Assembly (NCBI GenBank): GCA_964646605.1
Contig: CAZYEX010000137.1
Span: forward strand, 35,580-99,579
Length of the DNA stretch: 64,000 bases
DNA from: an uncultured Phycisphaera sp.
Lineage (GTDB): Bacteria > Planctomycetota > Phycisphaerae > UBA1845
Direction: 5' to 3'
Positions 1 to 64,000 of the stretch are shown one piece after another. Within the stretch, counting starts at the first letter, position 1. Every line of letters begins with the position of its first letter. The translations under genes and the position numbers were made by a program. The notes under the pieces are model-generated. The model did not search any database and had not been told where the DNA came from. It saw only the letters and a list, made by a program, of their open reading frames with translations.

Positions 1-1
1 G

Positions 2-595
2 ACCTACGGCCGCCACGACCGGGCGATCGGGTTCTTCCAACAGCTCGTCAAGGAGCAGCCCGGCGACTGGCGGTCGAAGGTGGAGCTCGGTTGCGCCTAT
101 GTGGACAAGATTCCGACTTGCGGGGGGATGGCCGCGATCGTCAGCAAGGGGACGTTGGCCCGCAAATCCCTCGACCAACTCGATGCGGTGGTCAAGGAGT
201 TGCCCGATCTGTGGGTGGGGTACTACACGCGGGGGATGAACCACCTTCATTGGCCTCGATCGCTGCTTCATTCCGACGACGCAGCCGTAGACCTGGAAAA
301 GTGCCTCGAACTTCAACGGAAACTCCCTTCGGGCGGACGTGAAGCCCATTGGGCTCGGAGCCACCTCGCCTTGGGTGACGCGTACGCCAAGGCGAAAGAG
401 TACAAAAAGGCCCGCAAGACCTGGGACGACGGGTTGCAGCTTTTCCCGGATTCCAAGGAGTTGAAGGAGCGCCTGGCCATCGCCGAAGACGCGGCGCTGC
501 TCAAGTTCGTGGAATCCAAGCGCAGTCTCGAGCAGCCCGTGGACACCGGCCTGGGTTTCCTCGATCGTCCCGCCGAACTCTCCGGATCGAAGTAG
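2..595 (+). CDS. TPR-like helical repeat protein, C-terminal fragment (reading frame open to window start)
   Basis: Frame-2 reading frame has no stop from position 2 to the stop at 593-595. The listed GTG at 80 is internal. TPR-like composition (LALGDAYAKAKEYKKARKTWDDGLQLFP). Confidence 0.45.
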   Translation, partial: TYGRHDRAIGFFQQLVKEQPGDWRSKVELGCAYVDKIPTCGGMAAIVSKGTLARKSLDQLDAVVKELPDLWVGYYTRGMNHLHWPRSLLHSDDAAVDLEKCLELQRKLPSGGREAHWARSHLALGDAYAKAKEYKKARKTWDDGLQLFPDSKELKERLAIAEDAALLKFVESKRSLEQPVDTGLGFLDRPAELSGSK

Positions 596-719
596 TCCGC
601 GGTCCGACGCTTGGCGCGGTTGCACCATGCCCCGCCGCGCCCCCCGCAATAATGCACCTCGCCCGCCGAATCCCTGGATAGTTGTCGAGTTTTGTAAATC
701 GAGGGGATTGTGGTTGACT

Positions 720-765
720 GCCTCCGACAAATGTAGTAGGCTATGTCCGACGGATGTAGGAGGTT
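720..765. promoter_or_regulatory. Putative BlaI-type operator: two direct copies of TCCGAC(A/G)(A/G)ATGTAG, each with an ACA-NN-TGT dyad, about 50-90 bp upstream of the blaI-like start
   Basis: Seen in sequence: cctccgacaaatgtagtaggctatgtccgacggatgtagg. BlaI/MecI operators are TACA/TGTA dyads (established knowledge). Assignment is inferred. Confidence 0.3.
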
Positions 766-813
766 GCGGGCTGGGCCGTCCGGAAGAGCGGAGAGCATCG
801 CGCCGAGGAACGT

Positions 814-1203
814 ATGGCCGAACGACAACACCATGATCTAGGCAGTGCCGAGTTGGAGGTCCTCAAGTCCTTGTGGGAGGTCGGACCGGCCACCGTGCGC
901 GAGGTCCTCGGCCACCTGCACGACCGCGGCCGGATGGTGGCTTATACCACGGTGCAGACCCTGCTCACCCGGCTGGAACTCAAACGCTTCGTAAGCAGCG
1001 ACAAGTCCGATCTCGCCCACGTGTTCCGGGCCCGGGTGTCGCGGGAACGGGTGACGCGGTCGCGGCTGAAGACTCTGGTCGAACAGATGTACGACGGAGC
1101 GGCCGGCCCCTTGGTTCTGCAACTTCTTCGCACGGAGCGGTTAACCCAAGCGGAAATCGAAGAGCTTCAAAAGCTGATCGAGCGGTTAGACGCCCAGGGC
1201 TAA
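814..1203 (+). CDS. blaI: BlaI/MecI/CopY-family winged-helix transcriptional repressor (penicillinase repressor family)
   Basis: 129 aa; N-terminal LSxxELEVLKSLWEVGPATVREVLGHL...MVAYTTVQTLLTRLELKRFV matches the BlaI wHTH; C-terminal coiled-coil dimerisation region. Immediately upstream of an M56 BlaR1 gene. Confidence 0.85.
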   Translation: MAERQHHDLGSAELEVLKSLWEVGPATVREVLGHLHDRGRMVAYTTVQTLLTRLELKRFVSSDKSDLAHVFRARVSRERVTRSRLKTLVEQMYDGAAGPLVLQLLRTERLTQAEIEELQKLIERLDAQG

Positions 1204-1232
1204 GAGGTCTGGGACGGCGAGGGAGATAAGGG

Positions 1233-4184
1233 ATGTCGGAGTGGGTCTCGCAAACAGCCGAAATGCTCTGGCGAAACGGTTTGACCGCCATCCCTTTGGT
1301 GATCCTGACCGCGACGCTGGTCAAGTTCCTCCCCTGCCGCCCGGCGACGCGGCACACCATGTGGCTGGTGGTGCTGGGATGGATGGTCGTGCCTCCGCTG
1401 CTTCCCGATCCGCCGACTCCGCAGTTGGCCACGATCTGGACGGACTTGACCACGCGCGAAGCGAAGCCGCTGGACGCCAACGAATTGTTCGAATCGGTGG
1501 GCGAGGTGCTGGCCTGCGTGGCCCGCACCGTTCCGCCGCAGCCGGTGACCGTTCCGCGGATTGCAACCGAAAGCTTTACCCCACCCTCACCAAGGTCAGC
1601 GGCCCGTCCGATGCTTCGTACGCCGGAAATGCTCGCCCGGGCGACGGGCGTCGGCGGGCCGCTGACCCTGGGAAGTGTTGTACCGAGACGGTCCGGCCTG
1701 TCCACGGGTTCGCCACGCCTGGAATCCACTCTGGGCGAGTTGCGTTCGAGCGTCGATCGACCGATGCCGCGGCCTTCGAGGGTTTCAGGCGAGCGCAGCG
1801 GTCATGCCGCTACCGCCCTCCGTGAGCCGACTGCCCTCGACGTAGACGTGGTACTCGATCCGCCGCAGGTCCTTGAACCGAAAGGCACGGTGGCATCCGT
1901 ATCGCCGCCGACCCGCCATGATCCCCCGCCACTCTTGACCGAAGTGCCTACCGACGTTCCGCTGATCTCGTCGGAGTCGGTTGCGAAACTTGCGGACTCT
2001 CTGCGGCCGCGAACTTCCTTGTGGCCCGAGTCTGGCGATTTGCAGGCCTGGGCCGCGGGTGTGACCGGAGTGCGCGACGCCGTTGTGGAATTGCCGCCCA
2101 TTCCCATCGGCCTTTGGATCGGTGGAACGTTGCTGGTCCTGGCCTTCGGATTGGGGCACGCCCTGCGTTTCCGCCGCCAGTTTCGCCACGCCGTGCCGCC
2201 GCCGTCCTGGGTCGTGGCGATGGTGGACGCGGCGTCGAAAGAGCTCGGACTGCGGCGAGCGCCGCAGACGGTCATGGTCCCAGGGCGTCTGTCGCCCATG
2301 ATCTGGTGTGGACTCAAGCCGCGTCTCATCCTTCCCGCCGCGCTGTGGTCGCGGCTTGGGCGTGCCGGTCAACGGGCCGTGTTGTTCCATGAACTGGCCC
2401 ACGTGCGACGGCGGGACCATTGGGTCTGTTGGATCGAGACGCTGGTGGGGGCTTTGTATTGGTGGCATCCGTTGGTCTGGTGGGCGCGAAAGCGCCTGCA
2501 CGCCGAGGCCGACGACTGCTGCGACGCATGGGTCACGACGCTGCTTCCGCGGACGCGCCGGGCGTATGCCGAGGCGCTGTTGCTGACGAGGCAGTATGTA
2601 GGTGTGGGAAGTCTGCCCGTCCCCGCGACGGGCATGGGAATGGTCACCGGGCGAGCGCGACGTTTCGCAAGGAGATTGACGATGGTCATGACAGGATCGG
2701 TAAAGCCCAGGTTGTCGGTTTCGGGCATGGGGTTGGTGTTGATGTTGGCGACGACGGGTTGGCTTACGTCGCCGGCGCGATCGTGCCCCGAGGAAGAAAA
2801 GGCCAAGGCCGCGGCGCAGGCCAAAGCGGCGCCGTGTGATAAGCCGTGCGCCAAGCCGTGCGAGAAACCGTGCGGCAAGGCTTCGGCGACAGTAGTACCG
2901 ACGCCGGCGCCCGAGGCGGAAGCGAAGAACACCTACGAAACGCATATGGCCGCCAAACTCGCCGCTTTGGCTTCGAGCGTGGCCCCGGCCATCCGCGCCG
3001 CCCCGCTCTATGCCCTCGCCGCCGGTCGTGGAGGCGATGACGACGACGAGGACGATGACCGCATCGCCCGCCTCGAGGAGCGGATGGAGCGAATAGGCGA
3101 GAAGTTGGAGCGGCTCATGGAGGCCATGGAGAACCGGCACAGCGACGGCGAAGGGCACTCGCCGCGCGCCGCCGCACCACGTACGCCGCCACCACCGCGT
3201 GCGCCGACTCCGCCCCATGCACCGCTCCCGCCCATGCCTGCGATGGCGCCCATGCCCCCGATGCCTCCCATGCCGGGTATGGACGCCGAGGCGTTCGGTC
3301 CCGATGGCGGCGAAGTTTCCGCCCGGACGTACAAGTTGTCGAAGGGGAAGCTGGAAGCGCTCATCGCCTTGATGTCGCGCCCGGATGTGCCGGTTCTCAT
3401 CCGCGCCAAGGAGGACGGCATCGAAGTCAATGCCACCCCGCGGCAGCACCGCATTTTCGGAGCCTTCGTGCGGATCATCGATCCGGGCAACGAGTCCGTC
3501 GGGATGGGTCCCGCATCGGGCGACGGCCCGGGCCGTGATCGCCACATGGCCGCGGACATGCGCAGGCACGAAAAAGAGATGGAAAAAGCCGCCAAACGCC
3601 GCTCCAAAGAAATGGAGAAGCGCGAGAAGCGACGTTCCAAAGCCGGAGTGAAGATCGACGAAGCCCGCACCGAGTCCCTCACCAAGTCGCAAATCCAAGA
3701 AGAACTCGCCCAGCAAGCCGAGGCCCTGCGCGAACAGGCGGAAGAGATGAACGAACGGGCCGAGGAGATCCGTGGACGAACCGAGCGGATCGCGGAGCGG
3801 GCCTCGAACCAGAGTGAGCGCGACCGGCGGGCGGAGCTGGAGCGTGAGGCCCTCGCCCTGCGTCACCAAGCCGAGGCGATGGATCAAGAGCGCCAGCATC
3901 TGGAAGAAACAGCGGGCGCTATCGAGGAACGGTCCCACGAGATGGAAGACGAGGCCCGACAGGCCGAGGACCAAATCCGCGACTTGGAAGAGGAATTGCA
4001 GGGTCTGGACGAGGAGTCCGACGACGACGGTGATGACGACGAGCATGCCGCCGCCTACGAGTGGAACGGATTCGGCTCGGAAGTGGTTCCATCGGACGAA
4101 GACGCGCCGGTGATCGAGGAAGTGGACTGGAACGCCGACGAGACGCCCGGCCCCGCTCCGCAGGCGCCCGGTCTCGACGGGTAG
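1233..4184 (+). CDS. BlaR1/MecR1-like M56 zinc-metallopeptidase signal transducer with a very long non-canonical C-terminal region (KPC repeats, Pro-rich, coiled-coil, acidic tail)
   Basis: 983 aa; four N-terminal TM helices; HExxH motif FHELAHVRRRDHW typical of peptidase M56. No penicillin-binding sensor domain recognisable. Instead CDKPCAKPCEKPCGK, PPPPRAPTPPHAPLPPMPAMAPMPPMPPMPGM, long EK/ER-rich coiled coil and a D/E-rich end. Confidence 0.85.
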   Translation: MSEWVSQTAEMLWRNGLTAIPLVILTATLVKFLPCRPATRHTMWLVVLGWMVVPPLLPDPPTPQLATIWTDLTTREAKPLDANELFESVGEVLACVARTVPPQPVTVPRIATESFTPPSPRSAARPMLRTPEMLARATGVGGPLTLGSVVPRRSGLSTGSPRLESTLGELRSSVDRPMPRPSRVSGERSGHAATALREPTALDVDVVLDPPQVLEPKGTVASVSPPTRHDPPPLLTEVPTDVPLISSESVAKLADSLRPRTSLWPESGDLQAWAAGVTGVRDAVVELPPIPIGLWIGGTLLVLAFGLGHALRFRRQFRHAVPPPSWVVAMVDAASKELGLRRAPQTVMVPGRLSPMIWCGLKPRLILPAALWSRLGRAGQRAVLFHELAHVRRRDHWVCWIETLVGALYWWHPLVWWARKRLHAEADDCCDAWVTTLLPRTRRAYAEALLLTRQYVGVGSLPVPATGMGMVTGRARRFARRLTMVMTGSVKPRLSVSGMGLVLMLATTGWLTSPARSCPEEEKAKAAAQAKAAPCDKPCAKPCEKPCGKASATVVPTPAPEAEAKNTYETHMAAKLAALASSVAPAIRAAPLYALAAGRGGDDDDEDDDRIARLEERMERIGEKLERLMEAMENRHSDGEGHSPRAAAPRTPPPPRAPTPPHAPLPPMPAMAPMPPMPPMPGMDAEAFGPDGGEVSARTYKLSKGKLEALIALMSRPDVPVLIRAKEDGIEVNATPRQHRIFGAFVRIIDPGNESVGMGPASGDGPGRDRHMAADMRRHEKEMEKAAKRRSKEMEKREKRRSKAGVKIDEARTESLTKSQIQEELAQQAEALREQAEEMNERAEEIRGRTERIAERASNQSERDRRAELEREALALRHQAEAMDQERQHLEETAGAIEERSHEMEDEARQAEDQIRDLEEELQGLDEESDDDGDDDEHAAAYEWNGFGSEVVPSDEDAPVIEEVDWNADETPGPAPQAPGLDG

Positions 4185-4323
4185 TTCGGTCGTTCGCAGT
4201 AGTCATTCCTAGAGGGATTTACGAAACCGCCGCGGCGCGGCGTTCAGAGGGGTCATGGACCCCACGGCGGAGAGGGTGCGCTCCCACAATCCGCGAGTAC
4301 CTATGTTGATGAGATGTTCCATC

Positions 4324-7300
4324 ATGACACAGTCGCAGAAGGGCGGTCGAGCCTGGCTCGGTTTGCAGGTCGGTGCGTTGTCCGCGGCCCTGGTGGTCGG
4401 CATCGGTGCGGCGCATTCGGCGCCAGAGTCGCCCGCCGCACAACCCGATCCCGCGCTTCGCTTGTACCTCAGCGGCAATGGGTTGCTCAACCGCGGTCTG
4501 TATGACCTTGCGGCCGCGGAGTATCGCAAGTTTCTCGCTTCGCACGCCGACCACGAAAAGGCCGCCATCGCCCGCTACGGACTGGCTGTCAGCCTCTTCC
4601 GTCTCAACAAGTTGCCGGAGGCGGCAAGCGAATTGGCGCCGCTGCTGAACCTCGCGGACTTCCCCTATGCCGCGGAAGCCTGGACGATGGTCGGCCAGTG
4701 TCGTCTTGCCGGACGAGACTATGGTTCCGCCGCGGACGCATTTCAGACGGTGCTGCAACGCCACGGGGAGCACGAACTCGCCGATGACGCCGCCCAAGGG
4801 GCGGTCGAGGCGCTCTATCTCATGGACCGATTCGATCATGCCGCCGACGGCGCTCGGGAGTTCGTCGCCCGATGGCCGCAGAGCCCCCTGCACGAGCGGG
4901 TTCTATACTTCTGGGCCCTCGCCGAAGTCGGGCGGAAGAATGACCCCGCGGCAATCGACCGGTTCGAGGAACTCATTCAGCGCCATCCGTCCGGCGCCTT
5001 CGTCGAATCGGGAACCATCCTCCTGGCGCAGTGTTATCACCGCGGCAATGTACTCGATCGCGCCGTGACGAGTTATCGAACGGTACTCGAACAAGGCGGG
5101 CGATATGTAGCGGACGCTCTGGCGGGACTGGGTTCCATTCATTTTCAACGCAATGAACTGCAGGATGCCGGGGCGGCGCTGGATCGCCTGATCGGCGAAT
5201 TCGGCGACGGTCCCGATGCAGTCCAAGCGCGATTGCAACGCGGCCGAGTATGGTTCGAACAAGGCGAGTGGGATCGCGCGGCGGACGGGTTCCGATTGTT
5301 GGAAAACTCCTGCGCCGAGCGCTGCGACGAAGCGATGTATTGGCTAGCCAAGTGCGAACTGCGCAAGGGCGATGCCACGTCTGCGGCGGCGCGGCTCGCG
5401 GACGCCGTCCGTCGGTTCCCCCAGAGTTCCCTGCTGGCTGAGATGGTATACGACCGCGCCGTTGCACTGTCACGTGCAGGTGACAACGACGGCGCCGTCG
5501 GCCAATGGGCGGAGTTCTGCGAGCGGTTCCCCACTCACGCGCTGCACCGCGACGCCCTGTACGCGTTAGCAACGACGCAACATCGGCTCGGCCGCTACGA
5601 TAGAAGTGACGCCCTCTGCGAAGCATTCTTGTCGCAATACGCGGACGACGAACGAGTGCCCGAAACCCTGTTCCTTTCGGCGGAGAATCTCTTTCTGAGC
5701 AGCCAATTGCCTGCCGCGATTACGAAGTATTCCTCATTCCTGGGGACGTTCCCCAATCACACATTCGCCGGACGCGCGAAACTGCGACTGGGACTCGCCC
5801 ATTACCAGCTCGAGCAGTTTGCCGAGGCAAGGAAGGTTCTTTCGGAGGTAGCGCAATCCGCTCCGCGGGACTCCGTTTTCGCGCCGGCACTTCTCGCGCT
5901 TGGGGATGTACATTTCCAGAACGGAGAGTGGGAACAGGCTCAACTGCGGCTAGGCGAGTATTTCGACTTGGGACTCGGCATTGCGGCGAGGGACGATGCA
6001 CTGCTCAAGATCGCATTGTCTCAGGAGCGCCGCGACCAACACGAACCGGCGCTCGCCTCGTTGGATCGATTGATCGCGGAGTTTCCCGACAGTCCCCATC
6101 GCCTTCAGGCACAGTTCGAACGCGGACAGTGTATGGCTGCGCTGCAGAGATGGGACGACGCCCAGACGGCGTTTGAGATGGTTTTGGAATCGAGTGAGAA
6201 TTCTCGCTTCGCGGCGCCGGCCGTGAGGCATCTGGCCGCGATCGCCGGTCGACGTGAGCGTCCGCAGGCGGCGGCGGCATGGTATGAACGTCTGGCCGAA
6301 AAGGCGGAGAACGATTCATCCCGTGCGGATGCCATGTTCCAGCAGTTCCTTGCCCTTGCCGCGGCAGAACAGTTCGAGGCGGCGGCGACAGCCATACAAC
6401 AGTTCATCGAGCGGTTTCCCCATGACATCCGGCATGGGGAGGCCCGGGCTCGTCGAGTCATCGCGTTGGCACGAATGGATCGATGCGACGAGGTCGTCGC
6501 CGCGGCTTCCCAGCTCGACGAGACGACGCTCGACGCACTGCCCCCGGAGCTACGTACGGCCTTTCTCTATGAACGTGCCTGGTGTCTTCGCGCACTAGGT
6601 CGAACCGACGACGCCGCTCAGGCGTATCGGCGCGTTCTGTCGGAACCGTCGCCGGGATCGTACGGTTTTCACGCCATGCTGGAGCTTGCCGAGCTTGAGT
6701 GCGGCGCGAAGCGCTACGAACCGGCCGCCAATCTCCTGCGCCAACTTCGGACCGCTCTGGACAGTCGGGCTGACGAAGGGTCCGCGAATCTGCGCGAAAA
6801 TTGCCTGTATCGACTTGGCGCCTGCGAACTGCAGTTGGGGCGCTATGCCGAGGCCGCCGAATGTTTCGACGCTTTCGTAACCTCGCACCCCGGAAGCTCA
6901 TTGATTGCCTTTGCGAGCTTTCATGGCGGAGACGCAAACCTCAAAGCCGGTCGGTATGAACGGGCCGTTTCCCACTTCACGCGCATCGTAAAGGAATTCA
7001 AAGACCACGAAGTCTTGGGACCCACACTGCTCCGACTGGGCGAATGTCTGGCCCTCATGCAGCGCTGGGCAACCAGTGAACAGACTTTCGCCGCCTATCT
7101 CGACCGCTTCCCGCAAGGCGAACAGGCATACCAAGCCCAATTCGGAATGGGATGGGCGCGGGAGAATCAGCAACGCTACACTGAGGCCATCGCCGCCTAT
7201 GAGCAGGTCGTCGCCGCGCAACAAGGTCCCACGGCCGCACGGGCTCAATTCCAGATCGGCCAGTGTTACTTCGCGGAGGAGAGGTTCGAGGAGGCCGTGC

Positions 7301-7518
7301 GCGAGTTGCTCAAGGTGGACATCCTCTATGCATACCCGGAATGGAGCGCGGCGGCGCTATACGAGGCCGGGCGCTGCTTCGAGCGGATCGGAAAAACGGC
7401 GGAGGCGCAGAGTCAGTTTCAACAGATTGGGCAAAAGTACGCTCAAACTCAATGGGCCGAGCTTGCGGCCAAGCAACTGTCCGATCTGTCGTCGCGTGTT
7501 GCCATACCCGGACGCTGA
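4324..7518 (+). CDS. Large secreted TPR-repeat protein (about 1065 aa)
   Basis: Signal-peptide-like N-terminus (MTQSQKGGRAWLGLQVGALSAALVVGIGAAHS) followed by many 34-aa TPR-like units (W..G.C....Y..A...F......). The ORF track start is 4255; M at 4324 was chosen by signal-peptide logic, so the start is uncertain. Confidence 0.7.
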   Translation: MTQSQKGGRAWLGLQVGALSAALVVGIGAAHSAPESPAAQPDPALRLYLSGNGLLNRGLYDLAAAEYRKFLASHADHEKAAIARYGLAVSLFRLNKLPEAASELAPLLNLADFPYAAEAWTMVGQCRLAGRDYGSAADAFQTVLQRHGEHELADDAAQGAVEALYLMDRFDHAADGAREFVARWPQSPLHERVLYFWALAEVGRKNDPAAIDRFEELIQRHPSGAFVESGTILLAQCYHRGNVLDRAVTSYRTVLEQGGRYVADALAGLGSIHFQRNELQDAGAALDRLIGEFGDGPDAVQARLQRGRVWFEQGEWDRAADGFRLLENSCAERCDEAMYWLAKCELRKGDATSAAARLADAVRRFPQSSLLAEMVYDRAVALSRAGDNDGAVGQWAEFCERFPTHALHRDALYALATTQHRLGRYDRSDALCEAFLSQYADDERVPETLFLSAENLFLSSQLPAAITKYSSFLGTFPNHTFAGRAKLRLGLAHYQLEQFAEARKVLSEVAQSAPRDSVFAPALLALGDVHFQNGEWEQAQLRLGEYFDLGLGIAARDDALLKIALSQERRDQHEPALASLDRLIAEFPDSPHRLQAQFERGQCMAALQRWDDAQTAFEMVLESSENSRFAAPAVRHLAAIAGRRERPQAAAAWYERLAEKAENDSSRADAMFQQFLALAAAEQFEAAATAIQQFIERFPHDIRHGEARARRVIALARMDRCDEVVAAASQLDETTLDALPPELRTAFLYERAWCLRALGRTDDAAQAYRRVLSEPSPGSYGFHAMLELAELECGAKRYEPAANLLRQLRTALDSRADEGSANLRENCLYRLGACELQLGRYAEAAECFDAFVTSHPGSSLIAFASFHGGDANLKAGRYERAVSHFTRIVKEFKDHEVLGPTLLRLGECLALMQRWATSEQTFAAYLDRFPQGEQAYQAQFGMGWARENQQRYTEAIAAYEQVVAAQQGPTAARAQFQIGQCYFAEERFEEAVRELLKVDILYAYPEWSAAALYEAGRCFERIGKTAEAQSQFQQIGQKYAQTQWAELAAKQLSDLSSRVAIPGR

Positions 7519-7569
7519 AGGAAGGTAGTTCAGCCGACCGGCGGACTGTAGCACAGGGGAGTATGCTCG

Positions 7570-8394
7570 ATGGGAAGCACAGAAATGCAATCATTGTTTT
7601 CCAGTCTGGTGAGTTTGTTCGTCGCTCAAGCAGACAGTGCAGCGTCGGCGTCGAGTTCCGTGAAGGTCGAGTCGGTTTGGGACTTCGTGGTCAAGGGCGG
7701 ACCGGTGATGATTCCCATCGGAATATGTTCCTTCGCGGCACTCACCATTATCGTCGAGCGGCTCGTTTCACTTCGTCGGCGGAATGTCATTCCGCGGGAG
7801 TTCATTGGCCGCATCAGCGAACTGCTCGAGGATGGAAATGGCGGGGGCGAGAAGGCGTACGAACACTGTCGCAGAAACGGAAGTCCCATCGCTCTCGTGT
7901 TTGCCGATGGAATCAAACGCCTGGGTGAACCGATCGAGTTGTTGGAACGCCACATACAAGAGGCCGGCGAACGAGCGGTCGAAAAGCTGCGTAAGCACTT
8001 GCGGCTTCTATCCGTCATCGCTTCCGTGGCGCCGCTTCTGGGACTGTTGGGCACGATCACGGGAATGATCACGGCGTTCCAGACCGTGGCCAGCGCGGCG
8101 GAGGCGCTGGGGCGCACGGAATTGCTCGCCAAAGGCATCTACGAGGCCATGATCACCACGGCCGCGGGTTTGATGGTCGCCATTCCCACCCTCGTCGCCT
8201 ATCACGGCATCTCCGCCAGAGTGGATACGTTGGTGGGGGAAATGGATCGCATGGCCGTGGAGTTCATCGAGAAATACGCCTCCGGAACCGCTCGGCTTGC
8301 CCCGGTGTCATTGCCAGCGCCGCGGCGTATCAGTGAAGTACAGTCATCACCAAGCGACGACGGACGCGCCGCCGTTGCGGCCCTCGCGGGTTGA
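7570..8394 (+). CDS. exbB: MotA/TolQ/ExbB-family proton-channel protein
   Basis: 274 aa; three TM segments; conserved C-terminal motif LLGLLGTITGMITAFQTVA...ELLAKGIYEAMITTAAGLMVAIPTLVAY typical of the TolQ/ExbB family. Confidence 0.85.
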   Translation: MGSTEMQSLFSSLVSLFVAQADSAASASSSVKVESVWDFVVKGGPVMIPIGICSFAALTIIVERLVSLRRRNVIPREFIGRISELLEDGNGGGEKAYEHCRRNGSPIALVFADGIKRLGEPIELLERHIQEAGERAVEKLRKHLRLLSVIASVAPLLGLLGTITGMITAFQTVASAAEALGRTELLAKGIYEAMITTAAGLMVAIPTLVAYHGISARVDTLVGEMDRMAVEFIEKYASGTARLAPVSLPAPRRISEVQSSPSDDGRAAVAALAG

Positions 8395-8439
8395 CGTCGA
8401 TCCATTCTGATTTCCAAACGCGGAGGACACGAGGCTTTC

Positions 8440-8853
8440 ATGCGTATCAAACCTGCCACGACGGCGATCGACGTTGGGATTGACCTGACCCCAGTCATAG
8501 ATATGGTGTTTTTATTGCTGATCTTTTTTCTCGTCGCCACGACATTCCATCAATCGGAACGAGAAATGCAAATCGCGTTGCCCATTGCGGGCAACACGGC
8601 GCCGATCACCACGCTCTTGAAAGAACTGGTTGTGAATGTGGACCAAGGCGGCCAAATCATCGTCTCGGGCCGCCGGCTTTCCAAAGATGATTTTCAGGGC
8701 ATGGTCAATGCGGCCGTAACGGCGAATCGTGAACAGAAAGTGACCATCCGCGGGGATCGCGGCACGGCATACGAGAACGTGGTCGCCGTACTCGACATTT
8801 GTAAGGGGTCGGGGATTCAAGAGCCGTATCTCGACACGGTTCTGGAAAAGTAG
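8440..8853 (+). CDS. exbD: ExbD/TolR-family biopolymer transport protein
   Basis: 137 aa; N-terminal single TM (LTPVIDMVFLLLIFFLV) and a periplasmic domain with the ExbD/TolR fold signature; follows exbB by 45 bp. Confidence 0.85.
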   Translation: MRIKPATTAIDVGIDLTPVIDMVFLLLIFFLVATTFHQSEREMQIALPIAGNTAPITTLLKELVVNVDQGGQIIVSGRRLSKDDFQGMVNAAVTANREQKVTIRGDRGTAYENVVAVLDICKGSGIQEPYLDTVLEK

Positions 8854-8907
8854 TCGAGGCGCGGCAATGTCGGAGTTCATCATACCGAACGCACGGGCGG
8901 TTTTCGC

Positions 8908-11900
8908 GTGAAACGAGCGTTTGTCATCATGGTCATCGTCCTCGGCGCCGCCATTGGCGGGGCCGCATTGTGGCACTTTTGGCCGAGGGCGGTCGCTTTC
9001 TACACCGACGCGGAGTCCATCCGCGAGCCGCTGGCGACCGCCTCGCCAAGAGACATTCTCTGGCAACCCCCCGTCGTCCTAACATCTCCGCTTAACTCGA
9101 CGGACGACGACTACGAACCTCGACTCAGCAATGACGGTTTGACGTTGTACTTTGTTCGAGGCAAGGCCGGGCACAATGCGGAGTTGTTCTTCGCTCGCCG
9201 GACACCGGACGGATGGAGCGATCCGCAACCTCAGACGGAGTTAAATTCCCCTTTCGACGACCTGGGCCCCGAACCGTCCGCCGACGGCGAGACGATGTAT
9301 TTCTACAGCAATCGCGACGGCGGACTTGGCGGGTATGACCTGTGGTTGTCGCGGCGCGGACACAATGGATGGCAGACGCCGCTTAACCTCGGCCCGGCGA
9401 TTAATTCAGAGTTCAATGACTACGGGCCCGCGATCACACCCGACGGCAGTGTGCTGTACTTTGCATCCAACCGCCCCCAACCGACGGACACCCACACTCC
9501 TGATCCCAACGCCTGGCCGGCAACGCTGCGGGAAGACCTCTTCCGCCGCACGTACGATCTTTACCGATCTTCGGTAACGCAGAGCGGTTTTACACACGCC
9601 GAGCCCCTGTCGGCATTGAACACCATTCATCACGAAGGATCGCCGGCCGTCAGTCCCTTCGGAGACTTTCTCTACTTCGCGTCCGACCGACCGGCGGGAC
9701 GCGGCGGCTTCGACATGTACCGTTGCCGCAGACTGCGAGGACAACTGGGACTGGCGGAGAATCTCGGACAGACGGTCAACACGGACGGAAATGAACTGGA
9801 TCCTGCCCTCAGCTTGGGTGGGTACCGGCTCTATTTCAGTTCGGATCGCATTGCAGCCGGCGGTGTGCCAGGCGCCTCGCGAGATTACAACCTGTACCAG
9901 ACCACCTCACGAGAGGTCTTCTCCGAGCTCGAAGTGCAGCCTCGGTCCTCGATCGACTGGGCTGCACTGTGGAAGGCGGCGGCGCCGAATCTACTGTTTG
10001 CACTCTTGGCGTTGCTCCTCTTGCTGTTGTTGCTGTGGTTGTTTCGCGGAATGCAAGGCCGCAGGTTGAGCCTATTGGCGAAGTGTGTGTTGGGGTCTCT
10101 GGCAGCCCATCTCCTTCTCATGTTGCTTTTCAACGTATGGGAAGTGGCGGCGTCGTTGGCGGGCACGCTTTCACACGGTCGGCAAGGTTCGATCCAGGTG
10201 GCCATTGCGTCGCCCGGGACCAGCGGTTCTCTTTTTAGTCAAATCCGCGAGCACCTAACGTCCGTGGACGTTGCGAATGTCTCTCCGGCGCCCGAACGCG
10301 CCCCTTCGCTGTTGCAGTCGCATGTGGAGGAGTATTCGGCGCAAATACCCGTCAACGGGACGGCCCTAGAGGCAATGCACACAATACAATCGACCACGCC
10401 GCCGTCGGATGCCACCGTCCATCATGAGCGAATGCTCCCCAGCGCAACACCGCCGATCGAGTTTCCTTTGAGCGCCACGGCATTGACCTTTCCGCACTTG
10501 CCTGTGTCGCAGGCGCAACGCGAGGCGGATGTGGCGCCGCATATCGTTCGAGAAGCGCCGACGAAACTGATTCGCGTGGCACACATCCCCTCGGACCTGC
10601 AACCTGTCTCGGTCGTCACGGAATTTGCCCCCATCCGCGCGCCGACCGATGCACTTCCCTCTGCGGTACGGAGTGTAGTCGCCGAGCCCGTGGTCGGCGA
10701 CGCGGTGATTCGACCCGAAGTGATGCGCGAGCCAATGCAGATTGCGCGGACAGCTCAGGCGGCGCCGCCGATGGCGACGCAATTGGGCGTTGAACTTGGA
10801 CTTCCGCGGGAATCGACTGTACCACCGTCTACCAGTGAAGAGCACCAGTCTCGCGCGACTGGGGCAGCTCCTGTTTCGTCGACGCGAGCCGCGATGGATA
10901 TTCCCCCCATAGCGGATACCGCAGTGCAATCGGTTCAACTCCAGCCCGGCAAGCACGGGTCCCAGGCTGCGCCTTCGTCCCTTGCCGCTTTGGAGTCCCT
11001 TGCCGGCGGTGATTCCCCGACTGCTGCGCCATGGCCCGCTGGTTTCGCACTTAGCGCCGCAGGATGGATTCCGGCCCCGGCGGCATCGTCCTTCACGCCA
11101 AATCTCGAAACGCAGAGCGCGCTCCCTCACGCGGAGGGGGAGCGCCCGCCGTTCGGGGAAAACACTGCTTCGCCCCGCGCTCAGATGTTCACCGATCGCG
11201 GACCGGCCGGAAGGTTCTCCGATTTTCGGGAACGCGTTTCACCTCAGAGAAGCGACAATGTACTAGGCGTCGCGGGAAGTCTCGCGCCGTCCGTGCGGGC
11301 TCTAGACCTCCTTGTCTCGGGTGATCCGTCGTTACCCGATCGCGCCGTTCCGACCCCGGTGGCCGTCGCCACACACCGTGAACTTCAGTTGGCCCTTCCG
11401 GCGGAAGAGAGTGCCCCGGAAAATCCGTATGTGCAGCGAAACTCCGAGGCGCGGATGGACATTGTGGAGCGCATGGGAGGCAGTGCCGAAACCGAGCAGG
11501 CCGTCACCACAGCCCTTCAATGGCTCGCCTCTCATCAAAGCCGCGACGGACGATGGGACGCCGACGGGTTTGACCGCGGCTGCGGCGCGTGCGGCGGCGT
11601 CACATCCGTCGCAGCCGATCACGCCCTGACGGGCCTGAGTCTGCTATGTTTTCTGGGTGCCGGGCATACACACCAAAAAGACGGGCCCTATCGTGACGCG
11701 GTGCAACGCGCTCTGACCTGGCTCCTTTCTCAGCAGCGGCGCGACGGCGATCTTCGCGGTGAGGAAACCATGTACAGTCACGGCATTGCGACTCTCGCAC
11801 TATCCGAGGCCTATGGTATGACCGGCGACTTCAGAGTACGCGACGCCGTGCAGAGAGCCGCGGACTTCATTGACCAGGCACGCAACCAGACGGTAGGCGG

Positions 11901-13173
11901 TTGGCGATATGATCCGGGGCAGTCGGGTGATACCTCGGTACTGGGCTGGCAAGTCATGGCCCTGCGCAGTGCGTCCCTTAACGGTTGCCGCGTATCCCCC
12001 GAAAACTTTGGCAGCGCAAGAGTGTGGCTGCACCGTGTCAGCGATCGCGGGCACGCGGGCAGGTATTCGTATCAACCCGGCCGCAAGCCAACCCCAAGCA
12101 TGACGGCCGAGGGCATGTTCGTGCAGCAGTTGCTCGGAATGGCGCCCGCACACCCCGCCATGCAGGGATCCGTCAAGTACATACTGCAAAATCTTCCGAA
12201 CTGGCAGTCTCAGCCCAATACATACTTTTGGTATTATGCTTCCCTGGCGTTGTTTCAACAGCAAGGCGAAGCGTGGGAGCGATGGAACGAGTCACTTCGC
12301 GGTCAATTGACGTCCCATCAACGAAAGGACGGGCGAGCGGCGGGCAGTTGGGACCCTGTCGGCGAATGGGCGGACGTCGGCGGTCGGGTATACCAGACCG
12401 CTCTTTGTACACTGATGCTCGAAGTCTACTATCGCTATTTGCCGCTTTTCTCCGCTGGTGCGCCGAAACTGGAGTGGACTGAAAAACCGGCGATCGAATC
12501 GATCGGAACGATTCATGGAACGGTGACGGACTCCGCGACAGCGCGACCGCTCCGCAGCGCCACAGTCCGACTGGACCTACCGGACGGCGCGGCTGTTACA
12601 GCAACCACCGAACCCGACGGAAGTTATGTACTCGATGCGCCGAATGTGCCGGAATTCTTCGCCCTCTCGGCCTCTCACGACGGATTCATTCCCCGAAGCG
12701 CAAACGCGGAGCGGGCACAACTGATAGACGGAACACTGCGGGTGAACTTTGCGCTCGATTCGGTGCATGCGGATGTGCTGGTTATGGAAGCCGTCCCCGA
12801 TGTCCATCACCTGGGAGACGACCATTTCGACGGCACGATCAATAGCCAATTCCAAAAGCGCTCCGAGGGTGCCAGTTTCGCCGGAGCGTTCGAATTGGGC
12901 GTGGATCGGCGGCCCGCACAGTTCACCCGCGGCGAGGTGCGCTTGCTCGCCAAGGGCGTACAGAGGCGGCATCGCATTGTCATCAACGGCAAGACCCTCG
13001 ATCGGCGACTGGATCACGCCCCCGAAGACGGGAGCTTCGGCGAGTTCGCCGCCCCCTTCGACGCCTCCCAACTCCTCAGCGGCGCGAACACCCTGGAGAT
13101 CATCGCCGCCCCCAGCACTTCCGACATTGACGACTTCGAGTTCGTCAATGTGCAGATCCACCTGCACCCATGA
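8908..13173 (+). CDS. Giant multidomain envelope protein: N-terminal TM, TolB-like PD40 beta-propeller repeats, TM pair, about 400-aa low-complexity linker, prenyltransferase/squalene-cyclase-like alpha-alpha toroid repeats, carboxypeptidase-regulatory-like domain, C-terminal domain
   Basis: 1421 aa. PD40-type repeats (YEPRLSNDGLTLYF, GPEPSADGETMYFYSNRDGGLGGYDLWL, YGPAITPDGSVLYFASNRP, SPFGDFLYFASDRPAGRGGFDMYR). Poly-Leu TM helices. QW-like toroid motifs (LQWLASHQSRDGRW, LTWLLSQQRRDGDL, GGWRYDPG). GTVTDSATARPLRSATVRLDLPDG...TEPDGSYVL resembles a CarbopepD_reg domain. Confidence 0.75.
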   Translation: MKRAFVIMVIVLGAAIGGAALWHFWPRAVAFYTDAESIREPLATASPRDILWQPPVVLTSPLNSTDDDYEPRLSNDGLTLYFVRGKAGHNAELFFARRTPDGWSDPQPQTELNSPFDDLGPEPSADGETMYFYSNRDGGLGGYDLWLSRRGHNGWQTPLNLGPAINSEFNDYGPAITPDGSVLYFASNRPQPTDTHTPDPNAWPATLREDLFRRTYDLYRSSVTQSGFTHAEPLSALNTIHHEGSPAVSPFGDFLYFASDRPAGRGGFDMYRCRRLRGQLGLAENLGQTVNTDGNELDPALSLGGYRLYFSSDRIAAGGVPGASRDYNLYQTTSREVFSELEVQPRSSIDWAALWKAAAPNLLFALLALLLLLLLLWLFRGMQGRRLSLLAKCVLGSLAAHLLLMLLFNVWEVAASLAGTLSHGRQGSIQVAIASPGTSGSLFSQIREHLTSVDVANVSPAPERAPSLLQSHVEEYSAQIPVNGTALEAMHTIQSTTPPSDATVHHERMLPSATPPIEFPLSATALTFPHLPVSQAQREADVAPHIVREAPTKLIRVAHIPSDLQPVSVVTEFAPIRAPTDALPSAVRSVVAEPVVGDAVIRPEVMREPMQIARTAQAAPPMATQLGVELGLPRESTVPPSTSEEHQSRATGAAPVSSTRAAMDIPPIADTAVQSVQLQPGKHGSQAAPSSLAALESLAGGDSPTAAPWPAGFALSAAGWIPAPAASSFTPNLETQSALPHAEGERPPFGENTASPRAQMFTDRGPAGRFSDFRERVSPQRSDNVLGVAGSLAPSVRALDLLVSGDPSLPDRAVPTPVAVATHRELQLALPAEESAPENPYVQRNSEARMDIVERMGGSAETEQAVTTALQWLASHQSRDGRWDADGFDRGCGACGGVTSVAADHALTGLSLLCFLGAGHTHQKDGPYRDAVQRALTWLLSQQRRDGDLRGEETMYSHGIATLALSEAYGMTGDFRVRDAVQRAADFIDQARNQTVGGWRYDPGQSGDTSVLGWQVMALRSASLNGCRVSPENFGSARVWLHRVSDRGHAGRYSYQPGRKPTPSMTAEGMFVQQLLGMAPAHPAMQGSVKYILQNLPNWQSQPNTYFWYYASLALFQQQGEAWERWNESLRGQLTSHQRKDGRAAGSWDPVGEWADVGGRVYQTALCTLMLEVYYRYLPLFSAGAPKLEWTEKPAIESIGTIHGTVTDSATARPLRSATVRLDLPDGAAVTATTEPDGSYVLDAPNVPEFFALSASHDGFIPRSANAERAQLIDGTLRVNFALDSVHADVLVMEAVPDVHHLGDDHFDGTINSQFQKRSEGASFAGAFELGVDRRPAQFTRGEVRLLAKGVQRRHRIVINGKTLDRRLDHAPEDGSFGEFAAPFDASQLLSGANTLEIIAAPSTSDIDDFEFVNVQIHLHP

Positions 13174-13194
13174 CCCACATGGGTTGGATGACGG

Positions 13195-13998
13195 TCAAGG
13201 TTCCTGGGGCGTTGGGCACTCGCCCTCGCCGGAGATGCTCGCCCCCGCCCCAGCGGCTTGACAGGCATTGCCATACGTTACGGCGTCGCAGCCGCACACC
13301 GGGGCGAATTCAAGCGTGCATACCTGGGGAATCGGTTCGCACAGTCCCTGGATATCGCAGCAACACTGCCCCATCGGCAGATGGCAGTATTCACCATCCT
13401 CACACCCAATCCCCACGATTCCGCCGCAGACGCGCCCTGCGTCGGCGCACTCACCCGCGCCTAGCACGCTGATCGACGCGCGATCGGCCTCGCACTCGTT
13501 GGGATAGGTAATCTCGTCGCATCCACAGACCGGTGCGAACACTTCGGCGCAGACTTCGGGAACGGACACACACACGCCGGTCTGATCGGCGGCCCCGCAT
13601 GTCCCCGTCGTATACTTGCAGGACTCTGACGCGGGGCAGGCGAATCCCGCCAATCCGCCGCACGGTTTTTGTTCATCGTCGGTCGGACACGCGCCTTCAC
13701 TCCGCACACTAACGCCCACGACGGCCGCCTCGCATGCATTGCCGTAGGTCGCTCCGTCGCACCCGCACACGGGCGCGAAAATCTCGGCGCAAGAGTCAGG
13801 CCGCTGCGCACAAGCACCCGAAGCCCCATCGTCCCCACAACTCCCTTCGTCATAGAGACAATACAGCCCCTCGCCGCAGAGCAGGGCGGCCAGTCCACCG
13901 CACGAGACCCCCACGATCCCGCATCCAGAGAGCCAACCCAGTTGACTGCAAACGAACAGAACTGCCGCAGGTTTCATACCGAGCCAGGTTCTTTTCAT
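13195..13998 (-). CDS. Secreted lipoprotein with four tandem Kazal-type serine-protease-inhibitor domains
   Basis: Start chosen at MKRTWLGMKPAAVLFVCSQLGWLSGCG (signal peptide plus lipobox). Four repeats of the Kazal core CxxxFAPVCGCDGxTYxNxCxA. The ORF track's longer 5' extension (to 14199) lacks any signal. Confidence 0.75.
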   Translation of the reverse strand: MKRTWLGMKPAAVLFVCSQLGWLSGCGIVGVSCGGLAALLCGEGLYCLYDEGSCGDDGASGACAQRPDSCAEIFAPVCGCDGATYGNACEAAVVGVSVRSEGACPTDDEQKPCGGLAGFACPASESCKYTTGTCGAADQTGVCVSVPEVCAEVFAPVCGCDEITYPNECEADRASISVLGAGECADAGRVCGGIVGIGCEDGEYCHLPMGQCCCDIQGLCEPIPQVCTLEFAPVCGCDAVTYGNACQAAGAGASISGEGECPTPQEP

Positions 13999-14173
13999 TT
14001 TCACGTTACGCTCCGAACAAAATCTCGCCCGCCGCGGTTGGCGGACACGGTCTCTTGCCATCGACAATAGTATAGACGCACCCAAGCGTCCGCCAAGACG
14101 CAGACGCGGGCAAGGCGATTCCTGATGTTTCACTCGTACCGAAGGAAGCGTCCAGGGGCAAAAACTCGCGGCC

Positions 14174-15628
14174 CTACCGCGCCGTGTGCGCCGGCTCATC
14201 GGCCGGCAGGGGCGGGGGACCGTCGGGGATGTAGGGTTTGTACACGGTTCCTTGGGTTTGCTTCTTGAACTCGGCGCGGATCGCCTCGACGGCGGCCGGG
14301 TCCTCGTAGAGGTCGATCATCGTGGCCGCCAGGGTCTTCCCCGCGTGGATCATCCCCTTTTGTCCAATGGACATTCCCGCGCACGCCACCACCGGCCAGG
14401 AGTGCCACGGCGTGCCCTCCGGCGCCGTCGTCACCGACAGGTGCAGGGTCGGAACGATCCAGCTCACGTCGCCCACGTCCGTCGAACCACCCTCAGGCTC
14501 CTGCCCTTCGAGCGGCTTGATGTTCGAATTGAGCCCCCGCTCGGGAACGCCCGTCGCCCGCTGGATGGCCGCGGCGAACTCTTGTTCCTCGCGGGTGAAC
14601 TCGATGGGCTTGAGCCACACCAGATTGTCGTACAAGAGTTTCGCCCCGGTCAGGTTGACCAGCATCTCATAGTCGCCGCCGATCACCCGCAAGGACGATT
14701 TCGTGCCCGACATCAGGGCCGCCCCGTCGGCAATGCTCTTCACCCGCTCGAACACTTCATCCACGCCCGCCCGTTTCCAGTCCCGCACCCAACACCACAG
14801 CTTGGCATGTTCGGGAATGACGTTGGGAACCAGTCCGCCGTCCTGAATGACATAGTGCATCCGCACCGACGGCCTCACGTGCTCACGGAGCATGTTGACG
14901 CCGTGCGTGAAAAGCTCCAGCCCGTCCACGGCACTTCGACCGTTCCACGGATCATGCGCCGCATGCGCAGCCTTGCCCTCGAACTCCACCACGAAGTCGA
15001 TGAGCGCCTGCGAACTCGTCGTATCCGCCACCGTCTCGTCCGCCGGATGCCACGCCAGACAGACGTCGAGGTCGTCGAAGAGCTTGTCGCGGGCCATGTA
15101 AATCTTGCCCCCCACCGCTTCCTCCGCGGGCGTGCCGTAAAAGCGGATCGTGCCTTTCAGTTGCCCGGCCTCGATCAACTCCTTCACCGCGATCGCCGCC
15201 CCCAGGCTCCCGGGACCGAACAAGTTGTGCCCGCAGCCGTGACCGCCCGCCCCAGGCTGCAACACCTCCTTTGACGCCTTGGCCTTCTGCGAGAGTCCAG
15301 GCAGAGCGTCAAACTCGCCCAGGATCCCGATGATCGGCTTGCCCTGCCCGTACGTCGCCACGAACGCCGTGGGCATTCCGGAAACCCCGCGGGTGACCTT
15401 GAACCCTTGCTGTTCCGCATAGTCGGCCAGGACTTTCGATGATTTCGTCTCCCGCAGCGCCGTCTCCGCGAACGCCCAAATCTGCTCGCTCAGCTTCACC
15501 AAGTCGGTCTTGTGCTTCTCGAGAGAAGCCGCCGCCGCCTCTTTCTTCTTGACGTCCCCAGCGCCGAGCGCACCCACGGCGAGGAACCCGACAAGAACGC
15601 AGCTCAGTACGGTCGATCGTATCTTCAT
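14174..15628 (-). CDS. Secreted M20-family metallo-amidohydrolase / aminoacylase (AbgB/hippurate-hydrolase-like)
   Basis: Start at MKIRSTVLSCVLVGFLAVGALGAG (signal peptide). M20D motifs (GHGCGHNLFG, metal ligands, dimerisation insert). Confidence 0.8.
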   Translation of the reverse strand: MKIRSTVLSCVLVGFLAVGALGAGDVKKKEAAAASLEKHKTDLVKLSEQIWAFAETALRETKSSKVLADYAEQQGFKVTRGVSGMPTAFVATYGQGKPIIGILGEFDALPGLSQKAKASKEVLQPGAGGHGCGHNLFGPGSLGAAIAVKELIEAGQLKGTIRFYGTPAEEAVGGKIYMARDKLFDDLDVCLAWHPADETVADTTSSQALIDFVVEFEGKAAHAAHDPWNGRSAVDGLELFTHGVNMLREHVRPSVRMHYVIQDGGLVPNVIPEHAKLWCWVRDWKRAGVDEVFERVKSIADGAALMSGTKSSLRVIGGDYEMLVNLTGAKLLYDNLVWLKPIEFTREEQEFAAAIQRATGVPERGLNSNIKPLEGQEPEGGSTDVGDVSWIVPTLHLSVTTAPEGTPWHSWPVVACAGMSIGQKGMIHAGKTLAATMIDLYEDPAAVEAIRAEFKKQTQGTVYKPYIPDGPPPLPADEPAHTAR

Positions 15629-15856
15629 AAACCCCTCGGCATCCATGTATCGTCTTGCGTCGCCACGCCCACCCGAACCCGCAGCGCATGCGGCAGGCCC
15701 TTCATGAATGGTCCTACAGTTCGTGGAACTCGTCAAGCCGAACGGCTGGGCAAGCCCCCATCCCCACGTCGAGGACCAGAAATGAGCGACCCTCGTTCCT
15801 CACGCCGCGTGGGCGTACGAAACGAGGGTCGTTTCTCTCGGGGGTCGGGCGACGAT

Positions 15857-16405
15857 CTACCGCGTCGTGCTGCGAAGCTGCTCGCGGAGCACGCGGACCA
15901 GCAAGTCCCGCGAGGACTTGTCGAGCGTCGATTGGGCCTGCTCGAACTTTTCCACGCGCCGCTTTTCTTCCAGATAGTTGCGGATGTCGGGCACCAAGCG
16001 GATGGCGTCTTTGAGGACTCCGCGAAGATCGGCGATCGAGTGCCGATCCACCGTGTTCACGCGCTTGCCCAGGTCGTCGATCAGCCGATGCAACTCGGTG
16101 AGCCAATCCTGGAAGTTGTTCTCATGGGCCAGGTATCGCTGCGCGTCGGAGACGAGAAACGTGCGGATCAGATCGTGGTCTTGTTCGGTCAGCGGATCGC
16201 CTTTTTCGAGCCGGCGGATGGTCGTCTTGGCTTCGACGGCCCAAGCCGACTGCTGCACCTCGCGGACGAAACCGTCCACCTCGCTGAGGTAGCGCTCGAA
16301 GGATTCGAAGTCCTCGACCGACTCGTGCGCCAGAGCGCTCGCCGCGGCCTCCTTCAACCCTTGCATCGTGTCGTTCAGTTGATCCGTGTCCATCATCGTT
16401 GTCAT
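15857..16405 (-). CDS. Hypothetical all-helical acidic protein (about 183 aa)
   Basis: Start chosen at MTTMMDTDQ, the first Met after an implausible Gly/Arg-rich 5' extension. No recognisable family. Confidence 0.4.
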   Translation of the reverse strand: MTTMMDTDQLNDTMQGLKEAAASALAHESVEDFESFERYLSEVDGFVREVQQSAWAVEAKTTIRRLEKGDPLTEQDHDLIRTFLVSDAQRYLAHENNFQDWLTELHRLIDDLGKRVNTVDRHSIADLRGVLKDAIRLVPDIRNYLEEKRRVEKFEQAQSTLDKSSRDLLVRVLREQLRSTTR

Positions 16406-16766
16406 GGATGCGCTCCTCGTTCGCGGGCCGGTGTCCCATAACCCAAGCCCAGGTCCGCTCTCCCAAAGACCGAACCAGCGCCCAACCCATCGACCGGACC
16501 CCCGCCCCGGTTGAACAACCCCCGCGCAGATCACCGCCGCCCTCCCCCCGACGCACGATGATCGGACCGCGCTGCACGATCCGCGCCACGCGCGATGCCC
16601 CGCGCCCCCTCCGAGCCCCCGCGTCTCCAGCTTGGCCACATACCCATCGAGGTCCGCGGCAGGCTGCGCCGCAGTCTCGGCCTGGGGCGTCGACCACACC
16701 GGAGGTAGAACGTGACAACGAATCCACCTCCCCACAGGGCTTGTCGTTTCGGTTACCATCCCACGC

Positions 16767-17885
16767 ATGATCTACCTCGATTACAACGCTTCGACTCCGG
16801 TGGAGGATGCCGTTCGGGAGGCCATGCTTCCCTTCCTCGGGCGAGACCACTTCGGGAACCCGGCGAGTAGTCACGCCCTGGGTCGGCCGCTGCGCCAGGC
16901 CGTCGAAACGGCGCGCTCCCAGGTCGCGGAGTTGCTTGGGGCCACGCCCGACGAAATTGTCTTCAACTCCGGCGGAACCGAAGGCTGCAACCACGTCATC
17001 CAAGGCGTCGCCGCCGCGTGCAAGTGTCGCGGGCGACACGTCATCATCTCCGCCGTCGAGCATCCCGCAGTGGCAAACGCCTGCAAGTCCTTGGAAGACG
17101 AAGGCTTCGAGATCACATTCGTCGAGGTCGATTCCACGGGCCGGGTCAATCCCGAGAGCGTCGCCCATGAGGTCCGACCGGATACCATTCTCATTTCCAT
17201 CATGCACGCCAACAACGAGGTCGGTACTCTTCAACCCATCGCTGAAATCGCCGAGATCGCCAAGGAGGGCGGCGTACTCATGCACACCGATGCGGCCCAG
17301 TCCTGCGGCAAGGTGGAGACGCGCGTCGATCGCCTCGGCGTGGATTTCCTGACCATCGCTGGCCACAAAATGTACGCCCCGCAGGGAATCGGGGCTCTCT
17401 ACATCCGCCGCGGCAGCGCCATCGACCCGTTGCACCACGGCGCGGGTCATCAAGGCGGTCGTCGCGGCGGAACCGAACCGACCGCCCTCATCGTCGCACT
17501 CGGCGCCGCCGCCGCACTCGCACGCAAGTCCGAGCATCAAGGCAAACTCACCTCTCTGCGGGATCGACTCTACAACGGTTTGCGATCGTCCCTTGGCGAT
17601 CGCGCTGTGCTTCTGGGTCACCCCACGCTTCGTCTTCCCAACACGCTATGCGTGGGATTTCGGGATCGGATCGGCGGCGAGATACTCGAAGCGTGTCCCG
17701 ACTTGTGCGCCAGCACCGGGGCCGCGTGTCACTCGACTCGTCGTGAGCGCTCCGCCACTCTGGCCGCCATGAACGTGCCCGAAGAAGTCGCCTTCGGCGC
17801 CATCCGCTTCAGCCTCGGGCGACACACCAACGAATCCGAAATCGACCAGGCCGTAGCCATGCTCTCCGCCGCCGTCGGAAAGTAG
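16767..17885 (+). CDS. nifS: Class V aminotransferase cysteine desulfurase (NifS/IscS family)
   Basis: 372 aa; MIYLDYNASTP start, PLP-lysine region TIAGHKMYAPQGIGALYIRRG and active-site Cys loop (STGAACHS) typical of NifS/IscS. Confidence 0.9.
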   Translation: MIYLDYNASTPVEDAVREAMLPFLGRDHFGNPASSHALGRPLRQAVETARSQVAELLGATPDEIVFNSGGTEGCNHVIQGVAAACKCRGRHVIISAVEHPAVANACKSLEDEGFEITFVEVDSTGRVNPESVAHEVRPDTILISIMHANNEVGTLQPIAEIAEIAKEGGVLMHTDAAQSCGKVETRVDRLGVDFLTIAGHKMYAPQGIGALYIRRGSAIDPLHHGAGHQGGRRGGTEPTALIVALGAAAALARKSEHQGKLTSLRDRLYNGLRSSLGDRAVLLGHPTLRLPNTLCVGFRDRIGGEILEACPDLCASTGAACHSTRRERSATLAAMNVPEEVAFGAIRFSLGRHTNESEIDQAVAMLSAAVGK

Positions 17886-18097
17886 TGGGTCGGCACGCCC
17901 GGGTCGGCAGCGCGCCGACCCCCGTTCCGAAGCCGTCGCTTTCAGGCGGCGGGTCACGCCCTGCCGATCGTGCGTGCAAGCATGGGCCATGCCCTTTTCA
18001 GACCGACAGAACCGAGGTATGCTTATGTAACGGACAACGGATTGGGTAGTATGTTTCAGCGATTCATCGCACCTTCCACACCGCGGCGAGCGAACCG

Positions 18098-18598
18098 ATG
18101 ATGTCTCGGGAAGCTACGACGGCCTCACGCTGGGTCTCAGCCGTGGCTCTCGTAGTCGTCTCTCTTCCCGCCGCATGTAAACACCAAGATTCGGGAAAGA
18201 TAGGCACGGAACTCTCTTCGGAATCGTGCTGCGCTCTCCCGTCCAGAGTGGTTGCGATTACTTTCACAGGCGACGTCAAGAAGGACGTTGCTCTGCCATT
18301 GGAAGTCGCTCTTCCGGTGCTGCGACGAAATCTCACGCTGGAGAACCGGACCAATCATAGGTCCAAGTTTTGCCCCGCTGGGACCATTTGGGTGCATGGC
18401 CAATCGGCGTCGAGCGAGTATAAACTCCTGGAGGCTCCTACGTACCTTGTTTGCAGACGATGTGGGACGTTTTTTAAGATGGACTACGACGATCAAACGC
18501 GGCTTCTGGATCTCGCCGCGGAGGTCCAGGGCGGACGGCTATCCTCCACCATTCCGTACCCCGGATCTCGTCCTCGTAAGGATCCCAACAAGAAATGA
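18098..18598 (+). CDS. Hypothetical lipoprotein with CxxC pair; locally lower GC than surroundings
   Basis: MMSREATTASRWVSAVALVVVSLPAAC (signal plus lipobox-like); CRRC motif; GC visibly lower (about 55%) than neighbouring genes. Confidence 0.4.
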   Translation: MMSREATTASRWVSAVALVVVSLPAACKHQDSGKIGTELSSESCCALPSRVVAITFTGDVKKDVALPLEVALPVLRRNLTLENRTNHRSKFCPAGTIWVHGQSASSEYKLLEAPTYLVCRRCGTFFKMDYDDQTRLLDLAAEVQGGRLSSTIPYPGSRPRKDPNKK

Positions 18599-18747
18599 GG
18601 CCCGGAAGAGGTGCCAAGATGACTTTTGTGCCTCACCTCGCCCAGGGGTATGGATACCCCGAGGCGTGCCGTTGACTTGTGACCGTTGCGATCACTCCCC
18701 AGTCCCAAACCGCAAATCGGCAATTCAGTTGGCTTCCGCAGGTCGCG

Positions 18748-19632
18748 TCACTCCGCCTCGGCCAGCCCGTGCTCGCAGAACGCTTCGGGAAGGTAATCGA
18801 TCACGTCCAGCGCCGTCATGGACCATCGACCGAGTTCCTCCGCCGCGTAGTCGCCGGCCAGTCCGTGCAGATACACGCCGAGGATCGCGGCCTCGAGCGC
18901 TTCCATCCGTTGTCCCATCAACGCCGCGATGACGCCGGTGAGTACGTCTCCCGTTCCGCCGGTGGCCATGCCCGCGTTGCCCGTTTGGTTGACGTACAGG
19001 CGTTCGCCGTTGGTGACCACCGTCCCGCGCCCTTTCAACACGACCGTACACCCATAGGTCTCGACCAGGGCGCAGGCTGCGGCTCGACGCGACGGCGCGG
19101 AGGCGTCGATCGCCCGATCCACTCCCCGCGCCGCGAGCAAGCGGCGGGCCTCACCCACGTGCGGGGTGAGCACGATACGGCGAGCATTGGGGATGTCGCT
19201 CCGTGGTCCGGCCGCCAGCAGGTTCAATCCATCCGCGTCCACGACAATCGCCCCGCGAAACGCGGACAGCAGCGCCGCGACGACGTCCGGCGTGAGCGAA
19301 TCCCCCAGCCCGGGCCCCAGCGCGATGACATCCGCCGCGAACGCCTCGATCGCGTCGAGCAGCGATTCCACATTCACAGGAAGTGCCCGCAGCGTGGCAC
19401 AAGGCGCCAGCACCCCGATCGAGGCGCGAATCGACTCGGGGGCCAGGATTTGGACAAGCCCCGCCCCGCTGCGCAAGGCGGCATTGGCCGCAAGCGCCGG
19501 CGCGCCCACCATCATCGTCTCGCCCACACATCCGCCGAGGACGACGATCCGCCCGACCTCGCCCTTGTGGGCGTCGTCGCGCCGCATCGGCGCGGCCGCG
19601 ATCTCGTGGGTGACGATCGGCTCAAGGGGCAT
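18748..19632 (-). CDS. nnrD: NAD(P)H-hydrate dehydratase (ADP-dependent (S)-NAD(P)H-hydrate dehydratase, YjeF C-terminal domain family)
   Basis: Carbohydrate-kinase-like fold motifs (VVLGGCVGETMMVGAPALAANAALRSGAGLV, GPGLG, GMATGGTGDVLTGVIAAL). Start at MPLEPIV chosen; the ORF track extends to 19656. Confidence 0.8.
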   Translation of the reverse strand: MPLEPIVTHEIAAAPMRRDDAHKGEVGRIVVLGGCVGETMMVGAPALAANAALRSGAGLVQILAPESIRASIGVLAPCATLRALPVNVESLLDAIEAFAADVIALGPGLGDSLTPDVVAALLSAFRGAIVVDADGLNLLAAGPRSDIPNARRIVLTPHVGEARRLLAARGVDRAIDASAPSRRAAACALVETYGCTVVLKGRGTVVTNGERLYVNQTGNAGMATGGTGDVLTGVIAALMGQRMEALEAAILGVYLHGLAGDYAAEELGRWSMTALDVIDYLPEAFCEHGLAEAE

Positions 19633-20431
19633 GAGGTTCTTGTCCCGATCCGGCAAGCGAGCGTCGGCGGTTGATCATCGAGGCCGCGTACCCGCCGCCG
19701 AATCCGTTGTCGATGTTGACCACGGTCACCCCCGCGGCACAACTGTTGAGCATGGCGAGAAGCGCCGCCAGCCCGTGGAAGCTCGCTCCATAGCCGACGC
19801 TCGTGGGTACCGCGATCACCGGGCAATCCACCATGCCTCCCACCACGCTGGCCAGCGCTCCCTCCATCCCCGCCACCACCACGGCCACGCTCGCCGCTTG
19901 CAGTGCCGCGGCGTGGGCCAAAAGCCGATGAATCCCCGCCACCCCGACGTCATGAAAAGTGGCGACGGTCTGGTCCATGATTTCGCACGTGACCCGGGCC
20001 TCCTCGGCCACGGGCAGGTCGCTGGTCCCGGCGCAAATCACCGCGATCGTGCCATGAGATGGCACTTTCGCTCGCTGCCTCAAAGTAATGGTCCGCGCCG
20101 ATTCGTGGTACTGGGCGGTTGGGTGCCGTCGGGCGATGGCCTCGTACACTTCCTTCGACGCCCGCGTGGCCAGCACGTTGACCTCCGAGGCCGCGCACTT
20201 GCCGAAAATCCCCGCCGCCTGTTCGACCGATTTGCCCTCGCAGTAGATGACCTCCGGAAACCCGCAGCGGATCGCTCGGTGGTGATCGACTTTGGCATAA
20301 CCCAGGTCCTCGAAAGGCATGGCCCGCAGGCGGGTCAAGGCCGCGTCCACCGTCAACCGCCCCGTTCGGAGCGATTCCAGAAGCTCGCGTAGCGCGCTTT
20401 CGGTCATGACCGCCACAGTGTAGCGCGACAT
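19622..20431 (-). CDS. larB: LarB-like PurE-fold protein (AIR-carboxylase-related; nickel-pincer nucleotide biosynthesis carboxylase/hydrolase family)
   Basis: Start at MSRYTVAV...; N-terminal LarB-specific region (TVDAALTRLRAMPFEDLGYAKVDHHRAIRCGFPEVIYCEGKS) followed by a PurE-like core (GTIAVICAGTSDLPVAEEA...VVVAGMEGALASVVGGMVDCPVIAVPTSVGYG). Confidence 0.75.
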   Translation of the reverse strand: MSRYTVAVMTESALRELLESLRTGRLTVDAALTRLRAMPFEDLGYAKVDHHRAIRCGFPEVIYCEGKSVEQAAGIFGKCAASEVNVLATRASKEVYEAIARRHPTAQYHESARTITLRQRAKVPSHGTIAVICAGTSDLPVAEEARVTCEIMDQTVATFHDVGVAGIHRLLAHAAALQAASVAVVVAGMEGALASVVGGMVDCPVIAVPTSVGYGASFHGLAALLAMLNSCAAGVTVVNIDNGFGGGYAASMINRRRSLAGSGQEPHAP

Positions 20432-20616
20432 ACGCTCCTTGGGAAACCTACAACGACGACTCTCGAGCAATTCGGCGGAAAGCCTACGGTTGGGGTGCGG
20501 ATTGCGACGGCCTCCTGCTGGAACCGTCACCAGCCGGGGATCGCCGAGGCTCGACTTGTCGCGTAACGGCGGAACGCTACACTGCTGGGCGTGGGTCTTT
20601 TTGGAAAGGGCTGACC

Positions 20617-21267
20617 ATGCCGAAAAAGATGCTTTCGTTCGGGGCAAGGGTTACAACCGTCGTGGGTCTGTCTTTGGCCGTGGCGCTTGCAGGGGAGGAA
20701 CCTACCATGAAAACCAAATCCTGGAACTTCGACACCGACAAAGCTGGCGAGTTACCCAAGGGCTTTGAAGCGGCTGCTGGAACTTGGAAGGTGGCCGCCG
20801 ATGTTTCCGCTCCCAGCAAGGCCAACGTCCTCACCCAAACGGCCAAAAGCGAAAAATCCGCCTACAACGTCCTGCTCATCAGCGACACGAACTACAAGAA
20901 CCTCGACCTCTCCGTAAAGTTCAAGGCCGTCGCCGGCGAGATCGACCAGGGCGGCGGAGTCGTCTGGCGGGCCAAGGACGCCCAAAACTACTACATCTGC
21001 CGCTACAACCCGCTGGAGGAAAACTTTCGCGTCTACAAGGTCGAAGCCGGCAAACGAACCCAGTTGGGAACCGCCGACATCCCAGCGAAGCCCGGCTGGC
21101 ACACCGTTCAGATCACCATGCTCGGGGACAAAATCGAGTGCCATTACGACGGTGACAAGCGGATCGAAGTCACCGATTCGACATTCCCAAACGGCGGCAA
21201 GATCGGCCTGTGGTCCAAAGCCGACGCCCAGACGAGCTTCGACGATTTGACGGTTTTCTCGGACTAA
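20617..21267 (+). CDS. Secreted DUF1080-like (concanavalin/LamG-like, 3-keto-disaccharide-hydrolase family) protein
   Basis: Signal peptide, then a W..F..(D/K)..G.W.V.DG........L....Y.NLDLSVKFK...GG(V)V(W)R........Y......E..RVYK ... GWH...I...G.KIE....G......D..F..GKIGLW pattern typical of DUF1080. Confidence 0.55.
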   Translation: MPKKMLSFGARVTTVVGLSLAVALAGEEPTMKTKSWNFDTDKAGELPKGFEAAAGTWKVAADVSAPSKANVLTQTAKSEKSAYNVLLISDTNYKNLDLSVKFKAVAGEIDQGGGVVWRAKDAQNYYICRYNPLEENFRVYKVEAGKRTQLGTADIPAKPGWHTVQITMLGDKIECHYDGDKRIEVTDSTFPNGGKIGLWSKADAQTSFDDLTVFSD

Positions 21268-21557
21268 CGGTCCACTGCCCACAATATATGCGAGCCGAAC
21301 GTAGCGGAGCCACTAGAGCTTGGGTGGCTGTCGCGGCGTAGGCCGTTTCATGCTTCACCTCCTGGCCCCACCCCACCGGGAATCCGCTCGGCGCTACCGG
21401 GATTTGATGTGAAGTCCTAGTCGATGGTGGACCGAAATTACCTTTACTGCCTATTTTAGCTAGACTACCCAAGATCGCAGCTTGACGTAAAGGCGCGGGC
21501 GATCGGATGTCTCGCGGGCGGTTGGGTGGAGCCTTCGGTTTCTTTGGAGAACGACGA

Positions 21558-22337
21558 ATGGCGACGAGGACTTTGACCATCGAGCAAATGTGGAAGAGCT
21601 ATCTGAAGTCGCGGGCGGTGCCGATGCGGAACCGGATCGTGGTCCACTACAGCGGGTTGGTACACACCCATGCGGCGCGGCTTTCACGAAAGCTCCCCGC
21701 ACAAATTTCGTATGACGAAATCTGCAGCGCGGCGTTTGACGGTCTGATCGAAGCCGTCGAGGCCTATGACCCGGACAAGAAGGCGAAGTTCGAGACGTTC
21801 TGCCAGCAGCGCATTTCCGGCGCGGTGATGGACTGGCTGCGGAGCCTCGACCCGCAGAGTCGGACCGTTCGCACCTTCGAGAAGAAACGCATGTTGGTCA
21901 AAGAGGCCATGGGCAGCGATGCCGACTACGCCTCGTCCCAGGCCGAGGTTGCCAAGCGCCTGGATATGAGCGTGGACCGCTTCGACTACCTTTCGCGTCT
22001 GTCGCAACTGGGCAAGGAAGTCCACTTCAGTGCCATGGAGCCCTCCGGCGAACGCCGCCAGAACGGCGCGTCGCACACCTGGGACATCCACGACAAAGGC
22101 GGCCAGGACCCGGCGGTCAAGGTCTCGCGCGAGATGTTGACCGATCATCTGACCCGCGGCCTGGCGCGCGAAGAACGGCTCGTGCTGGTGCTCTACTACT
22201 TCGAGGAAATGACCATGGCCGAGATCGGCAGCGTGCTCAATCTCTCCGAATCGCGGGTCAGCCAAATCCATAAGGAAATCCTGCAACGGTTGCGACAACG
22301 CTTCCACGGAACGCTTTGCGAAGAGCTGGTGGCGTAA
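21558..22337 (+). CDS. fliA: RNA polymerase sigma factor, FliA/WhiG (sigma-28) family
   Basis: Start at MATRTLTIEQ. Region 2 (YDPDKKAKFETFCQQRISGAVMDWLR), region 3 and region 4 HTH (MTMAEIGSVLNLSESRVSQIHKEIL). Confidence 0.8.
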   Translation: MATRTLTIEQMWKSYLKSRAVPMRNRIVVHYSGLVHTHAARLSRKLPAQISYDEICSAAFDGLIEAVEAYDPDKKAKFETFCQQRISGAVMDWLRSLDPQSRTVRTFEKKRMLVKEAMGSDADYASSQAEVAKRLDMSVDRFDYLSRLSQLGKEVHFSAMEPSGERRQNGASHTWDIHDKGGQDPAVKVSREMLTDHLTRGLAREERLVLVLYYFEEMTMAEIGSVLNLSESRVSQIHKEILQRLRQRFHGTLCEELVA

Positions 22338-22392
22338 CGAGGTTCGAAGCGCGAAGCGAGCGACGGGCACGGAGGGATCCGCCGCGGCGGAC

Positions 22393-22425
22393 AGGCTCCG
22401 CCCCGGAGAGCCTGAGAAATTTTTG
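22393..22425 (+). terminator. Rho-independent terminator downstream of fliA
   Basis: caggctc-cgccccgga-gagcctg hairpin followed by agaaattttt. Confidence 0.5.
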
Positions 22426-22553
22426 CGGCAACGGAGCATGATGGCGTTGAGGACGGTCCCCAGATCACCGCTCACACCCGAGCCACGGCGCGTTGGCCGA
22501 GCGAGAGACTACACTTCAGTCTGTTGGTTGCTGGCCGCTCGCGTTGGGGCCGC

Positions 22554-23391
22554 TCACCATCTCGTTTTCCCCGCGCTTCTGCTCATCAGCACCGCCCCGA
22601 AGTGCATCACGTTGTACGCCAGCGCGGACCCCAACGCCACGCAACGCACTTCGGCCAACCCTCGAACCCTGAAGGCTCGCAAACCTCGGAACGTCGTCCG
22701 ATCCGCATGGACCGTCTCCGAAGTCGAAGCCCGCAGTTTGTAGATCGTCTTACCTGCCTCCGAGGTCATGCGCTTTCGCCAGGCAGCCACCCCCGGCGGA
22801 TCGCTCTTGTGCTCCGTACCCACCTGCCCTTGACCGCCCGTCGGGGACAGCGGCACGTACAGGGCCGCCCCCTTACTGGCGCGCTGGCTCGATCCCGTGG
22901 CGATGGAGGTATCCACCGTCCAGCAGATGTTCGTGGGGCATCTGCCCGGTTCGGCGTTGGATCTGCTCGCGCAGCGCTCTGTCCTCGCCGCGGTCACAAC
23001 CATGATGGGTGACGCCCATCGCCACAATCGCGCGGCTCTCCGTATCCGCAGCCATCGGAACGTTGTAGGCCGGATCGAAGCCCCCATGGCCCATCTTCAT
23101 CGTTCGGGCATCCGCATCGGTCGTCGAAGCCCGTGGTTCCCGATGCTTGGAGGGTTGGTCATCCCGCGGCTTGGCCTTGACCGCCTTCCAAACCGTGCGG
23201 GCCGGGTGATCGGCCGGGAGGCGATCCTCCAGACAACAGGGCTCCAGAGTCGTCGGTTGCCGATCCCGTCGTCGCACACGGGGCGCTGCGAAGCGGTTGT
23301 CGTTCACGCCCGCGCCGCCGCCGCAGGTCGCGGCGGCGACCACCCTTCCGGGAAATAATAAGGATGTCGTTTGCATGGCCCTAATATACAC
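22554..23391 (-). pseudogene. Frameshifted and truncated IS1182/IS5-family (DDE_Tnp_1) transposase remnant
   Basis: Two minus-strand ORFs in different frames: 22873-23391 carries the N-terminal motif LEDRLPADHPARTVWKAV and a DDE core (DADARTMKMGHGGFDPAYNVPMAADTESRAIVAMGVTHHGCDRGED...HLLDGGYLH). 22554-23087 carries the family's C-terminus (TIYKLRASTSETVHADRTTFRGLRAFRVRGLAEVRCVALGSALAYNVMHFGAV). Total length is far short of an intact transposase of about 450 aa. Confidence 0.65.
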
Positions 23392-23486
23392 GCCGCGTCA
23401 AGGAAATTTGTTCTCAAGCCCGGAGCGACGACTGAAGCACTCAGCCGTCCCTCCGGGACTCGGTGGGAACGCATTCACCCCCCCAG

Positions 23487-23619
23487 CCATAAAGGGCCTG
23501 TCGATTTAATCGAAATCGAGCGCCGGAAACGGCATGATCGATGGTCAATACCATGGTTTTCATTCTTGACAACCGTTTCGTGAAGGTGCAACGGGACTAA
23601 ATCGACAGGCCCTAAATGG
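23487..23619. repeat. Long inverted repeat (22-bp arms, 2 mismatches, 89-nt spacer); hairpin or MITE-like element immediately 5' of the group II intron
   Basis: ccataaagggcctgtcgattta ... taaatcgacaggccctaaatgg. Confidence 0.5.
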
Positions 23620-23622
23620 CTA

Positions 23623-24399
23623 GTGCGCCTGAAAGTGTACTTGACTTGTGGGGTGGAAGCCCCCATCGGGCATACGCTCTCCGGCCCGTAATCGAAGGTA
23701 ACGGCGTCGCCGCGAGGCGAGGTCGAGAGCAACCGGAGGTGAACCCTCGGTCCGTAGGATGATCCTTGACACGCTGCCGACGCTACGCGTTGCGGTGCAG
23801 GGCACCGGCGGGCGTAGCCCGCGCAGCGAGTCAAGGACGATTCGGCCGGGCGTGTTGGCGAGTCTGCTGGCCAATGACGAAGCCCAGACCTTTGCGAACG
23901 AGCAAAGGAAGCCTCGTACGCTGAGGGGTAGCGCGATAAAGCGATGCGAGGACGCGCCGGGTGGTTGGCGACGGAACGAGGGGAAGGTCGAGTACATGAA
24001 TCAGGGAGACCTGGCCGTCACGTGAGACGGCCAGGAGTCAGAGCGGCCATAGTAGCGAAGCAGCGGGGTAACGCCCGTGGAGCGAAGGGCCGTAGGAAGG
24101 CGGATTCGTGAAGGGCACCCCGCGGGAAGGGACACCGGCGACAGTGAACTCCGAGAGGAGTTCTAAACAAGCCGGAGACATTCGCGTCCGATGGGCGTGG
24201 GTGGAACCCGCGGTCGCGGGGCCGATCATCAACGCCGGCCGAACGTTTACTTCGCTACGGCAGGCCTCTTCACGATGGTGGAGGCCTATCGCCAGGCGCG
24301 TCAGTCTGTGGCAGTCCACTGACCGGAGAGCCGGATGCGGGAGATCCGCACGTCCGGTTCCGAGGGAGGAGGGACGCACTGCGTCCTTCCTACCCCTAT
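23623..24399 (+). mobile_element. ORF-less bacterial group II intron (ribozyme domains I-VI, no intron-encoded protein), about 777 nt
   Basis: 5' GTGCGCCTGAAAGTGTACTTGACTTG resembles group II 5' ends (GUGYG). Internal AGTAGCGAAGCAGCGGGGTAACGCCCGTGGAGCGAAGGGCCGTAG is recalled as matching a conserved domain II-III block of bacterial group II introns. Domain V GAGCCGGATGCGGGAGATCCGCACGTCCGGTTC with AGC triad at 24328-24360. Domain VI hairpin with bulged A at about 24392, 7 nt from the proposed 3' end. Domain IV is too short (<300 nt) for an RT/maturase. Confidence 0.7.
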
Positions 24400-24589
24400 T
24401 TTTCAGTGTGTCCCGCCGGGACACCGTCACGCACGACCGCCAAAATGTGGGTAACAGCAAGGCTCTACGGCCTGTCAGCGGAGATGGGCATGAACTACGC
24501 CGCGCCCGCCTATAAACACCCGCGCCAGGACGCGAGACGGTGTTCCATCGATCCGGTATGGACCCGCTCCCAGAGGGGAGAGGGTGGTC

Positions 24590-24713
24590 CCGGCGATGAT
24601 TGACGACCAGGTGATCCACGGCACCTGAACGACCCAGGTGGGCTGCTCTGTCTCCAGCCTGACCCGTTGCCTAGCTCATCCACTGCATGGGACCTGGTCG
24701 TCAATCATCGCCG
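24590..24713. repeat. Perfect 22-bp inverted repeat separated by 80 nt (second hairpin/MITE-like element)
   Basis: ccggcgatgattgacgaccagg ... cctggtcgtcaatcatcgccgg. Confidence 0.5.
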
Positions 24714-24976
24714 GCTGTGTCCGCAACCGCCGCACCTGCACGGCAACCAAGGAATCCTACCACGAAGCGCCGTGATCGGACAACTTGCCGGAGAATCCAC
24801 TTTGTCCGCTCGAAACGCAGGGTTCTTCCCAAGGTCCATCCGGCGACCGGCACACGCCGAGGGTTTCAGTCTCCGCGCCCCAGCGCCGACGGTCTGCTCG
24901 GATCACGCGTGTCTGCGGGCTTGCGCCAGCGGATCGGATGCGCAACGCCAACGCCCAGGCGGAGTGAGATGTACTA

Positions 24977-25468
24977 CTACGGGTTCAACAAGTCCGCGAT
25001 GGCCCCCGCGTCGACCGTCCCGTCGACTTGCGAACCGTCATCCGTCGACGGCACGTTAAAGTCGATCGGCACGCGCGGCGGCAGACCGGCCCGGAGACGA
25101 AGAGCGTTCTCAAATAAAAGGATCGCCCGGTTGAGTTGATCGAAAACGATCTCAATGGCGTCGACCAGGAAAGTCGCTTTGGGATCGGGACCGGCGAGGG
25201 GCTCGTCAATCTCGATGATCGAGCGCCCGAAATCCGCCGCCGCGAGCGTTCGGGCCACCCCCGCGCTCACCATGTTTCCAGGCGACCGCCCGGCTAGGGC
25301 CCCCGCCCCCACGTTACGAAGCGGGTTCTGCTCAGTGTTCAGGACTGGTGGAAACGCCGGTGCGACCTGACCGACCGCCAGAGATCCGAACGCCAGAACA
25401 ACGACCGTGCCCAACACCAAGCTTCGCTCGCAAGTCAAGCCGTGCATCATCAGTAATCTCCCGAGCAT
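24977..25468 (-). CDS. Hypothetical small secreted protein (about 163 aa)
   Basis: Start MLGRLLMMHGLTCERSLVLGTVVVLAFGSLAVGQ (signal peptide) preceded by a GGGAGGGAGGAAGGG Shine-Dalgarno-like tract. No family recognised. Confidence 0.4.
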   Translation of the reverse strand: MLGRLLMMHGLTCERSLVLGTVVVLAFGSLAVGQVAPAFPPVLNTEQNPLRNVGAGALAGRSPGNMVSAGVARTLAAADFGRSIIEIDEPLAGPDPKATFLVDAIEIVFDQLNRAILLFENALRLRAGLPPRVPIDFNVPSTDDGSQVDGTVDAGAIADLLNP

Positions 25469-25664
25469 CCCTTCCTCCCTCTCGCCCCCTGCCCGACCTA
25501 TTCTTATTCTTCGGCCAACCCGCCCCCGTGTCAATGTAAAAAACGGCGGAGGTCGCCCCTTCGACACCCTCCGTCCGAGCCCCATCCCGAGGCGTGCCCA
25601 CGGGGCGGCGGACGACGCTCCCGCAGGCCGTTGCCCCTCGTAGCCGACGCCTGGACGACCGGGA

Positions 25665-26021
25665 TCAGACGAACGGGTCATGAACGATCGCCTGGCCGCA
25701 GTAGATGCACTTGGGCAGGCGACGCGAGATGGTCCGGCGACATTTGGGGCAACTCACGGCCCCCTTGGTCACCTTCCCGTCCAGTCTTCCGTCGGACAAG
25801 TCCAGATCATTCATTCGCTGGGCCAGTTCCTCCTCACTGATGTTCAGCTTTTCGCGGACCAAGGTCCACAATGCTTCGACAGCGAGGACGGTTCGGTCCA
25901 GGCGGATGCCCACTTCGTCGGCGGCACGCTCCGATCGCCGCGAAGCGCCTTCCGCGGCCGCCGCCCCAACCGCCTCGCCCATGGTGAATGACGTGCCTCC
26001 CAAAAAACCGTACAAACTCAT
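25665..26021 (-). CDS. Small protein with C-terminal Cys4 zinc ribbon (CPKC...CIYC); last gene of the six-gene operon
   Basis: Start at MSLYGFLGG; 119 aa; 22 bp downstream of the SDR gene. Confidence 0.5.
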   Translation of the reverse strand: MSLYGFLGGTSFTMGEAVGAAAAEGASRRSERAADEVGIRLDRTVLAVEALWTLVREKLNISEEELAQRMNDLDLSDGRLDGKVTKGAVSCPKCRRTISRRLPKCIYCGQAIVHDPFV

Positions 26022-26043
26022 GGCGCTACTCGACCTTCCTTTC

Positions 26044-26757
26044 TCAGTCACCCGCCCGGCGTACGAAGACGGTTTGGCCCGTCGCGTATTGACACGCCGG
26101 CTGGGCAAGCGTGAAGACCATGTCGGCGACGTCCGACGGCTGCAAGGTCTGGGTGTCCGAAAAGGTCGGGAATGCGTCGCGGAGCATTCGCGTTTCGACG
26201 GCCCCTGGAGCCACGCTGAATACACGGATGCGACACTCCCGACCTTCCTCCGCCAGCCCCTTCGTCCACGCGTTGACCCAAGCCTTGGCCGCCCCGTAGG
26301 CCGCGAAACCGGGGAAGGGATCCACGGACGCGATGGACGAGATGTTGACGATCACCCCGCCGCCCTTGCCCTTCATCACCGGCCAAACACGACGACAGGT
26401 GCGATATACCGCCTCGACGTTGATCGACAGAATCTCGGAAAAACGCGCCGCGTCCAACTCCTCGATCGGGCACATCGGCGCCACACCCGCGCAGTTCACC
26501 AAGACGTCGATCCGTCCGAAGCATTTGGCGGTTTCATCCACCAGGGCGTCGATGTCCGCGGCGCGCGAGAGGTCGGTCGGACGCACGTCGCAGCGCCCGC
26601 CCGATTGCACGATCAACCGCTGGGTTTCTTCGAGTTCGCCGGAGGAGCGAGAGGCCGCGACAACTTGGCAACCCTCCGCGGCAAAGCGCTGGCAGATCGC
26701 CCGCCCGATTCCTCGTCCCCCGCCCGTCACCACGACCACACGCTCTGCCATGCCCAC
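26044..26757 (-). CDS. SDR-family short-chain dehydrogenase/reductase
   Basis: TGGGRGIGRAI Rossmann motif, NCAG, catalytic YxxxK (YGAAKAW). Confidence 0.85.
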   Translation of the reverse strand: MGMAERVVVVTGGGRGIGRAICQRFAAEGCQVVAASRSSGELEETQRLIVQSGGRCDVRPTDLSRAADIDALVDETAKCFGRIDVLVNCAGVAPMCPIEELDAARFSEILSINVEAVYRTCRRVWPVMKGKGGGVIVNISSIASVDPFPGFAAYGAAKAWVNAWTKGLAEEGRECRIRVFSVAPGAVETRMLRDAFPTFSDTQTLQPSDVADMVFTLAQPACQYATGQTVFVRRAGD

Positions 26758-26868
26758 CCCACTTTTCCCGGCGTTTCTCGGCTTGACTATGATAATTGCC
26801 GTAAGGCTGCGGTGTCCATTCCAAATTCGCGTCTCGTTTGGAATGCCGCCTCTGAACGGCGGACCCTC

Positions 26869-27459
26869 TCAGGCGGCGACGATTTTGCGCAGCTCGTCGA
26901 GTCGGCGAATGACGAAATCGGCCTGGGGGGCGTAGCTGGGCGGCGTTTGTTCGCCGATCATCAGCACGGTGCGCGTGCCGGCGCTTTTGCCGGAAAGAAT
27001 GTCGAAAAGATAGTCGCCGACCATCCAACTGCGCGCCGGGTCGGCGTGCAATTCCTCGCAGATGGAGAGCACCGGCGCGGCCGAAGGTTTGATCGCGCCA
27101 TCCTCGCGCGTACGGACGGCGTCCACGACGATGGCGAATCGACCAAGTATGAAGTCGACGACGGTGCGGGTGTTGCGGGTAAGAATGGCGATGGGATACC
27201 CCCCCGATCGCAAGTCATGCAGGACTTCGACGGCATCCTCGTACAGCGTCGCCTCCCGCGCCGCTTGCCATTCGTGCCGCGCGAGGACCTCGACGGCCCG
27301 GCCGCGATCGATGTCGTCCATGACCTCCAGCGCCTCCAAAATCGGCCCCTGGGCGATTCCGATTTCGCGGCGGATGGCGTCGAAATCCAGATAGGGGCGA
27401 GTGAGCGTGCCGTCGAGATCGAGGATCACCGCGGACCGATAGGGCGGTTGAGAATCCAT
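26869..27459 (-). CDS. HAD-superfamily hydrolase (phosphatase, PGP-like subfamily)
   Basis: Motif I ILDLDGTLT; motif III/IV region (MVGDYLFDILSGKSAG). Confidence 0.8.
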   Translation of the reverse strand: MDSQPPYRSAVILDLDGTLTRPYLDFDAIRREIGIAQGPILEALEVMDDIDRGRAVEVLARHEWQAAREATLYEDAVEVLHDLRSGGYPIAILTRNTRTVVDFILGRFAIVVDAVRTREDGAIKPSAAPVLSICEELHADPARSWMVGDYLFDILSGKSAGTRTVLMIGEQTPPSYAPQADFVIRRLDELRKIVAA

Positions 27460-27465
27460 GGCTGG

Positions 27466-28965
27466 TTACCGAAAGCGATACATGTTGGCCTGAGCGGGAT
27501 CGGCCAGCCCCACGAGGTTGTAGGGTGCGATGAGCTCACGTACCTGCGAATGGAACTCTCGCACATCTGGGGTCGGCGACCGGCGCTCGGATGACAAAGC
27601 GCGGACACTCTCATACGCCCTCTCGACCGCGGCGCGAAACCCACCGTCATGGGCCATGAGGAAGCCGTCGTGGTCGCCGTGCCAACCTCCTCGCCGGCGG
27701 TGTTCGCTGCACGTCGCCCCCGCGAAATAAAGCATCGAAAACGCGACCATGGGCTCGAAATCACGGAATCCGCAATAGCAACCGTGAATGATGGCGTCGA
27801 GCAGGTTGATCTCTCCCTTCAGCGAACGGTCGTACTCCTCCAGTCGTCGGGTGCGATCGGCGTCATCGCGCGATTCCGCGAGGATGCGGACCACACGCTC
27901 GATGCCCAGGAGCGTATGGGCGTTGCCCGCGCTATGCAGGGCGTCGAGGAAGTACGCGGTGTGCGGCAGCATCGCCCAGTTGCGCCCCGCGGCACGTTCC
28001 GCCCGTCGTTGCAACCGAGCCGTCCGTTGAAGCGGCTGCACGGGCCGCGCTTCGGCGAACTGCTCGGCGATCGACGGGAAGCGGCGAAGAAGCGTCGCCC
28101 ACTCATCTTCCGGCGACATCTCCGCATCGTCCTCAGAAAACCCATCCGGATTGCCGTCGAGCATGAATCCGGCGCTGGTAATTCCGTTGTCGAAGCGCAG
28201 CACCCACATCCAGCCCCCGTCGAAGACGTGGTGCAACGCGGCCGCATCGCACGGGAAGGGGTGATCGCCCGTCGCGCCGCCCAGCCGTTCATGGATATCG
28301 TGCCAGCGTCGAACGCCCCGGAAGTGAGAGAAAACCGCCCGCGAGTGCGTCCGCAGGTCGGTCGGCCTTACGGGGATATCCAAGTACGACGCCAATGCGC
28401 TCGCGGGGCCCGAGGCATCGACGACAAAGCCCGCGCGGACATGCAGAGGCGTTCCTTCTCGCGCGGCGACAATCCGCCAAGGATCATCGTCCGTCATGGA
28501 CTCGATGAGGGTCCGATCGAAGTACGGGATCGAGGCGGCCTGCACTTCGCGCACCAGAAAGTGATCCACCTCGGCGCGAAACCAGTGCGTGTCGCCGTTC
28601 TCCTCGTCGGGATTGGCCGCCACCAGCAACTCGTTGGCGTGGTCGGCGCTGGGCGCGAACGCCTCCCCGGCGCGGTGATGAAAGTAGCTGAAACCCCGCT
28701 TGAGACCGCAGGCGACGTCCGGGTACGTGCGTTTCCACGAACCATAGGATGTAAGCGGCAGCAACCGGGGCAAATCGTAACCTTGACAAAGTCCGCGAAG
28801 CACGAGGTCGGCTGTGGGCGTCGAGGACTCGCCGATGGCGAACCGCGGGTGCGTCCCGCGTTCGAGGAGCACAGGCCGCAGACCGATCCGTTGGCACAGC
28901 AGTGCGGTCAGGCTCCCCCCGAACCCACTGCCGATGATGGCCACGTCCGCGACGATCTCGGTCAA
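27466..28965 (-). CDS. FAD-dependent oxidoreductase of the tryptophan-halogenase-like family (halogenase fold; WxWxIP motif degenerate)
   Basis: N-terminal GxGxxG (VAIIGSGFGGS), AIGESSTP block, GWMWV region resembling, but not matching, the halogenase WxWxIP signature. Confidence 0.7.
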   Translation of the reverse strand: MTEIVADVAIIGSGFGGSLTALLCQRIGLRPVLLERGTHPRFAIGESSTPTADLVLRGLCQGYDLPRLLPLTSYGSWKRTYPDVACGLKRGFSYFHHRAGEAFAPSADHANELLVAANPDEENGDTHWFRAEVDHFLVREVQAASIPYFDRTLIESMTDDDPWRIVAAREGTPLHVRAGFVVDASGPASALASYLDIPVRPTDLRTHSRAVFSHFRGVRRWHDIHERLGGATGDHPFPCDAAALHHVFDGGWMWVLRFDNGITSAGFMLDGNPDGFSEDDAEMSPEDEWATLLRRFPSIAEQFAEARPVQPLQRTARLQRRAERAAGRNWAMLPHTAYFLDALHSAGNAHTLLGIERVVRILAESRDDADRTRRLEEYDRSLKGEINLLDAIIHGCYCGFRDFEPMVAFSMLYFAGATCSEHRRRGGWHGDHDGFLMAHDGGFRAAVERAYESVRALSSERRSPTPDVREFHSQVRELIAPYNLVGLADPAQANMYRFR

Positions 28966-28968
28966 GGG

Positions 28969-29886
28969 TCAGGCTCCGCACTCGCACCGAACCGCCGGCG
29001 ACACCCGCTGCGTTCGATTCATTTCCGCAAGTCGCTCGATCCGCCGCGCCCGGCACAGCCCGCAACCCGCAAGCAACTCCGCATCCCAAAGGTCCACAAA
29101 GACCCGTCCCCGCGCCAAGGACAGACCGAATTCGTGGACCGCCTCCATCGCCCGCAGATCGGGCCGGTGCATCTTGGCGTTGTTTTCGCTGCGCAGCGGC
29201 ACAATCGAGCAGCACTCCACGCCGATCGAGAACGCGTGCTCGATGCTCCGCTTCGCCCACGCCGTACCTTCATCGAGCGTCTGAAACGGCGCGGGAAGAA
29301 GTATAAACGCGCGAACCGGAATCCCGCGCCGGGACAAAAACGAGGTCGCCCGCTCAAAGTCCTCAAGCGTCATCCCCTTGTCGAGTCGGGGAAGAACACG
29401 CGGGTCGATCGTTTCCAGACCCATAGCCACTTGGAGCTGAGGACGAAGCTGATCGGCGAATTCCAGACACCGTCGATCGACGAGCTTGGGGTGGCATTCT
29501 ACGATGACGGTTTTGCGATCCTTCACCAATTCCGCAATTCGAGGCCGGTCGGCGCGAGGGACAGCCTGCTCATCGAAGAAGTTGCCCGAGTTGTAGAGCT
29601 TCATGTGCGGAGCAAACGGTAATTGCCGCAAGGCCCACTCCACCTGCCCCGCCACAGCGCCCGACGGCACCCGCTGCTCGGTCGTGTTCTTCCACAAATC
29701 GCAGAAAACGCAGCGAAACGGGCACTCCCTGTTGGTGATGAAAATCGTGGCCACGTCCTCCACGACGCCAGCCGCGGTGTACTCGGGTTCGACGAAGAAT
29801 GCGTAGGGACGAGTGGGGTCCACCACGTTGCGCGAACCGCGACGCCGGAGAACCGGCGGATCGTCGAGAAGGGAAGTCTCAGCCAT
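28969..29886 (-). CDS. Radical SAM enzyme (CxxxCxxC cluster motif)
   Basis: CPFRCVFCDLW near the N-terminus; about 305 aa core with a C-terminal CxxC...CxC extension. Confidence 0.75.
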   Translation of the reverse strand: MAETSLLDDPPVLRRRGSRNVVDPTRPYAFFVEPEYTAAGVVEDVATIFITNRECPFRCVFCDLWKNTTEQRVPSGAVAGQVEWALRQLPFAPHMKLYNSGNFFDEQAVPRADRPRIAELVKDRKTVIVECHPKLVDRRCLEFADQLRPQLQVAMGLETIDPRVLPRLDKGMTLEDFERATSFLSRRGIPVRAFILLPAPFQTLDEGTAWAKRSIEHAFSIGVECCSIVPLRSENNAKMHRPDLRAMEAVHEFGLSLARGRVFVDLWDAELLAGCGLCRARRIERLAEMNRTQRVSPAVRCECGA

Positions 29887-31210
29887 CGAAGGCGGCCTGG
29901 AATGCCCGGCGGTACGTCTGCGGCGATAGAGGAAAACGCTCGGTCAGAACAGCCACATCAAGCACGCCGTGTTGGAAACGCCGTTTCTCAAAGACGGGCA
30001 TCTTCAGACCCGTTACGGCCGCGACGCCCCGAGCGACGATCTCCCCTTTCAGTTGATACAAGCGATCGTGCCGCCAATTCGTCAGGGCGATGAACGGAAT
30101 CCGTTCCGCCACCTCGACGACGTCGGCCAGAGTAAACGGACTGAACGTGCGAAAACCCAGCGACCGCGCCGGAGCGAACGTCCGAGTACATGCGCGGCTC
30201 AGCCCGCCGCTGTAGACCAGCGAATGCTTGACCGAATCCACGCCCCAACCTTCCTGGTAAAGCAGCCGGTTGTTGAGCACGCTGCGGATGGTCAGCTCCG
30301 GGTTCTCCTCGATGGGATAGTCCTTGAGGTTCTCGTCCCCGCCGTCGCCGTCGATCAGATACGTCCAGTCGGGGTAGCGTCGGCGAATCCCACGGCAGAG
30401 TGCCAACATCATGGCCCCCGCTTGTACGTCCAGCGGTTTATAATCCTCGATCACCCGAACGGCCTCCTCCGGGTTCAACGCATCCTCGGGTACTTCGACC
30501 GTTTCCAGAAACATCCCCAGTTGTAGCGCGTCCAGAAACCGCCGGGCCTGCTCGACATCCCGCCCGCCGCCATTCGTGCAAAGCGTGAACGCCTTTAGCC
30601 GCGATGGGTCCAGCCCCATCGTGAGCATCAGGTGATACGTCAAAAGGAACACGGCCCCGCTGTCGATCCCGCCGGAAAAGCAGACTCCGATCGCAGCCCC
30701 GGGCGCAAGGGTTCGCAGCCACTTGGCGATCCCGTCCGCGGCGGCGGAGACGTAGCGACGACCGATGTCTTCCAAGTCCGTCGCAAGCGGATCGGGCGAG
30801 GGCGTGAGGTAGCGCCGATACGTGGGGTTGGGGTCCGGGCAGCCCAACAGGGCAATCTCGGTGATGTAATGGGCCGGAACCATCCGCGTATACGTGGGAT
30901 GGAACTGATCGCCGAGCCCTTCGCGCCGGGTCCACGCCGCAATCGCGTCGATGCGATGGGCGACGACGAGCGCCGGACCGTCGCTCCGTTTGGCGATGAA
31001 ATAGCGCATGGGCACGGACAAGGAGCGGGCCATGCGCACGGTCGCCCCCTCGCGCCCGACCAGGGCAAACGCCCCTTCGATTTTGCGAACCCCCTCGAAA
31101 TCACCCCTCCCCACGCGCGACCGCGCCTCGTCGAGCGAAACGTTGAAAAGAATGTTCGATGACGGGTCGGTGAGGTCCACAACCTCCCGAAGCGAGTGAA
31201 CGACTGGCAT
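29879..31210 (-). CDS. Asparagine-synthetase-like ATP-pyrophosphatase (PP-loop SGGxDS) lacking the N-terminal glutaminase cysteine
   Basis: Start at MPVVHSL (no Cys2 nucleophile). GVCFSGGIDSGAVF PP-loop. AsnB C-terminal-domain-like synthetase region. Confidence 0.75.
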   Translation of the reverse strand: MPVVHSLREVVDLTDPSSNILFNVSLDEARSRVGRGDFEGVRKIEGAFALVGREGATVRMARSLSVPMRYFIAKRSDGPALVVAHRIDAIAAWTRREGLGDQFHPTYTRMVPAHYITEIALLGCPDPNPTYRRYLTPSPDPLATDLEDIGRRYVSAAADGIAKWLRTLAPGAAIGVCFSGGIDSGAVFLLTYHLMLTMGLDPSRLKAFTLCTNGGGRDVEQARRFLDALQLGMFLETVEVPEDALNPEEAVRVIEDYKPLDVQAGAMMLALCRGIRRRYPDWTYLIDGDGGDENLKDYPIEENPELTIRSVLNNRLLYQEGWGVDSVKHSLVYSGGLSRACTRTFAPARSLGFRTFSPFTLADVVEVAERIPFIALTNWRHDRLYQLKGEIVARGVAAVTGLKMPVFEKRRFQHGVLDVAVLTERFPLSPQTYRRAFQAAFDG

Positions 31211-31313
31211 GCCTCGAACTCCTCCCTTGGTTTCTCGGAGAATGTTTCCAGACTCCCCCCCCTCCCAGAGAGAGGGTGGTCTGAAACAGTTTCTAAGAAA
31301 AGCCCAGCGCTGG

Positions 31314-32687
31314 TCAAGCGTGCTTGGGCGGCTGCGGTCCGCGCGTGGCGGACGCAACGGTGGACAATTCGCCCGTCGGCAGCGATCCGTCCATTCTTTC
31401 CGCGATGCTCCTGGTGAGCGAGCGCAGGTCGATGCCCAAGACCGATTCGAGCGTCGCCAGCGTTTCGGTAAGCATCCGTGCGCGGCCCAGGGCCGCGCCG
31501 GCGATCGCCTGACCGCTGCCGCTGTCGATCACAGTGACGTGGCCCAATTGGACGTTGGAGATGGTCTTGGTGATTTCTTGAACGACCCCGGGAAGCATTT
31601 CCGCGAGCATGACTTTCAGGGCGTCGGGGTTCCGGGAGATGGCTTGTCCGATGCACTCGATCGCCGCAGCCCGGGCCTTGCCTTCTTCGAGGACCGTCGC
31701 AGCCGCCCCCTCCGCACTGGCCTTCGCGGCGTCGCGATCGGCGTTGGCCTTTTTCACCAGGGTGGCCAAGAGCCTCGCCTCCTCGGCCTGAGCCGCGGCG
31801 GTCTGTGCCTCCGCCTCCTTGATGGACGCCTCCCGGGACAACTCCGCCTGTCGAATGCGCAGAAGGTTGTTCGCTTCGGCGATGGTCTTGTCGGCACCCA
31901 GACGGGCCGACTCGGATTTCTGACGTCCCGTCGCCTCCGCCGTGCGAGCCTCGGCGTCACGCTCCGCCTTCGCCCGACGGGCCAAAGCCTCGGACTCGGC
32001 CTCCTTGATGTCCGCATCGGACTTGCGCTGGGCCTCGAACTGCCGGGCGCTGGCACGCACATCCGCCGACGCCTTGCGGGCGATCGACTCCAAGTACTGG
32101 TCGTCGTCATGCACGTTCTGGATGTTCACGCTGTCGATGACCATGCCCAGCTTGCGAAAATCGTCGGTCACCTCGTTCATCACCGTGGCCACGAATTTGT
32201 CGCGGTCCTCGACGATCTCCTCCGGAGTCATCTTCCCGATCACCGCCCGCAGCCCGCCCTCCAGCGTCTCCCGCGCCACCCGCTCCATCTCCTGCTGCGG
32301 TTCGCCGAGGAACCGCTCGATCGCGTTGCCGCGGATGTCCGGATCGGACGACACCTTGACGTTGGCCACGCCGTTCACGTTGACGGGGATCATCTTCCCC
32401 CCCCCGGACTGGGCCTTGACCTCCAGGGCCACCTGCATGTTGCGCAGACTCAGCAGGGCCACCTTTTCGAGGATCGGGATCACCACCGTGCGTCCGCCGA
32501 TCAACGTTCGGTAACCCATCGTCGGACTGGAACTGCGCCCGCTGATCACCAGAAGCTCGCTGGGGTTGCCCACCACGGTGAACTTCGCCACCAGAGCGAT
32601 GAACGTCGCCAGGACGAACAAGACGCCCACGCCGATCATGATGCCCGTCCCGACCACGTCCGATTGACTCAACATCCACGCGCTCAT
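31314..32687 (-). CDS. Flotillin / SPFH (band-7) family protein
   Basis: N-terminal TM, SPFH domain, long Ala/Glu-rich coiled coil (flotillin-type EA repeats). Confidence 0.85.
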   Translation of the reverse strand: MSAWMLSQSDVVGTGIMIGVGVLFVLATFIALVAKFTVVGNPSELLVISGRSSSPTMGYRTLIGGRTVVIPILEKVALLSLRNMQVALEVKAQSGGGKMIPVNVNGVANVKVSSDPDIRGNAIERFLGEPQQEMERVARETLEGGLRAVIGKMTPEEIVEDRDKFVATVMNEVTDDFRKLGMVIDSVNIQNVHDDDQYLESIARKASADVRASARQFEAQRKSDADIKEAESEALARRAKAERDAEARTAEATGRQKSESARLGADKTIAEANNLLRIRQAELSREASIKEAEAQTAAAQAEEARLLATLVKKANADRDAAKASAEGAAATVLEEGKARAAAIECIGQAISRNPDALKVMLAEMLPGVVQEITKTISNVQLGHVTVIDSGSGQAIAGAALGRARMLTETLATLESVLGIDLRSLTRSIAERMDGSLPTGELSTVASATRGPQPPKHA

Positions 32688-33328
32688 GCGTTTTCTCCCG
32701 ACTTGGGTTCGTTTACGAATTCGTATTCTTCCTTGGACACAACTTCCGCCACGCCGTTGCTCAGCCCCACCACCACCACGCGATCCCCGACCTTGAAGCG
32801 ATCATCCCCGCGCCGCGCCACCGCGGCGAGGAAGCGCTCTCCATTCCTCGAGGGCAACGCGACCTCCCCGCGTCGAGAAGCCTCCAGGGCGATGGTCACG
32901 CGGGCCGCTTTGTTGAGATAATCGTCCGGGGTCAGGTCGCTTCCGACCCCCGATCGTTTCAACGCCCGAAGCGCCTGATGGACGAGTTGCCCCACCACCA
33001 GTGCCCCGATCGTGGCACACGCCAGCACCACCCCGGAGCGAACCCGGGCCACGTAGGTCAGGGTCGTCCCGAGAAGCCCGAAGGTGACCAGGAAGTAGAC
33101 GGCGAACTGCATCGAGAACCAACTCGACAGCGACAGCCCGTGTCCACCGTGGTGCTCCGTATCCACCCCGTGATGAAGGTCGCCCCCCGCGTGGGCGTCC
33201 ATTCCCATGCCCCCGGAAAGGTCGGCATGAACGTCGGTGCCGCCGTGACTGCCGAACAGCACGGAGAGCAGCAACAGCCCGCCGCCCACGATCAGGGCGA
33301 TGATGTACAACATAGCCACCGTGGACAT
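32684..33328 (-). CDS. NfeD-like membrane protein (flotillin partner, YqiJ-like, C-terminal OB-fold)
   Basis: N-terminal TM helices, His-rich loop, C-terminal OB-like domain; overlaps the flotillin start by 4 nt. Confidence 0.7.
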   Translation of the reverse strand: MSTVAMLYIIALIVGGGLLLLSVLFGSHGGTDVHADLSGGMGMDAHAGGDLHHGVDTEHHGGHGLSLSSWFSMQFAVYFLVTFGLLGTTLTYVARVRSGVVLACATIGALVVGQLVHQALRALKRSGVGSDLTPDDYLNKAARVTIALEASRRGEVALPSRNGERFLAAVARRGDDRFKVGDRVVVVGLSNGVAEVVSKEEYEFVNEPKSGENA

Positions 33329-33529
33329 CGTTCATGCCTCCGCCGCCGCGCGAACTCCCGTCCCTGCGGCCACCCTCTGGAACGCGATCTGCAACCAACC
33401 CAGGCGCCCCCGCGCCCTAGCTACTGCATAGCGTACAACGTTCCAGCCCTACGGCCAGTAGAATCCGGGCGATCTTCTCGAATCGCCGCAGCTTCACATG
33501 TGTTTTTCGGTACGGCGGCCCGAAGTAGG

Positions 33530-33742
33530 GGAGGGCAAAGATCCTCTTTGCCCAGATCAGCGGAACGAAAAGATCCTCTTCGCACGGGAGGGCGAAGACC
33601 CTCTTTGCCGGGCGAACGCAACGATCCTGTTTGGTATGTGTTTAGTGCCTTTCTCCCCAACAGGGCGGCGGGTCTGCCGGGGAGGGCAAAGATCCTCTTT
33701 GCCCAAGGCACGGAAAAACCACGGTCTACTTTGGTATGTGAG
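33530..33742. repeat. Array of four palindromic hairpin repeats (two perfect GGGAGGGCAAAGATCCTCTTTGCCC copies, two degenerate) in two tandem composite units, each ending CTTTGGTATGTG; upstream of the nfeD-flotillin operon
   Basis: Seen directly: 9-bp stem GGGCAAAGA/TCTTTGCCC with TCC loop at 33534-33555 and 33685-33706. Variants at about 33567-33586 and 33589-33616. Confidence 0.55.
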
Positions 33743-33899
33743 CGGCATGGGCTCCAACGGCCCGACGAATGTAGCCGGCGGCCAAGCAAAGCGCGACCCC
33801 TTGACGACGCACGCCCAAGTCCGGTGAAACAGGTGCGCGCACCCGCCGTTACCATTGGTTCACATCGGAAAAGCAACCCCGCGCCCCTGCCCAACCCGT

Positions 33900-35207
33900 C
33901 TACGGCTTCTTCGGGAAATCGGGTTGGCGGCCTTGCGGAGTATTGAGGAGATCGATCACTTCGCTCAATCGAGCGTTGAGGGCGTCGATCTTGCGCTCGA
34001 TTTCCTCCACCTTATCACTGGTCTCTCCTACCGTCACCTGGAGAGCGTCGACCTTGCCATCGATTACCCCCACCCGTCCATCCGTTACGTCCAGTTGGAC
34101 CTCGGTCCGATCGGCCGTTGCCTTGATGTCACTCTGTTGGGCGGCCGTTTGCTCTTGGCATTGAAGCGACTTGTCAAAGCCTGCTTGCGTCAACACGTCG
34201 TCCGTATACGTCCAGCCGTCTTTGATTATTTGAGCTATCCCCTTCGCGGCGGCCAGCACCACACCACCGGCCGAGCAGTTGTTGCCCACGATATCCTGAT
34301 TGCAACCGGAGTCAAACATATCGTAGGCCGCACTAAGGACATCCGTTACAAGGCTTAATGCTAGCGTTACGACATCGCGCACCCCGGTGAGTATTTCGCT
34401 GCAATTGTCACCGCTTCCGGAACTGCTCGCGAGAGCTTCCTTGGCGTGAGCGAAGGCCCTCAGGCCCGCTGCCACCTTCTGATTCGTTTCCGCCAAGGCG
34501 CTCTCTGCGTGCTCGAGCGACTGTTCCATGTCCGCGGCGGCTTCGTCGTCGAAGTTGTCGTCATCTTGATCGTTCGAAGGACTCTCACAGATCTCCACGC
34601 AAACTTCCTTTGGGTTTCCCGTTGTCTTGCAAATGCCGTCGTTGTCGCCAATCCCGTCCCCGAGGACCTCCGCGCAGGTCTCCTTAATGCCGCCCCGATT
34701 GGTGCACACACCGTCGTTATTGCCGTCGTCAGAAGGGGCGCGTGAACCATCGGGATTGAGGGGCTTGTCATACTCTTGCACGTAACAATTGCTCTTCTGT
34801 TTACGGCCGATTCCTTTGAAGCCGCCCGCCTCCTTGCTGCGTTTCCGTGCGTTTTCACCGTGGGCACGCATGTTCTCCAAGTTTCTCTTCTGCGTATCGG
34901 TGAAAATGCCGTCCGATGCGCAAGCCTGATCCACCAAGGTGGACAACTCGACGTTCAGGTTTTCGGTCCTGCAATCGATCCGCTCGTTGATCTTTTCCGC
35001 TTTGCTCCTGTTGTCGTTGTCCGGTTGCGCGTTGCAATCCCGCTTTGGGGGGCGAACCGAGGCCGGGGACCGTTCCTGGCCCATCACCGGCGCCGCGACT
35101 CCAAAAACCAGAACCACAGCGAGCGCCGATCGACGGGCACGCGAGCCCGACCGCACGATCCCACCTCGTGAGGTGCGCAAAGTCGATGTGTTGGGTAGAA
35201 GTTTCAT
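33900..35207 (-). CDS. Hypothetical secreted Cys- and Asp/Asn-rich protein with C-terminal coiled coil
   Basis: Signal peptide (ALAVVLVFGVAAPVMGQE); repeated DNDG(V/I)C...ETC(A/V)E modules; lower GC and Lys/Asn/Asp-rich composition. Confidence 0.5.
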   Translation of the reverse strand: MKLLPNTSTLRTSRGGIVRSGSRARRSALAVVLVFGVAAPVMGQERSPASVRPPKRDCNAQPDNDNRSKAEKINERIDCRTENLNVELSTLVDQACASDGIFTDTQKRNLENMRAHGENARKRSKEAGGFKGIGRKQKSNCYVQEYDKPLNPDGSRAPSDDGNNDGVCTNRGGIKETCAEVLGDGIGDNDGICKTTGNPKEVCVEICESPSNDQDDDNFDDEAAADMEQSLEHAESALAETNQKVAAGLRAFAHAKEALASSSGSGDNCSEILTGVRDVVTLALSLVTDVLSAAYDMFDSGCNQDIVGNNCSAGGVVLAAAKGIAQIIKDGWTYTDDVLTQAGFDKSLQCQEQTAAQQSDIKATADRTEVQLDVTDGRVGVIDGKVDALQVTVGETSDKVEEIERKIDALNARLSEVIDLLNTPQGRQPDFPKKP

Positions 35208-35828
35208 CGGATGCTCCTTTTCGATTTTCCTAGGCAGTGGGGAAGGGCGCGCGCCTACCTACACCGGCCGGACGCGGACTTCCCCGGTATTACTTATTGA
35301 TTCAACGGCTCATGCGCCGACCAAGGCCTCATGGACGGTCATAAATTTCCATGCCGTCCGTCGGATGAATGGTCCGCACGTCTCTTCTGATGCCTCATGA
35401 TTCTCCCTCCGTGAGCACATGCGTGCTTGCCTGCCCGAATGGCCGTCATGGCCACCCGACGTGAAGACGCCATCCTACTCTTTGGCCGCTGGGATGTCAA
35501 ATGATCCGAAAAACCAGCAGTCGAACCGGCTTCCCCTCCTCCATCGGGTTTGATCGGTCGCGCCCGGACATTCCATCGGGGGGGACCGGGGGACAGCCAC
35601 CTATTTTTTTCGCCCGATCGCTGCGAAGCTGTTCGTGTAGAGAGAAACGGCGCATTCTCTCGGGCGGCGAATCGTCTCGTTTCCTCGCTCCGTTGATCCC
35701 TGCCTCCCCGCAGCCTCCACTCGGCAATCGATCCGCCGAAGGCCGAACCAACAATCCCCTTGGTGCCTCCATGCCTTTTCTTCATGCCTTTCCCCCTGTC
35801 CCTAATCCCAAGTCCCTCGTAACGCGTC

Positions 35829-35862
35829 ACTGGTAACTGGTAATTGGTAATTGGTCATTGCT
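35829..35862. repeat. Heptamer tandem repeat (AAYTGGT)x4
   Basis: cactggt aactggt aattggt aattggt cattgc. Confidence 0.5.
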
Positions 35863-36925
35863 TTCACCCCTCCCTTCCCCATTCCCTGTGATCGCTCCAT
35901 CACGCGTTCCCCGCCGATCACCCCGCAAGTTATCTTGGTAGAGAAAGGCCGCCGCGCCCCGCACGCGCCCAGCGGCGCACCGGAAAGGAAACGACGTGCG
36001 AAAAAGCGCCCCTACCAAACGAACCGGATTGGAAATGCCGCAATCGGTTGCGGCCAGAGGATCTACGTCAAAATGTCGTGCGCAAGACAAACCCGATTCG
36101 AACCCGATCAGGCACGCCCTGTCGCTCACCCTCGGCTGCGCGGCTTCGTGGCCCCGCGGCGGAGCATGCCCCCGCCGCGCCTATCGCCCTCGCCCCTTCC
36201 GTTTCGGCGTTTCTGCTTTCTGCGTTTCTACGTTTCCTCCGTCCCTTCGTGCCTACTCGGAAAAAAGCGCCCGTGCGAAACGAACCCATTTCCCCCCGCT
36301 GGCGCGGTCAAGAACGCAGGTCACTGGTCCGCAAATGGCTTCGTTTGACCCGAAAATCGGTGAAACATGGGTTCGCTGGGATCGTCGTACTGCGGCCCCA
36401 CCCCGTGGTGGCTCACGGGGAACACGCTTGGCTGCAGGACTCCCTCCACCATGATTCGGGATGGGGGCAGACCCGTGGCCATCCAAGGCCGGCTAATCCG
36501 TCAGGGACCCGCGGGGTTCCGCAGGACGTGGAGCCCTTGCCCGCTCGCCCAGGCAGGGTTAGCATTCGTGCCGGATTTCACGAAGTCATGCCGCGTTGGG
36601 TCGGCGGAGGAGTCGGTTGACGCAGTTTTCGGTGCCATGGCAGGCGGTGCGGCCCGTTCGATACGGGCTGATCGCACGAATGGTGATCGCCGCCGCCCGC
36701 GGGGTCTATCTTACCTGCGGACCCGTCATCGCCCGGTTTCCTGGCGCTATTCTCATCGGGGCCACGATCACGACCTGCGTTGTCGTTTGGATCCACGCGC
36801 TGGTTTTTGCGTACGTCGATCTGCGGATTCTCGGACCTGCGGCTGCGGGTGGGGTGATTCCCGCCGAGTCGAGCTATCTTGCCCCGTCGACCTGGGGGTT
36901 ACCGCCGTCCACGATATTCTCGTTG

Positions 36926-38206
36926 ATGGAGCAGGGGGGAGGTTGGATCGCGTCATTTCGCGGCCTCCTGCAGTACCTTCTCTGGCCCTTGCAGTTCACG
37001 ATCGTTCGGGACCTCGTGGCCTTGGGCGCCATCTTTGGTTTGTTCAACCTGATTCCCATTTACACGATTTGGTGGGAACGGAAGGTCGCGGGTCGGATTC
37101 AATCGCGCTTGGGGCCGATGCGCGTCGGCGGCTGGCACGGATGGGCCCAGTCGCTCGCCGACGGCATCAAGCTCATGCTCAAGGAGGACCTCATCCCCCG
37201 CGATGCGGACGCCGTCCTATTTCGGCTGTCGCCGTACCTTGCGATTATCCCCGCGGCCTTGGGGTTCGTGGCCCTGCCGTTTGGGGCAACCTACGTCTTT
37301 CGAGACCTGGACGTGGCCTTGGTGTTCACGCTCGGTGTACTCGGAGTGGAAGTGGTCGGAGTGATCCTCGCCGGTTGGTCGTCGAACAACAAATGGAGTG
37401 TGTACGGGGCGATGCGCGAGGCCTGCCAGATGGTCTCCTATGAAATCCCCATGGGCATGGCCCTGCTCGTTCCCGTCGTGACCGTGGGGTCGCTCAGCCT
37501 GCATAAGATTGCCGAGGCCCAGGCGGGCGGGTGGTTTTCGTGGTTGGCATTCAGCAGCCCGTTCGCGTTCGTCGCCTTTGTCTCGTACTTCATCGCCTCG
37601 CTGGCGAGCTGCAAGCGAGCTCCGTTCGATCTCCCCGAAGCCGAAAGCGAGTTGGTGGCCGGGTTTCACACGGAGTATTCGGGTTTGCGCTGGAGTTTTT
37701 TCTTTTTCGCCGAATACGCCGCGATGTTCGTCGTCAGCGGGTTGGCGGTGATTCTTTTTCTCGGCGCGTGGCACTCGCCGCTGCCCGCGTCGTGGAGCGA
37801 TGCGGTCGCGGTGCGTTTCGGCGCGGAGTCGGTATTGACCCACGGGATTCAAGGCGTTCTCTTTAGCGGTCCCATCTGGTTGATCGCTAAGTGCGTGTTC
37901 CTCCTCTATGTTCAGATTTGGCTCCGTTGGACCCTGCCGCGAATACGCATCGACCAAGTATTGTATGGTTGCGTGCAAGTCCTCCTCCCCATGACCATGC
38001 TCGTGCTTCTTGGAAGTACCCTTTGGGTCTGGGCCTCCACGTCCGCCCATCCCGGCTGGACCCTGTTTGCCAAGGTGTGTAACGGTTTGGTGGGCGGCAT
38101 CGGCGCGGTATTCGTCCTGATGTTTCCGGCGATCGCCGCTTATGGGTTCTATCATCGGCGGCGGTTGGTCGGCAATCTGGCCGTTGACGCTTTACCGGGT
38201 GCATAG
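36926..38206 (+). CDS. nuoH: NADH-quinone oxidoreductase subunit H (NuoH/ND1)
   Basis: LFNLIPIYTIWWERKVAGRIQSRLGPMRVGGWHGWAQSLADGIKL plus eight TM helices. Start uncertain: the ORF is open from 36596; M at 36926 gives a 426-aa product. Confidence 0.75.
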   Translation: MEQGGGWIASFRGLLQYLLWPLQFTIVRDLVALGAIFGLFNLIPIYTIWWERKVAGRIQSRLGPMRVGGWHGWAQSLADGIKLMLKEDLIPRDADAVLFRLSPYLAIIPAALGFVALPFGATYVFRDLDVALVFTLGVLGVEVVGVILAGWSSNNKWSVYGAMREACQMVSYEIPMGMALLVPVVTVGSLSLHKIAEAQAGGWFSWLAFSSPFAFVAFVSYFIASLASCKRAPFDLPEAESELVAGFHTEYSGLRWSFFFFAEYAAMFVVSGLAVILFLGAWHSPLPASWSDAVAVRFGAESVLTHGIQGVLFSGPIWLIAKCVFLLYVQIWLRWTLPRIRIDQVLYGCVQVLLPMTMLVLLGSTLWVWASTSAHPGWTLFAKVCNGLVGGIGAVFVLMFPAIAAYGFYHRRRLVGNLAVDALPGA

Positions 38207-38761
38207 ATGCAAAACGCAATCGCCCTGGCGCAAATCACGGACGTGGTCAACGCCGCCCCGCCCGGGGGGTTCATGGAGGCGCTGTTGTTCTATTCCGTCG
38301 CCGGGGCCACGGTGGCGTCGGCGCTCGGCGTATGTATCTCCAAGAACATCGTGCGCATGGCCGTCTGGCTGTTCATGGCATTGGGTTCGGTTGCGATGGT
38401 GTACTTCCTCCTGGCCGCGAACTTCCTCGGAGCCATCCAATTGATCATCTATGCCGGCGGGACGCTCGTCTTGCTGATCTTCGGCGTGATGCTCACCAGC
38501 AAGTCACCCTGGGTACGCTATGACACTCCGAAGTTGGAGTTGGTCGGCGCCGGCGTCGTCTCTGTGGCCCTGCTGGTATGCCTCTGCACGGTGATGACCC
38601 GTACCACGTGGGCGGGTACCCTGGAAGTCGTTCCCGGCGCCTCCGTCGCCGCCTTTGGAGAGCGATTGTTGACCACCTATTTGGTTCCCTTTGAGGTGGC
38701 GGGCGTGCTTTTGATGATCGTGATGGTCGGCGCGGCTCATTTGGCGAGACAGGAAGCATGA
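38207..38761 (+). CDS. nuoJ: NADH-quinone oxidoreductase subunit J (NuoJ/ND6)
   Basis: 184 aa, five TM helices, ND6-like. Confidence 0.8.
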   Translation: MQNAIALAQITDVVNAAPPGGFMEALLFYSVAGATVASALGVCISKNIVRMAVWLFMALGSVAMVYFLLAANFLGAIQLIIYAGGTLVLLIFGVMLTSKSPWVRYDTPKLELVGAGVVSVALLVCLCTVMTRTTWAGTLEVVPGASVAAFGERLLTTYLVPFEVAGVLLMIVMVGAAHLARQEA

Positions 38762-38845
38762 AGTTCAAAATTCAAAGTTCAAAGTTCAAAATGGGACGCG
38801 AGGACGTTCTTCGAACTTCGAACTTCGAACTTCGAACTTAGGTGT
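38759..38845 (+). repeat. Heptamer-based inverted repeat element in the nuoJ-nuoK spacer, beginning with ATG and paralogous to the 5' end of the pseudopilin gene at 58496-59560
   Basis: atg aagttca aaattca aagttca aagttca ... cgaactt cgaactt cgaactt. In this stretch the ORF-track coordinates and the displayed numbering appear to differ by 7 nt, so coordinates are given to within 7 nt. Confidence 0.5.
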
Positions 38846-39164
38846 GCGGACGATGGCTATCGGACTGACACATTACCTCGTCGTCGCCGCCGTCCTCTTC
38901 GTGACCGGACTGTTCACGATGATGACCAAGCGCAATGCGATCGGCATCCTCATCGGCGTCGAATTGGTGCTCAACAGCGCCAATGTGAACCTTGCGGCGT
39001 TCGATCGATATTTGGGACCGGGGCGACTGGACGGGCAGGTCACGGCGTTGTTTGTCATTGTACTGGCGGCGGCCGAGGCGGCGCTGGCCGTGGGAATCTG
39101 TATCAACGTCTACAAGAATCTGTCCACGGTCGACGTCGACCGTGCGGTGAGCTTGCAAGGGTAG
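38844..39164 (+). CDS. nuoK: NADH-quinone oxidoreductase subunit K (NuoK/ND4L)
   Basis: 106 aa, three TM helices, conserved GVELVLNSANVNL and AAAEAALAVG motifs. Coordinates taken from the ORF track. Confidence 0.85.
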   Translation: MRTMAIGLTHYLVVAAVLFVTGLFTMMTKRNAIGILIGVELVLNSANVNLAAFDRYLGPGRLDGQVTALFVIVLAAAEAALAVGICINVYKNLSTVDVDRAVSLQG

Positions 39165-39357
39165 GAATTGCGTTCCGCATCCCTGCGTGGGCTAGGATGC
39201 CGGTGCTTGGAGAAGATCCGATGATCGTCGAAGGTACATTGCTGGATATGCTGCTGAACATCCTCACGTTTCCACTGCAGTTGGTGGAGTTTATTGTGAA
39301 CGGCGGACTGAGCGTCCTGTTCTTTGACGTTCTGCGGATCGGATCGTAATTCGGCAT

Positions 39358-41754
39358 ATGGCGCAACATTCGTATGAAATCGCGCTGGCCCTGGGCGTCC
39401 TCTCGCCGTTGGTTAGTTTTTGGATTCTGGTGTTCTGGGGTCCCAGACTGGGCAAGCCGGCCGCCGGATGGGTCGGCGTCGTCCTGGGAATGGGCGTGCC
39501 CTTGGCATTGGCTACCTATGTCCTGCTGGGATGGCTCGACGCAGTTCACACCCATCAATCCGCCCAACTGACTGCCGACGCACTCCGCTATCACTGGGCC
39601 GATCTGGGCGGCGTCCCGGTCACCATCGGCGTCAAGCTCGATTCCCTCACCGTGGCGATGTACTTCATGGTCACCTTCGTCGCCTTCTGGATTTTCGTCT
39701 TCAGCGTCGGCTATATGGCCGGTCACAGTGACGAGGTCGATCATCGCAGCAAGTATCATCGCTTCTTCGCCTATTTGTCCCTGTTTGCATTCAGCATGTT
39801 GGGGTTGGTGGTGAGCAGTAGTTTGCTCTTCCTATTCATCTTCTGGGAGTTGGTTGGACTGTGCAGTTATCTTCTCATCGGCTTCTACTTCGACAGACCC
39901 TACGCATCCCGCGCCGCGATCAAGGCTTTCATCACCAACCGCGTGGGTGATTTCGGCTTCTTGATCGGACTGATGCTCGTCTACTTTCACCTCCAAACAT
40001 TGGATCTGGACGAAGCCGCCGCGAAGTTCGCGCAGCAGTTTGCCGCCGGTACCGGCGTCTTCGCGAGCGGCTACACGCTCCTCGGTTGGTCGCTGGCGAC
40101 GATCATGGGGGTCGGGTTGTTCTGCGGGGCGATGGGTAAGAGCGCACAGTTCCCCTTGCACGTCTGGCTGCCGGACGCCATGGCCGGTCCCACGCCGGTC
40201 AGCGCCCTCATCCACGCCGCCACTATGGTCGCCGCAGGCGTCTATCTTGTGGCCCGCGTGTTTCGTCTGATGACTCCCGATGCCCTGATGTTCGTCGCCA
40301 CGATCGGGTGTCTGACGCTGTTTCTCATGTCCCTGATCGCCATTGTGCAGACCGACATCAAGAAGTGTCTGGCCTATTCCACATTGTCGCAGCTTGGCTA
40401 TATGATCTTCGGGTTGGGGTGTGGTGCGTGGATTGCGGCGCTCTTTCACCTGATCACCCACGCCTTCTTCAAGGCCATGCTCTTTCTCGGCTCGGGACAG
40501 GTGATCGAAGGCTGCCATCACGAGCAGGACATGCGAAAGATGGGCGGTCTGCGCTCCAAGATGCCGGTCACCTGTTGGACATTCTTCATCGGAGTGCTGG
40601 CCATTGCGGGAACGGGCATTCCCGGTACGCAAATCGGCCTCGGCGGCTTCTTCAGCAAAGACGAAATCCTTGCCGTCGCCTATGCACGGGCATTTGAATG
40701 GAACGATTATCACAAACACGAAGCACACGAGGGCGGTCACGTTACTTCAGTGCCCGAGGCGGAGACCCTTTCAGAGCCCGGAGCGCAACCGACGGGTGTT
40801 GTTCCGACGACGACGGGACATGGAACGCCGATTCGCCTGGCGAGCGACCCCGTCACGTACGAACCCTCGATCATGGCCCGCCACGGTGAATTCAGCAAGT
40901 CAGCGATCTTCCAGCGGACCCGGCCTCTGCCGGCCTGGATGTTCTACCTCGCCCTGGCCACCGCCTATGTGACGCCCTTCTATATGATGCGTTGCTGGTG
41001 GATGACCTTTATGGGCAAACCGCGCGATGAACACGTTCACCATCACGCACACGAAAGCCCGTTGATGTATATCCCCCTCGTCGTACTGGCGCTGGGCACC
41101 GTCGGGTCGAGCTACTTTCTGTTTCGACCGTTGTTCGCCGATGCGTCCACGGCAGCAACGGCTGCGCCGATCGTTCTCGCCACGGACGGCCACTTGCACA
41201 CCGCCGCCATCACGTCGGCCCATCATTGGCTCCGTTTCGGCGTCGGCGGCGCCTTCTTGGCGGGCTTCGTGCTTGCCATTCTTGTATATTCTCGCGGCCT
41301 GGCCCTCCCCGAGCGAATCCGCCGCGTCCTTTGGCCACTCCACTCTTTGTTGGAGCGCAAATACTTCTTTGACGAGGTGTACGAGATTGTGTGGGTAAAG
41401 GGATGCATTCTGCTTGCGAAAATCGCGCGTTTCATCGACACTTGGTTCGTGGACCTGATCTTCAATACGCTGGCGAGCGCCACGGAGCGGCTGGCGGTCT
41501 TCTCGGGAATGGTGCTGGACAAACACGGCGTGGACGGCATCGTCAATGGAGTCGCCGACACTTCCTTGATCGTGTCCGACGCCCTGCGCGGACCGCAAAC
41601 GGGGCGGATCCGCAACTACGTACTTTTCGCAACCGCGGTTGCGACGATCATTCTAGTGTTCCTCCTCCTGTACGGCCCACAGGGGGGAGGAATGGGAGCC
41701 ACTGTCAGCCTCGCCGCTCCCATGGGCGGCGGTGCAGCGATGATGCGCCCCTAG
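39358..41754 (+). CDS. nuoL: NADH-quinone oxidoreductase subunit L (NuoL/ND5), long form with C-terminal extension
   Basis: HVWLPDAMAGPTPVSALIHAATMVAAGVYL antiporter-like motif; 798 aa. Confidence 0.85.
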   Translation: MAQHSYEIALALGVLSPLVSFWILVFWGPRLGKPAAGWVGVVLGMGVPLALATYVLLGWLDAVHTHQSAQLTADALRYHWADLGGVPVTIGVKLDSLTVAMYFMVTFVAFWIFVFSVGYMAGHSDEVDHRSKYHRFFAYLSLFAFSMLGLVVSSSLLFLFIFWELVGLCSYLLIGFYFDRPYASRAAIKAFITNRVGDFGFLIGLMLVYFHLQTLDLDEAAAKFAQQFAAGTGVFASGYTLLGWSLATIMGVGLFCGAMGKSAQFPLHVWLPDAMAGPTPVSALIHAATMVAAGVYLVARVFRLMTPDALMFVATIGCLTLFLMSLIAIVQTDIKKCLAYSTLSQLGYMIFGLGCGAWIAALFHLITHAFFKAMLFLGSGQVIEGCHHEQDMRKMGGLRSKMPVTCWTFFIGVLAIAGTGIPGTQIGLGGFFSKDEILAVAYARAFEWNDYHKHEAHEGGHVTSVPEAETLSEPGAQPTGVVPTTTGHGTPIRLASDPVTYEPSIMARHGEFSKSAIFQRTRPLPAWMFYLALATAYVTPFYMMRCWWMTFMGKPRDEHVHHHAHESPLMYIPLVVLALGTVGSSYFLFRPLFADASTAATAAPIVLATDGHLHTAAITSAHHWLRFGVGGAFLAGFVLAILVYSRGLALPERIRRVLWPLHSLLERKYFFDEVYEIVWVKGCILLAKIARFIDTWFVDLIFNTLASATERLAVFSGMVLDKHGVDGIVNGVADTSLIVSDALRGPQTGRIRNYVLFATAVATIILVFLLLYGPQGGGMGATVSLAAPMGGGAAMMRP

Positions 41755-41766
41755 GGCTCGAGCGAC

Positions 41767-43431
41767 TTGACCATGCAACACATACTTTCCTGGACGGTCT
41801 TTCTCCCAAGCATCGGTGCGGTCCTCGTTCTGTTCGCGCCCAAGCGGCAGGCGCGGACCATCGCACTGCTGGCTACCTTGGTGACTTTACTCTTGTCGTT
41901 GACCTTGTTTCCTACGTTCTGGAACGGCGGCGATCCGGCGAGCGCGCCGTCCGTCTTCGGAGGAACCTATGGGCTGCTTCATCACGTCGAACGGGCAACG
42001 TGGATCGCCATACCCGGAAAGCTGAACATCGAATACTTTCTGGGGATCGACGGACTGGGGTTTCCGCTTTTCGTTCTGACGACTTTCGTGTGTTTCCTCG
42101 CCTGCTGGGCGAGTTGGAACTTCGATCACTGGAACATACACAAAGGGCCGCGGGCCTATTTCGTACTCTTCCTTCTCCTCGAAACGGGTATGTTGGGCGT
42201 GTTCGTCTCGCTGGACTTTTTCCTTTTTTACATATTCTGGGAAGTGATGCTCCTCCCCATGTACTTCCTCATCGGCGTCTGGGGCGGTGCGCGGAAGGAA
42301 TACGCCGCCATCAAGTTCTTCCTTTTCACCCTGGCGGGGTCTGTGTTGATGCTCGTCGCCCTCGTGGCCATGTACTTCTATAGCGACGCCGCGATTCAAC
42401 TCGCCGGCGGAAAGGCGCCCAGTGCGTATCGCGCGACGCAGGGCACGGTCCTTACCCACGGCACGTTCGACCTGATCGAACTGGCGACAAACCCGGTGAT
42501 ACACGAGTACTTTGCCGCCAAGTCCACGCTCTTTCTGGGATTCAAATTCGCGCCGTTGATGTTCATATTCCTGTTCATCGGGTTCGCCATCAAACTGCCG
42601 TGCGTTCCCGTGCATACCTGGTTGCCGGACGCCCACGTCGAGGCCCCGACTCCCATTAGCATGATCCTTGCCGGCGTTCTATTGAAAATGGGCGGCTATG
42701 GTTTCTTGCGACTATGTTACCCGATCTTCCCGGTGGGCGCCGAAACGTGGGCCTTCACTCTCGCCGTCATCGGCGTCGTGAGCATTCTCTATGGCGCTCT
42801 GTGCGCCATGGCGCAGACGGACTTCAAGAAACTCGTCGCCTATAGTTCCGTCTCTCACATGGGATATGTTTTGCTGGGCATTGCAGTGATGACCCAGGCC
42901 GGCTTTCAGGGAGCGATGTTCCAGATGATCGCCCATGGCATTAGCTCGCCCATGTGCTTTTTCCTGGTTGGAGTGATTTATGACCGCGCTCATCATCGAG
43001 AGATCAATCGTTTCGGCGGTCTGTGGCTGACCATGCCCAAGTATGGCACGCTGGCGACGATCGGCTTCTTTGCATCCCTGGGACTGCCGGGGCTGTGCGG
43101 GTTCATCGGCGAATTATGGGTGCTCATGGGCACCTTCGACGCCCGCCATCGCTTCGATTGGGCCATGCCCATGGCCATTCTCGCCGCGAGCGGCGTGATC
43201 CTGACCGCTGGGTACATACTGTGGCTCATCCGGCGTGTGTACCTCGGAAAGGAACGCGAAGAATATGCCCAATACCCCGATGCCAGCGTCCGTGAGACTT
43301 GGATTCTCGCCCCCATGGCCGTTCTTTGCATTGCGATGGGCGTTCTCCCCATGCAAACGGTATTCAATTACGCCAATGGCACGCTGGATGTGATGTTGGC
43401 CCATGTTACTCGCTCGCTCGGCGGTCCGTGA
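41767..43431 (+). CDS. nuoM: NADH-quinone oxidoreductase subunit M (NuoM/ND4)
   Basis: TWLPDAHVEAPTPISMILAGVLLKMGGYG. Confidence 0.85.
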   Translation: MTMQHILSWTVFLPSIGAVLVLFAPKRQARTIALLATLVTLLLSLTLFPTFWNGGDPASAPSVFGGTYGLLHHVERATWIAIPGKLNIEYFLGIDGLGFPLFVLTTFVCFLACWASWNFDHWNIHKGPRAYFVLFLLLETGMLGVFVSLDFFLFYIFWEVMLLPMYFLIGVWGGARKEYAAIKFFLFTLAGSVLMLVALVAMYFYSDAAIQLAGGKAPSAYRATQGTVLTHGTFDLIELATNPVIHEYFAAKSTLFLGFKFAPLMFIFLFIGFAIKLPCVPVHTWLPDAHVEAPTPISMILAGVLLKMGGYGFLRLCYPIFPVGAETWAFTLAVIGVVSILYGALCAMAQTDFKKLVAYSSVSHMGYVLLGIAVMTQAGFQGAMFQMIAHGISSPMCFFLVGVIYDRAHHREINRFGGLWLTMPKYGTLATIGFFASLGLPGLCGFIGELWVLMGTFDARHRFDWAMPMAILAASGVILTAGYILWLIRRVYLGKEREEYAQYPDASVRETWILAPMAVLCIAMGVLPMQTVFNYANGTLDVMLAHVTRSLGGP

Positions 43432-43433
43432 AC

Positions 43434-45035
43434 ATGAATTCTTGGTCTACCATTCCCGTCGTCGAGCACCTGTTTTTCTTCTCGCCCTTGCTGGCGTTGA
43501 CGGCGACTATGTTGGCCATTGTCGCGTGTCCGTTGGTTGCCGGCCGGTCATCCAAAACCATTGGCGGAGTCGCCGCCGTGGGGATTCTGGCCGCATTTCT
43601 TCTGGCCCTTTCCGTCGGGGGCGCGGTGATGAACGGCGGTGTAAGCGGTCTGTCAACCCAACCGGCGGCGGGGCTCTTGATCGCGGACAATCTCTCGATC
43701 GTCTTTCAGATTGTGCTAATCGCATTCCTCGGTGGTGTCACGCTTCTGTGGAAGCTCGGCTCGGCCGAAACCGAACGAAACGCCCCTGAGTTTTTCATAC
43801 TCTTGTTGGGCAGCGCCGTGGGAATGGTCCTGATGGCCAGTTCCACGAACCTGCTGATGATCGTCGTCGCGTTGGAGACGGCGTCCTTGCCCAGCTATGC
43901 TCTCGTCGGGTTCGACAAGCGCGACAAACTCGGCGCCGAGGCCTCGCTGAAGTATATGGTATTCGGCGCCGTCTCTGCCGCCATCATGCTCTATGGCGCC
44001 AGTCTCCTCTATGGCCTGGTCGGCAGTCTCAGCGCCGTCGATGTGGCGCGATACGCCGTCGCCCAGCTCGCCGGCGGCGGCGAGAAACTCCTCCTGTTCG
44101 CCGGACTGCTCTGCTTCTTCGCCGGAATCGCCTTCAAGATCTCCGCCGTCCCCTTCCATTTCTGGTGTCCGGACGCCTTCGAGGGCGCCAAGATCGAAGT
44201 CACCACCTGGTTGAGCGTGGTGAGCAAAGCCGCGGGCTTGGTGTTGCTCACCCGCCTGGTCTTGATCTTCTGCCAGTCCGTGGACACACCCCTGGCCATG
44301 CCCATTCTGCAACCGCTTGCCTGGACCATTGCCATCACCGCGGCCGTCACTTGTACCGTCGGTAACTTCGCCGCATACCGCCAACGAAGCGCAAAACGCC
44401 TCCTCGCCTACTCCTCTATTGCCCACGCCGGGTACATGATGATGGCCGCCGCCGTCTTCCTTCACCCCTCCACACCGGCATACCCGTCGGGTCTGACCGC
44501 GTTGTTGGTCTACATGATCATCTATGCGTTGATGAACCTGGGCGCCTTCGGAGTAACCGCACTGGTGTCGTGGGAGGCGGGACATGATCGCATCGAAGTC
44601 TTCAACGGGTTGGCCCGACGCGCCCCATGGCTCGCCGTACCGATGGTCATTTTCTTGATGTCACTGGTGGGCCTACCTCCGCTGGCCGGTTTCGTCGGCA
44701 AGTGGTGGATCCTCTTGGCCCTCGGCAATCTGCACAGCACCCTCGGTTGGTTCCTCGTTATAGCCGCGGTGCTCAACACCCTCTTCAGTCTGTACTACTA
44801 TCTGCGGATCGTCGTGCAAATGACCCTCCGCGATGACGGTCGACCCGCCGCCCAAACGCCGATCGGCGGATTGGCTCTGGTCAACGTCTGTGCCGCGGCG
44901 CTTGTCCTCCTGTTCGTGTTTGCCCAACCCTTGTATCGCGTCGCCGATCGTTACGCGCGGCACCTGAACCCCACGACCTCGACGATCGCCGTGTCCCCCA
45001 CCGTCGCATCCCGCACCGCGGTCGCCGGCGAATGA
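43434..45035 (+). CDS. nuoN: NADH-quinone oxidoreductase subunit N (NuoN/ND2)
   Basis: FHFWCPDAFEGAKIEVTTWLSVVSKAAGL. Start at MNSWSTIP immediately after the nuoM stop; the ORF-track start at 43299 overlaps nuoM. Confidence 0.85.
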   Translation: MNSWSTIPVVEHLFFFSPLLALTATMLAIVACPLVAGRSSKTIGGVAAVGILAAFLLALSVGGAVMNGGVSGLSTQPAAGLLIADNLSIVFQIVLIAFLGGVTLLWKLGSAETERNAPEFFILLLGSAVGMVLMASSTNLLMIVVALETASLPSYALVGFDKRDKLGAEASLKYMVFGAVSAAIMLYGASLLYGLVGSLSAVDVARYAVAQLAGGGEKLLLFAGLLCFFAGIAFKISAVPFHFWCPDAFEGAKIEVTTWLSVVSKAAGLVLLTRLVLIFCQSVDTPLAMPILQPLAWTIAITAAVTCTVGNFAAYRQRSAKRLLAYSSIAHAGYMMMAAAVFLHPSTPAYPSGLTALLVYMIIYALMNLGAFGVTALVSWEAGHDRIEVFNGLARRAPWLAVPMVIFLMSLVGLPPLAGFVGKWWILLALGNLHSTLGWFLVIAAVLNTLFSLYYYLRIVVQMTLRDDGRPAAQTPIGGLALVNVCAAALVLLFVFAQPLYRVADRYARHLNPTTSTIAVSPTVASRTAVAGE

Positions 45036-45074
45036 CCCGACATGGCCCATCGTGCGGTTGACGGTTGGAAGGAT

Positions 45075-45905
45075 TCAGAGCGGCCCCCAAAGAACCGCGC
45101 ACGCCAACAAGAGGCAATAAACTGCGAAGTAGTGGAGCTTAGCACGCCGAACGGCCCCAAGAAGCAAGCGAAGCGCCACGATCCCCACGAGCATGGAAAC
45201 CACGGCCGCCGCGAAAATCGGACCCCAGGGCAGTGCCGTCACCGCCGACCCCAGTTGCAATGCGTCCATCAGCTTGATCACCGTCGCCCCCAGGATCGCG
45301 GGAATCGCAAGATAGAAGCTGAACTCCGCCGCCCATCGCCGACGCAGTCCCATGAATGTGGCCGTGCAGATCGTCGATCCACTGCGCGACACGCCGGGCA
45401 GAATGGCGATGCCCTGGGCGACGCCGATGAGCGCCGCCTGCCAGAACTGAAACCGCTTCCACCCTCGCCGCCCTCGACCGACGAGCGCCGTCGCGGCCAG
45501 TAAACCCGCGGTGACGAGGAGTCCCACACCGATGGATCGGGGACTTCCGAATGCCGCTTCGAACGTGGGTTTGAAGGTCAGTCCGATCACCGCCGTCGGA
45601 ATCGACGCCACGACGGCCAACGAAACGATCCGCCACGCAGAACGCGGCCCGGTCCAGGACCGACTCGACTCCGAAATCAAACGCCCAACGTGACCGCGGA
45701 TCGATTCGTGGAACACGACGAATATCGAGATCACCGTTCCGATGTGAACGGCGCAGTCGAACAGCAGCATGGGGAGCGAATCAGCGTTCAACCCCATCCA
45801 GCCCTGCGAGAGGGCAAGGTGGGCACTGCTGCTGACCGGGAGGAATTCGGTCAGTCCCTGGATCACGCCCAGCACGACGGCCCATCCGTAGCCCAGTTCG
45901 CTCAC
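45075..45905 (-). CDS. uppP: Undecaprenyl-diphosphate phosphatase (BacA/UppP)
   Basis: VIQGLTEFLPVSSSAHL motif; eight TM. GTG start at 45905 overlapping the pgsA stop (GTGA). Confidence 0.85.
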   Translation of the reverse strand: MSELGYGWAVVLGVIQGLTEFLPVSSSAHLALSQGWMGLNADSLPMLLFDCAVHIGTVISIFVVFHESIRGHVGRLISESSRSWTGPRSAWRIVSLAVVASIPTAVIGLTFKPTFEAAFGSPRSIGVGLLVTAGLLAATALVGRGRRGWKRFQFWQAALIGVAQGIAILPGVSRSGSTICTATFMGLRRRWAAEFSFYLAIPAILGATVIKLMDALQLGSAVTALPWGPIFAAAVVSMLVGIVALRLLLGAVRRAKLHYFAVYCLLLACAVLWGPL

Positions 45906-46522
45906 GCCGGGGCGCTTTCCTCGAGGATATGACGGGAGCGCAGCATGTAATGAACCGCGGAGAGCGCCGTCACCAAAACGGTCAGCCACACCAACACGCC
46001 CTTGACCACCGCCGCCGATGACGGAGTGAACCAACGCTCCTCATGCGCGATGATGAGGAGCAGCGCCGGGGCCGCGATGCTCTGCATCCACATCTTCAGC
46101 TTCCCGTGCAGCGACGCCCCCAGCGGTTTGCCCACCGATTCGTTGAACCCGCGCAGGCCCGTGACCAACATCTCCCGTCCCACGATCACCACCACCATCC
46201 ACCCGCTGACCTCGGTGACGTTGTGTCCGCCCGCGTCCACGAAACCGGGGCCTGCAAACAGGATGAACGCCCCGCAGACCAGAACTTTATCGACCAGAGG
46301 ATCGAGAATCCGCCCCAGGGGGGTCACCAACCCACGCTTTCGGGCGATGTATCCGTCGATGATATCCGTAGCGGCGGCGATGATGAACATAGCCACGGCC
46401 ACGTCCAACATCCACAGTTGCGGAGTTCGCTGCGAGTATTGCGAGAGGAGGATTACGAATACGACGGCCAGCACCAGGCGGGCCAAGGTGATCCGATTGG
46501 GTAGATTCAGCGTCTGCTTCAT
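45902..46522 (-). CDS. pgsA: CDP-alcohol phosphatidyltransferase (PgsA-like)
   Basis: DIIDGYIARKRGLVTPLGRILDPLVDKV (D-G-x2-A-R-x8-G-x3-D-x3-D). Confidence 0.8.
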   Translation of the reverse strand: MKQTLNLPNRITLARLVLAVVFVILLSQYSQRTPQLWMLDVAVAMFIIAAATDIIDGYIARKRGLVTPLGRILDPLVDKVLVCGAFILFAGPGFVDAGGHNVTEVSGWMVVVIVGREMLVTGLRGFNESVGKPLGASLHGKLKMWMQSIAAPALLLIIAHEERWFTPSSAAVVKGVLVWLTVLVTALSAVHYMLRSRHILEESAPA

Positions 46523-47889
46523 CGGTGCAGGACGGACAAGGGGACCCGTGTGGGCTTGGCCAGAAGGTCATAGTCCTTCCGACCCACGCACCGAACGTGG
46601 AGAAACTCGCCCGGGGCGGCGTCGCACGATCGAATCCGCGTGACGCTGTCGACCGACGGCGCTTGACCTTGATGTCGAGCGACCGCCAAACCATCGTCGT
46701 TTCGATGATCCACCAGGACCTCGAACTGCTGCCCGTTGCGCCGGTCGGACAGCGAAAACGCGACCTTCTGCTGGACGCGCATCAACCGATCCACGCGTTC
46801 TTCCTTCACCCTTTGCGTAAGCTGTTCCTTCATTCGACCCGCGGGCGTGTCCGGCTCCAACGAATACGGGAAGACACCGAGGGCGTCAAAGCCGAAGTCG
46901 CGGATGAAGTCCACGAGCTCCTCGAACTCCGCCTCCGATTCGCCCGGGAAACCGGCGATCAACGTGGTGCGGATGGAAACGCCGGGGATGCGCTCGCGGA
47001 TTCGTTGCAAAAGGTCCTCGGTCTGCCGGCGGGTGACGCAACGGTGCATGGCCTTGAGCATTCGATCGTTGATGTGTTGCAGCGGCAGGTCGATGTACTT
47101 GCAAACGTGCGCGCACTCCGCGATGGCGTCGATCATTTCATCCGTGAACACCGACGGATACGCATACATCAACCGAATCCAGCGCAGCCCGTCGAGGCGG
47201 TCAAGGCGCCGCAGCAGGCCCGCCAGCCCGCCGTCGAGCGGATCCTCGCCGAGCCCGTAACTGGTGGTGTCTTGTCCGATGAGACTGATTTCGACGGCCC
47301 CATCGGCGACCAGCTCCCGCGCTTCGGCCTCCACCACTTCCGGCGGCTTGCAATGCATCCGTCCCCGGATCGAAGGAATCGTGCAGAACGTACATTTCTG
47401 ATCGCACCCTTCGCCGATGCGAAGGTACGCATAGTGCCGCGGCGTGATCCGCAAGCGAGCGGTGTCGAGTTGGACGAACGGGTGATAGTCGGAAAGAAAA
47501 AGGTCCGTGGTCCGCGAGGCACGATCGCTTACCGCACCCAACACCGCTCGTACGATGTCGTCGCGGTTGTTGACCCCCACCAGGGCATCGACGCCCGGCA
47601 TCCGTTGCAGGATCGCATCCTTGTCGCGTTGCACGAGGCAACCCGCGACCACGACGCGCCGCAAGACGCCGTTCGACTTACGGGCCAGGGCTTCGCGGAT
47701 CACTTCGTCGGCCTCAGTCCTGGAGGCCTCCAAAAAGCCGCAGGTGTTGATGACCGTGACATGGGCGTCGTCTTCGTCGGCCGTGATGGCGCAGCCGGCC
47801 TCCGCCAATTGTCCGAGCATCTTCTCGGAGTCCACCAGATTCTTGGCGCACCCCAAGGAAACAAACGAAACGCGTATCGGTTCCATCAT
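46519..47889 (-). CDS. rimO: Ribosomal protein S12 methylthiotransferase RimO (MiaB-family radical SAM)
   Basis: MTTase N-domain (VSFVSLGCAKN...INTCGF), radical SAM CDQKCTFCTIP, C-terminal TRAM domain. Confidence 0.85.
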   Translation of the reverse strand: MMEPIRVSFVSLGCAKNLVDSEKMLGQLAEAGCAITADEDDAHVTVINTCGFLEASRTEADEVIREALARKSNGVLRRVVVAGCLVQRDKDAILQRMPGVDALVGVNNRDDIVRAVLGAVSDRASRTTDLFLSDYHPFVQLDTARLRITPRHYAYLRIGEGCDQKCTFCTIPSIRGRMHCKPPEVVEAEARELVADGAVEISLIGQDTTSYGLGEDPLDGGLAGLLRRLDRLDGLRWIRLMYAYPSVFTDEMIDAIAECAHVCKYIDLPLQHINDRMLKAMHRCVTRRQTEDLLQRIRERIPGVSIRTTLIAGFPGESEAEFEELVDFIRDFGFDALGVFPYSLEPDTPAGRMKEQLTQRVKEERVDRLMRVQQKVAFSLSDRRNGQQFEVLVDHRNDDGLAVARHQGQAPSVDSVTRIRSCDAAPGEFLHVRCVGRKDYDLLAKPTRVPLSVLHR

Positions 47890-48070
47890 TCGTCGACGCC
47901 CGTCGCGCCCGATCAGAGCCGCGGGCGGCTCCCCTTTACGCGAAGCGTCAAGGGCAAACCCGCGGACTTATTCCCCCCATACCCGCCAGGGACGGCCCCC
48001 GACGCGAGTCCAAGAATGGCATCCTAATCGAACATTGACGCCTTTGCGACCGGCGGCGGACAATGCCAAC

Positions 48071-48721
48071 ATGCCACCAGACCCCGATCCACGCGACGCC
48101 CCCCGAACGCCCCCCGCCGCCCAAGTATCGGACGACGTGCTCATCTCCGGCGTCAGAGCCGGTGACACCGCCGCCCTGCGGGCTTTGATGGATCGATACG
48201 ACCGTTTGGTTCGATACACGATCTTCCGCCTTTCCAAGAGCGAGTGCGCCCGTGACGGCCACTGGCTCGATTCCCTTGCCAACGAGACTTGGGCCGGGTT
48301 CCTCCGGTCGCTGCATCGAAAACCTCAGGAACTTCCCAGGTCGGCCAGCGCCTATCTTGTCACCATCGCCCGCAACAAACTGTCCTCCGCGCTACGCCGT
48401 TTGCCCAGACCTGCCGCCCAATACGTGGAAGTCGCGACGTCAGAGGCCGAAACAAAAGAGACGCTTGAGATGATTATCGGACTTGAAAACGTCGAAGCTC
48501 TCCGCGGGTGCGTGGACGGTTTGGAGCCCGAGGACGTGCGGCTTTGGGGTGCCCTGGAGGGCATTTTGGACCGGAAATGGACGGAGGCGGCGGCCGAGCT
48601 GGGAATGAGTGAATCTACTCTCCGTTCGCGTTGGAAACGGACTTTGGAACGCCTTCGGGCATGTTTGGAGGCAAAGACTGGCCGCGGGTTCGCGCCCGGC
48701 GATGACATAGGCGACTTCTAG
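48071..48721 (+). CDS. ECF-type sigma-70 family sigma factor
   Basis: Region 2 (DRLVRYTIFRL, AGFLRSL) and region 4 HTH (WTEAAAELGMSESTLRSRWKRTLERLR). Start at MPPDPDP; the ORF track's upstream extension is antisense to rimO. Confidence 0.75.
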   Translation: MPPDPDPRDAPRTPPAAQVSDDVLISGVRAGDTAALRALMDRYDRLVRYTIFRLSKSECARDGHWLDSLANETWAGFLRSLHRKPQELPRSASAYLVTIARNKLSSALRRLPRPAAQYVEVATSEAETKETLEMIIGLENVEALRGCVDGLEPEDVRLWGALEGILDRKWTEAAAELGMSESTLRSRWKRTLERLRACLEAKTGRGFAPGDDIGDF

Positions 48722-48735
48722 GGTGGAGAGAGCGT

Positions 48736-49116
48736 ATGGAGCAACACAAGCGCATTGCGGAAGTCCTGCGCGACCTTCGCGACGCGGAGGATGCGGGCGT
48801 TTTTCGGCGTACGCCGGTCGACGCCGCCCTTCTTCTCCGTGAGACGAAGTCCGGCGGAGGCCCTCGCACCCTGGCTACTCTTCGGCGACTTTCCGTAGCC
48901 GCGGCGGTGGTACTGGCCGTAGGTGTGTGGAGTTGGCGACCGGTCCCGCCGTCCAGGGTGGCGTCGGGGTGTGACGGTAGTGTTTTCGGTTGCCTATCGG
49001 GGCCCCGAGACTCCCTCCCCCGGGACTGTGCGACCCACGACTACGACGGCGACGGCGACGTGGACCTGCTGGACATCCGCGCCTATCAGCTTCACTGCGA
49101 CGGCATCCCGCAGTAG
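48736..49116 (+). CDS. Putative anti-sigma factor (single TM) with DGDGDVD Ca-binding/dockerin-like C-terminal motif
   Basis: Immediately follows the ECF sigma gene; TM segment LSVAAAVVLAVGVWSW. Assignment by position only. Confidence 0.4.
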   Translation: MEQHKRIAEVLRDLRDAEDAGVFRRTPVDAALLLRETKSGGGPRTLATLRRLSVAAAVVLAVGVWSWRPVPPSRVASGCDGSVFGCLSGPRDSLPRDCATHDYDGDGDVDLLDIRAYQLHCDGIPQ

Positions 49117-49131
49117 GTTCCCCACCGATCC

Positions 49132-51150
49132 TCAAGCCTCGATAAGATCGAAGCTCGTCTTCGGGCGGCGTCCGAAGATCAGCACCACAAGGAAAATGGC
49201 CGCGCTCCCCGCCGCAAGAGCGTAGTACCACGGCTGGCCGTACACCACGCACCCCACCTCGCCGACTCCTATGGCGACCACGACCGTGACCAGGGCGTAC
49301 GGCATTTGCGTCCAAACGTGCTCCACGAGAGGGCAGTCAGACCCGATGGCGGAGAGCACGGTGGTGCTGCTGATGGGCGAGCAGTGGTCGCCGAAGATGG
49401 CCCCGCCCAGCACGCTGCCCACAGATGCGTAGAAGATCGTTAGCGCCTGCTCGGGGGGAAGGTCGGCGCACAACTTCACCGCCAGAGGTATGGCGATCGG
49501 ACAGAGAATCCCCATGGTCCCCCACGACGTGCCCGTGCAGAAGGATATCAGGGAGGCCACGATGACGATGGCCAGAGGAAGCCAAGTCGCGGGGAAGTTC
49601 ATGGCCTGCATCTTGGCCGTCAGGACCTCGCCGAGCATGAGGTCTTGCTCGACCTGAGACAGTCCCCAGGCTAGGACGAGAATGGCGAGGGCCGGGACGG
49701 TGTGGGCCATGGAGGCCAGCCCCGCGTCCATCGCATCGGCCAGGCGACAGGTTCGGGCGATGATGGTCAGGAGGATGGCACTGACTGCCGCGGCGAGAGA
49801 GCCGTAGAGGATCGACAGATACGAGTCGGCCGCGCCGATGATTCTTGCCCCCTTTTCCCACCACGCGAGGTCGGTCTGACCAAGCATGGCCTGGGTCTGA
49901 GGATGGGCGAGACCCGTGACGGCCAGGATCACCAACGTCGTGAGGACCAGCGCGGCCACCGGGAAGAAGCCCAGCCACCAGGTAGGCGCGGCTGGCTGCG
50001 GTCCAGCCTCCGGTGCCGATGCGTCCAAGTCGCGGCGGCTCAGGGCGCGGTTTTCGGAGGTGCGCATGGGACCGAAATTGCGACCGAGAAGCGCCACGAC
50101 GAACGCACAGACGATGGCAAGGATGGGGTAGAAGCGATACGGAAGGCTGTAAATAAAGGCCTGCATGGCCGTGACCGCGTTTCCCTGAGCGTCGAGGAGG
50201 AAGCCCGGCGCGCCGGCCTTGAGCACGGGGTCGAGTCCGCTGGAGATGTACCCGAGGACCGCGCCGATCCAGGTGCCGATGATGGCCAGCGACGCGACCG
50301 GAGACGCGGTGGCGTCGACGATGTAGGCGAGCATCGCCCGGGAGCGCTTCAGGCGATCGAAGACCGGGCGCATGGTGGGACCGATGATCATGCAACTGGC
50401 GTAATCGTCGAAGAAGACCATCATGCCCGCGAGCCACGCGGTGAGCGCCCCTCGTCGAGGGGAGGCGGACTGCCCGGCCACAATGCGCACCATCCCCGCC
50501 GTCCCGCCGTTGCGCCCGATCACCCCGACCATGAAGGACACGAGGAACGTGAAGATCAGGACTTTAATACGGGCGTAGTTCTGCTCGGGAGTTTCGTGGA
50601 TACTGCCGACGATGTACTTCTCCATCGTCAACCGGATACACGCGACAAAGAAGTTGTGGCCCGCAAAGGGCGCACCCTGGGGCAAGCAGAGTGCGTACAT
50701 GAACGCCCCCAGGATCAGTCCGACGAACAACGAGGCGACCACTTGCCGCGTCAGGATCGTTAATCCGATAGCGGCGACGGCCGGGACCAGGACCCACAAT
50801 CCGTAACCTCGTGGATCGTCCGAACCAAATTCCGCCGGGTCGGAGGCCGGGGCGACGGCAGCCGACGGTTGCGGCTCGGTTGCTACGGGGTCGGGAGGAG
50901 TTTGGGCCTCGACGCCCGGGCGTGCAACGAACCAAGCCGCGGCGATGAGGGCGATGAATATCCAAAGGGAAAGGGTGCGACCGCGCCTGCCTGAAGAACC
51001 TAGTGCGTCCACGAATCTCAGCCTTTCTGCTCGCCCGAGGGAGTTTTCACGTCCGTCCGACCCGGCGCCGGGACACAGTGTAGGCAGCAGCGTCGAGTCG
51101 TCCAGATTCCTGACCGTACGTAAGGTCCGCTTCTCCAACTGTATTCGCAA
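49132..51150 (-). CDS. Na+/H+ antiporter NhaC-family membrane transporter
   Basis: 10-12 TM helices with NhaC-like repeats. N-terminal about 60 aa is probably not translated (true start near GRRGRTLSLWIFIALIAAAW). Confidence 0.7.
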   Translation of the reverse strand: MRIQLEKRTLRTVRNLDDSTLLPTLCPGAGSDGRENSLGRAERLRFVDALGSSGRRGRTLSLWIFIALIAAAWFVARPGVEAQTPPDPVATEPQPSAAVAPASDPAEFGSDDPRGYGLWVLVPAVAAIGLTILTRQVVASLFVGLILGAFMYALCLPQGAPFAGHNFFVACIRLTMEKYIVGSIHETPEQNYARIKVLIFTFLVSFMVGVIGRNGGTAGMVRIVAGQSASPRRGALTAWLAGMMVFFDDYASCMIIGPTMRPVFDRLKRSRAMLAYIVDATASPVASLAIIGTWIGAVLGYISSGLDPVLKAGAPGFLLDAQGNAVTAMQAFIYSLPYRFYPILAIVCAFVVALLGRNFGPMRTSENRALSRRDLDASAPEAGPQPAAPTWWLGFFPVAALVLTTLVILAVTGLAHPQTQAMLGQTDLAWWEKGARIIGAADSYLSILYGSLAAAVSAILLTIIARTCRLADAMDAGLASMAHTVPALAILVLAWGLSQVEQDLMLGEVLTAKMQAMNFPATWLPLAIVIVASLISFCTGTSWGTMGILCPIAIPLAVKLCADLPPEQALTIFYASVGSVLGGAIFGDHCSPISSTTVLSAIGSDCPLVEHVWTQMPYALVTVVVAIGVGEVGCVVYGQPWYYALAAGSAAIFLVVLIFGRRPKTSFDLIEA

Positions 51151-51334
51151 CCCGCAAAAAAATATGTTGCCAGAGAGGGGGCACTGTCGGCGTTTGTCGC
51201 CGCGCTCGGATGGGCCGTTGCGCAGTCCGCGTGACTGTCGTTTCTTGTCGCCAAGCGCACAAAACGCTCACTGGGACACGAATAAAGCCCCCGTCGGGTC
51301 GAATGGAGCTTATAATGAGGTCCGCGCCGATTCG

Positions 51335-52129
51335 ATGAACGTAGTAGGCGCGGCGAGGACTGGCGTCGTGGCGAGCACAACCCTGACCAACCGAATGCTG
51401 CAACCGCTGCGCGGCGGGCTCGGCGTGCGTCATGCACTTTGGGTCTTCGTCGCTCCGCGGGCGTTGTTCTCGCGGGTCGAGGACACGGGCGCCTACGGAC
51501 TGTCTCTGGTCACGCTGCTGGGGCTGGTGATGTTGGTCGGGTACTCCCAAGTGCAGACGGCGCTTTACGATCGCATGGTCGAGCAGCGCACCGAGACTCG
51601 GTTGGGGGAACTGGAGGAAGCGCAGTTGCACCTGGTCGACCGGATCGAGTTCAAGGACCGCATGGAGTCGATTCGCAAGGCCGCGGTCTTCGAGACCACG
51701 ATCACGCGGCTGGGCGTGATCGTCCTCAAGCCGCTCTATTTTCTGGCGTCGCTGATGATCATCGCCTCGGTGCTGTACGCGATGGTCGCTCTGACCGGGC
51801 GCAAGCCGGAGTACCACACGCTGATGTCGATCGGGGTGTATGCGGCGTACATCGAACTTGTGGGTTGCGTCCTGCAATTGGGAATGATGCTGTACTACCG
51901 AACGACGGCGGTGGACACGTCGCTGCGGGAGTTGGGGTCGCCGGCGCTCGCCGCGGTGTGGGGCGGGATCGACCCGTTTCGGATTTGGTTTTGGGTGCTG
52001 GTGGCGGTCGGATTGACCGTCACTCAGCAGTTGAGTCGTCGAATGGCGATTGTCTCGTGCACGATGCTCTGCCTGATGAGCGCGGGGATGCACGCCGCGA
52101 TGGGCTTGGCCCAAGGCGCGGGCGCGTGA
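51335..52129 (+). CDS. Hypothetical polytopic membrane protein (Yip1-like topology)
   Basis: Start at MNVVGAARTG; five hydrophobic helices; family call is weak. Confidence 0.45.
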   Translation: MNVVGAARTGVVASTTLTNRMLQPLRGGLGVRHALWVFVAPRALFSRVEDTGAYGLSLVTLLGLVMLVGYSQVQTALYDRMVEQRTETRLGELEEAQLHLVDRIEFKDRMESIRKAAVFETTITRLGVIVLKPLYFLASLMIIASVLYAMVALTGRKPEYHTLMSIGVYAAYIELVGCVLQLGMMLYYRTTAVDTSLRELGSPALAAVWGGIDPFRIWFWVLVAVGLTVTQQLSRRMAIVSCTMLCLMSAGMHAAMGLAQGAGA

Positions 52130-52151
52130 CCGAGGCGATTGACGAAAGCTT

Positions 52152-53561
52152 ATGTCGGAGAATCGCGCAATGAAGGCGTTATTGACATTGATCGTTCTGG
52201 CCCTGATCAGCGCCGGCGTTTTCGCCCTGGGTACGGTGCGAAAGAAGGGCGATGACAAGCCGTTGCTGCACGTCGCGGAGGAGGTTCCGCTGACGGTACA
52301 GATCGCCAAGCCCTCGCGGGAGGAGATCACTCGCATCGTACAGGCGCCCGGCGACGTCGAGGCCGTGTTGGAGGTCGAAATCCGTTCGGAGATCGTAGCC
52401 AAGATCGAAGAGATGCCCGTGGTGGAAGGCGACACGGTCAAGAAGGGCGATCTTCTCTGCAGATTGGATGACAACAACTTGCTGGCCGACATCGAGTCGG
52501 GCCAGGCGCGGATCGCCCAACTGAAGGCGGCGATCGTACAGGCCGAGGCCGACGTGGAGAAGACGGAGCGCGATCTCAGCCGGCAAGTGACCCTGTCGGA
52601 GTCGGAGGCGACTTCGGACCTCGAGCTGCGTGACTATCAGACACTGCGCAACAAAGCCCGAGCCACGTTCGACATGCGGCGTCACGAGCTCGCCCAGGCC
52701 GACGCCATGCTGAAACGAGGGCACGAGGACCTTCTGCGCACGGTCATCCGCTCGCCGATCGACGGAGTGATCTCGCGACTGCAAGCGGAACAAGGGGAAG
52801 TGGTGGTCATGGGGACCATGAACAACCCCGGAACGGTCATCATGACCATCAGCGATTTGTCGAAGATGCAGGTGCGGGCGCGGGTTGACGAGGTCGATGT
52901 TCCGCTCGTGGCCTCGGAGCAGAAGGCACGAGTGTATTTGCAGTCCGACCAGGATCATCCCGTTCCCGGGCAAGTGATCCGCGTGGCGTCCAAGGGGATC
53001 AAGACCCAGGGGCGCGACGTGGTCACCTTCGAGGCCATCTTGGAGGTGCAGACCAACGATTCGCGCGTGAAACCGGGGATGACGGCGAACGTGGAGATCG
53101 AGGTGGCGCGGCGTGAGGACGCGATTACCGTGCCGGTCGAGGCCATTGTGCATCGTATGAGGAAGGATTTGCCCGAGAGCATCGTGGCGGAGTTCGATCG
53201 CAAACAGGCGGGTGTGGACCTTTCCGAACGTGCGCGGCAAGCGCAGTACATCAAGGTGGTGTACATCATGGAGAACGACGCGGCCAAGGTACGGGTGGTG
53301 GAACCGGGCATCGCCGACGCCCGGCGCGTGGAACTCGTCGACGGCGTGGCACTGGAGGACACGGTGATCACCGGTCCCTATCGAAGTCTCGACCAACTCA
53401 AGGAGGGGCGCAAGGTCGCGCTGTCGGACAAGGATAAGAAGAAACCGTCCGCCGAGACCGACGCAGAAAAGACCGCCTCTAAGGACGCGCCGAAGGATGA
53501 AAAGAAGGATGAGCAAGAGAAGGACGACGCCGCTAGCGCCACTGCGAGTGCCAAACCGTGA
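52152..53561 (+). CDS. Efflux transporter periplasmic adaptor subunit (HlyD/MacA family)
   Basis: N-terminal TM anchor, lipoyl/biotinyl-like domain, long coiled-coil hairpin, beta-barrel domain; Lys/Asp-rich tail. Confidence 0.8.
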   Translation: MSENRAMKALLTLIVLALISAGVFALGTVRKKGDDKPLLHVAEEVPLTVQIAKPSREEITRIVQAPGDVEAVLEVEIRSEIVAKIEEMPVVEGDTVKKGDLLCRLDDNNLLADIESGQARIAQLKAAIVQAEADVEKTERDLSRQVTLSESEATSDLELRDYQTLRNKARATFDMRRHELAQADAMLKRGHEDLLRTVIRSPIDGVISRLQAEQGEVVVMGTMNNPGTVIMTISDLSKMQVRARVDEVDVPLVASEQKARVYLQSDQDHPVPGQVIRVASKGIKTQGRDVVTFEAILEVQTNDSRVKPGMTANVEIEVARREDAITVPVEAIVHRMRKDLPESIVAEFDRKQAGVDLSERARQAQYIKVVYIMENDAAKVRVVEPGIADARRVELVDGVALEDTVITGPYRSLDQLKEGRKVALSDKDKKKPSAETDAEKTASKDAPKDEKKDEQEKDDAASATASAKP

Positions 53562-54316
53562 ACTCGAGTGCCAACGGTTCTCCCCTTATCGAACTCACCG
53601 ACATCGAGAAAATCTATCGTGTCGGCACGGAGTTGGTGCGCGCTCTACGGGGCGTGACCCTTACGATCGCGGAGAACGAATACCTGGCCATCATGGGACC
53701 CAGCGGCTCCGGTAAGAGCACGTTGATGAACATCCTCGGATGCCTCGATATTCCCACCAGTGGAATGTACAGCCTACGGGGCAAGGACGTTTCCAAACTG
53801 TCCCAGTCCAAGCTCTCACGAATCCGCGGACGACAGATCGGATTTGTATTTCAGACTTTCGAGCTGTTGCCGCGCACCACGGCGCTCAAGAATGTACAAC
53901 TTCCCCTGATGTATACGCAGATGGCGCACAAGAAGCAGCGAGCCATGGCGGCACTGGATCGCGTCGGTCTGTCGGATCGCGCCACGCACCGTCCGAATCA
54001 GCTGTCCGGCGGACAGAAGCAGCGCGTGGCCATCGCTCGGGCGCTCGCCCAGGAACCGGACATTATCCTCGCCGATGAACCGACCGGCAACCTCGACAGT
54101 CAGACCGGCGAGGAGATTATGCACGTCTTCGATTCCCTCCACGCCGAAGGTCAGACCATCATCGTTGTCACGCATGAAGAAGACATTGCCGCTCGTTGTC
54201 GGCGCATCATTCGGTTGAAGGACGGGTTGATCGCCACGGACGTGCAGAATGTACTAGCGGAGCCTCCGCGCTCGGTCCATGCGGTCCACCCCGCGAAGGC
54301 GGCGGTCCCTGTATGA
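53558..54316 (+). CDS. ABC transporter ATP-binding protein (MacB/LolD type)
   Basis: Walker [10 protein letters not shown], signature [15 protein letters not shown], Walker [13 protein letters not shown]. Confidence 0.9.
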
Positions 54317-55590
54317 TGCAACTTGTCCTCCTCTCGCCGCTCCGCGCTTTTCATGCCGCGGTCGGAATGATCGGCCGGGGAAGTCAAAATGTGCTTACGG
54401 CGCTCGTCCAGATTTGGGCGAACAAGGGGCGATCCATACTCACCACCCTCGGCATTATCATTGCCGTGACCTCCACCATCGTCGTCGTCGCCTTTGTACA
54501 GGGCTTCGGCGACTACATCACCAAGATGGTGCGCGGATATGGCACGCAGTTCATCGTCGTTCACCCTTACTACCCTCCGAATGCATGGCAACTGGGACTG
54601 GGCAGTGTGACGCTCGATCTTCGCGACATCGAGGCCGTGCGCACGGAATGCCCGCATGTTCGACGGGTCACGCCGTTTGTCTACACTACCCAGGGCGAGG
54701 TCGCCTATGGACTCGAAAAGGCCGCGCAAACACCTACCCGCGGGGTCACCGAAGAATATCAGGTGATTCGCAACTACTTCGTGGATGCGGGGCGGTTTTT
54801 CGGTCCCATCGAGGTAGAGACCGCCGCGTATGTCGTCGTGCTTGGCCGCAGCATTCTCAAACAACTCGCCACCGACGATTCCATTCTGGGTCAATTCGTG
54901 CAGGTCAATGGGCATCGGTTCAAAGTTGTCGGAATCCTGGAGGCCAAGGGCAGCATCCACGGTGAGGACCAGGACAAGACCATCATGATTCCCTATACCA
55001 CGGCGCTCAATCTTTTTCCCGATCGCCGGCGGTCCATGCCGTTTCTCTTGGAAGCGACCAGTGAGGCGGACCTGGATGCGGCGCAGGCCGAACTGACCCG
55101 CGTGCTTCGCCGCCGACACCGTCTTGGGCCCGGCCAGCCCGACGATTTTGAGGTCAACCGTCAGGACCAGGCCGTGCGCGAGTTTGAGAAGGTGCGCAAC
55201 ATTGCCTCGGGGTCGCTGGCCGGCATCGTAAGCATTTCCCTGCTCGTCGGCGGGATCGGCATCATGAATGTCATGCTCGTCTCCGTCACGGAGCGTACCC
55301 GCGAAATCGGACTGCGAAAGAGCGTCGGCGCCCGCCGCCGCGACGTACTGACGCAATTCCTCACCGAAGCCGTGGTCCTCTGCACCATCGGCGGAATGGT
55401 GGGAGTGATACTCGGATACATACTTACGTACCTCGCGTCTCTGCATCCACAGATGGTTGCGATTACCGTCCCGTGGTGGTCGGTGGTCATGGCGCTGGGC
55501 TTTTCCGCCGCCGCCGGAGTTCTTTTTGGAATCATCCCCGCGTGCAAAGCCGCCATTCTACACCCCATTGATGCATTGAGGCACGAATAG
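54313..55590 (+). CDS. ABC transporter permease, FtsX/MacB-like (permease 1)
   Basis: N-terminal TM, large periplasmic domain, C-terminal FtsX four-TM bundle. ATG overlaps the ATPase stop (ATGA). Confidence 0.85.
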   Translation: MMQLVLLSPLRAFHAAVGMIGRGSQNVLTALVQIWANKGRSILTTLGIIIAVTSTIVVVAFVQGFGDYITKMVRGYGTQFIVVHPYYPPNAWQLGLGSVTLDLRDIEAVRTECPHVRRVTPFVYTTQGEVAYGLEKAAQTPTRGVTEEYQVIRNYFVDAGRFFGPIEVETAAYVVVLGRSILKQLATDDSILGQFVQVNGHRFKVVGILEAKGSIHGEDQDKTIMIPYTTALNLFPDRRRSMPFLLEATSEADLDAAQAELTRVLRRRHRLGPGQPDDFEVNRQDQAVREFEKVRNIASGSLAGIVSISLLVGGIGIMNVMLVSVTERTREIGLRKSVGARRRDVLTQFLTEAVVLCTIGGMVGVILGYILTYLASLHPQMVAITVPWWSVVMALGFSAAAGVLFGIIPACKAAILHPIDALRHE

Positions 55591-55620
55591 ACGGCAAAAC
55601 GCAGAAACGTAGAAACAGAG

Positions 55621-56952
55621 ATGGGTCGAGCCACCGCCAATTTGCCAACAAGAGCGACCCCTGGGGTTCGGTCGGGCCTGCTGACCGCGACTGTCTCCGC
55701 CCCGTGGCGCGCGGCTTCGTGGTTCGGAGGACGGCTGCTCACCCGGTGGCAGAACATCCTCACCGCGTTCGTACAGATATGGGCGAATAAGGCGCGCTCC
55801 GTTCTCACCACCCTGGGAATCATCATTGCGGTCACTTCGACCATCACCGTGGTTTCGTTCGTGCAGGGGTTCGGCGACTACGTCACCAACATGCTCCGGG
55901 GATTCGGGACCAACATCATGTTCGTCGTGCCGTGGGTTCCCTCGGGCATGGACGGACGGATGATGGGGACCATTTCCATGGACCTCGACGACGTCCGCGC
56001 CGTCGGTGCGGAGTGCGACAAGGTCCGCCGGATTTCACCCATGTTGTTCTTCGAGGGCACGGTCGAATATGGACGGCAGAAGGCGGAGAACATCGAACTC
56101 CAGGGAACGACGGAATCTTTTCAGACCATCCGCAACTTCTTCGTCGACGAGGGGCGCTTCTTCGGACCCATCGACGTCGATCAAGGCACCTATGTCTGCG
56201 TGCTGGGTCGGGAGATTCTGCGACTGCTGGAGGCCGACGAACGCATCGTCGGCGACTACGTCTTCATTAACAACATGCGCTTCCGCGTATTGGGCATTTT
56301 GGAAGCCAAAGGGAACTTCATGGATGACAACCAGGACAAGATCGTCCTGATACCCTTTAACACTGTCCTGAAAATGATGCCGTTTATGTCGCGTTTCATG
56401 CCCTTCATCGTCGAAGCCACCAAGGAGGAGGACACCGAGGAGGCATCTCTGCAGATCAGCCGCGTACTTCGCACGCGCCATGCATTGAAAGCGGGGGCGC
56501 CCAATGACTTTCGCATTTTCCGCCAGGATGAAATGCTCCGCGACTTTCAGCGAGTGAAGATGGTCGCCACCAGTGTCCTCGCGGGGATCGTGGGTATTTC
56601 GCTCATTGTCGGCGGCATCGGTATTATGAACATCATGCTGGTCTCGGTCACGGAGCGCACCAAGGAGATCGGTCTGCGCAAGAGCGTCGGCGGGCGGCGC
56701 CGCGACATCCTCTTGCAGTTTTTGACCGAAGCCGTCGTATTGGCGACGGTCGGCGGGATCATTGGCATCATCTTCGGGTATAGCATTTGTGGCATTGCTT
56801 CGCTGCACCCCTCGATGGTGAAAATCGCGGTTCCTTATTGGGCCGTCCTGCTGGCGATCTCCTTCTGCGTGGGCGTCGGCGTGATCTTCGGGATCATCCC
56901 GGCGTTCAAGGCGGCCATTCTGCATCCCATTGACGCACTGCGTCACGAATAA
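55621..56952 (+). CDS. ABC transporter permease, FtsX/MacB-like (permease 2, paralogue of permease 1)
   Basis: About 55% identical by eye to permease 1 over the whole length, with the same C-terminal ILHPIDALRHE. Preceded by an (AAACGNAG)x3 octamer tract. Confidence 0.8.
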   Translation: MGRATANLPTRATPGVRSGLLTATVSAPWRAASWFGGRLLTRWQNILTAFVQIWANKARSVLTTLGIIIAVTSTITVVSFVQGFGDYVTNMLRGFGTNIMFVVPWVPSGMDGRMMGTISMDLDDVRAVGAECDKVRRISPMLFFEGTVEYGRQKAENIELQGTTESFQTIRNFFVDEGRFFGPIDVDQGTYVCVLGREILRLLEADERIVGDYVFINNMRFRVLGILEAKGNFMDDNQDKIVLIPFNTVLKMMPFMSRFMPFIVEATKEEDTEEASLQISRVLRTRHALKAGAPNDFRIFRQDEMLRDFQRVKMVATSVLAGIVGISLIVGGIGIMNIMLVSVTERTKEIGLRKSVGGRRRDILLQFLTEAVVLATVGGIIGIIFGYSICGIASLHPSMVKIAVPYWAVLLAISFCVGVGVIFGIIPAFKAAILHPIDALRHE

Positions 56953-57011
56953 GGCGTTTCGCAAGGAACGCCGAGCACCGTTGTCAGCGTCGAACTTTTT
57001 AATTCGATCGT

Positions 57012-58499
57012 CTACGACGGCGGCGAAATGCTGAGCGTGCGGACTTCAATGGCGACCACGGGCGACGGGCCGTCGAAGAGCACGGTGTCGGATCCCAGCG
57101 TGCGGTCCACCGGCGGGGGGAAAACCCACACGGAACGGAGAAGCTCCTCCGGATCGGGAGGGTTGTTCCAATCGGAGTCCGTACACTCCTCACAATGTGG
57201 ATCTCCCTCTGAAATGTCGATGTCTTCCTGTACGATTTCGCGGTCCAGCGTGAGCACGGCCTTTTCGCCGTTGGCGTCAACGATGCGGCGCCTCGTGACA
57301 CGGTAGATGTGCCCCTCAAGTTCATCCACGAACGTGGTCCCCGAAGGGAACATCGAAACCAGCATCGCCGCCGGTTTGCCTGCGATCGTGTCAGGAGGGA
57401 CCCGGATTTCCGACGGGACGTGGGTCGGGCGTTTTGGTGAGTCGTCCGGGGCGCTGCGATACGCGAGCGAACTAGGAAGCTCAACCTGGACCCGCCAGGC
57501 GACGGGTAGCAACACGTCATTGTCGCCATTGAGGGCCGCCGGCGACACGGGGACTGCGGGGCGTTCGAACTTGTACGGATCGGGAACGAGCTGGTCGTTC
57601 TGGCGGGCGTAGCGGTGCGTGCTCTGCGTGCGCCGCAACGTGACGTAATACAGGTCAAAGTTTCGCGTCGAGCCGATGGCGGCGGCAGCTTCGACCACCA
57701 ATTCGAGCGATTGTTCCGGAGTGATCGCGGGGGGCGTTCGCGGACGGGCGGGTCCCGCCGGTTGGCGAAGGCGATGCAGCGCTGCCCAAAAGAACTTTCG
57801 GTTGGACAGAAGGTCTCGCCAGCGGTCGTCCAACGGCGGGTAGCTGCGATCGGCCACGTTCACCTGCGGGAAGTAGAACGAGGCTTGTTGCCTGAAGCGA
57901 TCGCTCAAATTCACATCCTTTTCGGGGTCGTCACACGGAGGGTAGGCGGGATCCAGAAGATTGGTGACCTGCTCGAGTCGCCAAGGGTCCTCGGCAACAG
58001 TCTGGCCGTTGCTCAACCGCACGTTCCACATGTTTAATGCATGGACGCGGGTATCGCTGTAAAGGAGGATGCTGCAGAACGCATCCTCCGGTTTGTTCTC
58101 GCTGATGAACTCCTTGGCGAGTTGACGATCATAGAACAAATCCCCGGCGAGACTCCCGGAGTGGATCGCGGGTTCTTCGAATGGCGGACCGTCGCTCGGG
58201 TCCTTGATGGCCACCATACGGACGCCCGCCGGGCGCAGCAGGGCCTCGAGCGTGGCCCGGGCGGCGGCGGTGGTGGATTGCTCGATGGTGTGTTCGCTGA
58301 GGGTCCGGGCCCGATCCCAGGCTACGGGGAACATCGTGGCGACCATGATCAATCCCAGACCCAGAATCACGATGGCGATCATCATCTCGACAAGGGAAAA
58401 GGCACGACCATCAGAGCACCAGGCGCAAGCCTGGTGACACTGCGGAGGCGTGTCCGCGGGCTCGCGCCCGCGGCTCTGATGTGCTATACGCTGCTTCAT
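57012..58499 (-). CDS. Prepilin-type N-terminal cleavage/methylation-domain protein (pseudopilin-like), long leader
   Basis: DGRAFSLVEMMIAIVILGLGLIMVA class-III signal/N-methylation motif after a 31-aa leader; 495 aa. Confidence 0.7.
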   Translation of the reverse strand: MKQRIAHQSRGREPADTPPQCHQACAWCSDGRAFSLVEMMIAIVILGLGLIMVATMFPVAWDRARTLSEHTIEQSTTAAARATLEALLRPAGVRMVAIKDPSDGPPFEEPAIHSGSLAGDLFYDRQLAKEFISENKPEDAFCSILLYSDTRVHALNMWNVRLSNGQTVAEDPWRLEQVTNLLDPAYPPCDDPEKDVNLSDRFRQQASFYFPQVNVADRSYPPLDDRWRDLLSNRKFFWAALHRLRQPAGPARPRTPPAITPEQSLELVVEAAAAIGSTRNFDLYYVTLRRTQSTHRYARQNDQLVPDPYKFERPAVPVSPAALNGDNDVLLPVAWRVQVELPSSLAYRSAPDDSPKRPTHVPSEIRVPPDTIAGKPAAMLVSMFPSGTTFVDELEGHIYRVTRRRIVDANGEKAVLTLDREIVQEDIDISEGDPHCEECTDSDWNNPPDPEELLRSVWVFPPPVDRTLGSDTVLFDGPSPVVAIEVRTLSISPPS

Positions 58500-59560
58500 G
58501 GCGTTGTTTTCGCCACCGTTTCGCCGATCGGTCCGCGGATGACGACCCCGCTGATGCGATGCACGTAGAACGGCTGGGCCGAGTCGATCAGGAACTTCCG
58601 TTTCTGGCCCGGGTCCCCCGCGGCCGCAAACAAGGATTCGTCGTACACCAACAGTCCGTCAACCGAGGGGAAGTTCAGGGCCGTCCCCTCGCTCTCCGCC
58701 ACCAAGTCGACGTCCTCGATGCTCTTGTCGGGGTTGATCGGAAGCTCGCCCTTGCTGTTGTCCTGCCGGTAGTATTTCTTGATATCGTCGCGGACCTCCA
58801 ACCCCGTTAGGTCGCCGCCGCGGTTCTCCGCAGCGTCGGCGTCCAGGTCGCGGATGAGCACGTCGCGGCGCACGATCAGTTCGCCCGTCGCGGAATACAT
58901 CACGGTGAAGAAGTTGCGATGCCGCTGGGCCTGATCGGTGTCGGCGTTGGCCGGGGAGAAAAGGTCGCTATGGGCGAGTTCATCGGGATCGAAGCGCCGC
59001 GTCTTGTCGGGTTCCGTCTTTTCATCGTAGACCGCGTAGCGCGGCACGACGCGCATGGGAGCGGGAAGCGAGTAGCTGCGCTCGGGCACCACGTTGAACA
59101 CGTTTGCCCACGCCTCCCGGGTGCCTGGATCGTCGTCCAGCGTGACCTGCTCTATGGCCATGATGCGCTGCACGCCTTCGCCGTCCAGAAAAAAGAACAA
59201 ACCGCTTTCGTTCCCCACCAGCAGCGTCCGTTTGTTACCCGCGCTATCGGTGATGAACAGCGGTTCCCTTTGCGCTTCGCCCGACTGCAAGGCCCGGGCC
59301 CGCGCCGTCATGAATACGCCGCTGATCGTGTTTTGGGCTTCGGCGATGCGCCGATCGCGCCACATGGTGCTGGCCGCCGGAACCACCATCGTGAGCAGGG
59401 CGACGACGATGGCGACGACGATGACCATCTCGACGAGCGTAAAGGCCGAAGTTCGAAGTCCGAAGTTCGAAGTTCGAAGACCGCATCCGCCATTCACGGA
59501 CTCAACGGCGCCTCGCCCTTTTCCGAACTTTGAACTTTGAACTTTGAACTTCATGTTCAC
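58496..59560 (-). CDS. Prepilin-type N-terminal-domain protein (pseudopilin-like)
   Basis: SAFTLVEMVIVVAIVVALLTMVVPA after a 38-aa leader whose codons are heptamer repeats (KFKVQSSKF ... LRTSNFGLRTS). GTG start. Confidence 0.75.
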   Translation of the reverse strand: MNMKFKVQSSKFGKGRGAVESVNGGCGLRTSNFGLRTSAFTLVEMVIVVAIVVALLTMVVPAASTMWRDRRIAEAQNTISGVFMTARARALQSGEAQREPLFITDSAGNKRTLLVGNESGLFFFLDGEGVQRIMAIEQVTLDDDPGTREAWANVFNVVPERSYSLPAPMRVVPRYAVYDEKTEPDKTRRFDPDELAHSDLFSPANADTDQAQRHRNFFTVMYSATGELIVRRDVLIRDLDADAAENRGGDLTGLEVRDDIKKYYRQDNSKGELPINPDKSIEDVDLVAESEGTALNFPSVDGLLVYDESLFAAAGDPGQKRKFLIDSAQPFYVHRISGVVIRGPIGETVAKTTP

Positions 59561-60603
59561 TCGATCCCCTTGGCCAGTTTCTCGCGCAATTCGGGTTTGG
59601 CGTAGACGTTGTCGTAGTTGAGCGGGTTGTCGATCACGCCGTGAAGCGTCTCGTCCTCGAAGTCACCCACCAGCGAGGCCGTGCCCTTGTCGCCCATGAT
59701 GTCCTTGGTGAGTTGGTCCGCTCCGTTGGGGCCGTAGGAGAATAGCACCGGCACGCCCCCGTTGAGACGAATCAACTCCGTGGACGCCTCGTTCCAGTCC
59801 TCGTGATTGCTCGAGGGGATCTCGACATCCTCCTTCCAGTCGCGCTGGGCGAGGTAACTCAACGGGATGCCCCAGTCGTCGACGATGAAACGGACTTCAG
59901 AGTCGAACTCGCTATCCCATTCGGTATTGATGGTTGCGTCGCCGGGGTCAGGCCGAGAAAGGAAAATCGCCGGCTTGTCACCGTCGAGGGGTGCGGACGT
60001 CCGATTGCGGTCGGGAATGCGATCCAAGATTGCCGAACCGGATTCGCTCAGCGTCTCAATGGCCAATATCATCGCAAGCAAATCGCGGTGCTCGACGCGG
60101 TCCTTGGCTAGGTCCGCGCCGTCCTTGAAATATCGCATGGCTTCCCAAGGCGGATTGGCGTCGGTGGCAATGATCTGCGCTTTTCCCGGGGCGAGTGACC
60201 GGCTGACGTTTGCCGGCCCAGTACTTCCGGGCAGCCCTCCGGGCGTGAACACTTCCAACTCATCCGGGGGATAGGCGCCGTAACGATCCGAGTAGCTGAT
60301 CGTGTTCTTGGCAAGGTCGCCCTCGCCGGGCTTCTTGGGTTGTCGGGCTGAACTGATGGTCGGTCTGCCGCTCTGATCGCGTTTGAACTGCTCCAACGCC
60401 TCGCTGACCACGGTCAGGACGGACCGGGTGTTGTTGGTTCGACTCTTGTTAATCAACCCGGCGCTGGCGACCAGGATGGCGCTGACCAGAATGCCGATCA
60501 CGATGATGACGATGAGCATTTCGACGAGGGTGAGAGCGCGGCTGCGGCAAGACTGAAGTGAGAAGTGAGAAGACTGAAAACCAAGAAACGGGCGGGCGGA
60601 CAT
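59557..60603 (-). CDS. Prepilin-type N-terminal-domain protein (pseudopilin-like)
   Basis: SRALTLVEMLIVIIVIGILVSAILVA; 5' UTR is seven tandem GAAGANN heptamers. Confidence 0.75.
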   Translation of the reverse strand: MSARPFLGFQSSHFSLQSCRSRALTLVEMLIVIIVIGILVSAILVASAGLINKSRTNNTRSVLTVVSEALEQFKRDQSGRPTISSARQPKKPGEGDLAKNTISYSDRYGAYPPDELEVFTPGGLPGSTGPANVSRSLAPGKAQIIATDANPPWEAMRYFKDGADLAKDRVEHRDLLAMILAIETLSESGSAILDRIPDRNRTSAPLDGDKPAIFLSRPDPGDATINTEWDSEFDSEVRFIVDDWGIPLSYLAQRDWKEDVEIPSSNHEDWNEASTELIRLNGGVPVLFSYGPNGADQLTKDIMGDKGTASLVGDFEDETLHGVIDNPLNYDNVYAKPELREKLAKGIE

Positions 60604-60652
60604 CTTCTTCTCTCTTCTAACTTCAGTCTTCCGTCTTCGATCTTCAGTCTTC

Positions 60653-61738
60653 CTATTCCGTTTTCCGCGTCCAATTCGTCACGTCGTCGGCCGTGCCGTA
60701 GCGGGCGTCGGGACCGGCGCTGACCAGCAGGTAGGAGTCCTTCTGCACCGGCGTGGGCCTCGCTTTGACCGACGTATCGAGGATGAATCGGAAGAACGAA
60801 TGATCGTACTGCGTGTCCGTCAAGATCGTCTGGGGGTTGTAGTTCTGAACCGGCGGGTCGGGGACCTTGGCGACGGCGATGTTGTGGTAACACTTACCCC
60901 CGTTGCAAGTTCCTTCCGTGCCCTGCCCGAAGTCCAGACCATCATCGTTCTGTATTTGGCTGTCGCTACCCGTGATCACCCCGTTGTCCTCTTGCCAGAA
61001 AATCCCCGGCTCGCCCGATTTGCCGACCATCTTGATTCCCGCCGGACTGGCGCGGTAGTAAAGGATGGGATGGTCCCAGGGGTCGAGGAACACGCGCTCC
61101 CCGATAGCAGGGTCCGCACCTGCGGGCAACTTGAGGAGCTTTCCGCGATTGAAGAGGTCCTCGAACGACGCCGCGGCTTCCTTCATCTTTTCATCGACGT
61201 ATCCGCCGCCGCCGTAGCGCGGGAACTTCTCTTTGCCCTTGTCGTCGATCGCGTAGATGCCGGATTTCTTGGGATCCGCGTCGAATTTCTTGTGCGTGTC
61301 GTCAGACCAGAGTCCCTTGGAATCGCGGTTGATGTCGCGAAAGCCCGGCGTGCCCAGTCCGTCCGCTCCGATCATGGCATGCACGAGCAAATGGGCCCCG
61401 GCGATACGGACCTTCGTATTTGCATCTTCACCTTGTGGGTTAGCGATCTTCTGGCGGTCGGTCGGAGGATCCGTGTCATCCCCAGCAGATGGAGGAAGCG
61501 CTCCGCCCAGCGCCGCCTCGGCCCGGAAGGTCTGCAACCCGGTGTCCAAAGCCCGGAACTGGGCATTGGCTTGCGCGTATTTGGCTTTCTCCCGCACGGT
61601 CGAAAAGGCGGGCAGGAGCGCTGCGAGAAGAAGAGCGATGATGGCGATCACCACCAGCATTTCCACCAAGGTGAAGGCCCTCCAATGGTCGTATTGCCGG
61701 CTCGCTCTCATGTCGTTCGTCCTTTGTTTAGGCATCAA
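60653..61738 (-). CDS. Prepilin-type N-terminal-domain protein (Planctomycete DUF1559-like pseudopilin)
   Basis: WRAFTLVEMLVVIAIIALLLAALLPAFSTVREKA. Confidence 0.75.
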   Translation of the reverse strand: MMPKQRTNDMRASRQYDHWRAFTLVEMLVVIAIIALLLAALLPAFSTVREKAKYAQANAQFRALDTGLQTFRAEAALGGALPPSAGDDTDPPTDRQKIANPQGEDANTKVRIAGAHLLVHAMIGADGLGTPGFRDINRDSKGLWSDDTHKKFDADPKKSGIYAIDDKGKEKFPRYGGGGYVDEKMKEAAASFEDLFNRGKLLKLPAGADPAIGERVFLDPWDHPILYYRASPAGIKMVGKSGEPGIFWQEDNGVITGSDSQIQNDDGLDFGQGTEGTCNGGKCYHNIAVAKVPDPPVQNYNPQTILTDTQYDHSFFRFILDTSVKARPTPVQKDSYLLVSAGPDARYGTADDVTNWTRKTE

Positions 61739-62844
61739 TCCTGGGGCCAGGGCGGGAGATTGGAAGGATCGTCAGCGGTGCCGAATCGGCCGTCCACCCC
61801 GGCGCTGATGAGCAGGTAGGTATCCGAATTCACCGGTCGCAGCGGCACGTTCTCGGCGCGCTGGGTGGCGAGACCTGCGAACAGTTTCCGATCAATCACG
61901 TGGCGGGCGAAGGTCTCACGGTTGGCGTCGGCCACGATCTCGATACGGGTGAACCTAGCCCCGGAGCGGGCGATGGGGTGGGGACGTGCGGCGTTGCCGA
62001 AGTCCCACCCCGCCTCCTCCTCCGTCCCTGTGAACCCGACGTTATCCTCGTGAAAATAAAACGGCGGCCCCTCTTGCTGGATGCCACCGGTGTACTCATT
62101 CGTCAGCTCATGCTTGTCGCCGACCATATTCGTGGGTCGGCCATGCGTATTCGCCGCGTAGTAGAGAATCGGCTGATCAAATGCATCCACGATCACGGGA
62201 AGTTCTTGCATTCCGCGGAGGTTGTTGTTGTCCGTCCAACCGGGGAAAAGAGTCATGTTCGGACGGCCCGGAAGCTGCCTTGTTTTTCGTGTCGGGGTCC
62301 CGTTGGGATCAAGGTAAAGCTGCGTCCCTCGATCGGTAATCGCCTTCCCCGGTCCCAGGGCGTTCGCGGTATACCATTTGAACGGTTCCTTCCGGATGTC
62401 ATCGACATTGGGGACCAAGCTGCGCTTGATGTAGCCCAATTGGTCCACGCCCATGAGCATCGCGGGAAGCCAATGGGCGCCGTAAACAACCGGATTGGCG
62501 GGCAGGAACGGAAACTGACCGAGCTCGGGTTGGAAGCTGAAATCCTTATGGATCGGCGGATGCGAGAACGACGGAGGATACCCGTTGGTTTGCGGGAACT
62601 CGGAGCCGTTGTCCTGCTTGAACATCTCCAGGCCGACCTTCACCGACTCGATCGTTTTGAGGGTGGTCAGTTTCTTCGCCGCATTGCGGGCACTGCCCAG
62701 CGACGGAATCAGGATTCCGATGAGCAGCGAGATGATGAAAATCACAGTGAGCAGCTCGACGAGCGAGAAGCCTCGCCGGCGCCGGGCTCGAGCCTCGCCT
62801 CGCGGCGGGCGGGCATCTCGGTTCTGTCCTGCGCGGGGGTGCAT
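61735..62844 (-). CDS. Prepilin-type N-terminal-domain protein (Planctomycete DUF1559-like pseudopilin)
   Basis: RRGFSLVELLTVIFIISLLIGILIPSLGSARNAAKK. Confidence 0.75.
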   Translation of the reverse strand: MHPRAGQNRDARPPRGEARARRRRGFSLVELLTVIFIISLLIGILIPSLGSARNAAKKLTTLKTIESVKVGLEMFKQDNGSEFPQTNGYPPSFSHPPIHKDFSFQPELGQFPFLPANPVVYGAHWLPAMLMGVDQLGYIKRSLVPNVDDIRKEPFKWYTANALGPGKAITDRGTQLYLDPNGTPTRKTRQLPGRPNMTLFPGWTDNNNLRGMQELPVIVDAFDQPILYYAANTHGRPTNMVGDKHELTNEYTGGIQQEGPPFYFHEDNVGFTGTEEEAGWDFGNAARPHPIARSGARFTRIEIVADANRETFARHVIDRKLFAGLATQRAENVPLRPVNSDTYLLISAGVDGRFGTADDPSNLPPWPQD

Positions 62845-62868
62845 CCAGTTCGTTCCTTTCTTCTCGCC

Positions 62869-64000
62869 TTAGCCCTGCGAAACCGATTGAATCAACTGCA
62901 CCAGGGGCATGAACAAGGCGATGACAATGAACCCCACCATGCCGCCCAGCACCACGACCATGATCGGTTCGAGCAGGGACACCAAGCTGGCTACCGTGAC
63001 GTCGACCTCTTCCTCGTACGTATCCGCGACCTTGAGGAGCATCTTGTCCAGCTCACCGGTTTCCTCGCCGACGTCGATCATGTTGGTCACCAGCCCGTCG
63101 ACGACGTTGGCCGCCCGAAGCGGCGCCGCGAAACTCTCGCCCTCGCGGATGGAATCATGCACCTTTTCCATGGCCCGGGCGTAGACCTCGTTGCCCGCCG
63201 TCTCCTTGGTGATCTTCAGGGCTTCGAGGATCGGCACGCCGGCGCTGATGAGCGTACCGAGGGTTCGACCGAAACGGGCCACGGAGGTCTTCTGCACCAA
63301 GGTCCCCAAAACAGGTATCTTCAAAGCCACGAAGTCCACTACGTATCGCCCGCCCTGCGAAGAGCGGACCAGCTTAAACAAGGCGATCGCCGCCACGGGG
63401 CCGAAGAGAATCATCATCCATCCAGGCAGCGGCCTGCCGTTGACCACCCATTCCGACGTGCCCAGAAGCACGAGCGTCACGCCGGGCAAGGTCACGTCGA
63501 AGTCGGCGAAGATTTCCTTGAACTTCGGAATGACGAAGATCATGATGCCCACCACGATTCCCCCGGCAAAGGTGATCACGACGGCGGGATAGATCATGGC
63601 CCCGATGATCTTCCTCTTGAGCTTCTCGGCTTTCTCCATGAACTCGGCAAGGCGTTGCAAAATGACGTCGAGCACGCCGCCCGTCTCGCCTGCGGCCACC
63701 ATGTTGACATACAGGCGGTTGAAGGCTTTGGGATGCTTGCCGCACGCCTCGGAGAGCGTCGAACCGCCCTCGATTTCCTCGCCAACGGCGCGCAGAATGT
63801 TCTTGAGCGTTCCCGGTTTCTGCTGCTCGGCCAGGATGTGCAGGCTGCGAAGGATCGGCAGACCGGCGTCTTGCAGGGTGGACAACTGGCGGGTGATCTG
63901 CGTGATGTTCTTGGTCTTGACCCGTCCAAAGCCGAACGACCGGCCCTTCTTCTTTTTCCCGGTCGCGGCTTTGGCCTTGGCGCCGCCTTTTTCGCGGATG
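62869..64000 (-). CDS. gspF: Type II secretion / type IV pilus platform protein GspF/PilC family, 5'-truncated by window end
   Basis: Two GspF repeats (ILRSLHILAEQQKPGTLKNILRAV...; PILEALKITKETAGNEVYARAM...), three TM. Reading frame stays open to 64000 (upstream residues ...KKKGRSFGFGRVKTKNITQITRQL). Confidence 0.85.
   Translation of the reverse strand, partial: IREKGGAKAKAATGKKKKGRSFGFGRVKTKNITQITRQLSTLQDAGLPILRSLHILAEQQKPGTLKNILRAVGEEIEGGSTLSEACGKHPKAFNRLYVNMVAAGETGGVLDVILQRLAEFMEKAEKLKRKIIGAMIYPAVVITFAGGIVVGIMIFVIPKFKEIFADFDVTLPGVTLVLLGTSEWVVNGRPLPGWMMILFGPVAAIALFKLVRSSQGGRYVVDFVALKIPVLGTLVQKTSVARFGRTLGTLISAGVPILEALKITKETAGNEVYARAMEKVHDSIREGESFAAPLRAANVVDGLVTNMIDVGEETGELDKMLLKVADTYEEEVDVTVASLVSLLEPIMVVVLGGMVGFIVIALFMPLVQLIQSVSQG

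Follow-up and report, generated by a model that had tools for sequence, protein, structure and literature searches.

What would a BlaI-type repressor and an M56 membrane protease control, when the genes that follow them encode an ExbB-ExbD motor? We studied this question in a window of 64,000 nucleotides (the whole stretch of DNA that was analyzed; all positions refer to it). The original prediction of six co-directional genes separated by short gaps was borne out, as all of the open reading frames were found on the + strand:

814..1203, + strand, blaI-type winged-helix repressor, 129 aa (Penicillinase_R 1.6e-29, full-length)
1233..4184, + strand, M56 membrane metalloprotease with a non-PBP periplasmic half, 983 aa (Peptidase_M56 2.9e-27)
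4255..7518, + strand, giant periplasmic TPR protein, 1087 aa, or 1064 aa from ATG 4324 (TPR_6 3e-77)
7570..8394, + strand, ExbB/TolQ-type stator subunit, 274 aa (MotA_ExbB 7.5e-30)
8440..8853, + strand, ExbD/TolR-type stator subunit, 137 aa (ExbD 3.5e-25)
8908..13173, + strand, giant protein, 1421 aa, putative non-canonical force transducer (homologues in more than 588 species)

The intergenic gaps are 29, 70 (or 139), 51, 45 and 54 bp. ATG 4324 is the likelier start of the TPR protein: it yields a signal peptide, and the gene call of locus L001 begins at the equivalent position. For the giant protein, public gene calls place the start at 8929. A sequence scan detected no intrinsic terminator or unusual structure in the operon gaps, and neither a terminator nor an operator in the gap of 70-139 bp before the TPR gene. 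The gene 3' of the operon is convergent, and the flanking genes encode a Kazal-repeat protein, an M20 peptidase and a TPR/FG-GAP protein. Pfam matches to Penicillinase_R, Peptidase_M56, MotA_ExbB, ExbD, PD40 and CarboxypepD_reg agree with the domains predicted in advance, and a Pfam search of the six products for a Pal-like OmpA domain gave no match.

Comparison of related loci shows that the TPR-ExbB-ExbD-giant order is a fixed module in 47 of 48 informative loci, and that BlaI-M56 lies directly 5' of this cassette in 32 of 43 loci, at 30-60% identity and with changing flanks. For example, a locus with 43% M56 identity keeps all six genes, and its flanks differ. The proposed check of neighbourhood conservation thus returned the six genes as one conserved unit, and the six-gene operon is, judged from gene order, common to many Phycisphaerae (Planctomycetota). 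In the remaining 11 of the 43 loci blaI-M56 is absent within 10 kb of the cassette; at least one of these, L016, probably has the pair farther upstream.

The control region upstream of blaI contains three elements:

714..742, + strand, promoter-like TTGACT (714-719), 17-bp spacer and TAGGCT (737-742), read from the sequence
722..739, no strand assigned, operator 1, CTCCGACAAATGTAGTAG, of the BlaI/CopY TACAnnTGTA type, overlapping the -10 element (14/14 matches to CTMCGAC-N4-GTAGKAG)
745..762, no strand assigned, operator 2, GTCCGACGGATGTAGGAG, 23 bp 3' of operator 1 (13/14 matches)

Each operator is a copy of the 18-bp palindrome CTMCGAC-RNNT-GTAGKAG, and the two overlap the promoter-like element. 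It should be noted that a generic promoter scan did not list this TTGACT/TAGGCT element; most related loci also have a TTGAC just 5' of their first operator. There are exactly two operator sites in the 64-kb window, versus 0.18 per shuffle. At least one operator was found at 37/37 blaI loci and paired operators at 31/37 (modal spacing 23 bp), and 68 of the 76 sites in 1.4 Mb of related loci are located no more than 300 bp 5' of blaI; these exact counts are somewhat circular because the scoring rule was drawn from the same loci, whereas neither the specific location of the sites nor the shuffle control (2 sites in one shuffle of the same 1.4 Mb) is affected by this. The core shared by the sites is kACrnnTGTa, and palindromic operators of the TACA/TGTA type, mostly two in the repressor's own promoter, are characteristic of the Penicillinase_R family (PMC7253601). 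BlaI-type operators 5' of blaI had been predicted and are present; the ACA-NN-TGT dyads by which they had been described proved to be the inner part of the site, but the full operator is the longer conserved palindrome, and its second copy reads ACG-GA-TGT. The repressor itself matches PF03965 with residues 9-123 against profile positions 1-114 of 115, and it scores below all cut-offs of the NCBIfam BlaI, MecI and CopY models; therefore, we refer to it as a Penicillinase_R member and do not assign it to any of these named families.

The claim that BlaI controls the ExbBD cassette can be examined where the two are unlinked. In the metagenome-assembled genome GCA_016235815.1, blaI-M56 with two operators is found on contig 39 (L086), and the cassette is on contig 58 (L048), with two operators directly 5' of the TPR gene. 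At L041 one operator precedes the TPR gene, and at L049 TTTGAC and two operators are followed by a stand-alone copy of the M56 periplasmic module and then by the cassette. These arrangements agree with the claim, and the regulatory link from BlaI/M56 to the ExbBD cassette is well supported by comparative sequence data. No recognisable operator was found at L010, L015, L046 and the Verrucomicrobiota-type L066, L071, L072 and L081. Since cassettes without blaI-M56 or without an operator exist, BlaI control is a feature of a clade and is not intrinsic to the cassette.

The M56 protein can be divided as follows:

1410..2102, + strand, expanded disordered Pro/Ser/Arg-rich loop between TM2 and TM3, residues ~60-290 (pLDDT <50 for residues 95-265)
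2103..2768, + strand, M56 core with TM3, the HELAH domain (2388-2402), the conserved GRARRFARRLTMVMT and TM4 (pLDDT mostly >90)
2835..2879, + strand, KPC repeats CDKPCAKPCEKPCGK, residues 535-549 (in translation)
3186..3281, + strand, proline-rich tract, residues 652-683 (in translation; disordered in the AF2 model)
3318..3479, + strand, small uncharacterised beta-alpha-beta-beta-alpha domain, residues 696-749 (pLDDT 81-91)
3537..4064, + strand, antiparallel helical hairpin (helices 769-859 and 863-944), then an acidic tail to 4181 (AF2 pLDDT >90)

The predicted HExxH core with four TM helices was recovered: HELAH occupies residues 386-390, the PF05569 match is confined to residues 294-460, and the AF2 model matches the TM and zinc-protease domain of Staphylococcus aureus BlaR1 (8exp, 8exr; Foldseek E 3e-6). 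H386, E387, H390 and E425 are invariant among 40 M56 homologues, and on sequence grounds the protein keeps an intact BlaR1-like protease core. The loop between TM2 and TM3 is poorly conserved in the family alignment; by analogy with loop L2 of BlaR1, it would be periplasmic. The absence of a beta-lactam sensor, also claimed earlier, is supported by three observations. Residues 521-983 gave neither a Transpeptidase nor any other Pfam match at E<=10; NCBIfam blaR1_generic reached 65.6 bits versus a cut-off of 400, covering model positions 105-266 of 585 only; and the AF2 model of the periplasmic half consists of helices and a 55-residue alpha/beta domain, with no PBP-like sensor.

The proline tract, the EK/ER-rich helices and the acidic tail described in the original prediction are all seen in the translation, and a Pro-rich stretch is found at the same position in most homologues (consensus). 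The KPC repeats are likewise present; however, they are not conserved. In the family alignment they fall in a mostly gapped region, which marks them as a local feature. The small domain has four invariant residues (Y700, D718, P720, F745), gave no Pfam match at E<=10, and is carried by 486 cluster representatives, some fused to M56 and others stand-alone, with 1-6 copies in tandem. The helical hairpin, roughly 90 residues long, yielded generic coiled-coil matches only among PDB structures. The same position can instead be taken by a free-standing gene for the periplasmic-half module, which is lipoprotein-like and has a cleavable lipoprotein signal instead of TM4; the module is also retained beside cassettes without the protease (L049, P0248, P0255). 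The C-terminal half of the M56 protein is, from these comparisons, probably more than a sensor, namely an autonomous lipoprotein-derived module.

The adjacent MotA_ExbB and ExbD genes agree with the predicted TolQ/ExbB-ExbD motor, including the ExbD TM residue Asp21 (8500-8502, in LTPVIDMVFLLLIFF), which corresponds to the proton-carrying Asp of ExbD/TolR and is kept in 67/67 loci. The best NCBIfam models are TolQ (2.9e-26) and TolR (2.7e-16), and all Tol/Ton equivalog cut-offs are missed (TolQ 92.6 vs 221 bits, ExbB 53 vs 206, TolR 60.4 vs 127, ExbD 45.8 vs 153). From the Ser-x3-Trp contact network of E. coli, as read from the sequences, TM1 of ExbB has the Ser and lacks the Trp. The 1087-aa protein is matched by many TPR families in Pfam and by the tol_pal_ybgF/CpoB model in 12 stretches (305 bits, 2.4e-92).

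The giant protein has homologues that are all unnamed or named by domain only, and it has the following parts:

9025..9927, + strand, PD40 beta-propeller, residues ~40-340, between TM1 (~5-25) and TM2 (~361-379) (PD40 x5, 3.7e-32)
10072..10140, + strand, TM3, residues 389-411, with Ser397-x3-His401 (S-x3-H in 120/120 homologues)
10165..11397, + strand, variable disordered Pro/Ala/Ser-rich linker of ~410-420 residues, unconserved save for scattered Pro
11443..12450, + strand, (alpha/alpha)6 toroid with QW-like motifs
12505..13170, + strand, CarboxypepD_reg-like beta-sandwich (CRD; ~1200-1292; Pfam 1.5e-08) and C-terminal CBM-like beta-sandwich (~1300-1420)

The PD40 repeats and CarboxypepD_reg are the Pfam matches above threshold. 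The propeller region is strongly conserved and, by the positive-inside rule, is placed between TM helices. The TolB-like propeller of the original prediction thus exists as a PD40 propeller, but its predicted topology, with a TM helix on each side, ties it to the inner membrane, so that it could not shuttle like TolB; searches of Pfam and NCBIfam for a TolB family match gave PD40 repeats only. The toroid is also present, although as a generic (alpha/alpha)6 barrel, with SQHop_cyclase_C just under the gathering score (6e-05, 22.7 bits); in L084 the CRD and CBM-like part is retained and the toroid is dispensable. The CBM-like domain has conserved HHLGDD, DGSFGEF and DIDDFEFVN motifs, and the C-terminal part matches the PL4 rhamnogalacturonan lyase 1nkg (Foldseek E 6e-10) over ~295 aligned columns, which we take to be those of the C-terminal domains of the lyase.

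In E. coli, TonB Ser16/His20 and TolA Ser18/His22 contact ExbB and TolQ, and structural conservation within the TonB/TolA SHLS motif lies in the Ser-His pair (PMC12215075). The S-x3-H of the giant protein, which the distant loci L066 and L081 of Verrucomicrobiota share, is on the third TM helix and not on the N-terminal one, and the full SHLS motif is not kept (Phe408 and Glu412 replace Leu and Ser). The charges suggest that TM3 is oriented N-in, C-out, the same as TonB. Pfam and NCBIfam searches for TonB_C or TolA domain III gave no match. The linker provides an extended middle region like those with which TonB and TolA span the periplasm, and it resembles TolA domain II only weakly, in composition (E 0.004). 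A TM helix with a TonB/TolA-type Ser-x3-His, followed by a long linker, which the original prediction had not noted, makes the giant protein the likely force transducer, and we infer the coupling between motor and transducer from these features.

Several known systems share parts of this design. As in BlaI/BlaR1 (MecI/MecR1), a Penicillinase_R repressor adjoins a four-TM M56 zinc protease with HExxH and the BlaR1 fold (8exp), and two palindromic TACAnnTGTA-type operators are located in the promoter of the pair. However, what is controlled here is an ExbBD motor cassette in place of resistance genes, the operator reaches 18 bp, and loop L2 has grown to ~230 residues, which are disordered. Atypical BlaIR pairs without a PBP sensor have been described (M. 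tuberculosis Rv1846c/Rv1845c, M. abscessus, P. aeruginosa PvmSR; bioRxiv 10.64898/2026.08.03.742534); unlike these and BlaR1, the periplasmic part here is a module of ~470 residues that also occurs as a free lipoprotein-like protein. In the PVC superphylum, SHLS helices with a non-TonB head, namely vWA, have been described next to TPR-tolQ-tolR-tolR genes (Mol Biol Evol 2025, PMC12204202). The likeness extends to the TPR gene, the tolQ-/tolR-like motor, the Ser/His TM helix, the disordered linker, the non-TonB_C head and the taxa (Planctomycetes and Verrucomicrobia). In contrast to the vWA transducers, the head here is a toroid with CRD and CBM-like domains, there is one tolR-like gene instead of two, an extra N-terminal TM helix and the PD40 propeller precede the S-x3-H helix, and the linker has about four times the length; BlaI/M56 control is not reported for the vWA clusters (PMC12204202).

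A TolQ/TolR-like motor, a CpoB-like TPR protein, a PD40 propeller and a CRD are shared with Tol-Pal and PorE, the latter being a CpoB-TolB-CRD-Pal fusion of Bacteroidota. Unlike these systems, there is no Pal/OmpA_C, TolA domain III or detectable TolB N-terminal domain, and the propeller is anchored in the inner membrane. The propeller region gave partial matches to PorE (1e-40) and CHU_0125 (1e-36), both limited to the propeller part, below the family cut-offs (137.7 vs 600 and 126 vs 620 bits) and without OmpA_C. The M56-TonB fusions of B. thetaiotaomicron (TonB1, TonB10) similarly have M56 before a Pro-rich periplasm-spanning arm and ExbBD-type energisation; here the TonB C-terminal domain and an S-x3-H in the last TM helix are absent, and the arm ends in a hairpin.

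These comparisons bear on what the locus may be. Apart from the domain names BlaI and M56, nothing points to a conventional beta-lactam resistance sensor (BlaR1/MecR1) controlling nearby genes; the penicillin-binding sensor domain is missing, the C-terminal architecture is different, and the operon has no beta-lactamase or PBP2a gene. Domain content refutes this reading, and its probability is close to nil. It is also improbable that two independent neighbours are merely adjacent, with BlaI/M56 self-contained and either autoregulated or acting on distant targets, and with the cassette using its own promoter. The gap of 70-139 bp has room for a promoter, the four-gene core lacks blaI-M56 in 11/43 loci and in Verrucomicrobiota, and an orthologous BlaI-M56 pair is found elsewhere, beside a PD40 protein, in CP070827.1 (L004). 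However, that gap contains no terminator and no operator, the adjacency at 32/43 loci has withstood divergence and changing flanks, a TPR gene without linked blaI-M56 can still have operators directly in front of it (L048 with L086; L041), and the periplasmic module stays by the cassette without the protease (L049).

The remaining alternatives concern the transducer. The M56 protein could be TonB-like, with ExbBD pulling its arm, force or engagement switching the protease, and the giant protein serving as a substrate-binding or glycan-processing partner. M56-TonB fusions are known (10.1101/2023.07.07.548152), the Pro-rich tract and long rigid hairpin resemble TonB or TolA in style, and the gene adjacency fits this reading too. 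We nevertheless consider it quite improbable: the M56 protein has no TonB_C or TolA domain, its TM4 has no conserved Ser-x3-His (His in 16/91 TM4 segments), the motor and the S-x3-H giant protein persist at loci without M56, and the cleavable lipoprotein signal that stands in for TM4 in stand-alone modules is incompatible with stator docking. A very divergent but genuine Tol-Pal system has a low, though appreciable, probability. The giant protein would be a fused TolB and TolA and the TPR protein an expanded CpoB, acting with the TolQ/TolR motor in outer-membrane constriction in the FtsZ-less Phycisphaerae; this reading overlaps with our preferred explanation in function and is not an exclusive rival. 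The best NCBIfam matches (TolQ, TolR, tol_pal_ybgF), the PD40 propeller and the order TPR/tolQ/tolR/propeller recall tol-pal, and Tol-Pal is reported to be strongly reduced in Planctomycetes (PMC8871954). Conversely, the Tol equivalog cut-offs are missed and only the repeat-driven YbgF score passes, the cassette lacks a Pal/OmpA-like gene, TolA domain III and a match to the TolB N-terminal domain, and the propeller has an inner-membrane anchor at either end.

The reading that we prefer, and hold to be slightly more probable than not, is that one operon encodes a regulated PMF-driven envelope machine under BlaI/M56 control, with the giant protein as transducer. A BlaI-type dimer would occupy the two palindromes over the -10 element and the transcription start, and all six genes would be co-transcribed from one operon promoter. 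The cytoplasm-facing M56 zinc protease would probably inactivate BlaI as in BlaI/BlaR1, leading to derepression of the six genes. The signal is unlikely to be a beta-lactam; the periplasmic module (a helix, the Pro-rich spacer, the small domain, a hairpin of ~13 nm and the acidic tail) may be physically part of the machine and report its state or that of the envelope. ExbB and ExbD would form a 5:2 stator, on which TM3 of the giant protein would dock through ExbB like TonB or TolA. Force would then pass via the flexible linker of ~410 residues to the head of toroid, CRD and CBM-like domain, whose ligand is probably a glycan or a partner in the outer membrane, and the CpoB-like TPR protein would serve as a periplasmic scaffold. 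As its role we favor a Tol-Pal-like one, in which the machine would maintain the outer membrane or tether it across the wide periplasm of planctomycetes.

We found no earlier description of this six-gene system. Read as an ExbBD motor that is regulated by BlaI/M56 and works through a non-canonical transducer, it would resemble both Tol-Pal and Ton and be a member of neither, and the giant protein appears to be a TonB/TolA force transmitter of a new kind. A bolder and rather unlikely extension is that the locus represents an unrecognised PVC-specific class of periplasm-spanning PMF machines whose three-TM transducer joins a TolB-like propeller, a TonB-like Ser-His helix and a glycan-binding head, and which either replaces Tol-Pal in the FtsZ-less Phycisphaerae or powers polysaccharide capture into an enlarged periplasm, and to which the M56 arm is wired mechanically. 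If this is true, the lipoprotein-derived hairpin arm of the M56 protein would dock on the machine, a change in engagement or tension would lead to BlaI cleavage, and the locus would be a force- or assembly-feedback loop made from the chassis of an antibiotic sensor.

Six open reading frames, all on the forward strand, follow each other head to tail in the window, with intergenic gaps of 29, 70 (or 139), 51, 45 and 54 bp:

814-1203, forward strand: blaI
1233-4184, forward strand: M56 protease
4255-7518, forward strand: TPR protein; read from the likelier ATG at 4324, it has a signal peptide that ends in AHS/A
7570-8394, forward strand: exbB
8440-8853, forward strand: exbD
8908-13173, forward strand: 1421-aa giant protein; start at 8929 in public gene calls

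The six-gene arrangement of the original prediction is thus confirmed. Each of the domains named there was recovered with Pfam and NCBIfam, and the motifs described for the M56 protein (HELAH, KPC repeats, proline tract, EK/ER helices and acidic tail) were all found in the translation. The next gene after the giant gene, at 13195-14199 on the reverse strand, is convergent to the operon; it and its neighbor (14174-15736, reverse strand) encode a protein that has three protease-inhibitor repeats of the Kazal type, a domain uncommon among bacteria, and an M20 peptidase. On the other side, window positions 1-595 (forward strand) are part of a gene whose 510-aa product is an FG-GAP/UnbV_ASPIC/TPR protein, according to the gene calls of the retrieved locus L001; this gene is not kept beside the operon at other loci. 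A search with Rfam gave no RNA element for the operon region. Elsewhere in the window, two matches reached the gathering score, one for a group II intron domain (RF00029, 54.7 bits; 24326-24399, forward strand) and one for the bacterial small SRP RNA (RF00169, 53 bits; 24602-24699, reverse strand), approximately 200 bp apart on opposite strands.

The M56 and giant proteins each have over 700 relatives (of similar length for the M56 protein, counted as clusters), almost all from MAGs of Planctomycetota/Phycisphaerae, and none with a name beyond a domain label. We scanned one genome per GTDB species for the giant protein, which gave at least 588 confirmed matches; 79 loci were retrieved and compared to the six window proteins by tblastn. 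The genes for TPR, ExbB and ExbD were found upstream of the giant gene at 47 of the 48 loci with at least 5 kb of upstream DNA, including the Verrucomicrobiota loci L066 and L081, and BlaI and M56 were found directly upstream of this cassette at 32 of the 43 loci with at least 8.6 kb. The expected conservation of the neighborhood in other Planctomycetota was therefore observed. For example, the locus L002, with an M56 identity of 43%, keeps all six genes between entirely different flanking genes. Because the gene order is kept at 47/48 loci while the flanks change at 43% M56 identity, the four-gene core is considered an ancient module; by synteny, the attachment of blaI-M56 to it is a stable trait of a large Phycisphaerae clade.

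An alignment of the regions upstream of blaI yielded a putative operator, the 18-bp palindrome C-T-M-C-G-A-C-R-N-N-T-G-T-A-G-K-A-G. An operator of the form ACA-NN-TGT had been predicted here; its position upstream of blaI was right, whereas the motif itself is only the inner part of the palindrome. Two such palindromes are present:

722-739: predicted operator 1, 14/14 matches; starts directly after TTGACT (714-719) and overlaps TAGGCT (737-742)
745-762: predicted operator 2, 13/14 matches; at the expected transcription start

These are the only two in the whole 64-kb window, compared to 0.18 per shuffle. Across 1.4 Mb of related loci we counted 76 sites, 68 of them at most 300 bp upstream of blaI, versus 2 sites in one shuffle of the same DNA; at least one site is present at 37/37 informative blaI loci and a pair, mostly 23 bp apart, at 31/37. 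It should be noted that the exact counts are mildly circular, because the scoring rule came from the same sequences; the positional specificity is unaffected. A kACrnnTGTa core and a two-operator arrangement are hallmarks of BlaI, MecI and CopY (PMC7253601).

The remaining 8 of the 76 sites comprise 2 in L032, both upstream of blaI and close to the locus edge, 1 in L073, which looks like a chance match, and 5 in loci without blaI-M56. Among loci of the latter type, the TPR gene is directly preceded by two operators in L048 and by one in L041, and in L049 a pair follows TTTGAC. The MAG GCA_016235815.1 carries the cassette on contig 58 (L048) and blaI-M56, with its own operator pair, on contig 39 (L086); the repressor gene is unlinked from the cassette, yet the same operators are found at both. 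Judged from sequence, no other available evidence places the cassette in the BlaI regulon as strongly as these shared operators do. Between the M56 and TPR genes of the window, neither an operator nor a terminator was found, the RNA structure is unremarkable (z -0.44), and terminator-like and promoter-like matches were not above those in shuffles; a clear gap would fit with transcription that continues from the blaI promoter. No recognizable operator was found at several other loci without blaI-M56 (L010, L015, L046 and the Verrucomicrobiota-type loci), and BlaI control is therefore clade-specific. Overall, we consider the regulatory link from BlaI to the cassette highly probable.

Other arrangements of these genes were also seen. 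In CP070827.1, the locus L004 (9586-14419) has an orthologous BlaI-M56 pair behind the same two operators, followed by a 346-aa PD40/Tricorn_N protein and no cassette; the cassette (L019) is 3 Mb away, and was left out of the operator test since N masks the DNA around its TPR gene start. In L048, a predicted Bat-like operon (77-5323; two vWA proteins, TPR, BatD-like and SH3-like) lies directly upstream of the operators and cassette.

The M56 protein was modeled with AF2 using 40 homologues (mean pLDDT 69, core over 90). The model runs from TM1 and TM2 through a disordered loop of approximately 230 residues to TM3, the protease domain and TM4 (496-512), and matches the TM and zinc-protease domains of S. 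aureus BlaR1 in Foldseek (8exp, 8exr; E 3e-6); residues H386, E387, H390 and E425 are invariant in the 40 homologues. By analogy with BlaR1 topology, the region after TM4 would be periplasmic. It consists of an 'SCP' motif with an invariant Cys, the KPC repeats, a helix (604-637), the proline tract, a small domain, a helical hairpin of two antiparallel helices of about 90 residues each (pLDDT over 90, estimated length about 13 nm) and an acidic tail that is disordered in the model. The claim that this half lacks a known sensor stands, since no Pfam family matches it even at E<=10; the profile search against PDB and Foldseek likewise gave no known sensor, and coiled-coil noise alone was returned. 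The KPC repeats, presented originally as a feature of the protein, are unconserved in the family alignment: the CDKPCAKPCEKPCGK repeats at 2835-2879, in which four Cys recur every 4 residues, occur only here and in the closest relatives of this sequence, and these Cys could bind metal or form periplasmic disulfides.

The small domain (3318-3479, residues 696-749) is a beta-alpha-beta-beta-alpha unit of approximately 55 residues (pLDDT 81-91) with invariant Y700, D718, P720 and F745. There is no Pfam model for it. A full-library phmmer search found it in 486 cluster representatives among 1.84 billion proteins, in 1-6 tandem copies, both in M56 fusions and in shorter proteins, making it a candidate new domain family. 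Its order of secondary structure elements fits a secretin-N or ring-building motif; there is no sequence or fold match to one, and we do not claim this assignment. Stand-alone forms of the periplasmic module also exist. The intact ones, P0248 and P0255, have a signal peptide of the lipoprotein type at the N-terminus (PLLAC-PP, PLWAC-PP), and this signal peptide with its lipobox Cys aligns with TM4 and the invariant 'SCP' of the fusions (2718-2789, residues 496-519; Cys518); therefore, either a protease was joined to a lipoprotein, or the lipoprotein arose through loss of the protease. At L049, a stand-alone module gene (3690-5461, frameshifted in the assembly) occupies the usual place of blaI-M56, between the operators and the cassette. 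Given these stand-alone forms and L049, we interpret the periplasmic half as a self-contained module that accompanies the machine, with the protease as an add-on.

ExbB and ExbD have their Pfam family domains, and neither reaches the NCBIfam cut-offs for Tol or Ton equivalogs. The TM Asp of ExbD (D21) is present at 67/67 loci; in ExbB, the partner Ser of TM1 and the Pro of TM3 are kept, the Trp is not, as read from the sequences. The giant protein comprises an N-terminal TM, a PD40 propeller, TM2 (approximately 361-379), a short Arg-rich loop, TM3 (389-411), a linker of about 410 variable Pro/Ala/Ser-rich residues and a head (mean pLDDT 85). TM3, which is predicted to run from cytoplasm to periplasm as in TonB, has Ser397-x3-His401 in 120/120 homologues, and the pair persists even among its most distant relatives, from Verrucomicrobiota, which hardly keep the rest of the helix. 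The structurally conserved contacts to ExbB and TolQ in E. coli are Ser16/His20 in TonB and Ser18/His22 in TolA (PMC12215075). Weak matches of the linker to TolA were judged compositional. The head has three parts, an (alpha/alpha)6 toroid, a CarboxypepD_reg-like sandwich (CRD) and a terminal beta-sandwich, and approximately 295 columns of its model align with the PL4 rhamnogalacturonan lyase 1nkg (Foldseek, E 6e-10). We take these columns to be the Fn3-like and CBM-like C-terminal domains of 1nkg, which would correspond to the two final sandwiches of the head. A 989-aa homologue at L084 (17623-20592), in an otherwise complete six-gene operon, has no toroid and keeps the propeller, Ser-His TM helix, linker, CRD and terminal beta-sandwich. 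Because of this homologue, the toroid is not counted among the constant parts, which are the propeller, Ser-His helix, linker, CRD and CBM-like end. That the giant protein is a transducer seems rather likely to us. The original interpretation, a regulated ExbBD cassette without a beta-lactam sensor, is partly supported, and the form of the operator and the role of the propeller have been refined.

A full-text literature search found no published description of the TPR-ExbBD-giant cassette. Among described systems, the nearest is a class of SHLS-helix transducers that carry vWA heads in the PVC group and whose genes lie beside TPR-tolQ-tolR-tolR (PMC12204202); in contrast, the present system has a different head, an added propeller, a single tolR-like gene and BlaI/M56 control. 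Mycobacteria and P. aeruginosa have BlaIR pairs without a sensor (bioRxiv 10.64898/2026.08.03.742534), and Bacteroides has M56-TonB fusions (10.1101/2023.07.07.548152); neither is linked to this kind of motor cassette. Compared to BlaR1, the M56 protein lacks the PBP sensor; the giant protein lacks the C-terminal domain of TonB and TolA; the cassette has neither Pal nor a free TolB, unlike Tol-Pal; and the family-defining test for PorE was negative. Since the defining tests of each failed, the system is not placed within BlaR1, TonB/TolA, Tol-Pal or PorE. It is widespread and internally coherent, without any categorically new element.

With the parts, their conservation, the operator placement, the motor residues and the Ser-His helix as observed, the following mechanism can be proposed. 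BlaI would sit on the -10 and start region and thereby keep the operon repressed, and a change of state in the M56 periplasmic module would lead the M56 protease to cleave BlaI. By analogy with Asn101-Phe102 of S. aureus BlaI, the cut would be expected close to LVLQ/LL in the C-terminal helix of the repressor. An ExbB5-ExbD2 stator would bind TM3 of the giant protein and pull, via the long linker, on the head, which may hold a glycan or an outer-membrane partner, with the TPR protein as a possible scaffold of the assembly. The long linker and the hairpin would suit the wide planctomycetal periplasm. As for the role, we prefer Tol-Pal-like outer-membrane tethering or constriction over polysaccharide capture, and the latter over surface motility or adhesion. 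We lean slightly toward the model as a whole, that is, a BlaI/M56-regulated ExbBD machine with the giant protein as transducer.

All parts of the operon are at present annotated as hypothetical or by domain name only. If the model is true, this would be the second documented head type among the recently recognized non-canonical ExbBD/TolQR-coupled force transducers, and the first such transducer to have a regulatory circuit of its own. Experiments could build directly on the ExbD Asp, the Ser-His helix and the conserved operator. The BlaI/BlaR1 chassis, mainly known from antibiotic resistance, would then be used widely in an environmental phylum for control of an envelope machine. In Planctomycetota, Tol-Pal is reduced and the periplasm is wide, and to our knowledge there is no FtsZ; the system would be a concrete candidate for coupling of the inner membrane to the outer envelope in this phylum.

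What the first reader, a model, noticed from the sequence alone, without database searches (positions are those of the whole stretch)
23623..24399. Roughly 777-nt ORF-less group II intron sitting 3 nt after a long hairpin, in a decayed mobile-DNA patch
The segment starts GTGCGCC, carries an internal block (AGTAGCGAAGCAGCGGGGTAACGCCCGTGGAGCGAAGGGCCGTAG) that I recall as matching a conserved domain II-III stretch of bacterial group II introns, has a textbook domain V (GAGCCGGATGCGGGAGATCCGCACGTCCGGTTC with AGC triad) and a domain VI with a bulged A 7 nt from the 3' end. Domain IV is only about 250 nt, so no reverse transcriptase/maturase is encoded. ORF-less group II introns are uncommon in bacteria and need a trans-acting IEP, and none is visible in this window. 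Its 5' junction lies 3 nt after a 22-bp-arm hairpin, reminiscent of class IIC introns that target stem-loops. A group II-like ribozyme that survives here without its protein is a good candidate for either a domesticated RNA or a recently decayed intron.
Basis: partly seen in the sequence, partly recalled or inferred. Interest (0 to 1): 0.7.

Follow-up and report, generated by a model that had tools for sequence, protein, structure and literature searches.

The report
ORF-deleted class IIC group II intron
This is a real but ordinary bacterial group II intron of the hairpin-targeting IIC type. It has lost its reverse-transcriptase gene through a 1.1-kb deletion and carries a second lesion in its catalytic scaffold, so it is most likely a decaying mobile-element relic and not a new functional RNA.

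Summary
Window 23623-24399 (+) is a 777-nt group II intron. Rfam RF00029 matches DV/DVI at 54.7 bits. The ends (GUGCGCC...CCCCUAU) are those of a family of about 1.85-1.95-kb introns recovered from genomes and metagenomes. About 81% of that family's insertion sites lie 0-5 nt after a stem-loop. The relatives' proteins have RT and maturase domains only and match the solved IIC reverse transcriptases best. This is class IIC behaviour.

The closest relatives (L148, L134; 92-97% identical) are full-length, 1,836 nt, with an open 451-codon reading frame. Compared with them, the window copy lacks 1,129 nt of that gene. The deletion lies between two CGCGGT repeats and leaves about 40 N-terminal and 37 C-terminal codons, out of frame.

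EBS1 (UGGCCA) pairs 6/6 with the 5' exon (UGGCUA). 95 of 98 consensus DI-DIII pairs are intact. DV is identical to the parent's.

A unique 76-nt hairpin replaces CGAACG in the near-invariant kappa bulge of DI and breaks two pairs. No RT gene lies elsewhere in the 64 kb. The deletion junction has no match in the metagenome collection.

Verdict: observation confirmed, a new member of a known kind, probably a recently decayed copy, low interest.

The parts
23485..23621 (+). Target stem-loop of the 5' exon: imperfect inverted repeat with 27-nt arms and 83 nt between them, ending 1 nt before the intron
   Evidence: the repeat finder I1. RNA fold -69.9 kcal/mol, z = -6.4. Family-wide, a stem ends 0-5 nt before the insertion site in 81% of sites.
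23494..23612 (.). Putative 119-nt MITE-like insert inside the target hairpin. It has perfect 15-bp terminal inverted repeats (GGGCCTGTCGATTTA / TAAATCGACAGGCCC) flanked by direct TAAA repeats (23490-23493 and 23613-23616). Removing it leaves a small hairpin, AGCCA-TAAA-TGGCT.
   Evidence: Read directly from the sequence. This is inference only: no second copy was found in the window, the fetched loci or the plasmid collection.
23617..23622 (+). IBS1 (UGGCUA), the last 6 nt of the 5' exon
   Evidence: Pairs 6/6 with EBS1.
23623..24399 (+). The whole 777-nt ORF-less class IIC group II intron (GUGCGCC...CCCCUAU)
   Evidence: Tandem copies in L122 show ...CCCCTAT|GTGCGCC as the exact family boundaries.
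23623..24005 (+). Domain I
   Evidence: Family alignment A1 and its RNAalifold consensus: 98 pairs, 73 with compensatory changes. Columns were mapped to window coordinates.
23763..23838 (+). 76-nt hairpin (TCCTTGAC...GTCAAGGA) that replaces CGAACG of the near-invariant DI bulge G-GAUGA-C-GAA-C (the kappa element and its extension loop). It breaks 2 of the 3 bp of the adjoining helix.
   Evidence: Absent from the 97%-identical parent-like copies. Unique among 34 aligned family members. Broken pairs are A1 columns 228-408 and 229-407. No other copy was found. The kappa assignment rests on the O. iheyensis GAACA loop and kappa described in PMC3575829 and on my recalled O.i. sequence.
23868..23873 (+). 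EBS1 (UGGCCA)
   Evidence: This alignment column covaries with the last 6 exon nt in 32 relatives: mean 5.25 of 6 pairs against 2.56 +/- 0.22 in 2000 shuffles.
24010..24035 (+). Domain II, a 10-bp hairpin
   Evidence: One pair shows a compensatory change against the parent-like copy (UA against CG).
24036..24093 (+). J2/3 (AGUCAGA, invariant across the family) and domain III
24094..24327 (+). Domain IV, about 233 nt, made of IEP-gene remnants. N-terminal remnant about 40 codons (24096-24215, frame 0). C-terminal remnant about 37 codons (24203/24209-24319, frame 2). Stop codon TGA at 24320-24322.
   Evidence: tblastn with family IEPs and with the L148 IEP: aa 1-40 at 80% identity and aa 415-451 at 92%.
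24209..24214 (+). Deletion junction. A single CGCGGT remains where the parent-like element has two copies 1,129 nt apart.
   Evidence: Three-way alignment with L148 and L134. Coordinates checked.
24328..24360 (+). Domain V, with the AGC triad. It is identical to DV of the ORF-containing L148 and L134.
24363..24397 (+). Domain VI, with the bulged branch-point A at 24392
   Evidence: RF00029 alignment.
23447..23459 (+). Flanking small palindrome GTCCCTCCGGGAC. It lies in a roughly 40-nt stretch (23419-23460) that is 91% identical to the 5' flank of L148.
24410..24422 (+). Flanking small palindrome GTCCCGCCGGGAC. It lies in the roughly 55-nt 3' flank (24400-24454) that is about 90% identical to the 3' flanks of L134 and L148.

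Best explanation
The segment is a non-autonomous deletion derivative of a class IIC (bacterial class C) group II intron retroelement.

Shown:
- An approximately 1,836-nt parent inserted 1 nt after a stem-loop whose 3' strand supplies IBS1 (UGGCUA), the usual IIC mode.
- One illegitimate recombination or slippage event between two CGCGGT repeats removed 1,129 nt of the RT/maturase gene.
- The DIV base and the ribozyme domains were left in place.
- The copy also acquired a 76-nt hairpin that overwrites the conserved kappa bulge of domain I.

Inferred:
- With no protein of its own it cannot move or splice efficiently unaided.
- With kappa damaged, docking of the catalytic domain V is probably impaired.
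- It is therefore most likely an immobile, recently decayed relic sitting in a patch of repeats and IS debris.
For: - Intron identity: RF00029 at 54.7 bits. The termini match the family termini.
- Family structure: 98 consensus DI-DIII pairs, 73 with compensatory changes. The window keeps 95 of them.
- IIC behaviour: a stem of at least 6 bp ends within 5 nt of the site in 81% of 135 sites, against 39% in the control. Copies also insert head-to-tail after DVI of another copy.
- IEP type: the parent IEP has RVT_1 and GIIM only. Its best matches among solved structures are GsI-IIC RT (7e-69) and the E. rectale IIC maturase.
- Cognate site: EBS1/IBS1 pairs 6/6, and the family shows strong covariation there.
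- Deletion: L148 and L134 are 92-97% identical and full length, with an open 451-codon frame. The junction shows CGCGGT microhomology. The IEP remnants are out of frame.
- Second lesion: unique among 34 relatives, in a near-invariant motif, and it breaks 2 bp. The motif corresponds to the kappa region that docks D5 (PMC3575829).
- No IEP lies elsewhere in the 64 kb.
- The junction 24-mer has no match in the metagenome collection.
Against: - Apart from the lesion, the ribozyme looks healthy. DV is identical to the parent's. All substitutions at paired positions relative to L127, other than the two in the lesion-broken pairs (228-408, 229-407), keep the pairing. EBS1 still matches the exon.
- The DIV 5' part survives. 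In other group II introns this part holds the IEP binding site, so a trans-acting IEP elsewhere in the genome could still act on the copy.
- Whether the hairpin in the kappa bulge abolishes catalysis has not been tested.
- Only 64 kb of the genome was visible.
Confidence: 0.7

Rival explanations
1. It is a still-functional non-autonomous intron. A related IIC intron elsewhere in the same genome supplies the RT/maturase in trans. This copy still splices and may even retrohome, as reported for ORF-less introns in cyanobacteria.
For: - The ribozyme helices are intact (95 of 98 pairs). DV is identical to the parent's. EBS1/IBS1 pairs 6/6.
- About 120 nt of 5' DIV is retained.
- Published ORF-less bacterial introns nearly always coexist with related IEP-encoding copies, and trans splicing has been shown experimentally (PMC4424553).
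- 8 of 68 complete family copies in my sample are ORF-less with all ribozyme domains present.
Against: - The unique 76-nt replacement of the kappa GAA bulge breaks 2 bp.
- The deletion junction has no second copy in the metagenome scan.
- No IEP lies in the window.
Confidence: 0.25
2. It is a domesticated ribozyme or structured RNA that the host keeps for a new function, for example processing or terminating a transcript next to the SRP RNA gene.
For: Only circumstantial. It is highly structured (z = -7.4) and lies 200 nt from the SRP RNA gene.
Against: - This ORF-less form was not found conserved anywhere else.
- The nearest relatives are ordinary mobile copies in unrelated flanks.
- The lesions look like random decay: a microhomology deletion, and an insertion in a conserved core motif.
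- The surroundings are IS debris and repeats.
Confidence: 0.04
3. It is not an intron at all, only a chance DV-like hairpin in GC-rich DNA.
For: None beyond the fact that DV is short.
Against: Full-length homology (DI through DVI) to dozens of ORF-containing group II introns, with matching termini and a covarying EBS1.
Confidence: 0.01

Closest known systems
Class IIC (bacterial class C) group II introns, e.g. O. iheyensis O.i.I1, B. halodurans B.h.I1, GsI-IIC
   Same: - GUGYG...AY termini, compact DI-DIII (about 400 nt in the family), and a simple-hairpin DII.
- Insertion just downstream of a stem-loop, with a short IBS1 taken from the 3' strand of the stem.
- The relatives' IEP has RT and maturase domains without an endonuclease domain and matches IIC RTs best.
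- The kappa-region motif G-GAUGA-C-GAA-C resembles the O.i. G-GAACA-C-GAA-C as I recall it.
   Different: - This copy has no IEP.
- It has an AGC triad (O.i.I1 has CGC, from my own knowledge).
- The target stem is a 137-nt long-range inverted repeat, not a short terminator hairpin.
- The kappa bulge is overwritten by a 76-nt hairpin.
ORF-less bacterial group II introns (the category in the Zimmerly database; Simon et al. 2008; the T. elongatus ORF-less introns of Mohr et al. 2010, PMC2882425)
   Same: A ribozyme without an IEP, derived from an ORF-containing relative, with IEP remnants left in DIV. It is expected to depend on a trans-acting IEP (PMC4424553).
   Different: - Those cases are documented alongside related IEP-encoding copies in the same genome. 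That could not be checked here.
- The T. elongatus introns are IIB/CL, not IIC.
- This copy carries an extra core lesion.
Group IIC-attC introns (e.g. S.ma.I2)
   Same: They belong to the IIC lineage and insert at imperfect inverted repeats 57-141 bp long, a range that includes this 137-nt repeat.
   Different: The flanking repeat has no RYYYAAC / GTTRRRY core sites and no integron context (direct reading).

Membership tests
Group II intron (Rfam RF00029 plus the D1-D4 clan) | Domain V/VI covariance-model match above the gathering score | tested here: met
   54.7 bits against 40, over the full model.
Group II intron (Rfam RF00029 plus the D1-D4 clan) | GUGYG 5' end, AY 3' end, and a bulged branch A in DVI | tested here: met
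   GUGCG at 23623...CUAU ending at 24399, branch A at 24392.
Group II intron (Rfam RF00029 plus the D1-D4 clan) | DI-DIII architecture supported by covariation | tested here: met
   The family consensus has 98 pairs, 73 with compensatory changes, and the window forms 95 of them. The Rfam D1D4-1 match alone is sub-threshold at 25.9 against 35.
Group II intron (Rfam RF00029 plus the D1-D4 clan) | Self-splicing or IEP-assisted splicing activity | not testable with these tools
   Needs RT-PCR or an in vitro assay.
Class IIC / bacterial class C | Insertion immediately downstream of a stem-loop (terminator-like or palindromic motif) | tested here: met
   In the window the stem ends 1 nt before the intron. 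Across the family, 81% of 135 sites against 39% in the control.
Class IIC / bacterial class C | IEP of the class C lineage, without DNA-binding or endonuclease domains | tested here: inconclusive
   The window copy has no IEP. The 92-97% identical parent-like L148 encodes RVT_1 and GIIM only, and its best solved-structure matches are IIC RTs. No IEP phylogeny against classes D, E and F was made.
Class IIC / bacterial class C | Exon recognition by a short EBS1-IBS1 (and EBS3-IBS3), with no EBS2-IBS2 | tested here: inconclusive
   EBS1-IBS1 is shown. Absence of EBS2 and presence of EBS3 were not tested.
Group IIC-attC introns | Target is an integron attC site with RYYYAAC / GTTRRRY core sites | tested here: not met
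   The arms read AGCCATAAAGGGCC... / ...GGCCCTAAATGGCT, with no AAC/GTT cores. No integrase gene is nearby.
ORF-less bacterial group II introns | No IEP ORF in domain IV | tested here: met
   DIV is about 233 nt. Only about 40 N-terminal and 37 C-terminal IEP codons remain, out of frame.
ORF-less bacterial group II introns | All ribozyme domains intact | tested here: inconclusive
   DI-DVI are present and 95 of 98 helix pairs are kept, but the kappa bulge is replaced by a 76-nt hairpin.
ORF-less bacterial group II introns | A related IEP-encoding intron in the same genome, able to act in trans | not testable with these tools
   None in the 64-kb window.

The most novel reading that the evidence does not exclude
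ORF-less IIC introns may not be rare dead ends. They may be a recurrent, persistent class of non-autonomous retroelements, mobilised in trans much like SINEs or MITEs.

- In this family, 8 of 68 complete copies keep all ribozyme domains but lack the ORF.
- Several have near-identical breakpoints (after ...VKGG(K)W and before RWPNAFF) in different sub-clades and in MAGs labelled as different phyla.
- On this reading the window copy, hairpin included, would be a living member whose kappa extension has simply been expanded.
Probability: 0.12. Interest if true: 0.45.

Novelty: new member of a known kind. Interest (0 to 1): 0.22.

Why it matters
It matters little in itself. It is a clean, datable example of how a bacterial IIC retroelement decays: one microhomology deletion removes the RT gene, and a second hit lands in the kappa core motif.

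It is of modest use as an annotation lesson, because RT-based searches miss such copies. It also adds a data point on how often ORF-less IIC derivatives arise. In my small, biased sample the figure was about 12% of complete copies, whereas the 2015 review calls them rare in bacteria.

Tried and rejected
- attC / IIC-attC target: rejected because the repeat has no core sites.
- Plasmid collection, distant blastn with the intron: only DV and one 73-nt DI block matched, so there is no close relative there.
- Plasmid search with the 137-nt inverted repeat: no match.
- Exact-protein look-ups of spurious ORFs across the intron (24038-24619 minus strand, 24108-24515 plus strand, 23620-23997 minus strand), meant to find the source contig or other copies: nothing on record.
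- The sigma-factor and SDR look-ups also failed.
- The HAD-protein look-up found only one contig, a Logan contig from run SRR9952630. It is 100% identical to window 24600-34789 and stops 200 nt short of the intron.
- Junction-specific 24-mer in metagenomes: 0 hits.
Copy number and the presence of an IEP in this genome therefore remain unknown.
- A weak tblastn hit at 58781-59278 (E = 0.006): dismissed, because that frame contains a stop codon and the opposite-strand ORF 58496-59560, which overlaps it, is the likelier gene (high third-position GC; weak N_methyl motif, E 0.014, below Pfam's cutoff).
- A sub-threshold L31-Actinobacteria leader match at 23293-23344: treated as chance.
- The idea that L017, L053, L079 and L136 form one ORF-less lineage: not adopted. 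Their DI and DIII sequences place them in different sub-clades that also contain ORF-bearing members, so recurrent deletion is at least as likely.

Full report
**1. Observation**

The sequence at 23623-24399 begins GTGCGCC and ends CCCCTAT.

- Rfam's Intron_gpII model (RF00029) matches 24326-24399 end to end at 54.7 bits, against a gathering score of 40. The only other gathering-level match in the window is the SRP RNA at 24602-24699 on the minus strand.
- The 777 nt fold far better than shuffles (z = -7.4).
- No ORF inside has a Pfam match.
- An imperfect inverted repeat lies directly upstream. Its arms are 23485-23511 and 23595-23621, 27 nt long, 89% complementary and 83 nt apart, and it ends 1 nt before the intron.
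- A DDE transposase fragment lies at 22554-23087 on the minus strand.

**2. Relatives and class**

A second pattern returned 27 metagenome loci.

- BLAST against these loci shows a family whose full-length members are 1,842-1,951 nt. They have the same termini (GTGCGCC...ACCCCTAT) and an IEP ORF of about 440-500 codons.
- The IEP of the closest relative has RVT_1 and GIIM domains and nothing else.
- Among solved structures it matches the IIC enzymes best: GsI-IIC RT at 7e-69 and the E. rectale IIC maturase at 2e-67. T.el4h scores 2e-46 and LtrA 9e-43 (similar results).
- 81% of 135 distinct insertion sites have a stem of at least 6 bp ending 0-5 nt before the 5' splice site, against 39% in a control window.
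- Several copies sit head-to-tail directly after DVI of another copy (L122, L108, L050).

Insertion after terminator-like stem-loops is the hallmark of IIC introns (PMC4424553). I did not build an IEP tree against classes D, E and F, so the class C assignment rests on this behaviour and on the nearest solved homologues.

**3. Ribozyme anatomy**

I aligned DI-DIII of the window with 33 relatives (A1). The RNAalifold consensus has 98 pairs, 73 of them with compensatory changes.

- The window forms 95 of the 98 pairs, which places it in the better third of the family.
- The six alignment columns that are UGGCCA in the window (23868-23873) covary with the last six exon nucleotides. The mean is 5.25 of 6 pairs, against 2.56 +/- 0.22 in 2,000 shuffles (maximum 3.41). 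These columns are EBS1.
- The window's EBS1 pairs 6/6, including one G-U pair, with UGGCUA at 23617-23622. The copy therefore sits at a cognate site.
- J2/3 (AGUCAGA) is invariant across the family.
- DV is identical to that of the ORF-containing L148 and L134.

**4. How the ORF was lost**

L148 (332-2167), L134 and the partial L127 are 97%, 92% and 92.6% identical to window intron positions 1-136, 216-592 and 587-777. The full-length copies (L148, L134) measure 1,836 nt and carry an open 451-codon reading frame.

- The three-way alignment shows that the window lacks 1,129 nt.
- The parent-like sequence reads ...GAACCCGCGGT|GTGGTC... on the N-terminal side of the deleted block and ...GGTCGCGGT|CGCGGGGCC... 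on the C-terminal side.
- The window has a single CGCGGT at 24209-24214. This is a 6-nt microhomology deletion.
- tblastn finds the remnants. IEP residues 1-40 match at 80% identity (24096-24215, frame 0). Residues 415-451 match at 92% (24209-24319, frame 2), followed by the original stop codon at 24320.
- The two remnants are out of frame, so no mini-protein is encoded.
- No other RT-like sequence occurs in the 64 kb.

**5. A second lesion**

Relative to L148, L134, L127 and all 30 other aligned relatives, the window has a 76-nt hairpin at 23763-23838 (TCCTTGAC...GTCAAGGA).

- The hairpin replaces CGAACG in the near-invariant bulge G-GAUGA-C-GAA-C of the ID stem.
- It destroys two of the three base pairs of the adjoining helix, at A1 columns 228-230 and 406-408.
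- The motif lines up with O. iheyensis G-GAACA-C-GAA-C. The O.i. sequence is from my memory. The 'GAACA' loop capping the kappa extension, and the role of kappa in docking D5, are described in PMC3575829.
- In other relatives, large insertions occur only in peripheral loops of DI, DII and DIII, and never at this position.
- No second copy of the inserted hairpin was found.

I infer, but cannot show, that this lesion impairs catalysis.

All the other substitutions at paired positions relative to L127 preserve pairing. That fits a young lesion on a recently functional background.

**6. Surroundings**

- The target stem has an internal 119-nt segment (23494-23612) with perfect 15-bp terminal inverted repeats and flanking TAAA direct repeats. 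Removing it leaves AGCCA-TAAA-TGGCT-A|, a small hairpin like those used by relatives. This looks like a MITE insertion, but I found no second copy.
- The only two GTCCCNNNGGGAC palindromes in the window bracket the intron, at 23447 and 24410.
- About 40 nt upstream and 55 nt downstream are roughly 90% identical to the flanks of L148 and L134, but homology stops there. The intron therefore sits in a repeated, REP-like hairpin cluster and not at a syntenic locus.

**7. Interpretation**

The best reading (0.7) is a recently decayed, non-autonomous IIC copy.

The main rival (0.25) is that it is still spliced or mobilised by a trans IEP encoded elsewhere in the genome. Published ORF-less bacterial introns are nearly all accompanied by related IEP-encoding copies (PMC4424553). 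The intact helices, the matching EBS1 and the retained 5' DIV would allow this. The kappa lesion argues against it, and so does the absence of any other copy of the junction in the metagenome collection.

Domestication has no support.

**8. Novelty**

ORF-less bacterial group II introns are a catalogued category (PMC3245105, PMC4424553, PMC8919778). This is a new member of a known kind.

One side observation may deserve a proper census. In my biased sample of 68 complete family copies, 13 are shorter than 1.3 kb, and 8 of those keep all ribozyme domains. Several have similar breakpoints in different sub-clades.

Noticed in passing
window 24590-24714 (- strand): The SRP RNA (RF00169, 53 bits, 24602-24699) is enclosed by a perfect 23-nt inverted repeat (24590-24612 / 24692-24714). 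This makes a roughly 125-nt hairpin, 200 nt downstream of the intron and convergent with it. A terminator-like site at 24536-24519 (- strand) follows it.
   Followed up: partly
window 23490-23616: A putative 119-nt MITE (perfect 15-bp terminal repeats GGGCCTGTCGATTTA, flanking TAAA direct repeats) sits inside the loop of what would otherwise be a 5-bp hairpin, AGCCA-TAAA-TGGCT. No second copy was found in the window, the fetched loci or the plasmid collection.
   Followed up: partly
window 23419-23460 and 24400-24454; L148, L134, L127, L149, L065: The only two GTCCCNNNGGGAC palindromes in the window flank the intron. The short flanks are about 90% identical to the flanks of the closest relatives in unrelated contigs. 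This suggests the sub-lineage homes into a REP-like repeated hairpin cluster.
   Followed up: partly
L122 3772-5674 and 5675-7577; L108 around 1477; L050 2714-4662 and 4663 onwards: Head-to-tail tandem intron copies (...CCCCTAT|GTGCGCC). A second copy appears to have used domain VI of the first as its target stem-loop.
   Followed up: no
L017, L053, L079, L120, L136, L137, L149 (also L022, L031, L066, L075, L118): 13 of 68 complete family copies are shorter than 1.3 kb, and 8 of them (counting the window copy) keep DI-DIII and DV-DVI. L017, L053, L079 and L136 have near-identical breakpoints (after ...VKGG and before (W)PNAFF) although they belong to different sub-clades. This could be a recurrent deletion hot spot or survivorship.
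   Followed up: partly
window 22554-23087 (- strand), and ORFs up to 23391: A C-terminal DDE_Tnp_1_6 (IS5/IS1182-type) transposase fragment. The neighbouring ORFs have no Pfam match. This is a decayed IS next to the intron.
   Followed up: partly
L123 (Logan contig from run SRR9952630) = window 24600-34789: A public short-read assembly contig is 100% identical to the window and ends at 24600, inside the SRP RNA stem and 200 nt from the intron. The same organism is therefore present in that run.
   Followed up: partly
window 58496-59560 (- strand): A 354-aa ORF has a weak prepilin-type N-terminal methylation motif (E = 0.014, below the Pfam cutoff). From my own knowledge, many Planctomycetota and Verrucomicrobiota proteins look like this. 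Together with the Planctomycetota MAGs among the closest DI matches, it hints at the host phylum.
   Followed up: no
window 23293-23344 (+ strand): A sub-threshold match to the L31-Actinobacteria ribosomal leader (25.4 bits against 35), in a GC-rich stretch. It is probably chance.
   Followed up: no

Follow-up and report, generated by a model that had tools for sequence, protein, structure and literature searches.

A conserved gene module joining an AsnB-like ATP-pyrophosphatase, a RaSEA-like radical SAM enzyme and a halogenase-family flavoprotein

The window analysed is a 64,000-nucleotide stretch of DNA from an uncultured Phycisphaera sp. (GCA_964646605.1 CAZYEX010000137.1:35580-99579). Six open reading frames lie on its minus strand at positions 25665-31210, and gene calls made independently on the public contig of identical sequence concur with them. 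In order from the first gene to the last, the features are:

29879-31210, minus strand: AsnB-like ATP-pyrophosphatase (AsnBL), 443 aa, starting MPVVHS, with a degenerate Ntn-like N-domain and a PP-loop synthetase domain
28969-29886, minus strand: RaSEA-like radical SAM enzyme, 305 aa, with an 8-nt overlap with the AsnBL stop
27466-28965, minus strand: flavin-dependent halogenase-family protein (FDH-like), 499 aa, 3 nt past the radical SAM gene
26869-27459, minus strand: HAD-IA phosphatase, 196 aa, a lineage-specific fourth gene of the module
26789-26818, minus strand: promoter-like hexamer pair, TGGACA and TATCAT with an 18-nt spacer, 10/12 matches to consensus, identified by consensus match alone
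26044-26757, minus strand: classical SDR, 237 aa, adh_short 188 bits, outside the conserved module
25665-26021, minus strand: zinc-ribbon protein with a C-terminal Cys4, 118 aa, outside the conserved module

The gaps between successive genes are -8, 3, 6, 111 and 22 nt; the public gene call for the SDR starts two codons downstream of the ORF start given above. The first five proteins matched the Pfam families expected of them (Asn_synthase, Radical_SAM, DAO/Trp_halogenase, HAD_2/Hydrolase and adh_short), the AsnBL match being confined to residues 173-306 (44.6 bits), while the zinc-ribbon protein gave no match in Pfam or NCBIfam. The HAD protein scored 64.2 bits with HAD_2 and 66.9 bits with Hydrolase and carries DLDGT as its DxDxT motif I; the SDR translation carries TGGGRGIG and YGAAK, and the Cys4 motif of the zinc-ribbon protein is CPKC...CIYC. 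The genes, gaps, domains and motifs given in the original prediction were thus borne out by the ORFs and the public gene calls, the one correction being the length of the last protein (118 aa, not 119). None of the six proteins matched a PADLOC defence model. No terminator-like signal above background lies between the six genes. The same strand continues upstream with a flotillin gene (31314-32687) and an NfeD-like gene (32684-33328), and downstream with a 234-aa ORF (24977-25681); since the co-directional run extends past the six genes, strand and spacing alone cannot delimit an operon.

Neighbourhoods were compared across about 90 related loci, each count being taken over the subset of loci that was informative for it. 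The recurring order is AsnBL, radical SAM, halogenase-like flavoprotein, and nothing else. The radical SAM gene directly follows AsnBL in 57/71 informative loci and the flavoprotein gene is third in 34/62, with spacings in gene-called loci of -8 to -20 nt for the first pair and -4 to +45 nt for the second. By phylum, the flavoprotein is third in 10/10 loci of Acidobacteriota, 18/25 of Planctomycetota and 0/13 of Bacteroidota, and it likewise takes third place in the Gemmatimonadales loci. Because the Bacteroidota have no flavoprotein gene beside the AsnBL/radical SAM pair, and some genomes (L082) have AsnBL without its partner genes, the three steps are not always linked. HAD orthologues (59-71% identity) come right after the flavoprotein solely in the closest relatives (L002 and L083/L084; in L083 the two genes overlap by 4 nt), so the HAD gene is not a general member.

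No SDR orthologue adjoins the module among the related loci examined. One locus (L090) has a 64%-identical SDR orthologue 16 nt upstream of a zinc-ribbon orthologue with the module absent from that locus, and in another (L089) the zinc-ribbon orthologue adjoins unrelated genes without the SDR. The zinc-ribbon family is narrow (34 database clusters of proteins of about 117 aa; PF13248 zf-ribbon is present in two clusters), and its gene stands beside the module on this contig only. The SDR and zinc-ribbon genes thus make up a separate pair that adjoins the module here but has no relation to it, and the suggestion that the zinc-ribbon protein is a precursor or carrier for the module fails, as its gene recurs apart from it. 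The functional unit is AsnBL, the radical SAM enzyme and the flavoprotein, plus the HAD phosphatase in this lineage. Of the six-gene functional cassette originally proposed, then, the tie between AsnBL, a small radical SAM enzyme and a halogenase-fold flavoprotein stands, but not the grouping of all six, which were never found together at any other of the roughly 90 related loci. The three-enzyme combination is not described as a unit in Pfam, NCBIfam or the searchable literature, in agreement with the earlier statement that no described pathway could be assigned; it is present in hundreds of genomes of at least nine phyla, beyond the Planctomycetota on which attention had been focused, and its three superfamilies are each well studied.

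From its PP-loop, acidic motif and modelled two-domain fold, AsnBL is a member of the AsnB/PP-loop synthetase superfamily. Its own family is isolated (739 hits in 1.84 billion representatives), shows 58-79% identity over at least nine phyla and is always about 443 aa long; in 65 sequences drawn from at least nine phyla, nearly a third of positions (31%) reach 95% identity or more. The PP-loop SGGIDSG (179-185) and the acidic motif DG[DE]GGDE, which aligns to SGEGSDE of ASNS, are invariant. The residue at position 2 varies (P, Q, H, I, V or N) but is never Cys; since the homologues are also about 443 aa and align from query residue 1, the MPVVHS start is correct, and the earlier description of a repurposed, glutaminase-less homologue that keeps the PP-loop (SGGIDS) holds. 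The AF2 model (pLDDT 80) gave as top Foldseek matches human ASNS, beta-lactam synthetase, carbapenam synthetase and TsnB9 (about 460 columns, TM ~0.6; E 1e-10 to 1e-12 for ASNS, beta-lactam synthetase and CarA); the single AsnBL sequence recovered no PDB chain at E <=1. A glutamine-hydrolysing asparagine synthetase was rejected because there is no N-terminal Cys and the TIGR01536 score is 36.7 bits, below the cut-off of 267.1. A lasso peptide cyclase was likewise rejected, there being no adjoining precursor ORF and no neighbour family across the related loci resembling the B protein (RRE plus transglutaminase-like protease).

The known glutaminase-less AsnB homologues (beta-lactam and carbapenam synthetases, lasso cyclases, TsnB9, and TsrC, ScdTA and PesC, the last three of which comprise peptide amidases and a nitrile synthetase) share with AsnBL the two-domain fold, the PP-loop and acidic G-[DE]-G-x-DE, and an N-terminal Cys that is absent or altered in its use. 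However, the sequence similarity is limited to about 130 residues, AsnBL is far more conserved and more widely spread than these natural-product enzymes, and no beta-lactam, lasso or RiPP genes lie near the module. The fold matches beta-lactam and carbapenam synthetases; no clavam or carbapenem gene was found in any locus.

The radical SAM protein carries CPFRCVFC at residues 55-62, a CxxxCxxC motif that is invariant in its family. Its nearest curated families in NCBIfam are RaSEA and MnmL/YtqA, tRNA enzymes that cleave C-N bonds, RaSEA acting in obligate complex with an amine-transferring partner (PMC11298593). Its length is close to that of the RaSEA model TIGR01210 (305 versus 313 aa) and its score with that model is 76.9 bits, far below the cut-off of 212.15; for this reason, and because its partner is AsnB-like and not ArcS, it was rejected as a true RaSEA. 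Genes for ArcS or TGT are absent from all of the loci. The ArcS-RaSEA system of Euryarchaeota nevertheless pairs a small TIGR01210/Elp3-like radical SAM enzyme with an amine-attaching enzyme, and this pairing logic, with nitrogen supplied without glutamine, is common to the module, where the two genes are translationally coupled. The differences are that ArcS is an ATP-independent TGT/PUA-type enzyme whereas the module has an AsnB-fold PP-loop ATPase, that the module's hosts are not archaea but bacteria without archaeosine, and that the halogenase-like flavoprotein is an addition. The coupling of AsnBL to a RaSEA-like enzyme suggests a general two-step installation of nitrogen (or another group) without glutamine, for which, to our knowledge, archaeosine synthesis has been the only example so far. 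Four additional conserved cysteines at the C-terminus of the radical SAM protein could hold an auxiliary cluster or, equally, form a zinc ribbon.

Sequence comparison clearly relates the flavoprotein to the free-phenol halogenases CtcP (tetracycline 7-halogenase, phmmer against PDB sequences 1.2e-46) and PltM (phloroglucinol, 6e-44), matched over about 400 residues and closer to it by far than any other match. Common to all three are the FAD motif GxGxxG (here GSGFGG, residues 12-17), HPRxxxGES and the K-x-G-F site of the catalytic lysine: K89 in GLKRGF aligns with the lysine of CtcP HGQKSNFGF and is kept in 37/38 family members. By contrast, WxWxIP is replaced by WMWVLR, and by WxWxL[R/Q/H]F across the family, and no polyketide or pyrrole pathway lies nearby. 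With no canonical WxWxIP and no flavin reductase near the module, halogenation stays a candidate activity, unproven, beside hydroxylation as the predicted alternative.

Beyond the three enzymes described here, the module is linked to a secreted CRTAC1-type (FG-GAP/UnbV_ASPIC) beta-propeller, whose gene edge lies at most 500 nt from the module in 27/80 loci from at least five phyla; the density of CRTAC1-family genes is 0.40 per kb within 500 nt, against at most 0.03 per kb at 6-10 kb. Cytochrome partners accompany these propellers. Many genomes carry the module without a nearby CRTAC1 gene, and there is none in the 64,000-nt window. Chorismatase-like or RidA-like genes occur in seven of the Bacteroidota/Chlorobiota clusters, and LivJ-type binding proteins occur both in these clusters and beside a distant paralogue. 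In most Planctomycetota the module sits in unrelated, housekeeping-like contexts. A search of about 90 loci, out to 1.5 kb from the module, revealed no conserved small ORF that could encode a precursor peptide, and neither an RRE nor a SPASM domain was detected with Pfam and NCBIfam profiles. A RiPP biosynthetic cluster was rejected on these grounds, the zinc-ribbon ORF being unlinked to the module outside this contig. No riboswitch was found.

The reading that we prefer, tentatively, is that the module encodes a cytoplasmic pathway in which a single small molecule, with an aromatic (phenolic) carboxylic or amino acid as the most plausible candidate, is tailored by ligation to an amide, by radical chemistry and by halogenation or hydroxylation of an aromatic ring. 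What the data show directly is the gene linkage, the conservation, the retention of fold and motifs and the lack of a precursor ORF; the chemistry of each step and the kind of substrate we infer by analogy with characterised enzymes. AsnBL, whose ligase activity is proposed because PP-loop and acidic motif are retained, would adenylate the carboxylate with ATP and couple an amine; as it has no glutaminase nucleophile, glutamine would not be the nitrogen source. A radical step on the adduct would follow, carried out by the radical SAM enzyme, which is translationally coupled to AsnBL and probably forms a complex with it; C-N cleavage leaving the nitrogen behind, as in ArcS-RaSEA and MnmL, is our favoured guess, and C-C or C-S bond formation the alternative. 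The flavoprotein would halogenate or hydroxylate the electron-rich ring and, in this lineage, the HAD enzyme would remove a phosphate. A small molecule is preferred over a macromolecule because of this phosphatase in the operon, the lack of a conserved small ORF, RRE or SPASM, the near-neutral pI of the module proteins (6.7, 8.0 and 6.0) and the presence in clusters of chorismatase- or RidA-like genes and LivJ-type binding proteins. Against this, the conservation of AsnBL, about 60% identity from one phylum to another, is on the level of core informational proteins, which is unusual for secondary metabolism and would better fit a macromolecular or universal substrate; the nearest named relatives of the radical SAM protein all act on tRNA; WxWxIP and a flavin reductase are missing; the three steps are not always linked; and the window has no CRTAC1 gene.

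Given the linkage to CRTAC1 in many phyla, the product may serve as a ligand or cofactor for the propeller/cytochrome system. A stronger form of this is distinctly unlikely as a whole. In it the module, with or without the flavoprotein, would make a new organic cofactor or ligand from an aromatic acid or amino acid without a peptide precursor; this would be exported for CRTAC1-type propellers, which with multihaem cytochromes would form a novel redox system of the periplasm, common in Bacteroidota, Acidobacteriota, Planctomycetota, Verrucomicrobiota and allies. If true, this would be a functional counterpart to PQQ and the propeller dehydrogenases that depend on it. PqqE with PqqB/C (PQQ) and QhpD with QhpG (cysteine tryptophylquinone) resemble the module in that a radical SAM and a ring-oxidising enzyme are linked to periplasmic beta-propeller/cytochrome redox proteins, and QhpG is weakly similar to the module flavoprotein. 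Unlike these sets, the module has an AsnB-like ligase and no precursor peptide gene or SPASM domain, and its linked propellers are FG-GAP/UnbV_ASPIC proteins instead of PQQ or quinohaemoprotein dehydrogenases. The repeated linkage gives a concrete handle on the module and on bacterial propeller proteins together.

Alternatively, the three enzymes could mature a protein encoded elsewhere, be it a CRTAC1-type propeller that is yet to be exported or a peptide with no linkage to the module. They would provide it with a crosslink or with a quinone-like cofactor derived from the protein, in the manner of QhpD/QhpG, LodB/GoxB, lasso cyclases or peptide C-terminal amidases; this is possible but doubtful. 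The CRTAC1 genes immediately beside the module in those 27/80 loci would fit such a role, as would the weak NCBIfam matches of the flavoprotein to QhpG (55 bits), GoxB and LodB and a nearly invariant 50-residue stretch of AsnBL (292-341), predicted to be disordered as for a partner-binding segment. AsnB-like enzymes acting on peptides also have precedent in lasso cyclases, TsrC, ScdTA and PesC (PMC13060819). However, CtcP and PltM, which act on free substrates, match the flavoprotein about 100 bits better than QhpG, no conserved small ORF, RRE or SPASM accompanies the module, many genomes including this window carry it with no CRTAC1 gene nearby, and the HAD phosphatase is hard to place.

An archaeosine-like modification of a tRNA or rRNA nucleobase is unlikely. 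Here the PP-loop enzyme would activate a base or side-chain carboxylate and attach an amino acid, the RaSEA/MnmL-like enzyme would trim it and the flavoprotein would oxidise the result. Nucleobases are common targets of PP-loop enzymes (TilS, QueC, ThiI), and this idea also draws on the tRNA-acting relatives of the radical SAM protein, the very high conservation and fixed length of AsnBL, the housekeeping-like contexts in most Planctomycetota and a tRNA U5-methyltransferase-like gene that adjoins AsnBL in three Planctomycetaceae loci. Yet the RaSEA score is far under its cut-off with no ArcS or TGT partner, PUA, THUMP and TRAM domains were not detected with Pfam, the pI values are atypical of RNA binders, a CtcP/PltM-type flavoprotein has no precedent in such a pathway, and the links to CRTAC1 and HAD are left unexplained.

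It is very unlikely that the module inserts sulfur, with AsnBL adenylating a carboxylate or carbonyl and sulfur delivered via Cys124 and a radical SAM auxiliary cluster to give a thiocarboxylate, thioamide or C-S bond, by analogy with LarE or with BioB/LipA. C124, in a flexible GCPDPxP loop, is 100% invariant (65 sequences, at least nine phyla), the four extra cysteines of the radical SAM protein could hold the cluster, and in Gemmatimonadales genes of the DUF2249 and FeS_assembly_P types are found close upstream of the module. But those cysteines are equally explicable as a zinc ribbon, C124 is missing from distant paralogues, no gene for a sulfur carrier or a desulfurase shows consistent linkage across loci, and no thiolating member of the AsnB family is known. 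Finally, the original model of one lineage-specific natural-product operon of six genes, in which the zinc-ribbon protein would act as a regulator, a carrier or a precursor, is highly improbable: shared direction, short gaps and the lack of a terminator-like signal favour it, but the six occur together nowhere else among the loci examined, the SDR/zinc-ribbon pair is found without the module, unrelated flotillin and NfeD genes share the run, and a promoter-like site, itself weak evidence, lies within the 111-nt HAD-SDR gap.

The module also occurs in cultured organisms available for genetics, for example Maioricimonas sp. JC845 and Acidobacteriaceae bacterium KBS 96.

Six open reading frames (ORFs) are present on the minus strand where the original prediction had placed them, and the same genes appear in independent calls on the identical public contig:

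29879-31210, minus strand, ORF of the AsnB-like protein (AsnBL, 443 aa)
28969-29886, minus strand, ORF of the radical SAM protein
27466-28965, minus strand, ORF of the halogenase-family flavoprotein
26869-27459, minus strand, ORF of the HAD phosphatase
26044-26757, minus strand, ORF of the SDR
25665-26021, minus strand, ORF of the zinc-ribbon protein

The gaps claimed between them (-8, 3, 6, 111 and 22 nt) are correct, and the expected domains were recovered with Pfam: Asn_synthase (residues 173-306 only), Radical_SAM, DAO/Trp_halogenase, HAD_2 and adh_short; the zinc-ribbon protein had no Pfam match. The reported motifs (the SGGIDS PP-loop, the MPVVHS start, WMWVLR in place of WxWxIP, and CPKC...CIYC) can be seen in the translations. 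The prediction had, however, treated the six genes as one unit and looked to Planctomycetota for its conservation, and in these respects it must be revised; the SDR and zinc-ribbon genes are never found beside the module in other loci, and the module spans many phyla. Furthermore, the same-strand run takes in unrelated genes, NfeD-like and flotillin genes upstream and a 234-aa ORF downstream of the six, so that a unit cannot be defined by strand and spacing. The upstream pair (31314-33328, minus strand), directly adjoining the module, encodes a flotillin-like SPFH/Band_7 protein of 457 aa and, with a 4-nt overlap, an NfeD-like membrane protein of 214 aa; its adjacency to the module is not conserved in other genomes.

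In a scan of one genome per species, AsnBL relatives were encoded at more than 538 loci, 80 of which were retained for study. These come from Planctomycetota, Verrucomicrobiota, Acidobacteriota, Bacteroidota, Rhodothermales, Calditrichota, Marinimicrobia, Chlorobiota, Abditibacteriota and Deltaproteobacteria; Gemmatimonadota and Myxococcota are also represented among the protein matches. The radical SAM gene directly follows AsnBL in 57 of the 71 loci with enough downstream sequence, overlapping it by 8-20 nt in all gene-called loci, and the flavoprotein gene comes after the radical SAM gene in 34/62, at a spacing of -4 to +45 nt where genes were called. The flavoprotein is third in 10/10 Acidobacteriota and 18/25 Planctomycetota loci and in 0/13 from Bacteroidota. 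The HAD gene recurs solely in the nearest relatives (L002 and L083/L084; 59-71% identity), and in L083 the two neighbours, flavoprotein and HAD, share 4 nt. A promoter-like site was tentatively identified in the 111-nt gap that precedes the SDR gene. The zinc-ribbon protein belongs to a narrow family (34 database clusters); one orthologue, in locus L090, lies 16 nt after an SDR orthologue (64% identity) with the module absent nearby, and another, in L089, lies amid unrelated genes. From this pattern of recurrence, the six-gene region is a conserved three-gene module, joined in this lineage by the HAD gene, beside a separate two-gene unit. The object of interest is therefore the AsnBL/radical SAM/flavoprotein triad with its HAD gene (26869-31210) and not the six-gene block. 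Redrawn in this way it is real and worth pursuing, and it is a feature of many phyla, not of Planctomycetes in particular.

In L014 the radical SAM and flavoprotein genes seemed to be fused, but this was an artefact of ORF calling, since about 300 nt of non-coding sequence lie between them, and the long database "fusions" P0307 and P0385 look like frameshifted translations. Candidate precursor peptides were sought as conserved small ORFs beside the module, but all the clusters obtained were shadows of large conserved genes, read antisense or out of frame. Rfam gave neither a riboswitch nor a leader near the module; its sole matches in the window, an SRP RNA and a group II intron fragment, lie elsewhere. 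With PADLOC there was no match to a defence system. Full-text literature searches yielded no description of the triad, nor is it described by a model in Pfam or NCBIfam; the enzymes are familiar, but their combination is conserved, widespread and undescribed.

The absence of an N-terminal Cys from AsnBL, part of the original prediction, holds for every family member: each homologue is about 443 aa long and its alignment begins at residue 1, which fixes the start codon. AsnBL sits in the AsnB superfamily but is not AsnB proper, being Cys-less and scoring far below the AsnB cut-off. In the AlphaFold model (pLDDT 80) both domains match human and E. coli asparagine synthetase, as well as beta-lactam synthetase, carbapenam synthetase and TsnB9; sequence likeness to solved structures is restricted to the PP-loop core. 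A phmmer search of PDB sequences with AsnBL returned nothing at E <= 1, and the family profile reached ASNS alone (E 0.009). Only 739 of 1.84 billion cluster representatives, mostly fragments, match at E <= 0.001; by these sequence comparisons, the family is an isolated island. SGGIDSG and DG[DE]GGDE, the latter aligning to SGEGSDE of ASNS, are invariant, and adenylate-forming chemistry is probably retained. Plain ammonia-dependent asparagine synthesis was considered and rejected, as it leaves the radical SAM partner, the divergent N-domain and the isolation of the family unexplained. The gene context of beta-lactam synthetases and lasso cyclases is absent around AsnBL. Known roles of AsnB-like enzymes comprise amidation and the formation of lactams, lassos and nitriles (PMC13060819). 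In ammosamide biosynthesis an AsnB-like enzyme shares a pathway with a halogenase, though the scaffold there is a peptide (PMC12715798).

When 65 AsnBL sequences covering nine or more phyla are compared, 31% of positions reach 95% identity or more. The N-domain has a GCPDPxP loop whose Cys124 (window ~30839-30841) is invariant in all 65; this loop is of low confidence in the model. The most conserved 50 residues, 292-341 (DGDGGDENLKDYPIEENPELTIRSVLNN...SGGLSR; window ~30188-30337), are nearly invariant, and yet are modelled at pLDDT < 50; such a segment would fit one that becomes ordered on a partner or substrate. This segment and the Cys124 loop are candidate contacts with partner or substrate. 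Distant paralogues (32-40% identity) were also traced for their gene context. One of them (P0281, 38% identity; L092, 8001-11658) lacks the GCPDPxP Cys and has no radical SAM partner at that locus; it follows a complete Liv-type ABC transporter and overlaps by 8 nt the gene for a 782-aa protein that is uncharacterised and matches nothing in Pfam, next to which is a sigma-54 activator. This context is suggestive, not decisive.

The radical SAM protein carries CPFRCxxC and, towards its C-terminus, a CxxC...CxC that is likewise conserved. Among curated families RaSEA fits it best (76.9 bits; cut-off 212), with MnmL/YtqA next and weak; in several database sources its homologues bear the label "TIGR01210 family" or "archaeosine synthase beta-subunit". 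For the step that this protein would perform, RaSEA and MnmL are the closest precedents; both break a C-N bond and leave the N on the substrate. ArcS joins lysine to preQ0 and RaSEA, which is active solely in complex with ArcS, then turns the adduct into archaeosine (PMC11298593). This pair is the nearest system in its working, since an amine-attaching enzyme has a radical SAM partner in both, but the module falls outside it on HMM score and on partner identity. The flavoprotein is clearly related to the phenol halogenases CtcP (1.2e-46) and PltM (6e-44), with weak matches to QhpG, LodB and GoxB. Homology places it in the halogenase family, as does the lysine of its GLKRGF motif, which is kept in 37/38 family members, although the canonical WxWxIP is absent, being consistently WxWxL[R/Q/H]F.

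De novo clustering gave one further recurrent neighbour family, the CRTAC1-type proteins (secreted beta-propellers that carry FG-GAP repeats, a UnbV_ASPIC domain and, in some cases, TPR regions). Their genes are present in 34/80 loci, in 27 with the nearest edge less than 500 nt from the module, and their density is 0.40 per kb within 500 nt compared to at most 0.03 per kb at 6-10 kb. They are co-directional upstream in Bacteroidota, convergent in Acidobacteriota, and directly downstream of the module in one Calditrichota and one Phycisphaerales locus; none matches the window by tblastn. This linkage suggests that the product of the module serves an extracytoplasmic CRTAC1 system.

In eight Bacteroidota/Chlorobiota loci (L038, L046, L051, L059, L070, L071, L077, L029) a large conserved cluster surrounds the AsnBL/radical SAM pair. 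It encodes TPR-CRTAC1, CRTAC1 and Reg_prop propellers, a c554-like multihaem cytochrome with a membrane anchor, a haem protein whose middle domain is hydrazine-synthase-alpha-like, a RidA-like protein and two LivJ-type binding proteins, and has the look of a periplasmic redox system not yet characterised. A chorismatase-like protein (TIGR04444, 141 bits) occurs in two Bacteroidota loci. In seven Acidobacteriota loci (L015, L022, L024, L032, L039, L050, L073) a stand-alone RnfD/NqrB-like membrane protein (~295 aa) is encoded between CRTAC1-family genes, which are convergent with or divergent from the triad. In Gemmatimonadales only (L085/L086, 6062-6636), the triad has directly upstream of it genes for an FeS_assembly_P protein and a DUF2249 protein of 80 aa.

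Gene linkage, overlaps and co-conservation show that the three enzymes act in one pathway; the chemistry beyond this we infer. A cytoplasmic small-molecule pathway is tentatively favoured, in which AsnBL would form, without glutamine, an acyl-adenylate and then an amide, its coupled radical SAM partner would transform the adduct, the flavoprotein would halogenate or hydroxylate an aromatic ring and, in this lineage, HAD would dephosphorylate. The operonic phosphatase, the affinity of the flavoprotein to free-phenol halogenases, the lack of a precursor ORF or of any RRE, SPASM or RNA-binding domain, and the chorismatase-like and aromatic- or amino-acid-type binding proteins of the larger clusters all count for it; it is opposed chiefly by how very strongly AsnBL is conserved and by the relatives of the radical SAM protein, which act on tRNA. 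Alternatively, the module could mature a protein or peptide, an unlikely reading given the missing precursor, RRE and SPASM. RNA modification on the pattern of archaeosine synthesis would agree with the tRNA-acting relatives, and is rather less likely again with RNA-binding domains absent; the pI values of AsnBL, the radical SAM protein and the flavoprotein are 6.7, 8.0 and 6.0. Sulfur insertion centred on the invariant Cys124 and a possible auxiliary cluster is improbable. The natural-product operon of six genes, correctly spaced as they are, is the least likely, its last two members parting from the module elsewhere.

Other features of the window were noted:

24326-24399, plus strand, group II intron catalytic-domain match (Rfam, 54.7 bits)
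24602-24699, minus strand, bacterial small SRP RNA (Rfam, 53 bits)
19622-20647, minus strand, ORF with a C-terminal AIR-carboxylase domain (PF00731), ~5 kb from the module
57012-62844, minus strand, five tandem genes with an N-terminal prepilin-type motif, F[ST]LVE[ML]...

The intron match and the SRP RNA are 200 nt apart on opposite strands; only short, fragmented ORFs occupy 22.4-24.6 kb, and the intron may be ORF-less or degraded. The PF00731 ORF is possibly LarB-like (nickel-pincer cofactor synthesis), and is of interest only for LarE, the usual partner of LarB and a PP-loop enzyme acting on a carboxylate, with no established link to the module. The five tandem genes are typical of the expanded pseudopilin-like families of Planctomycetes.
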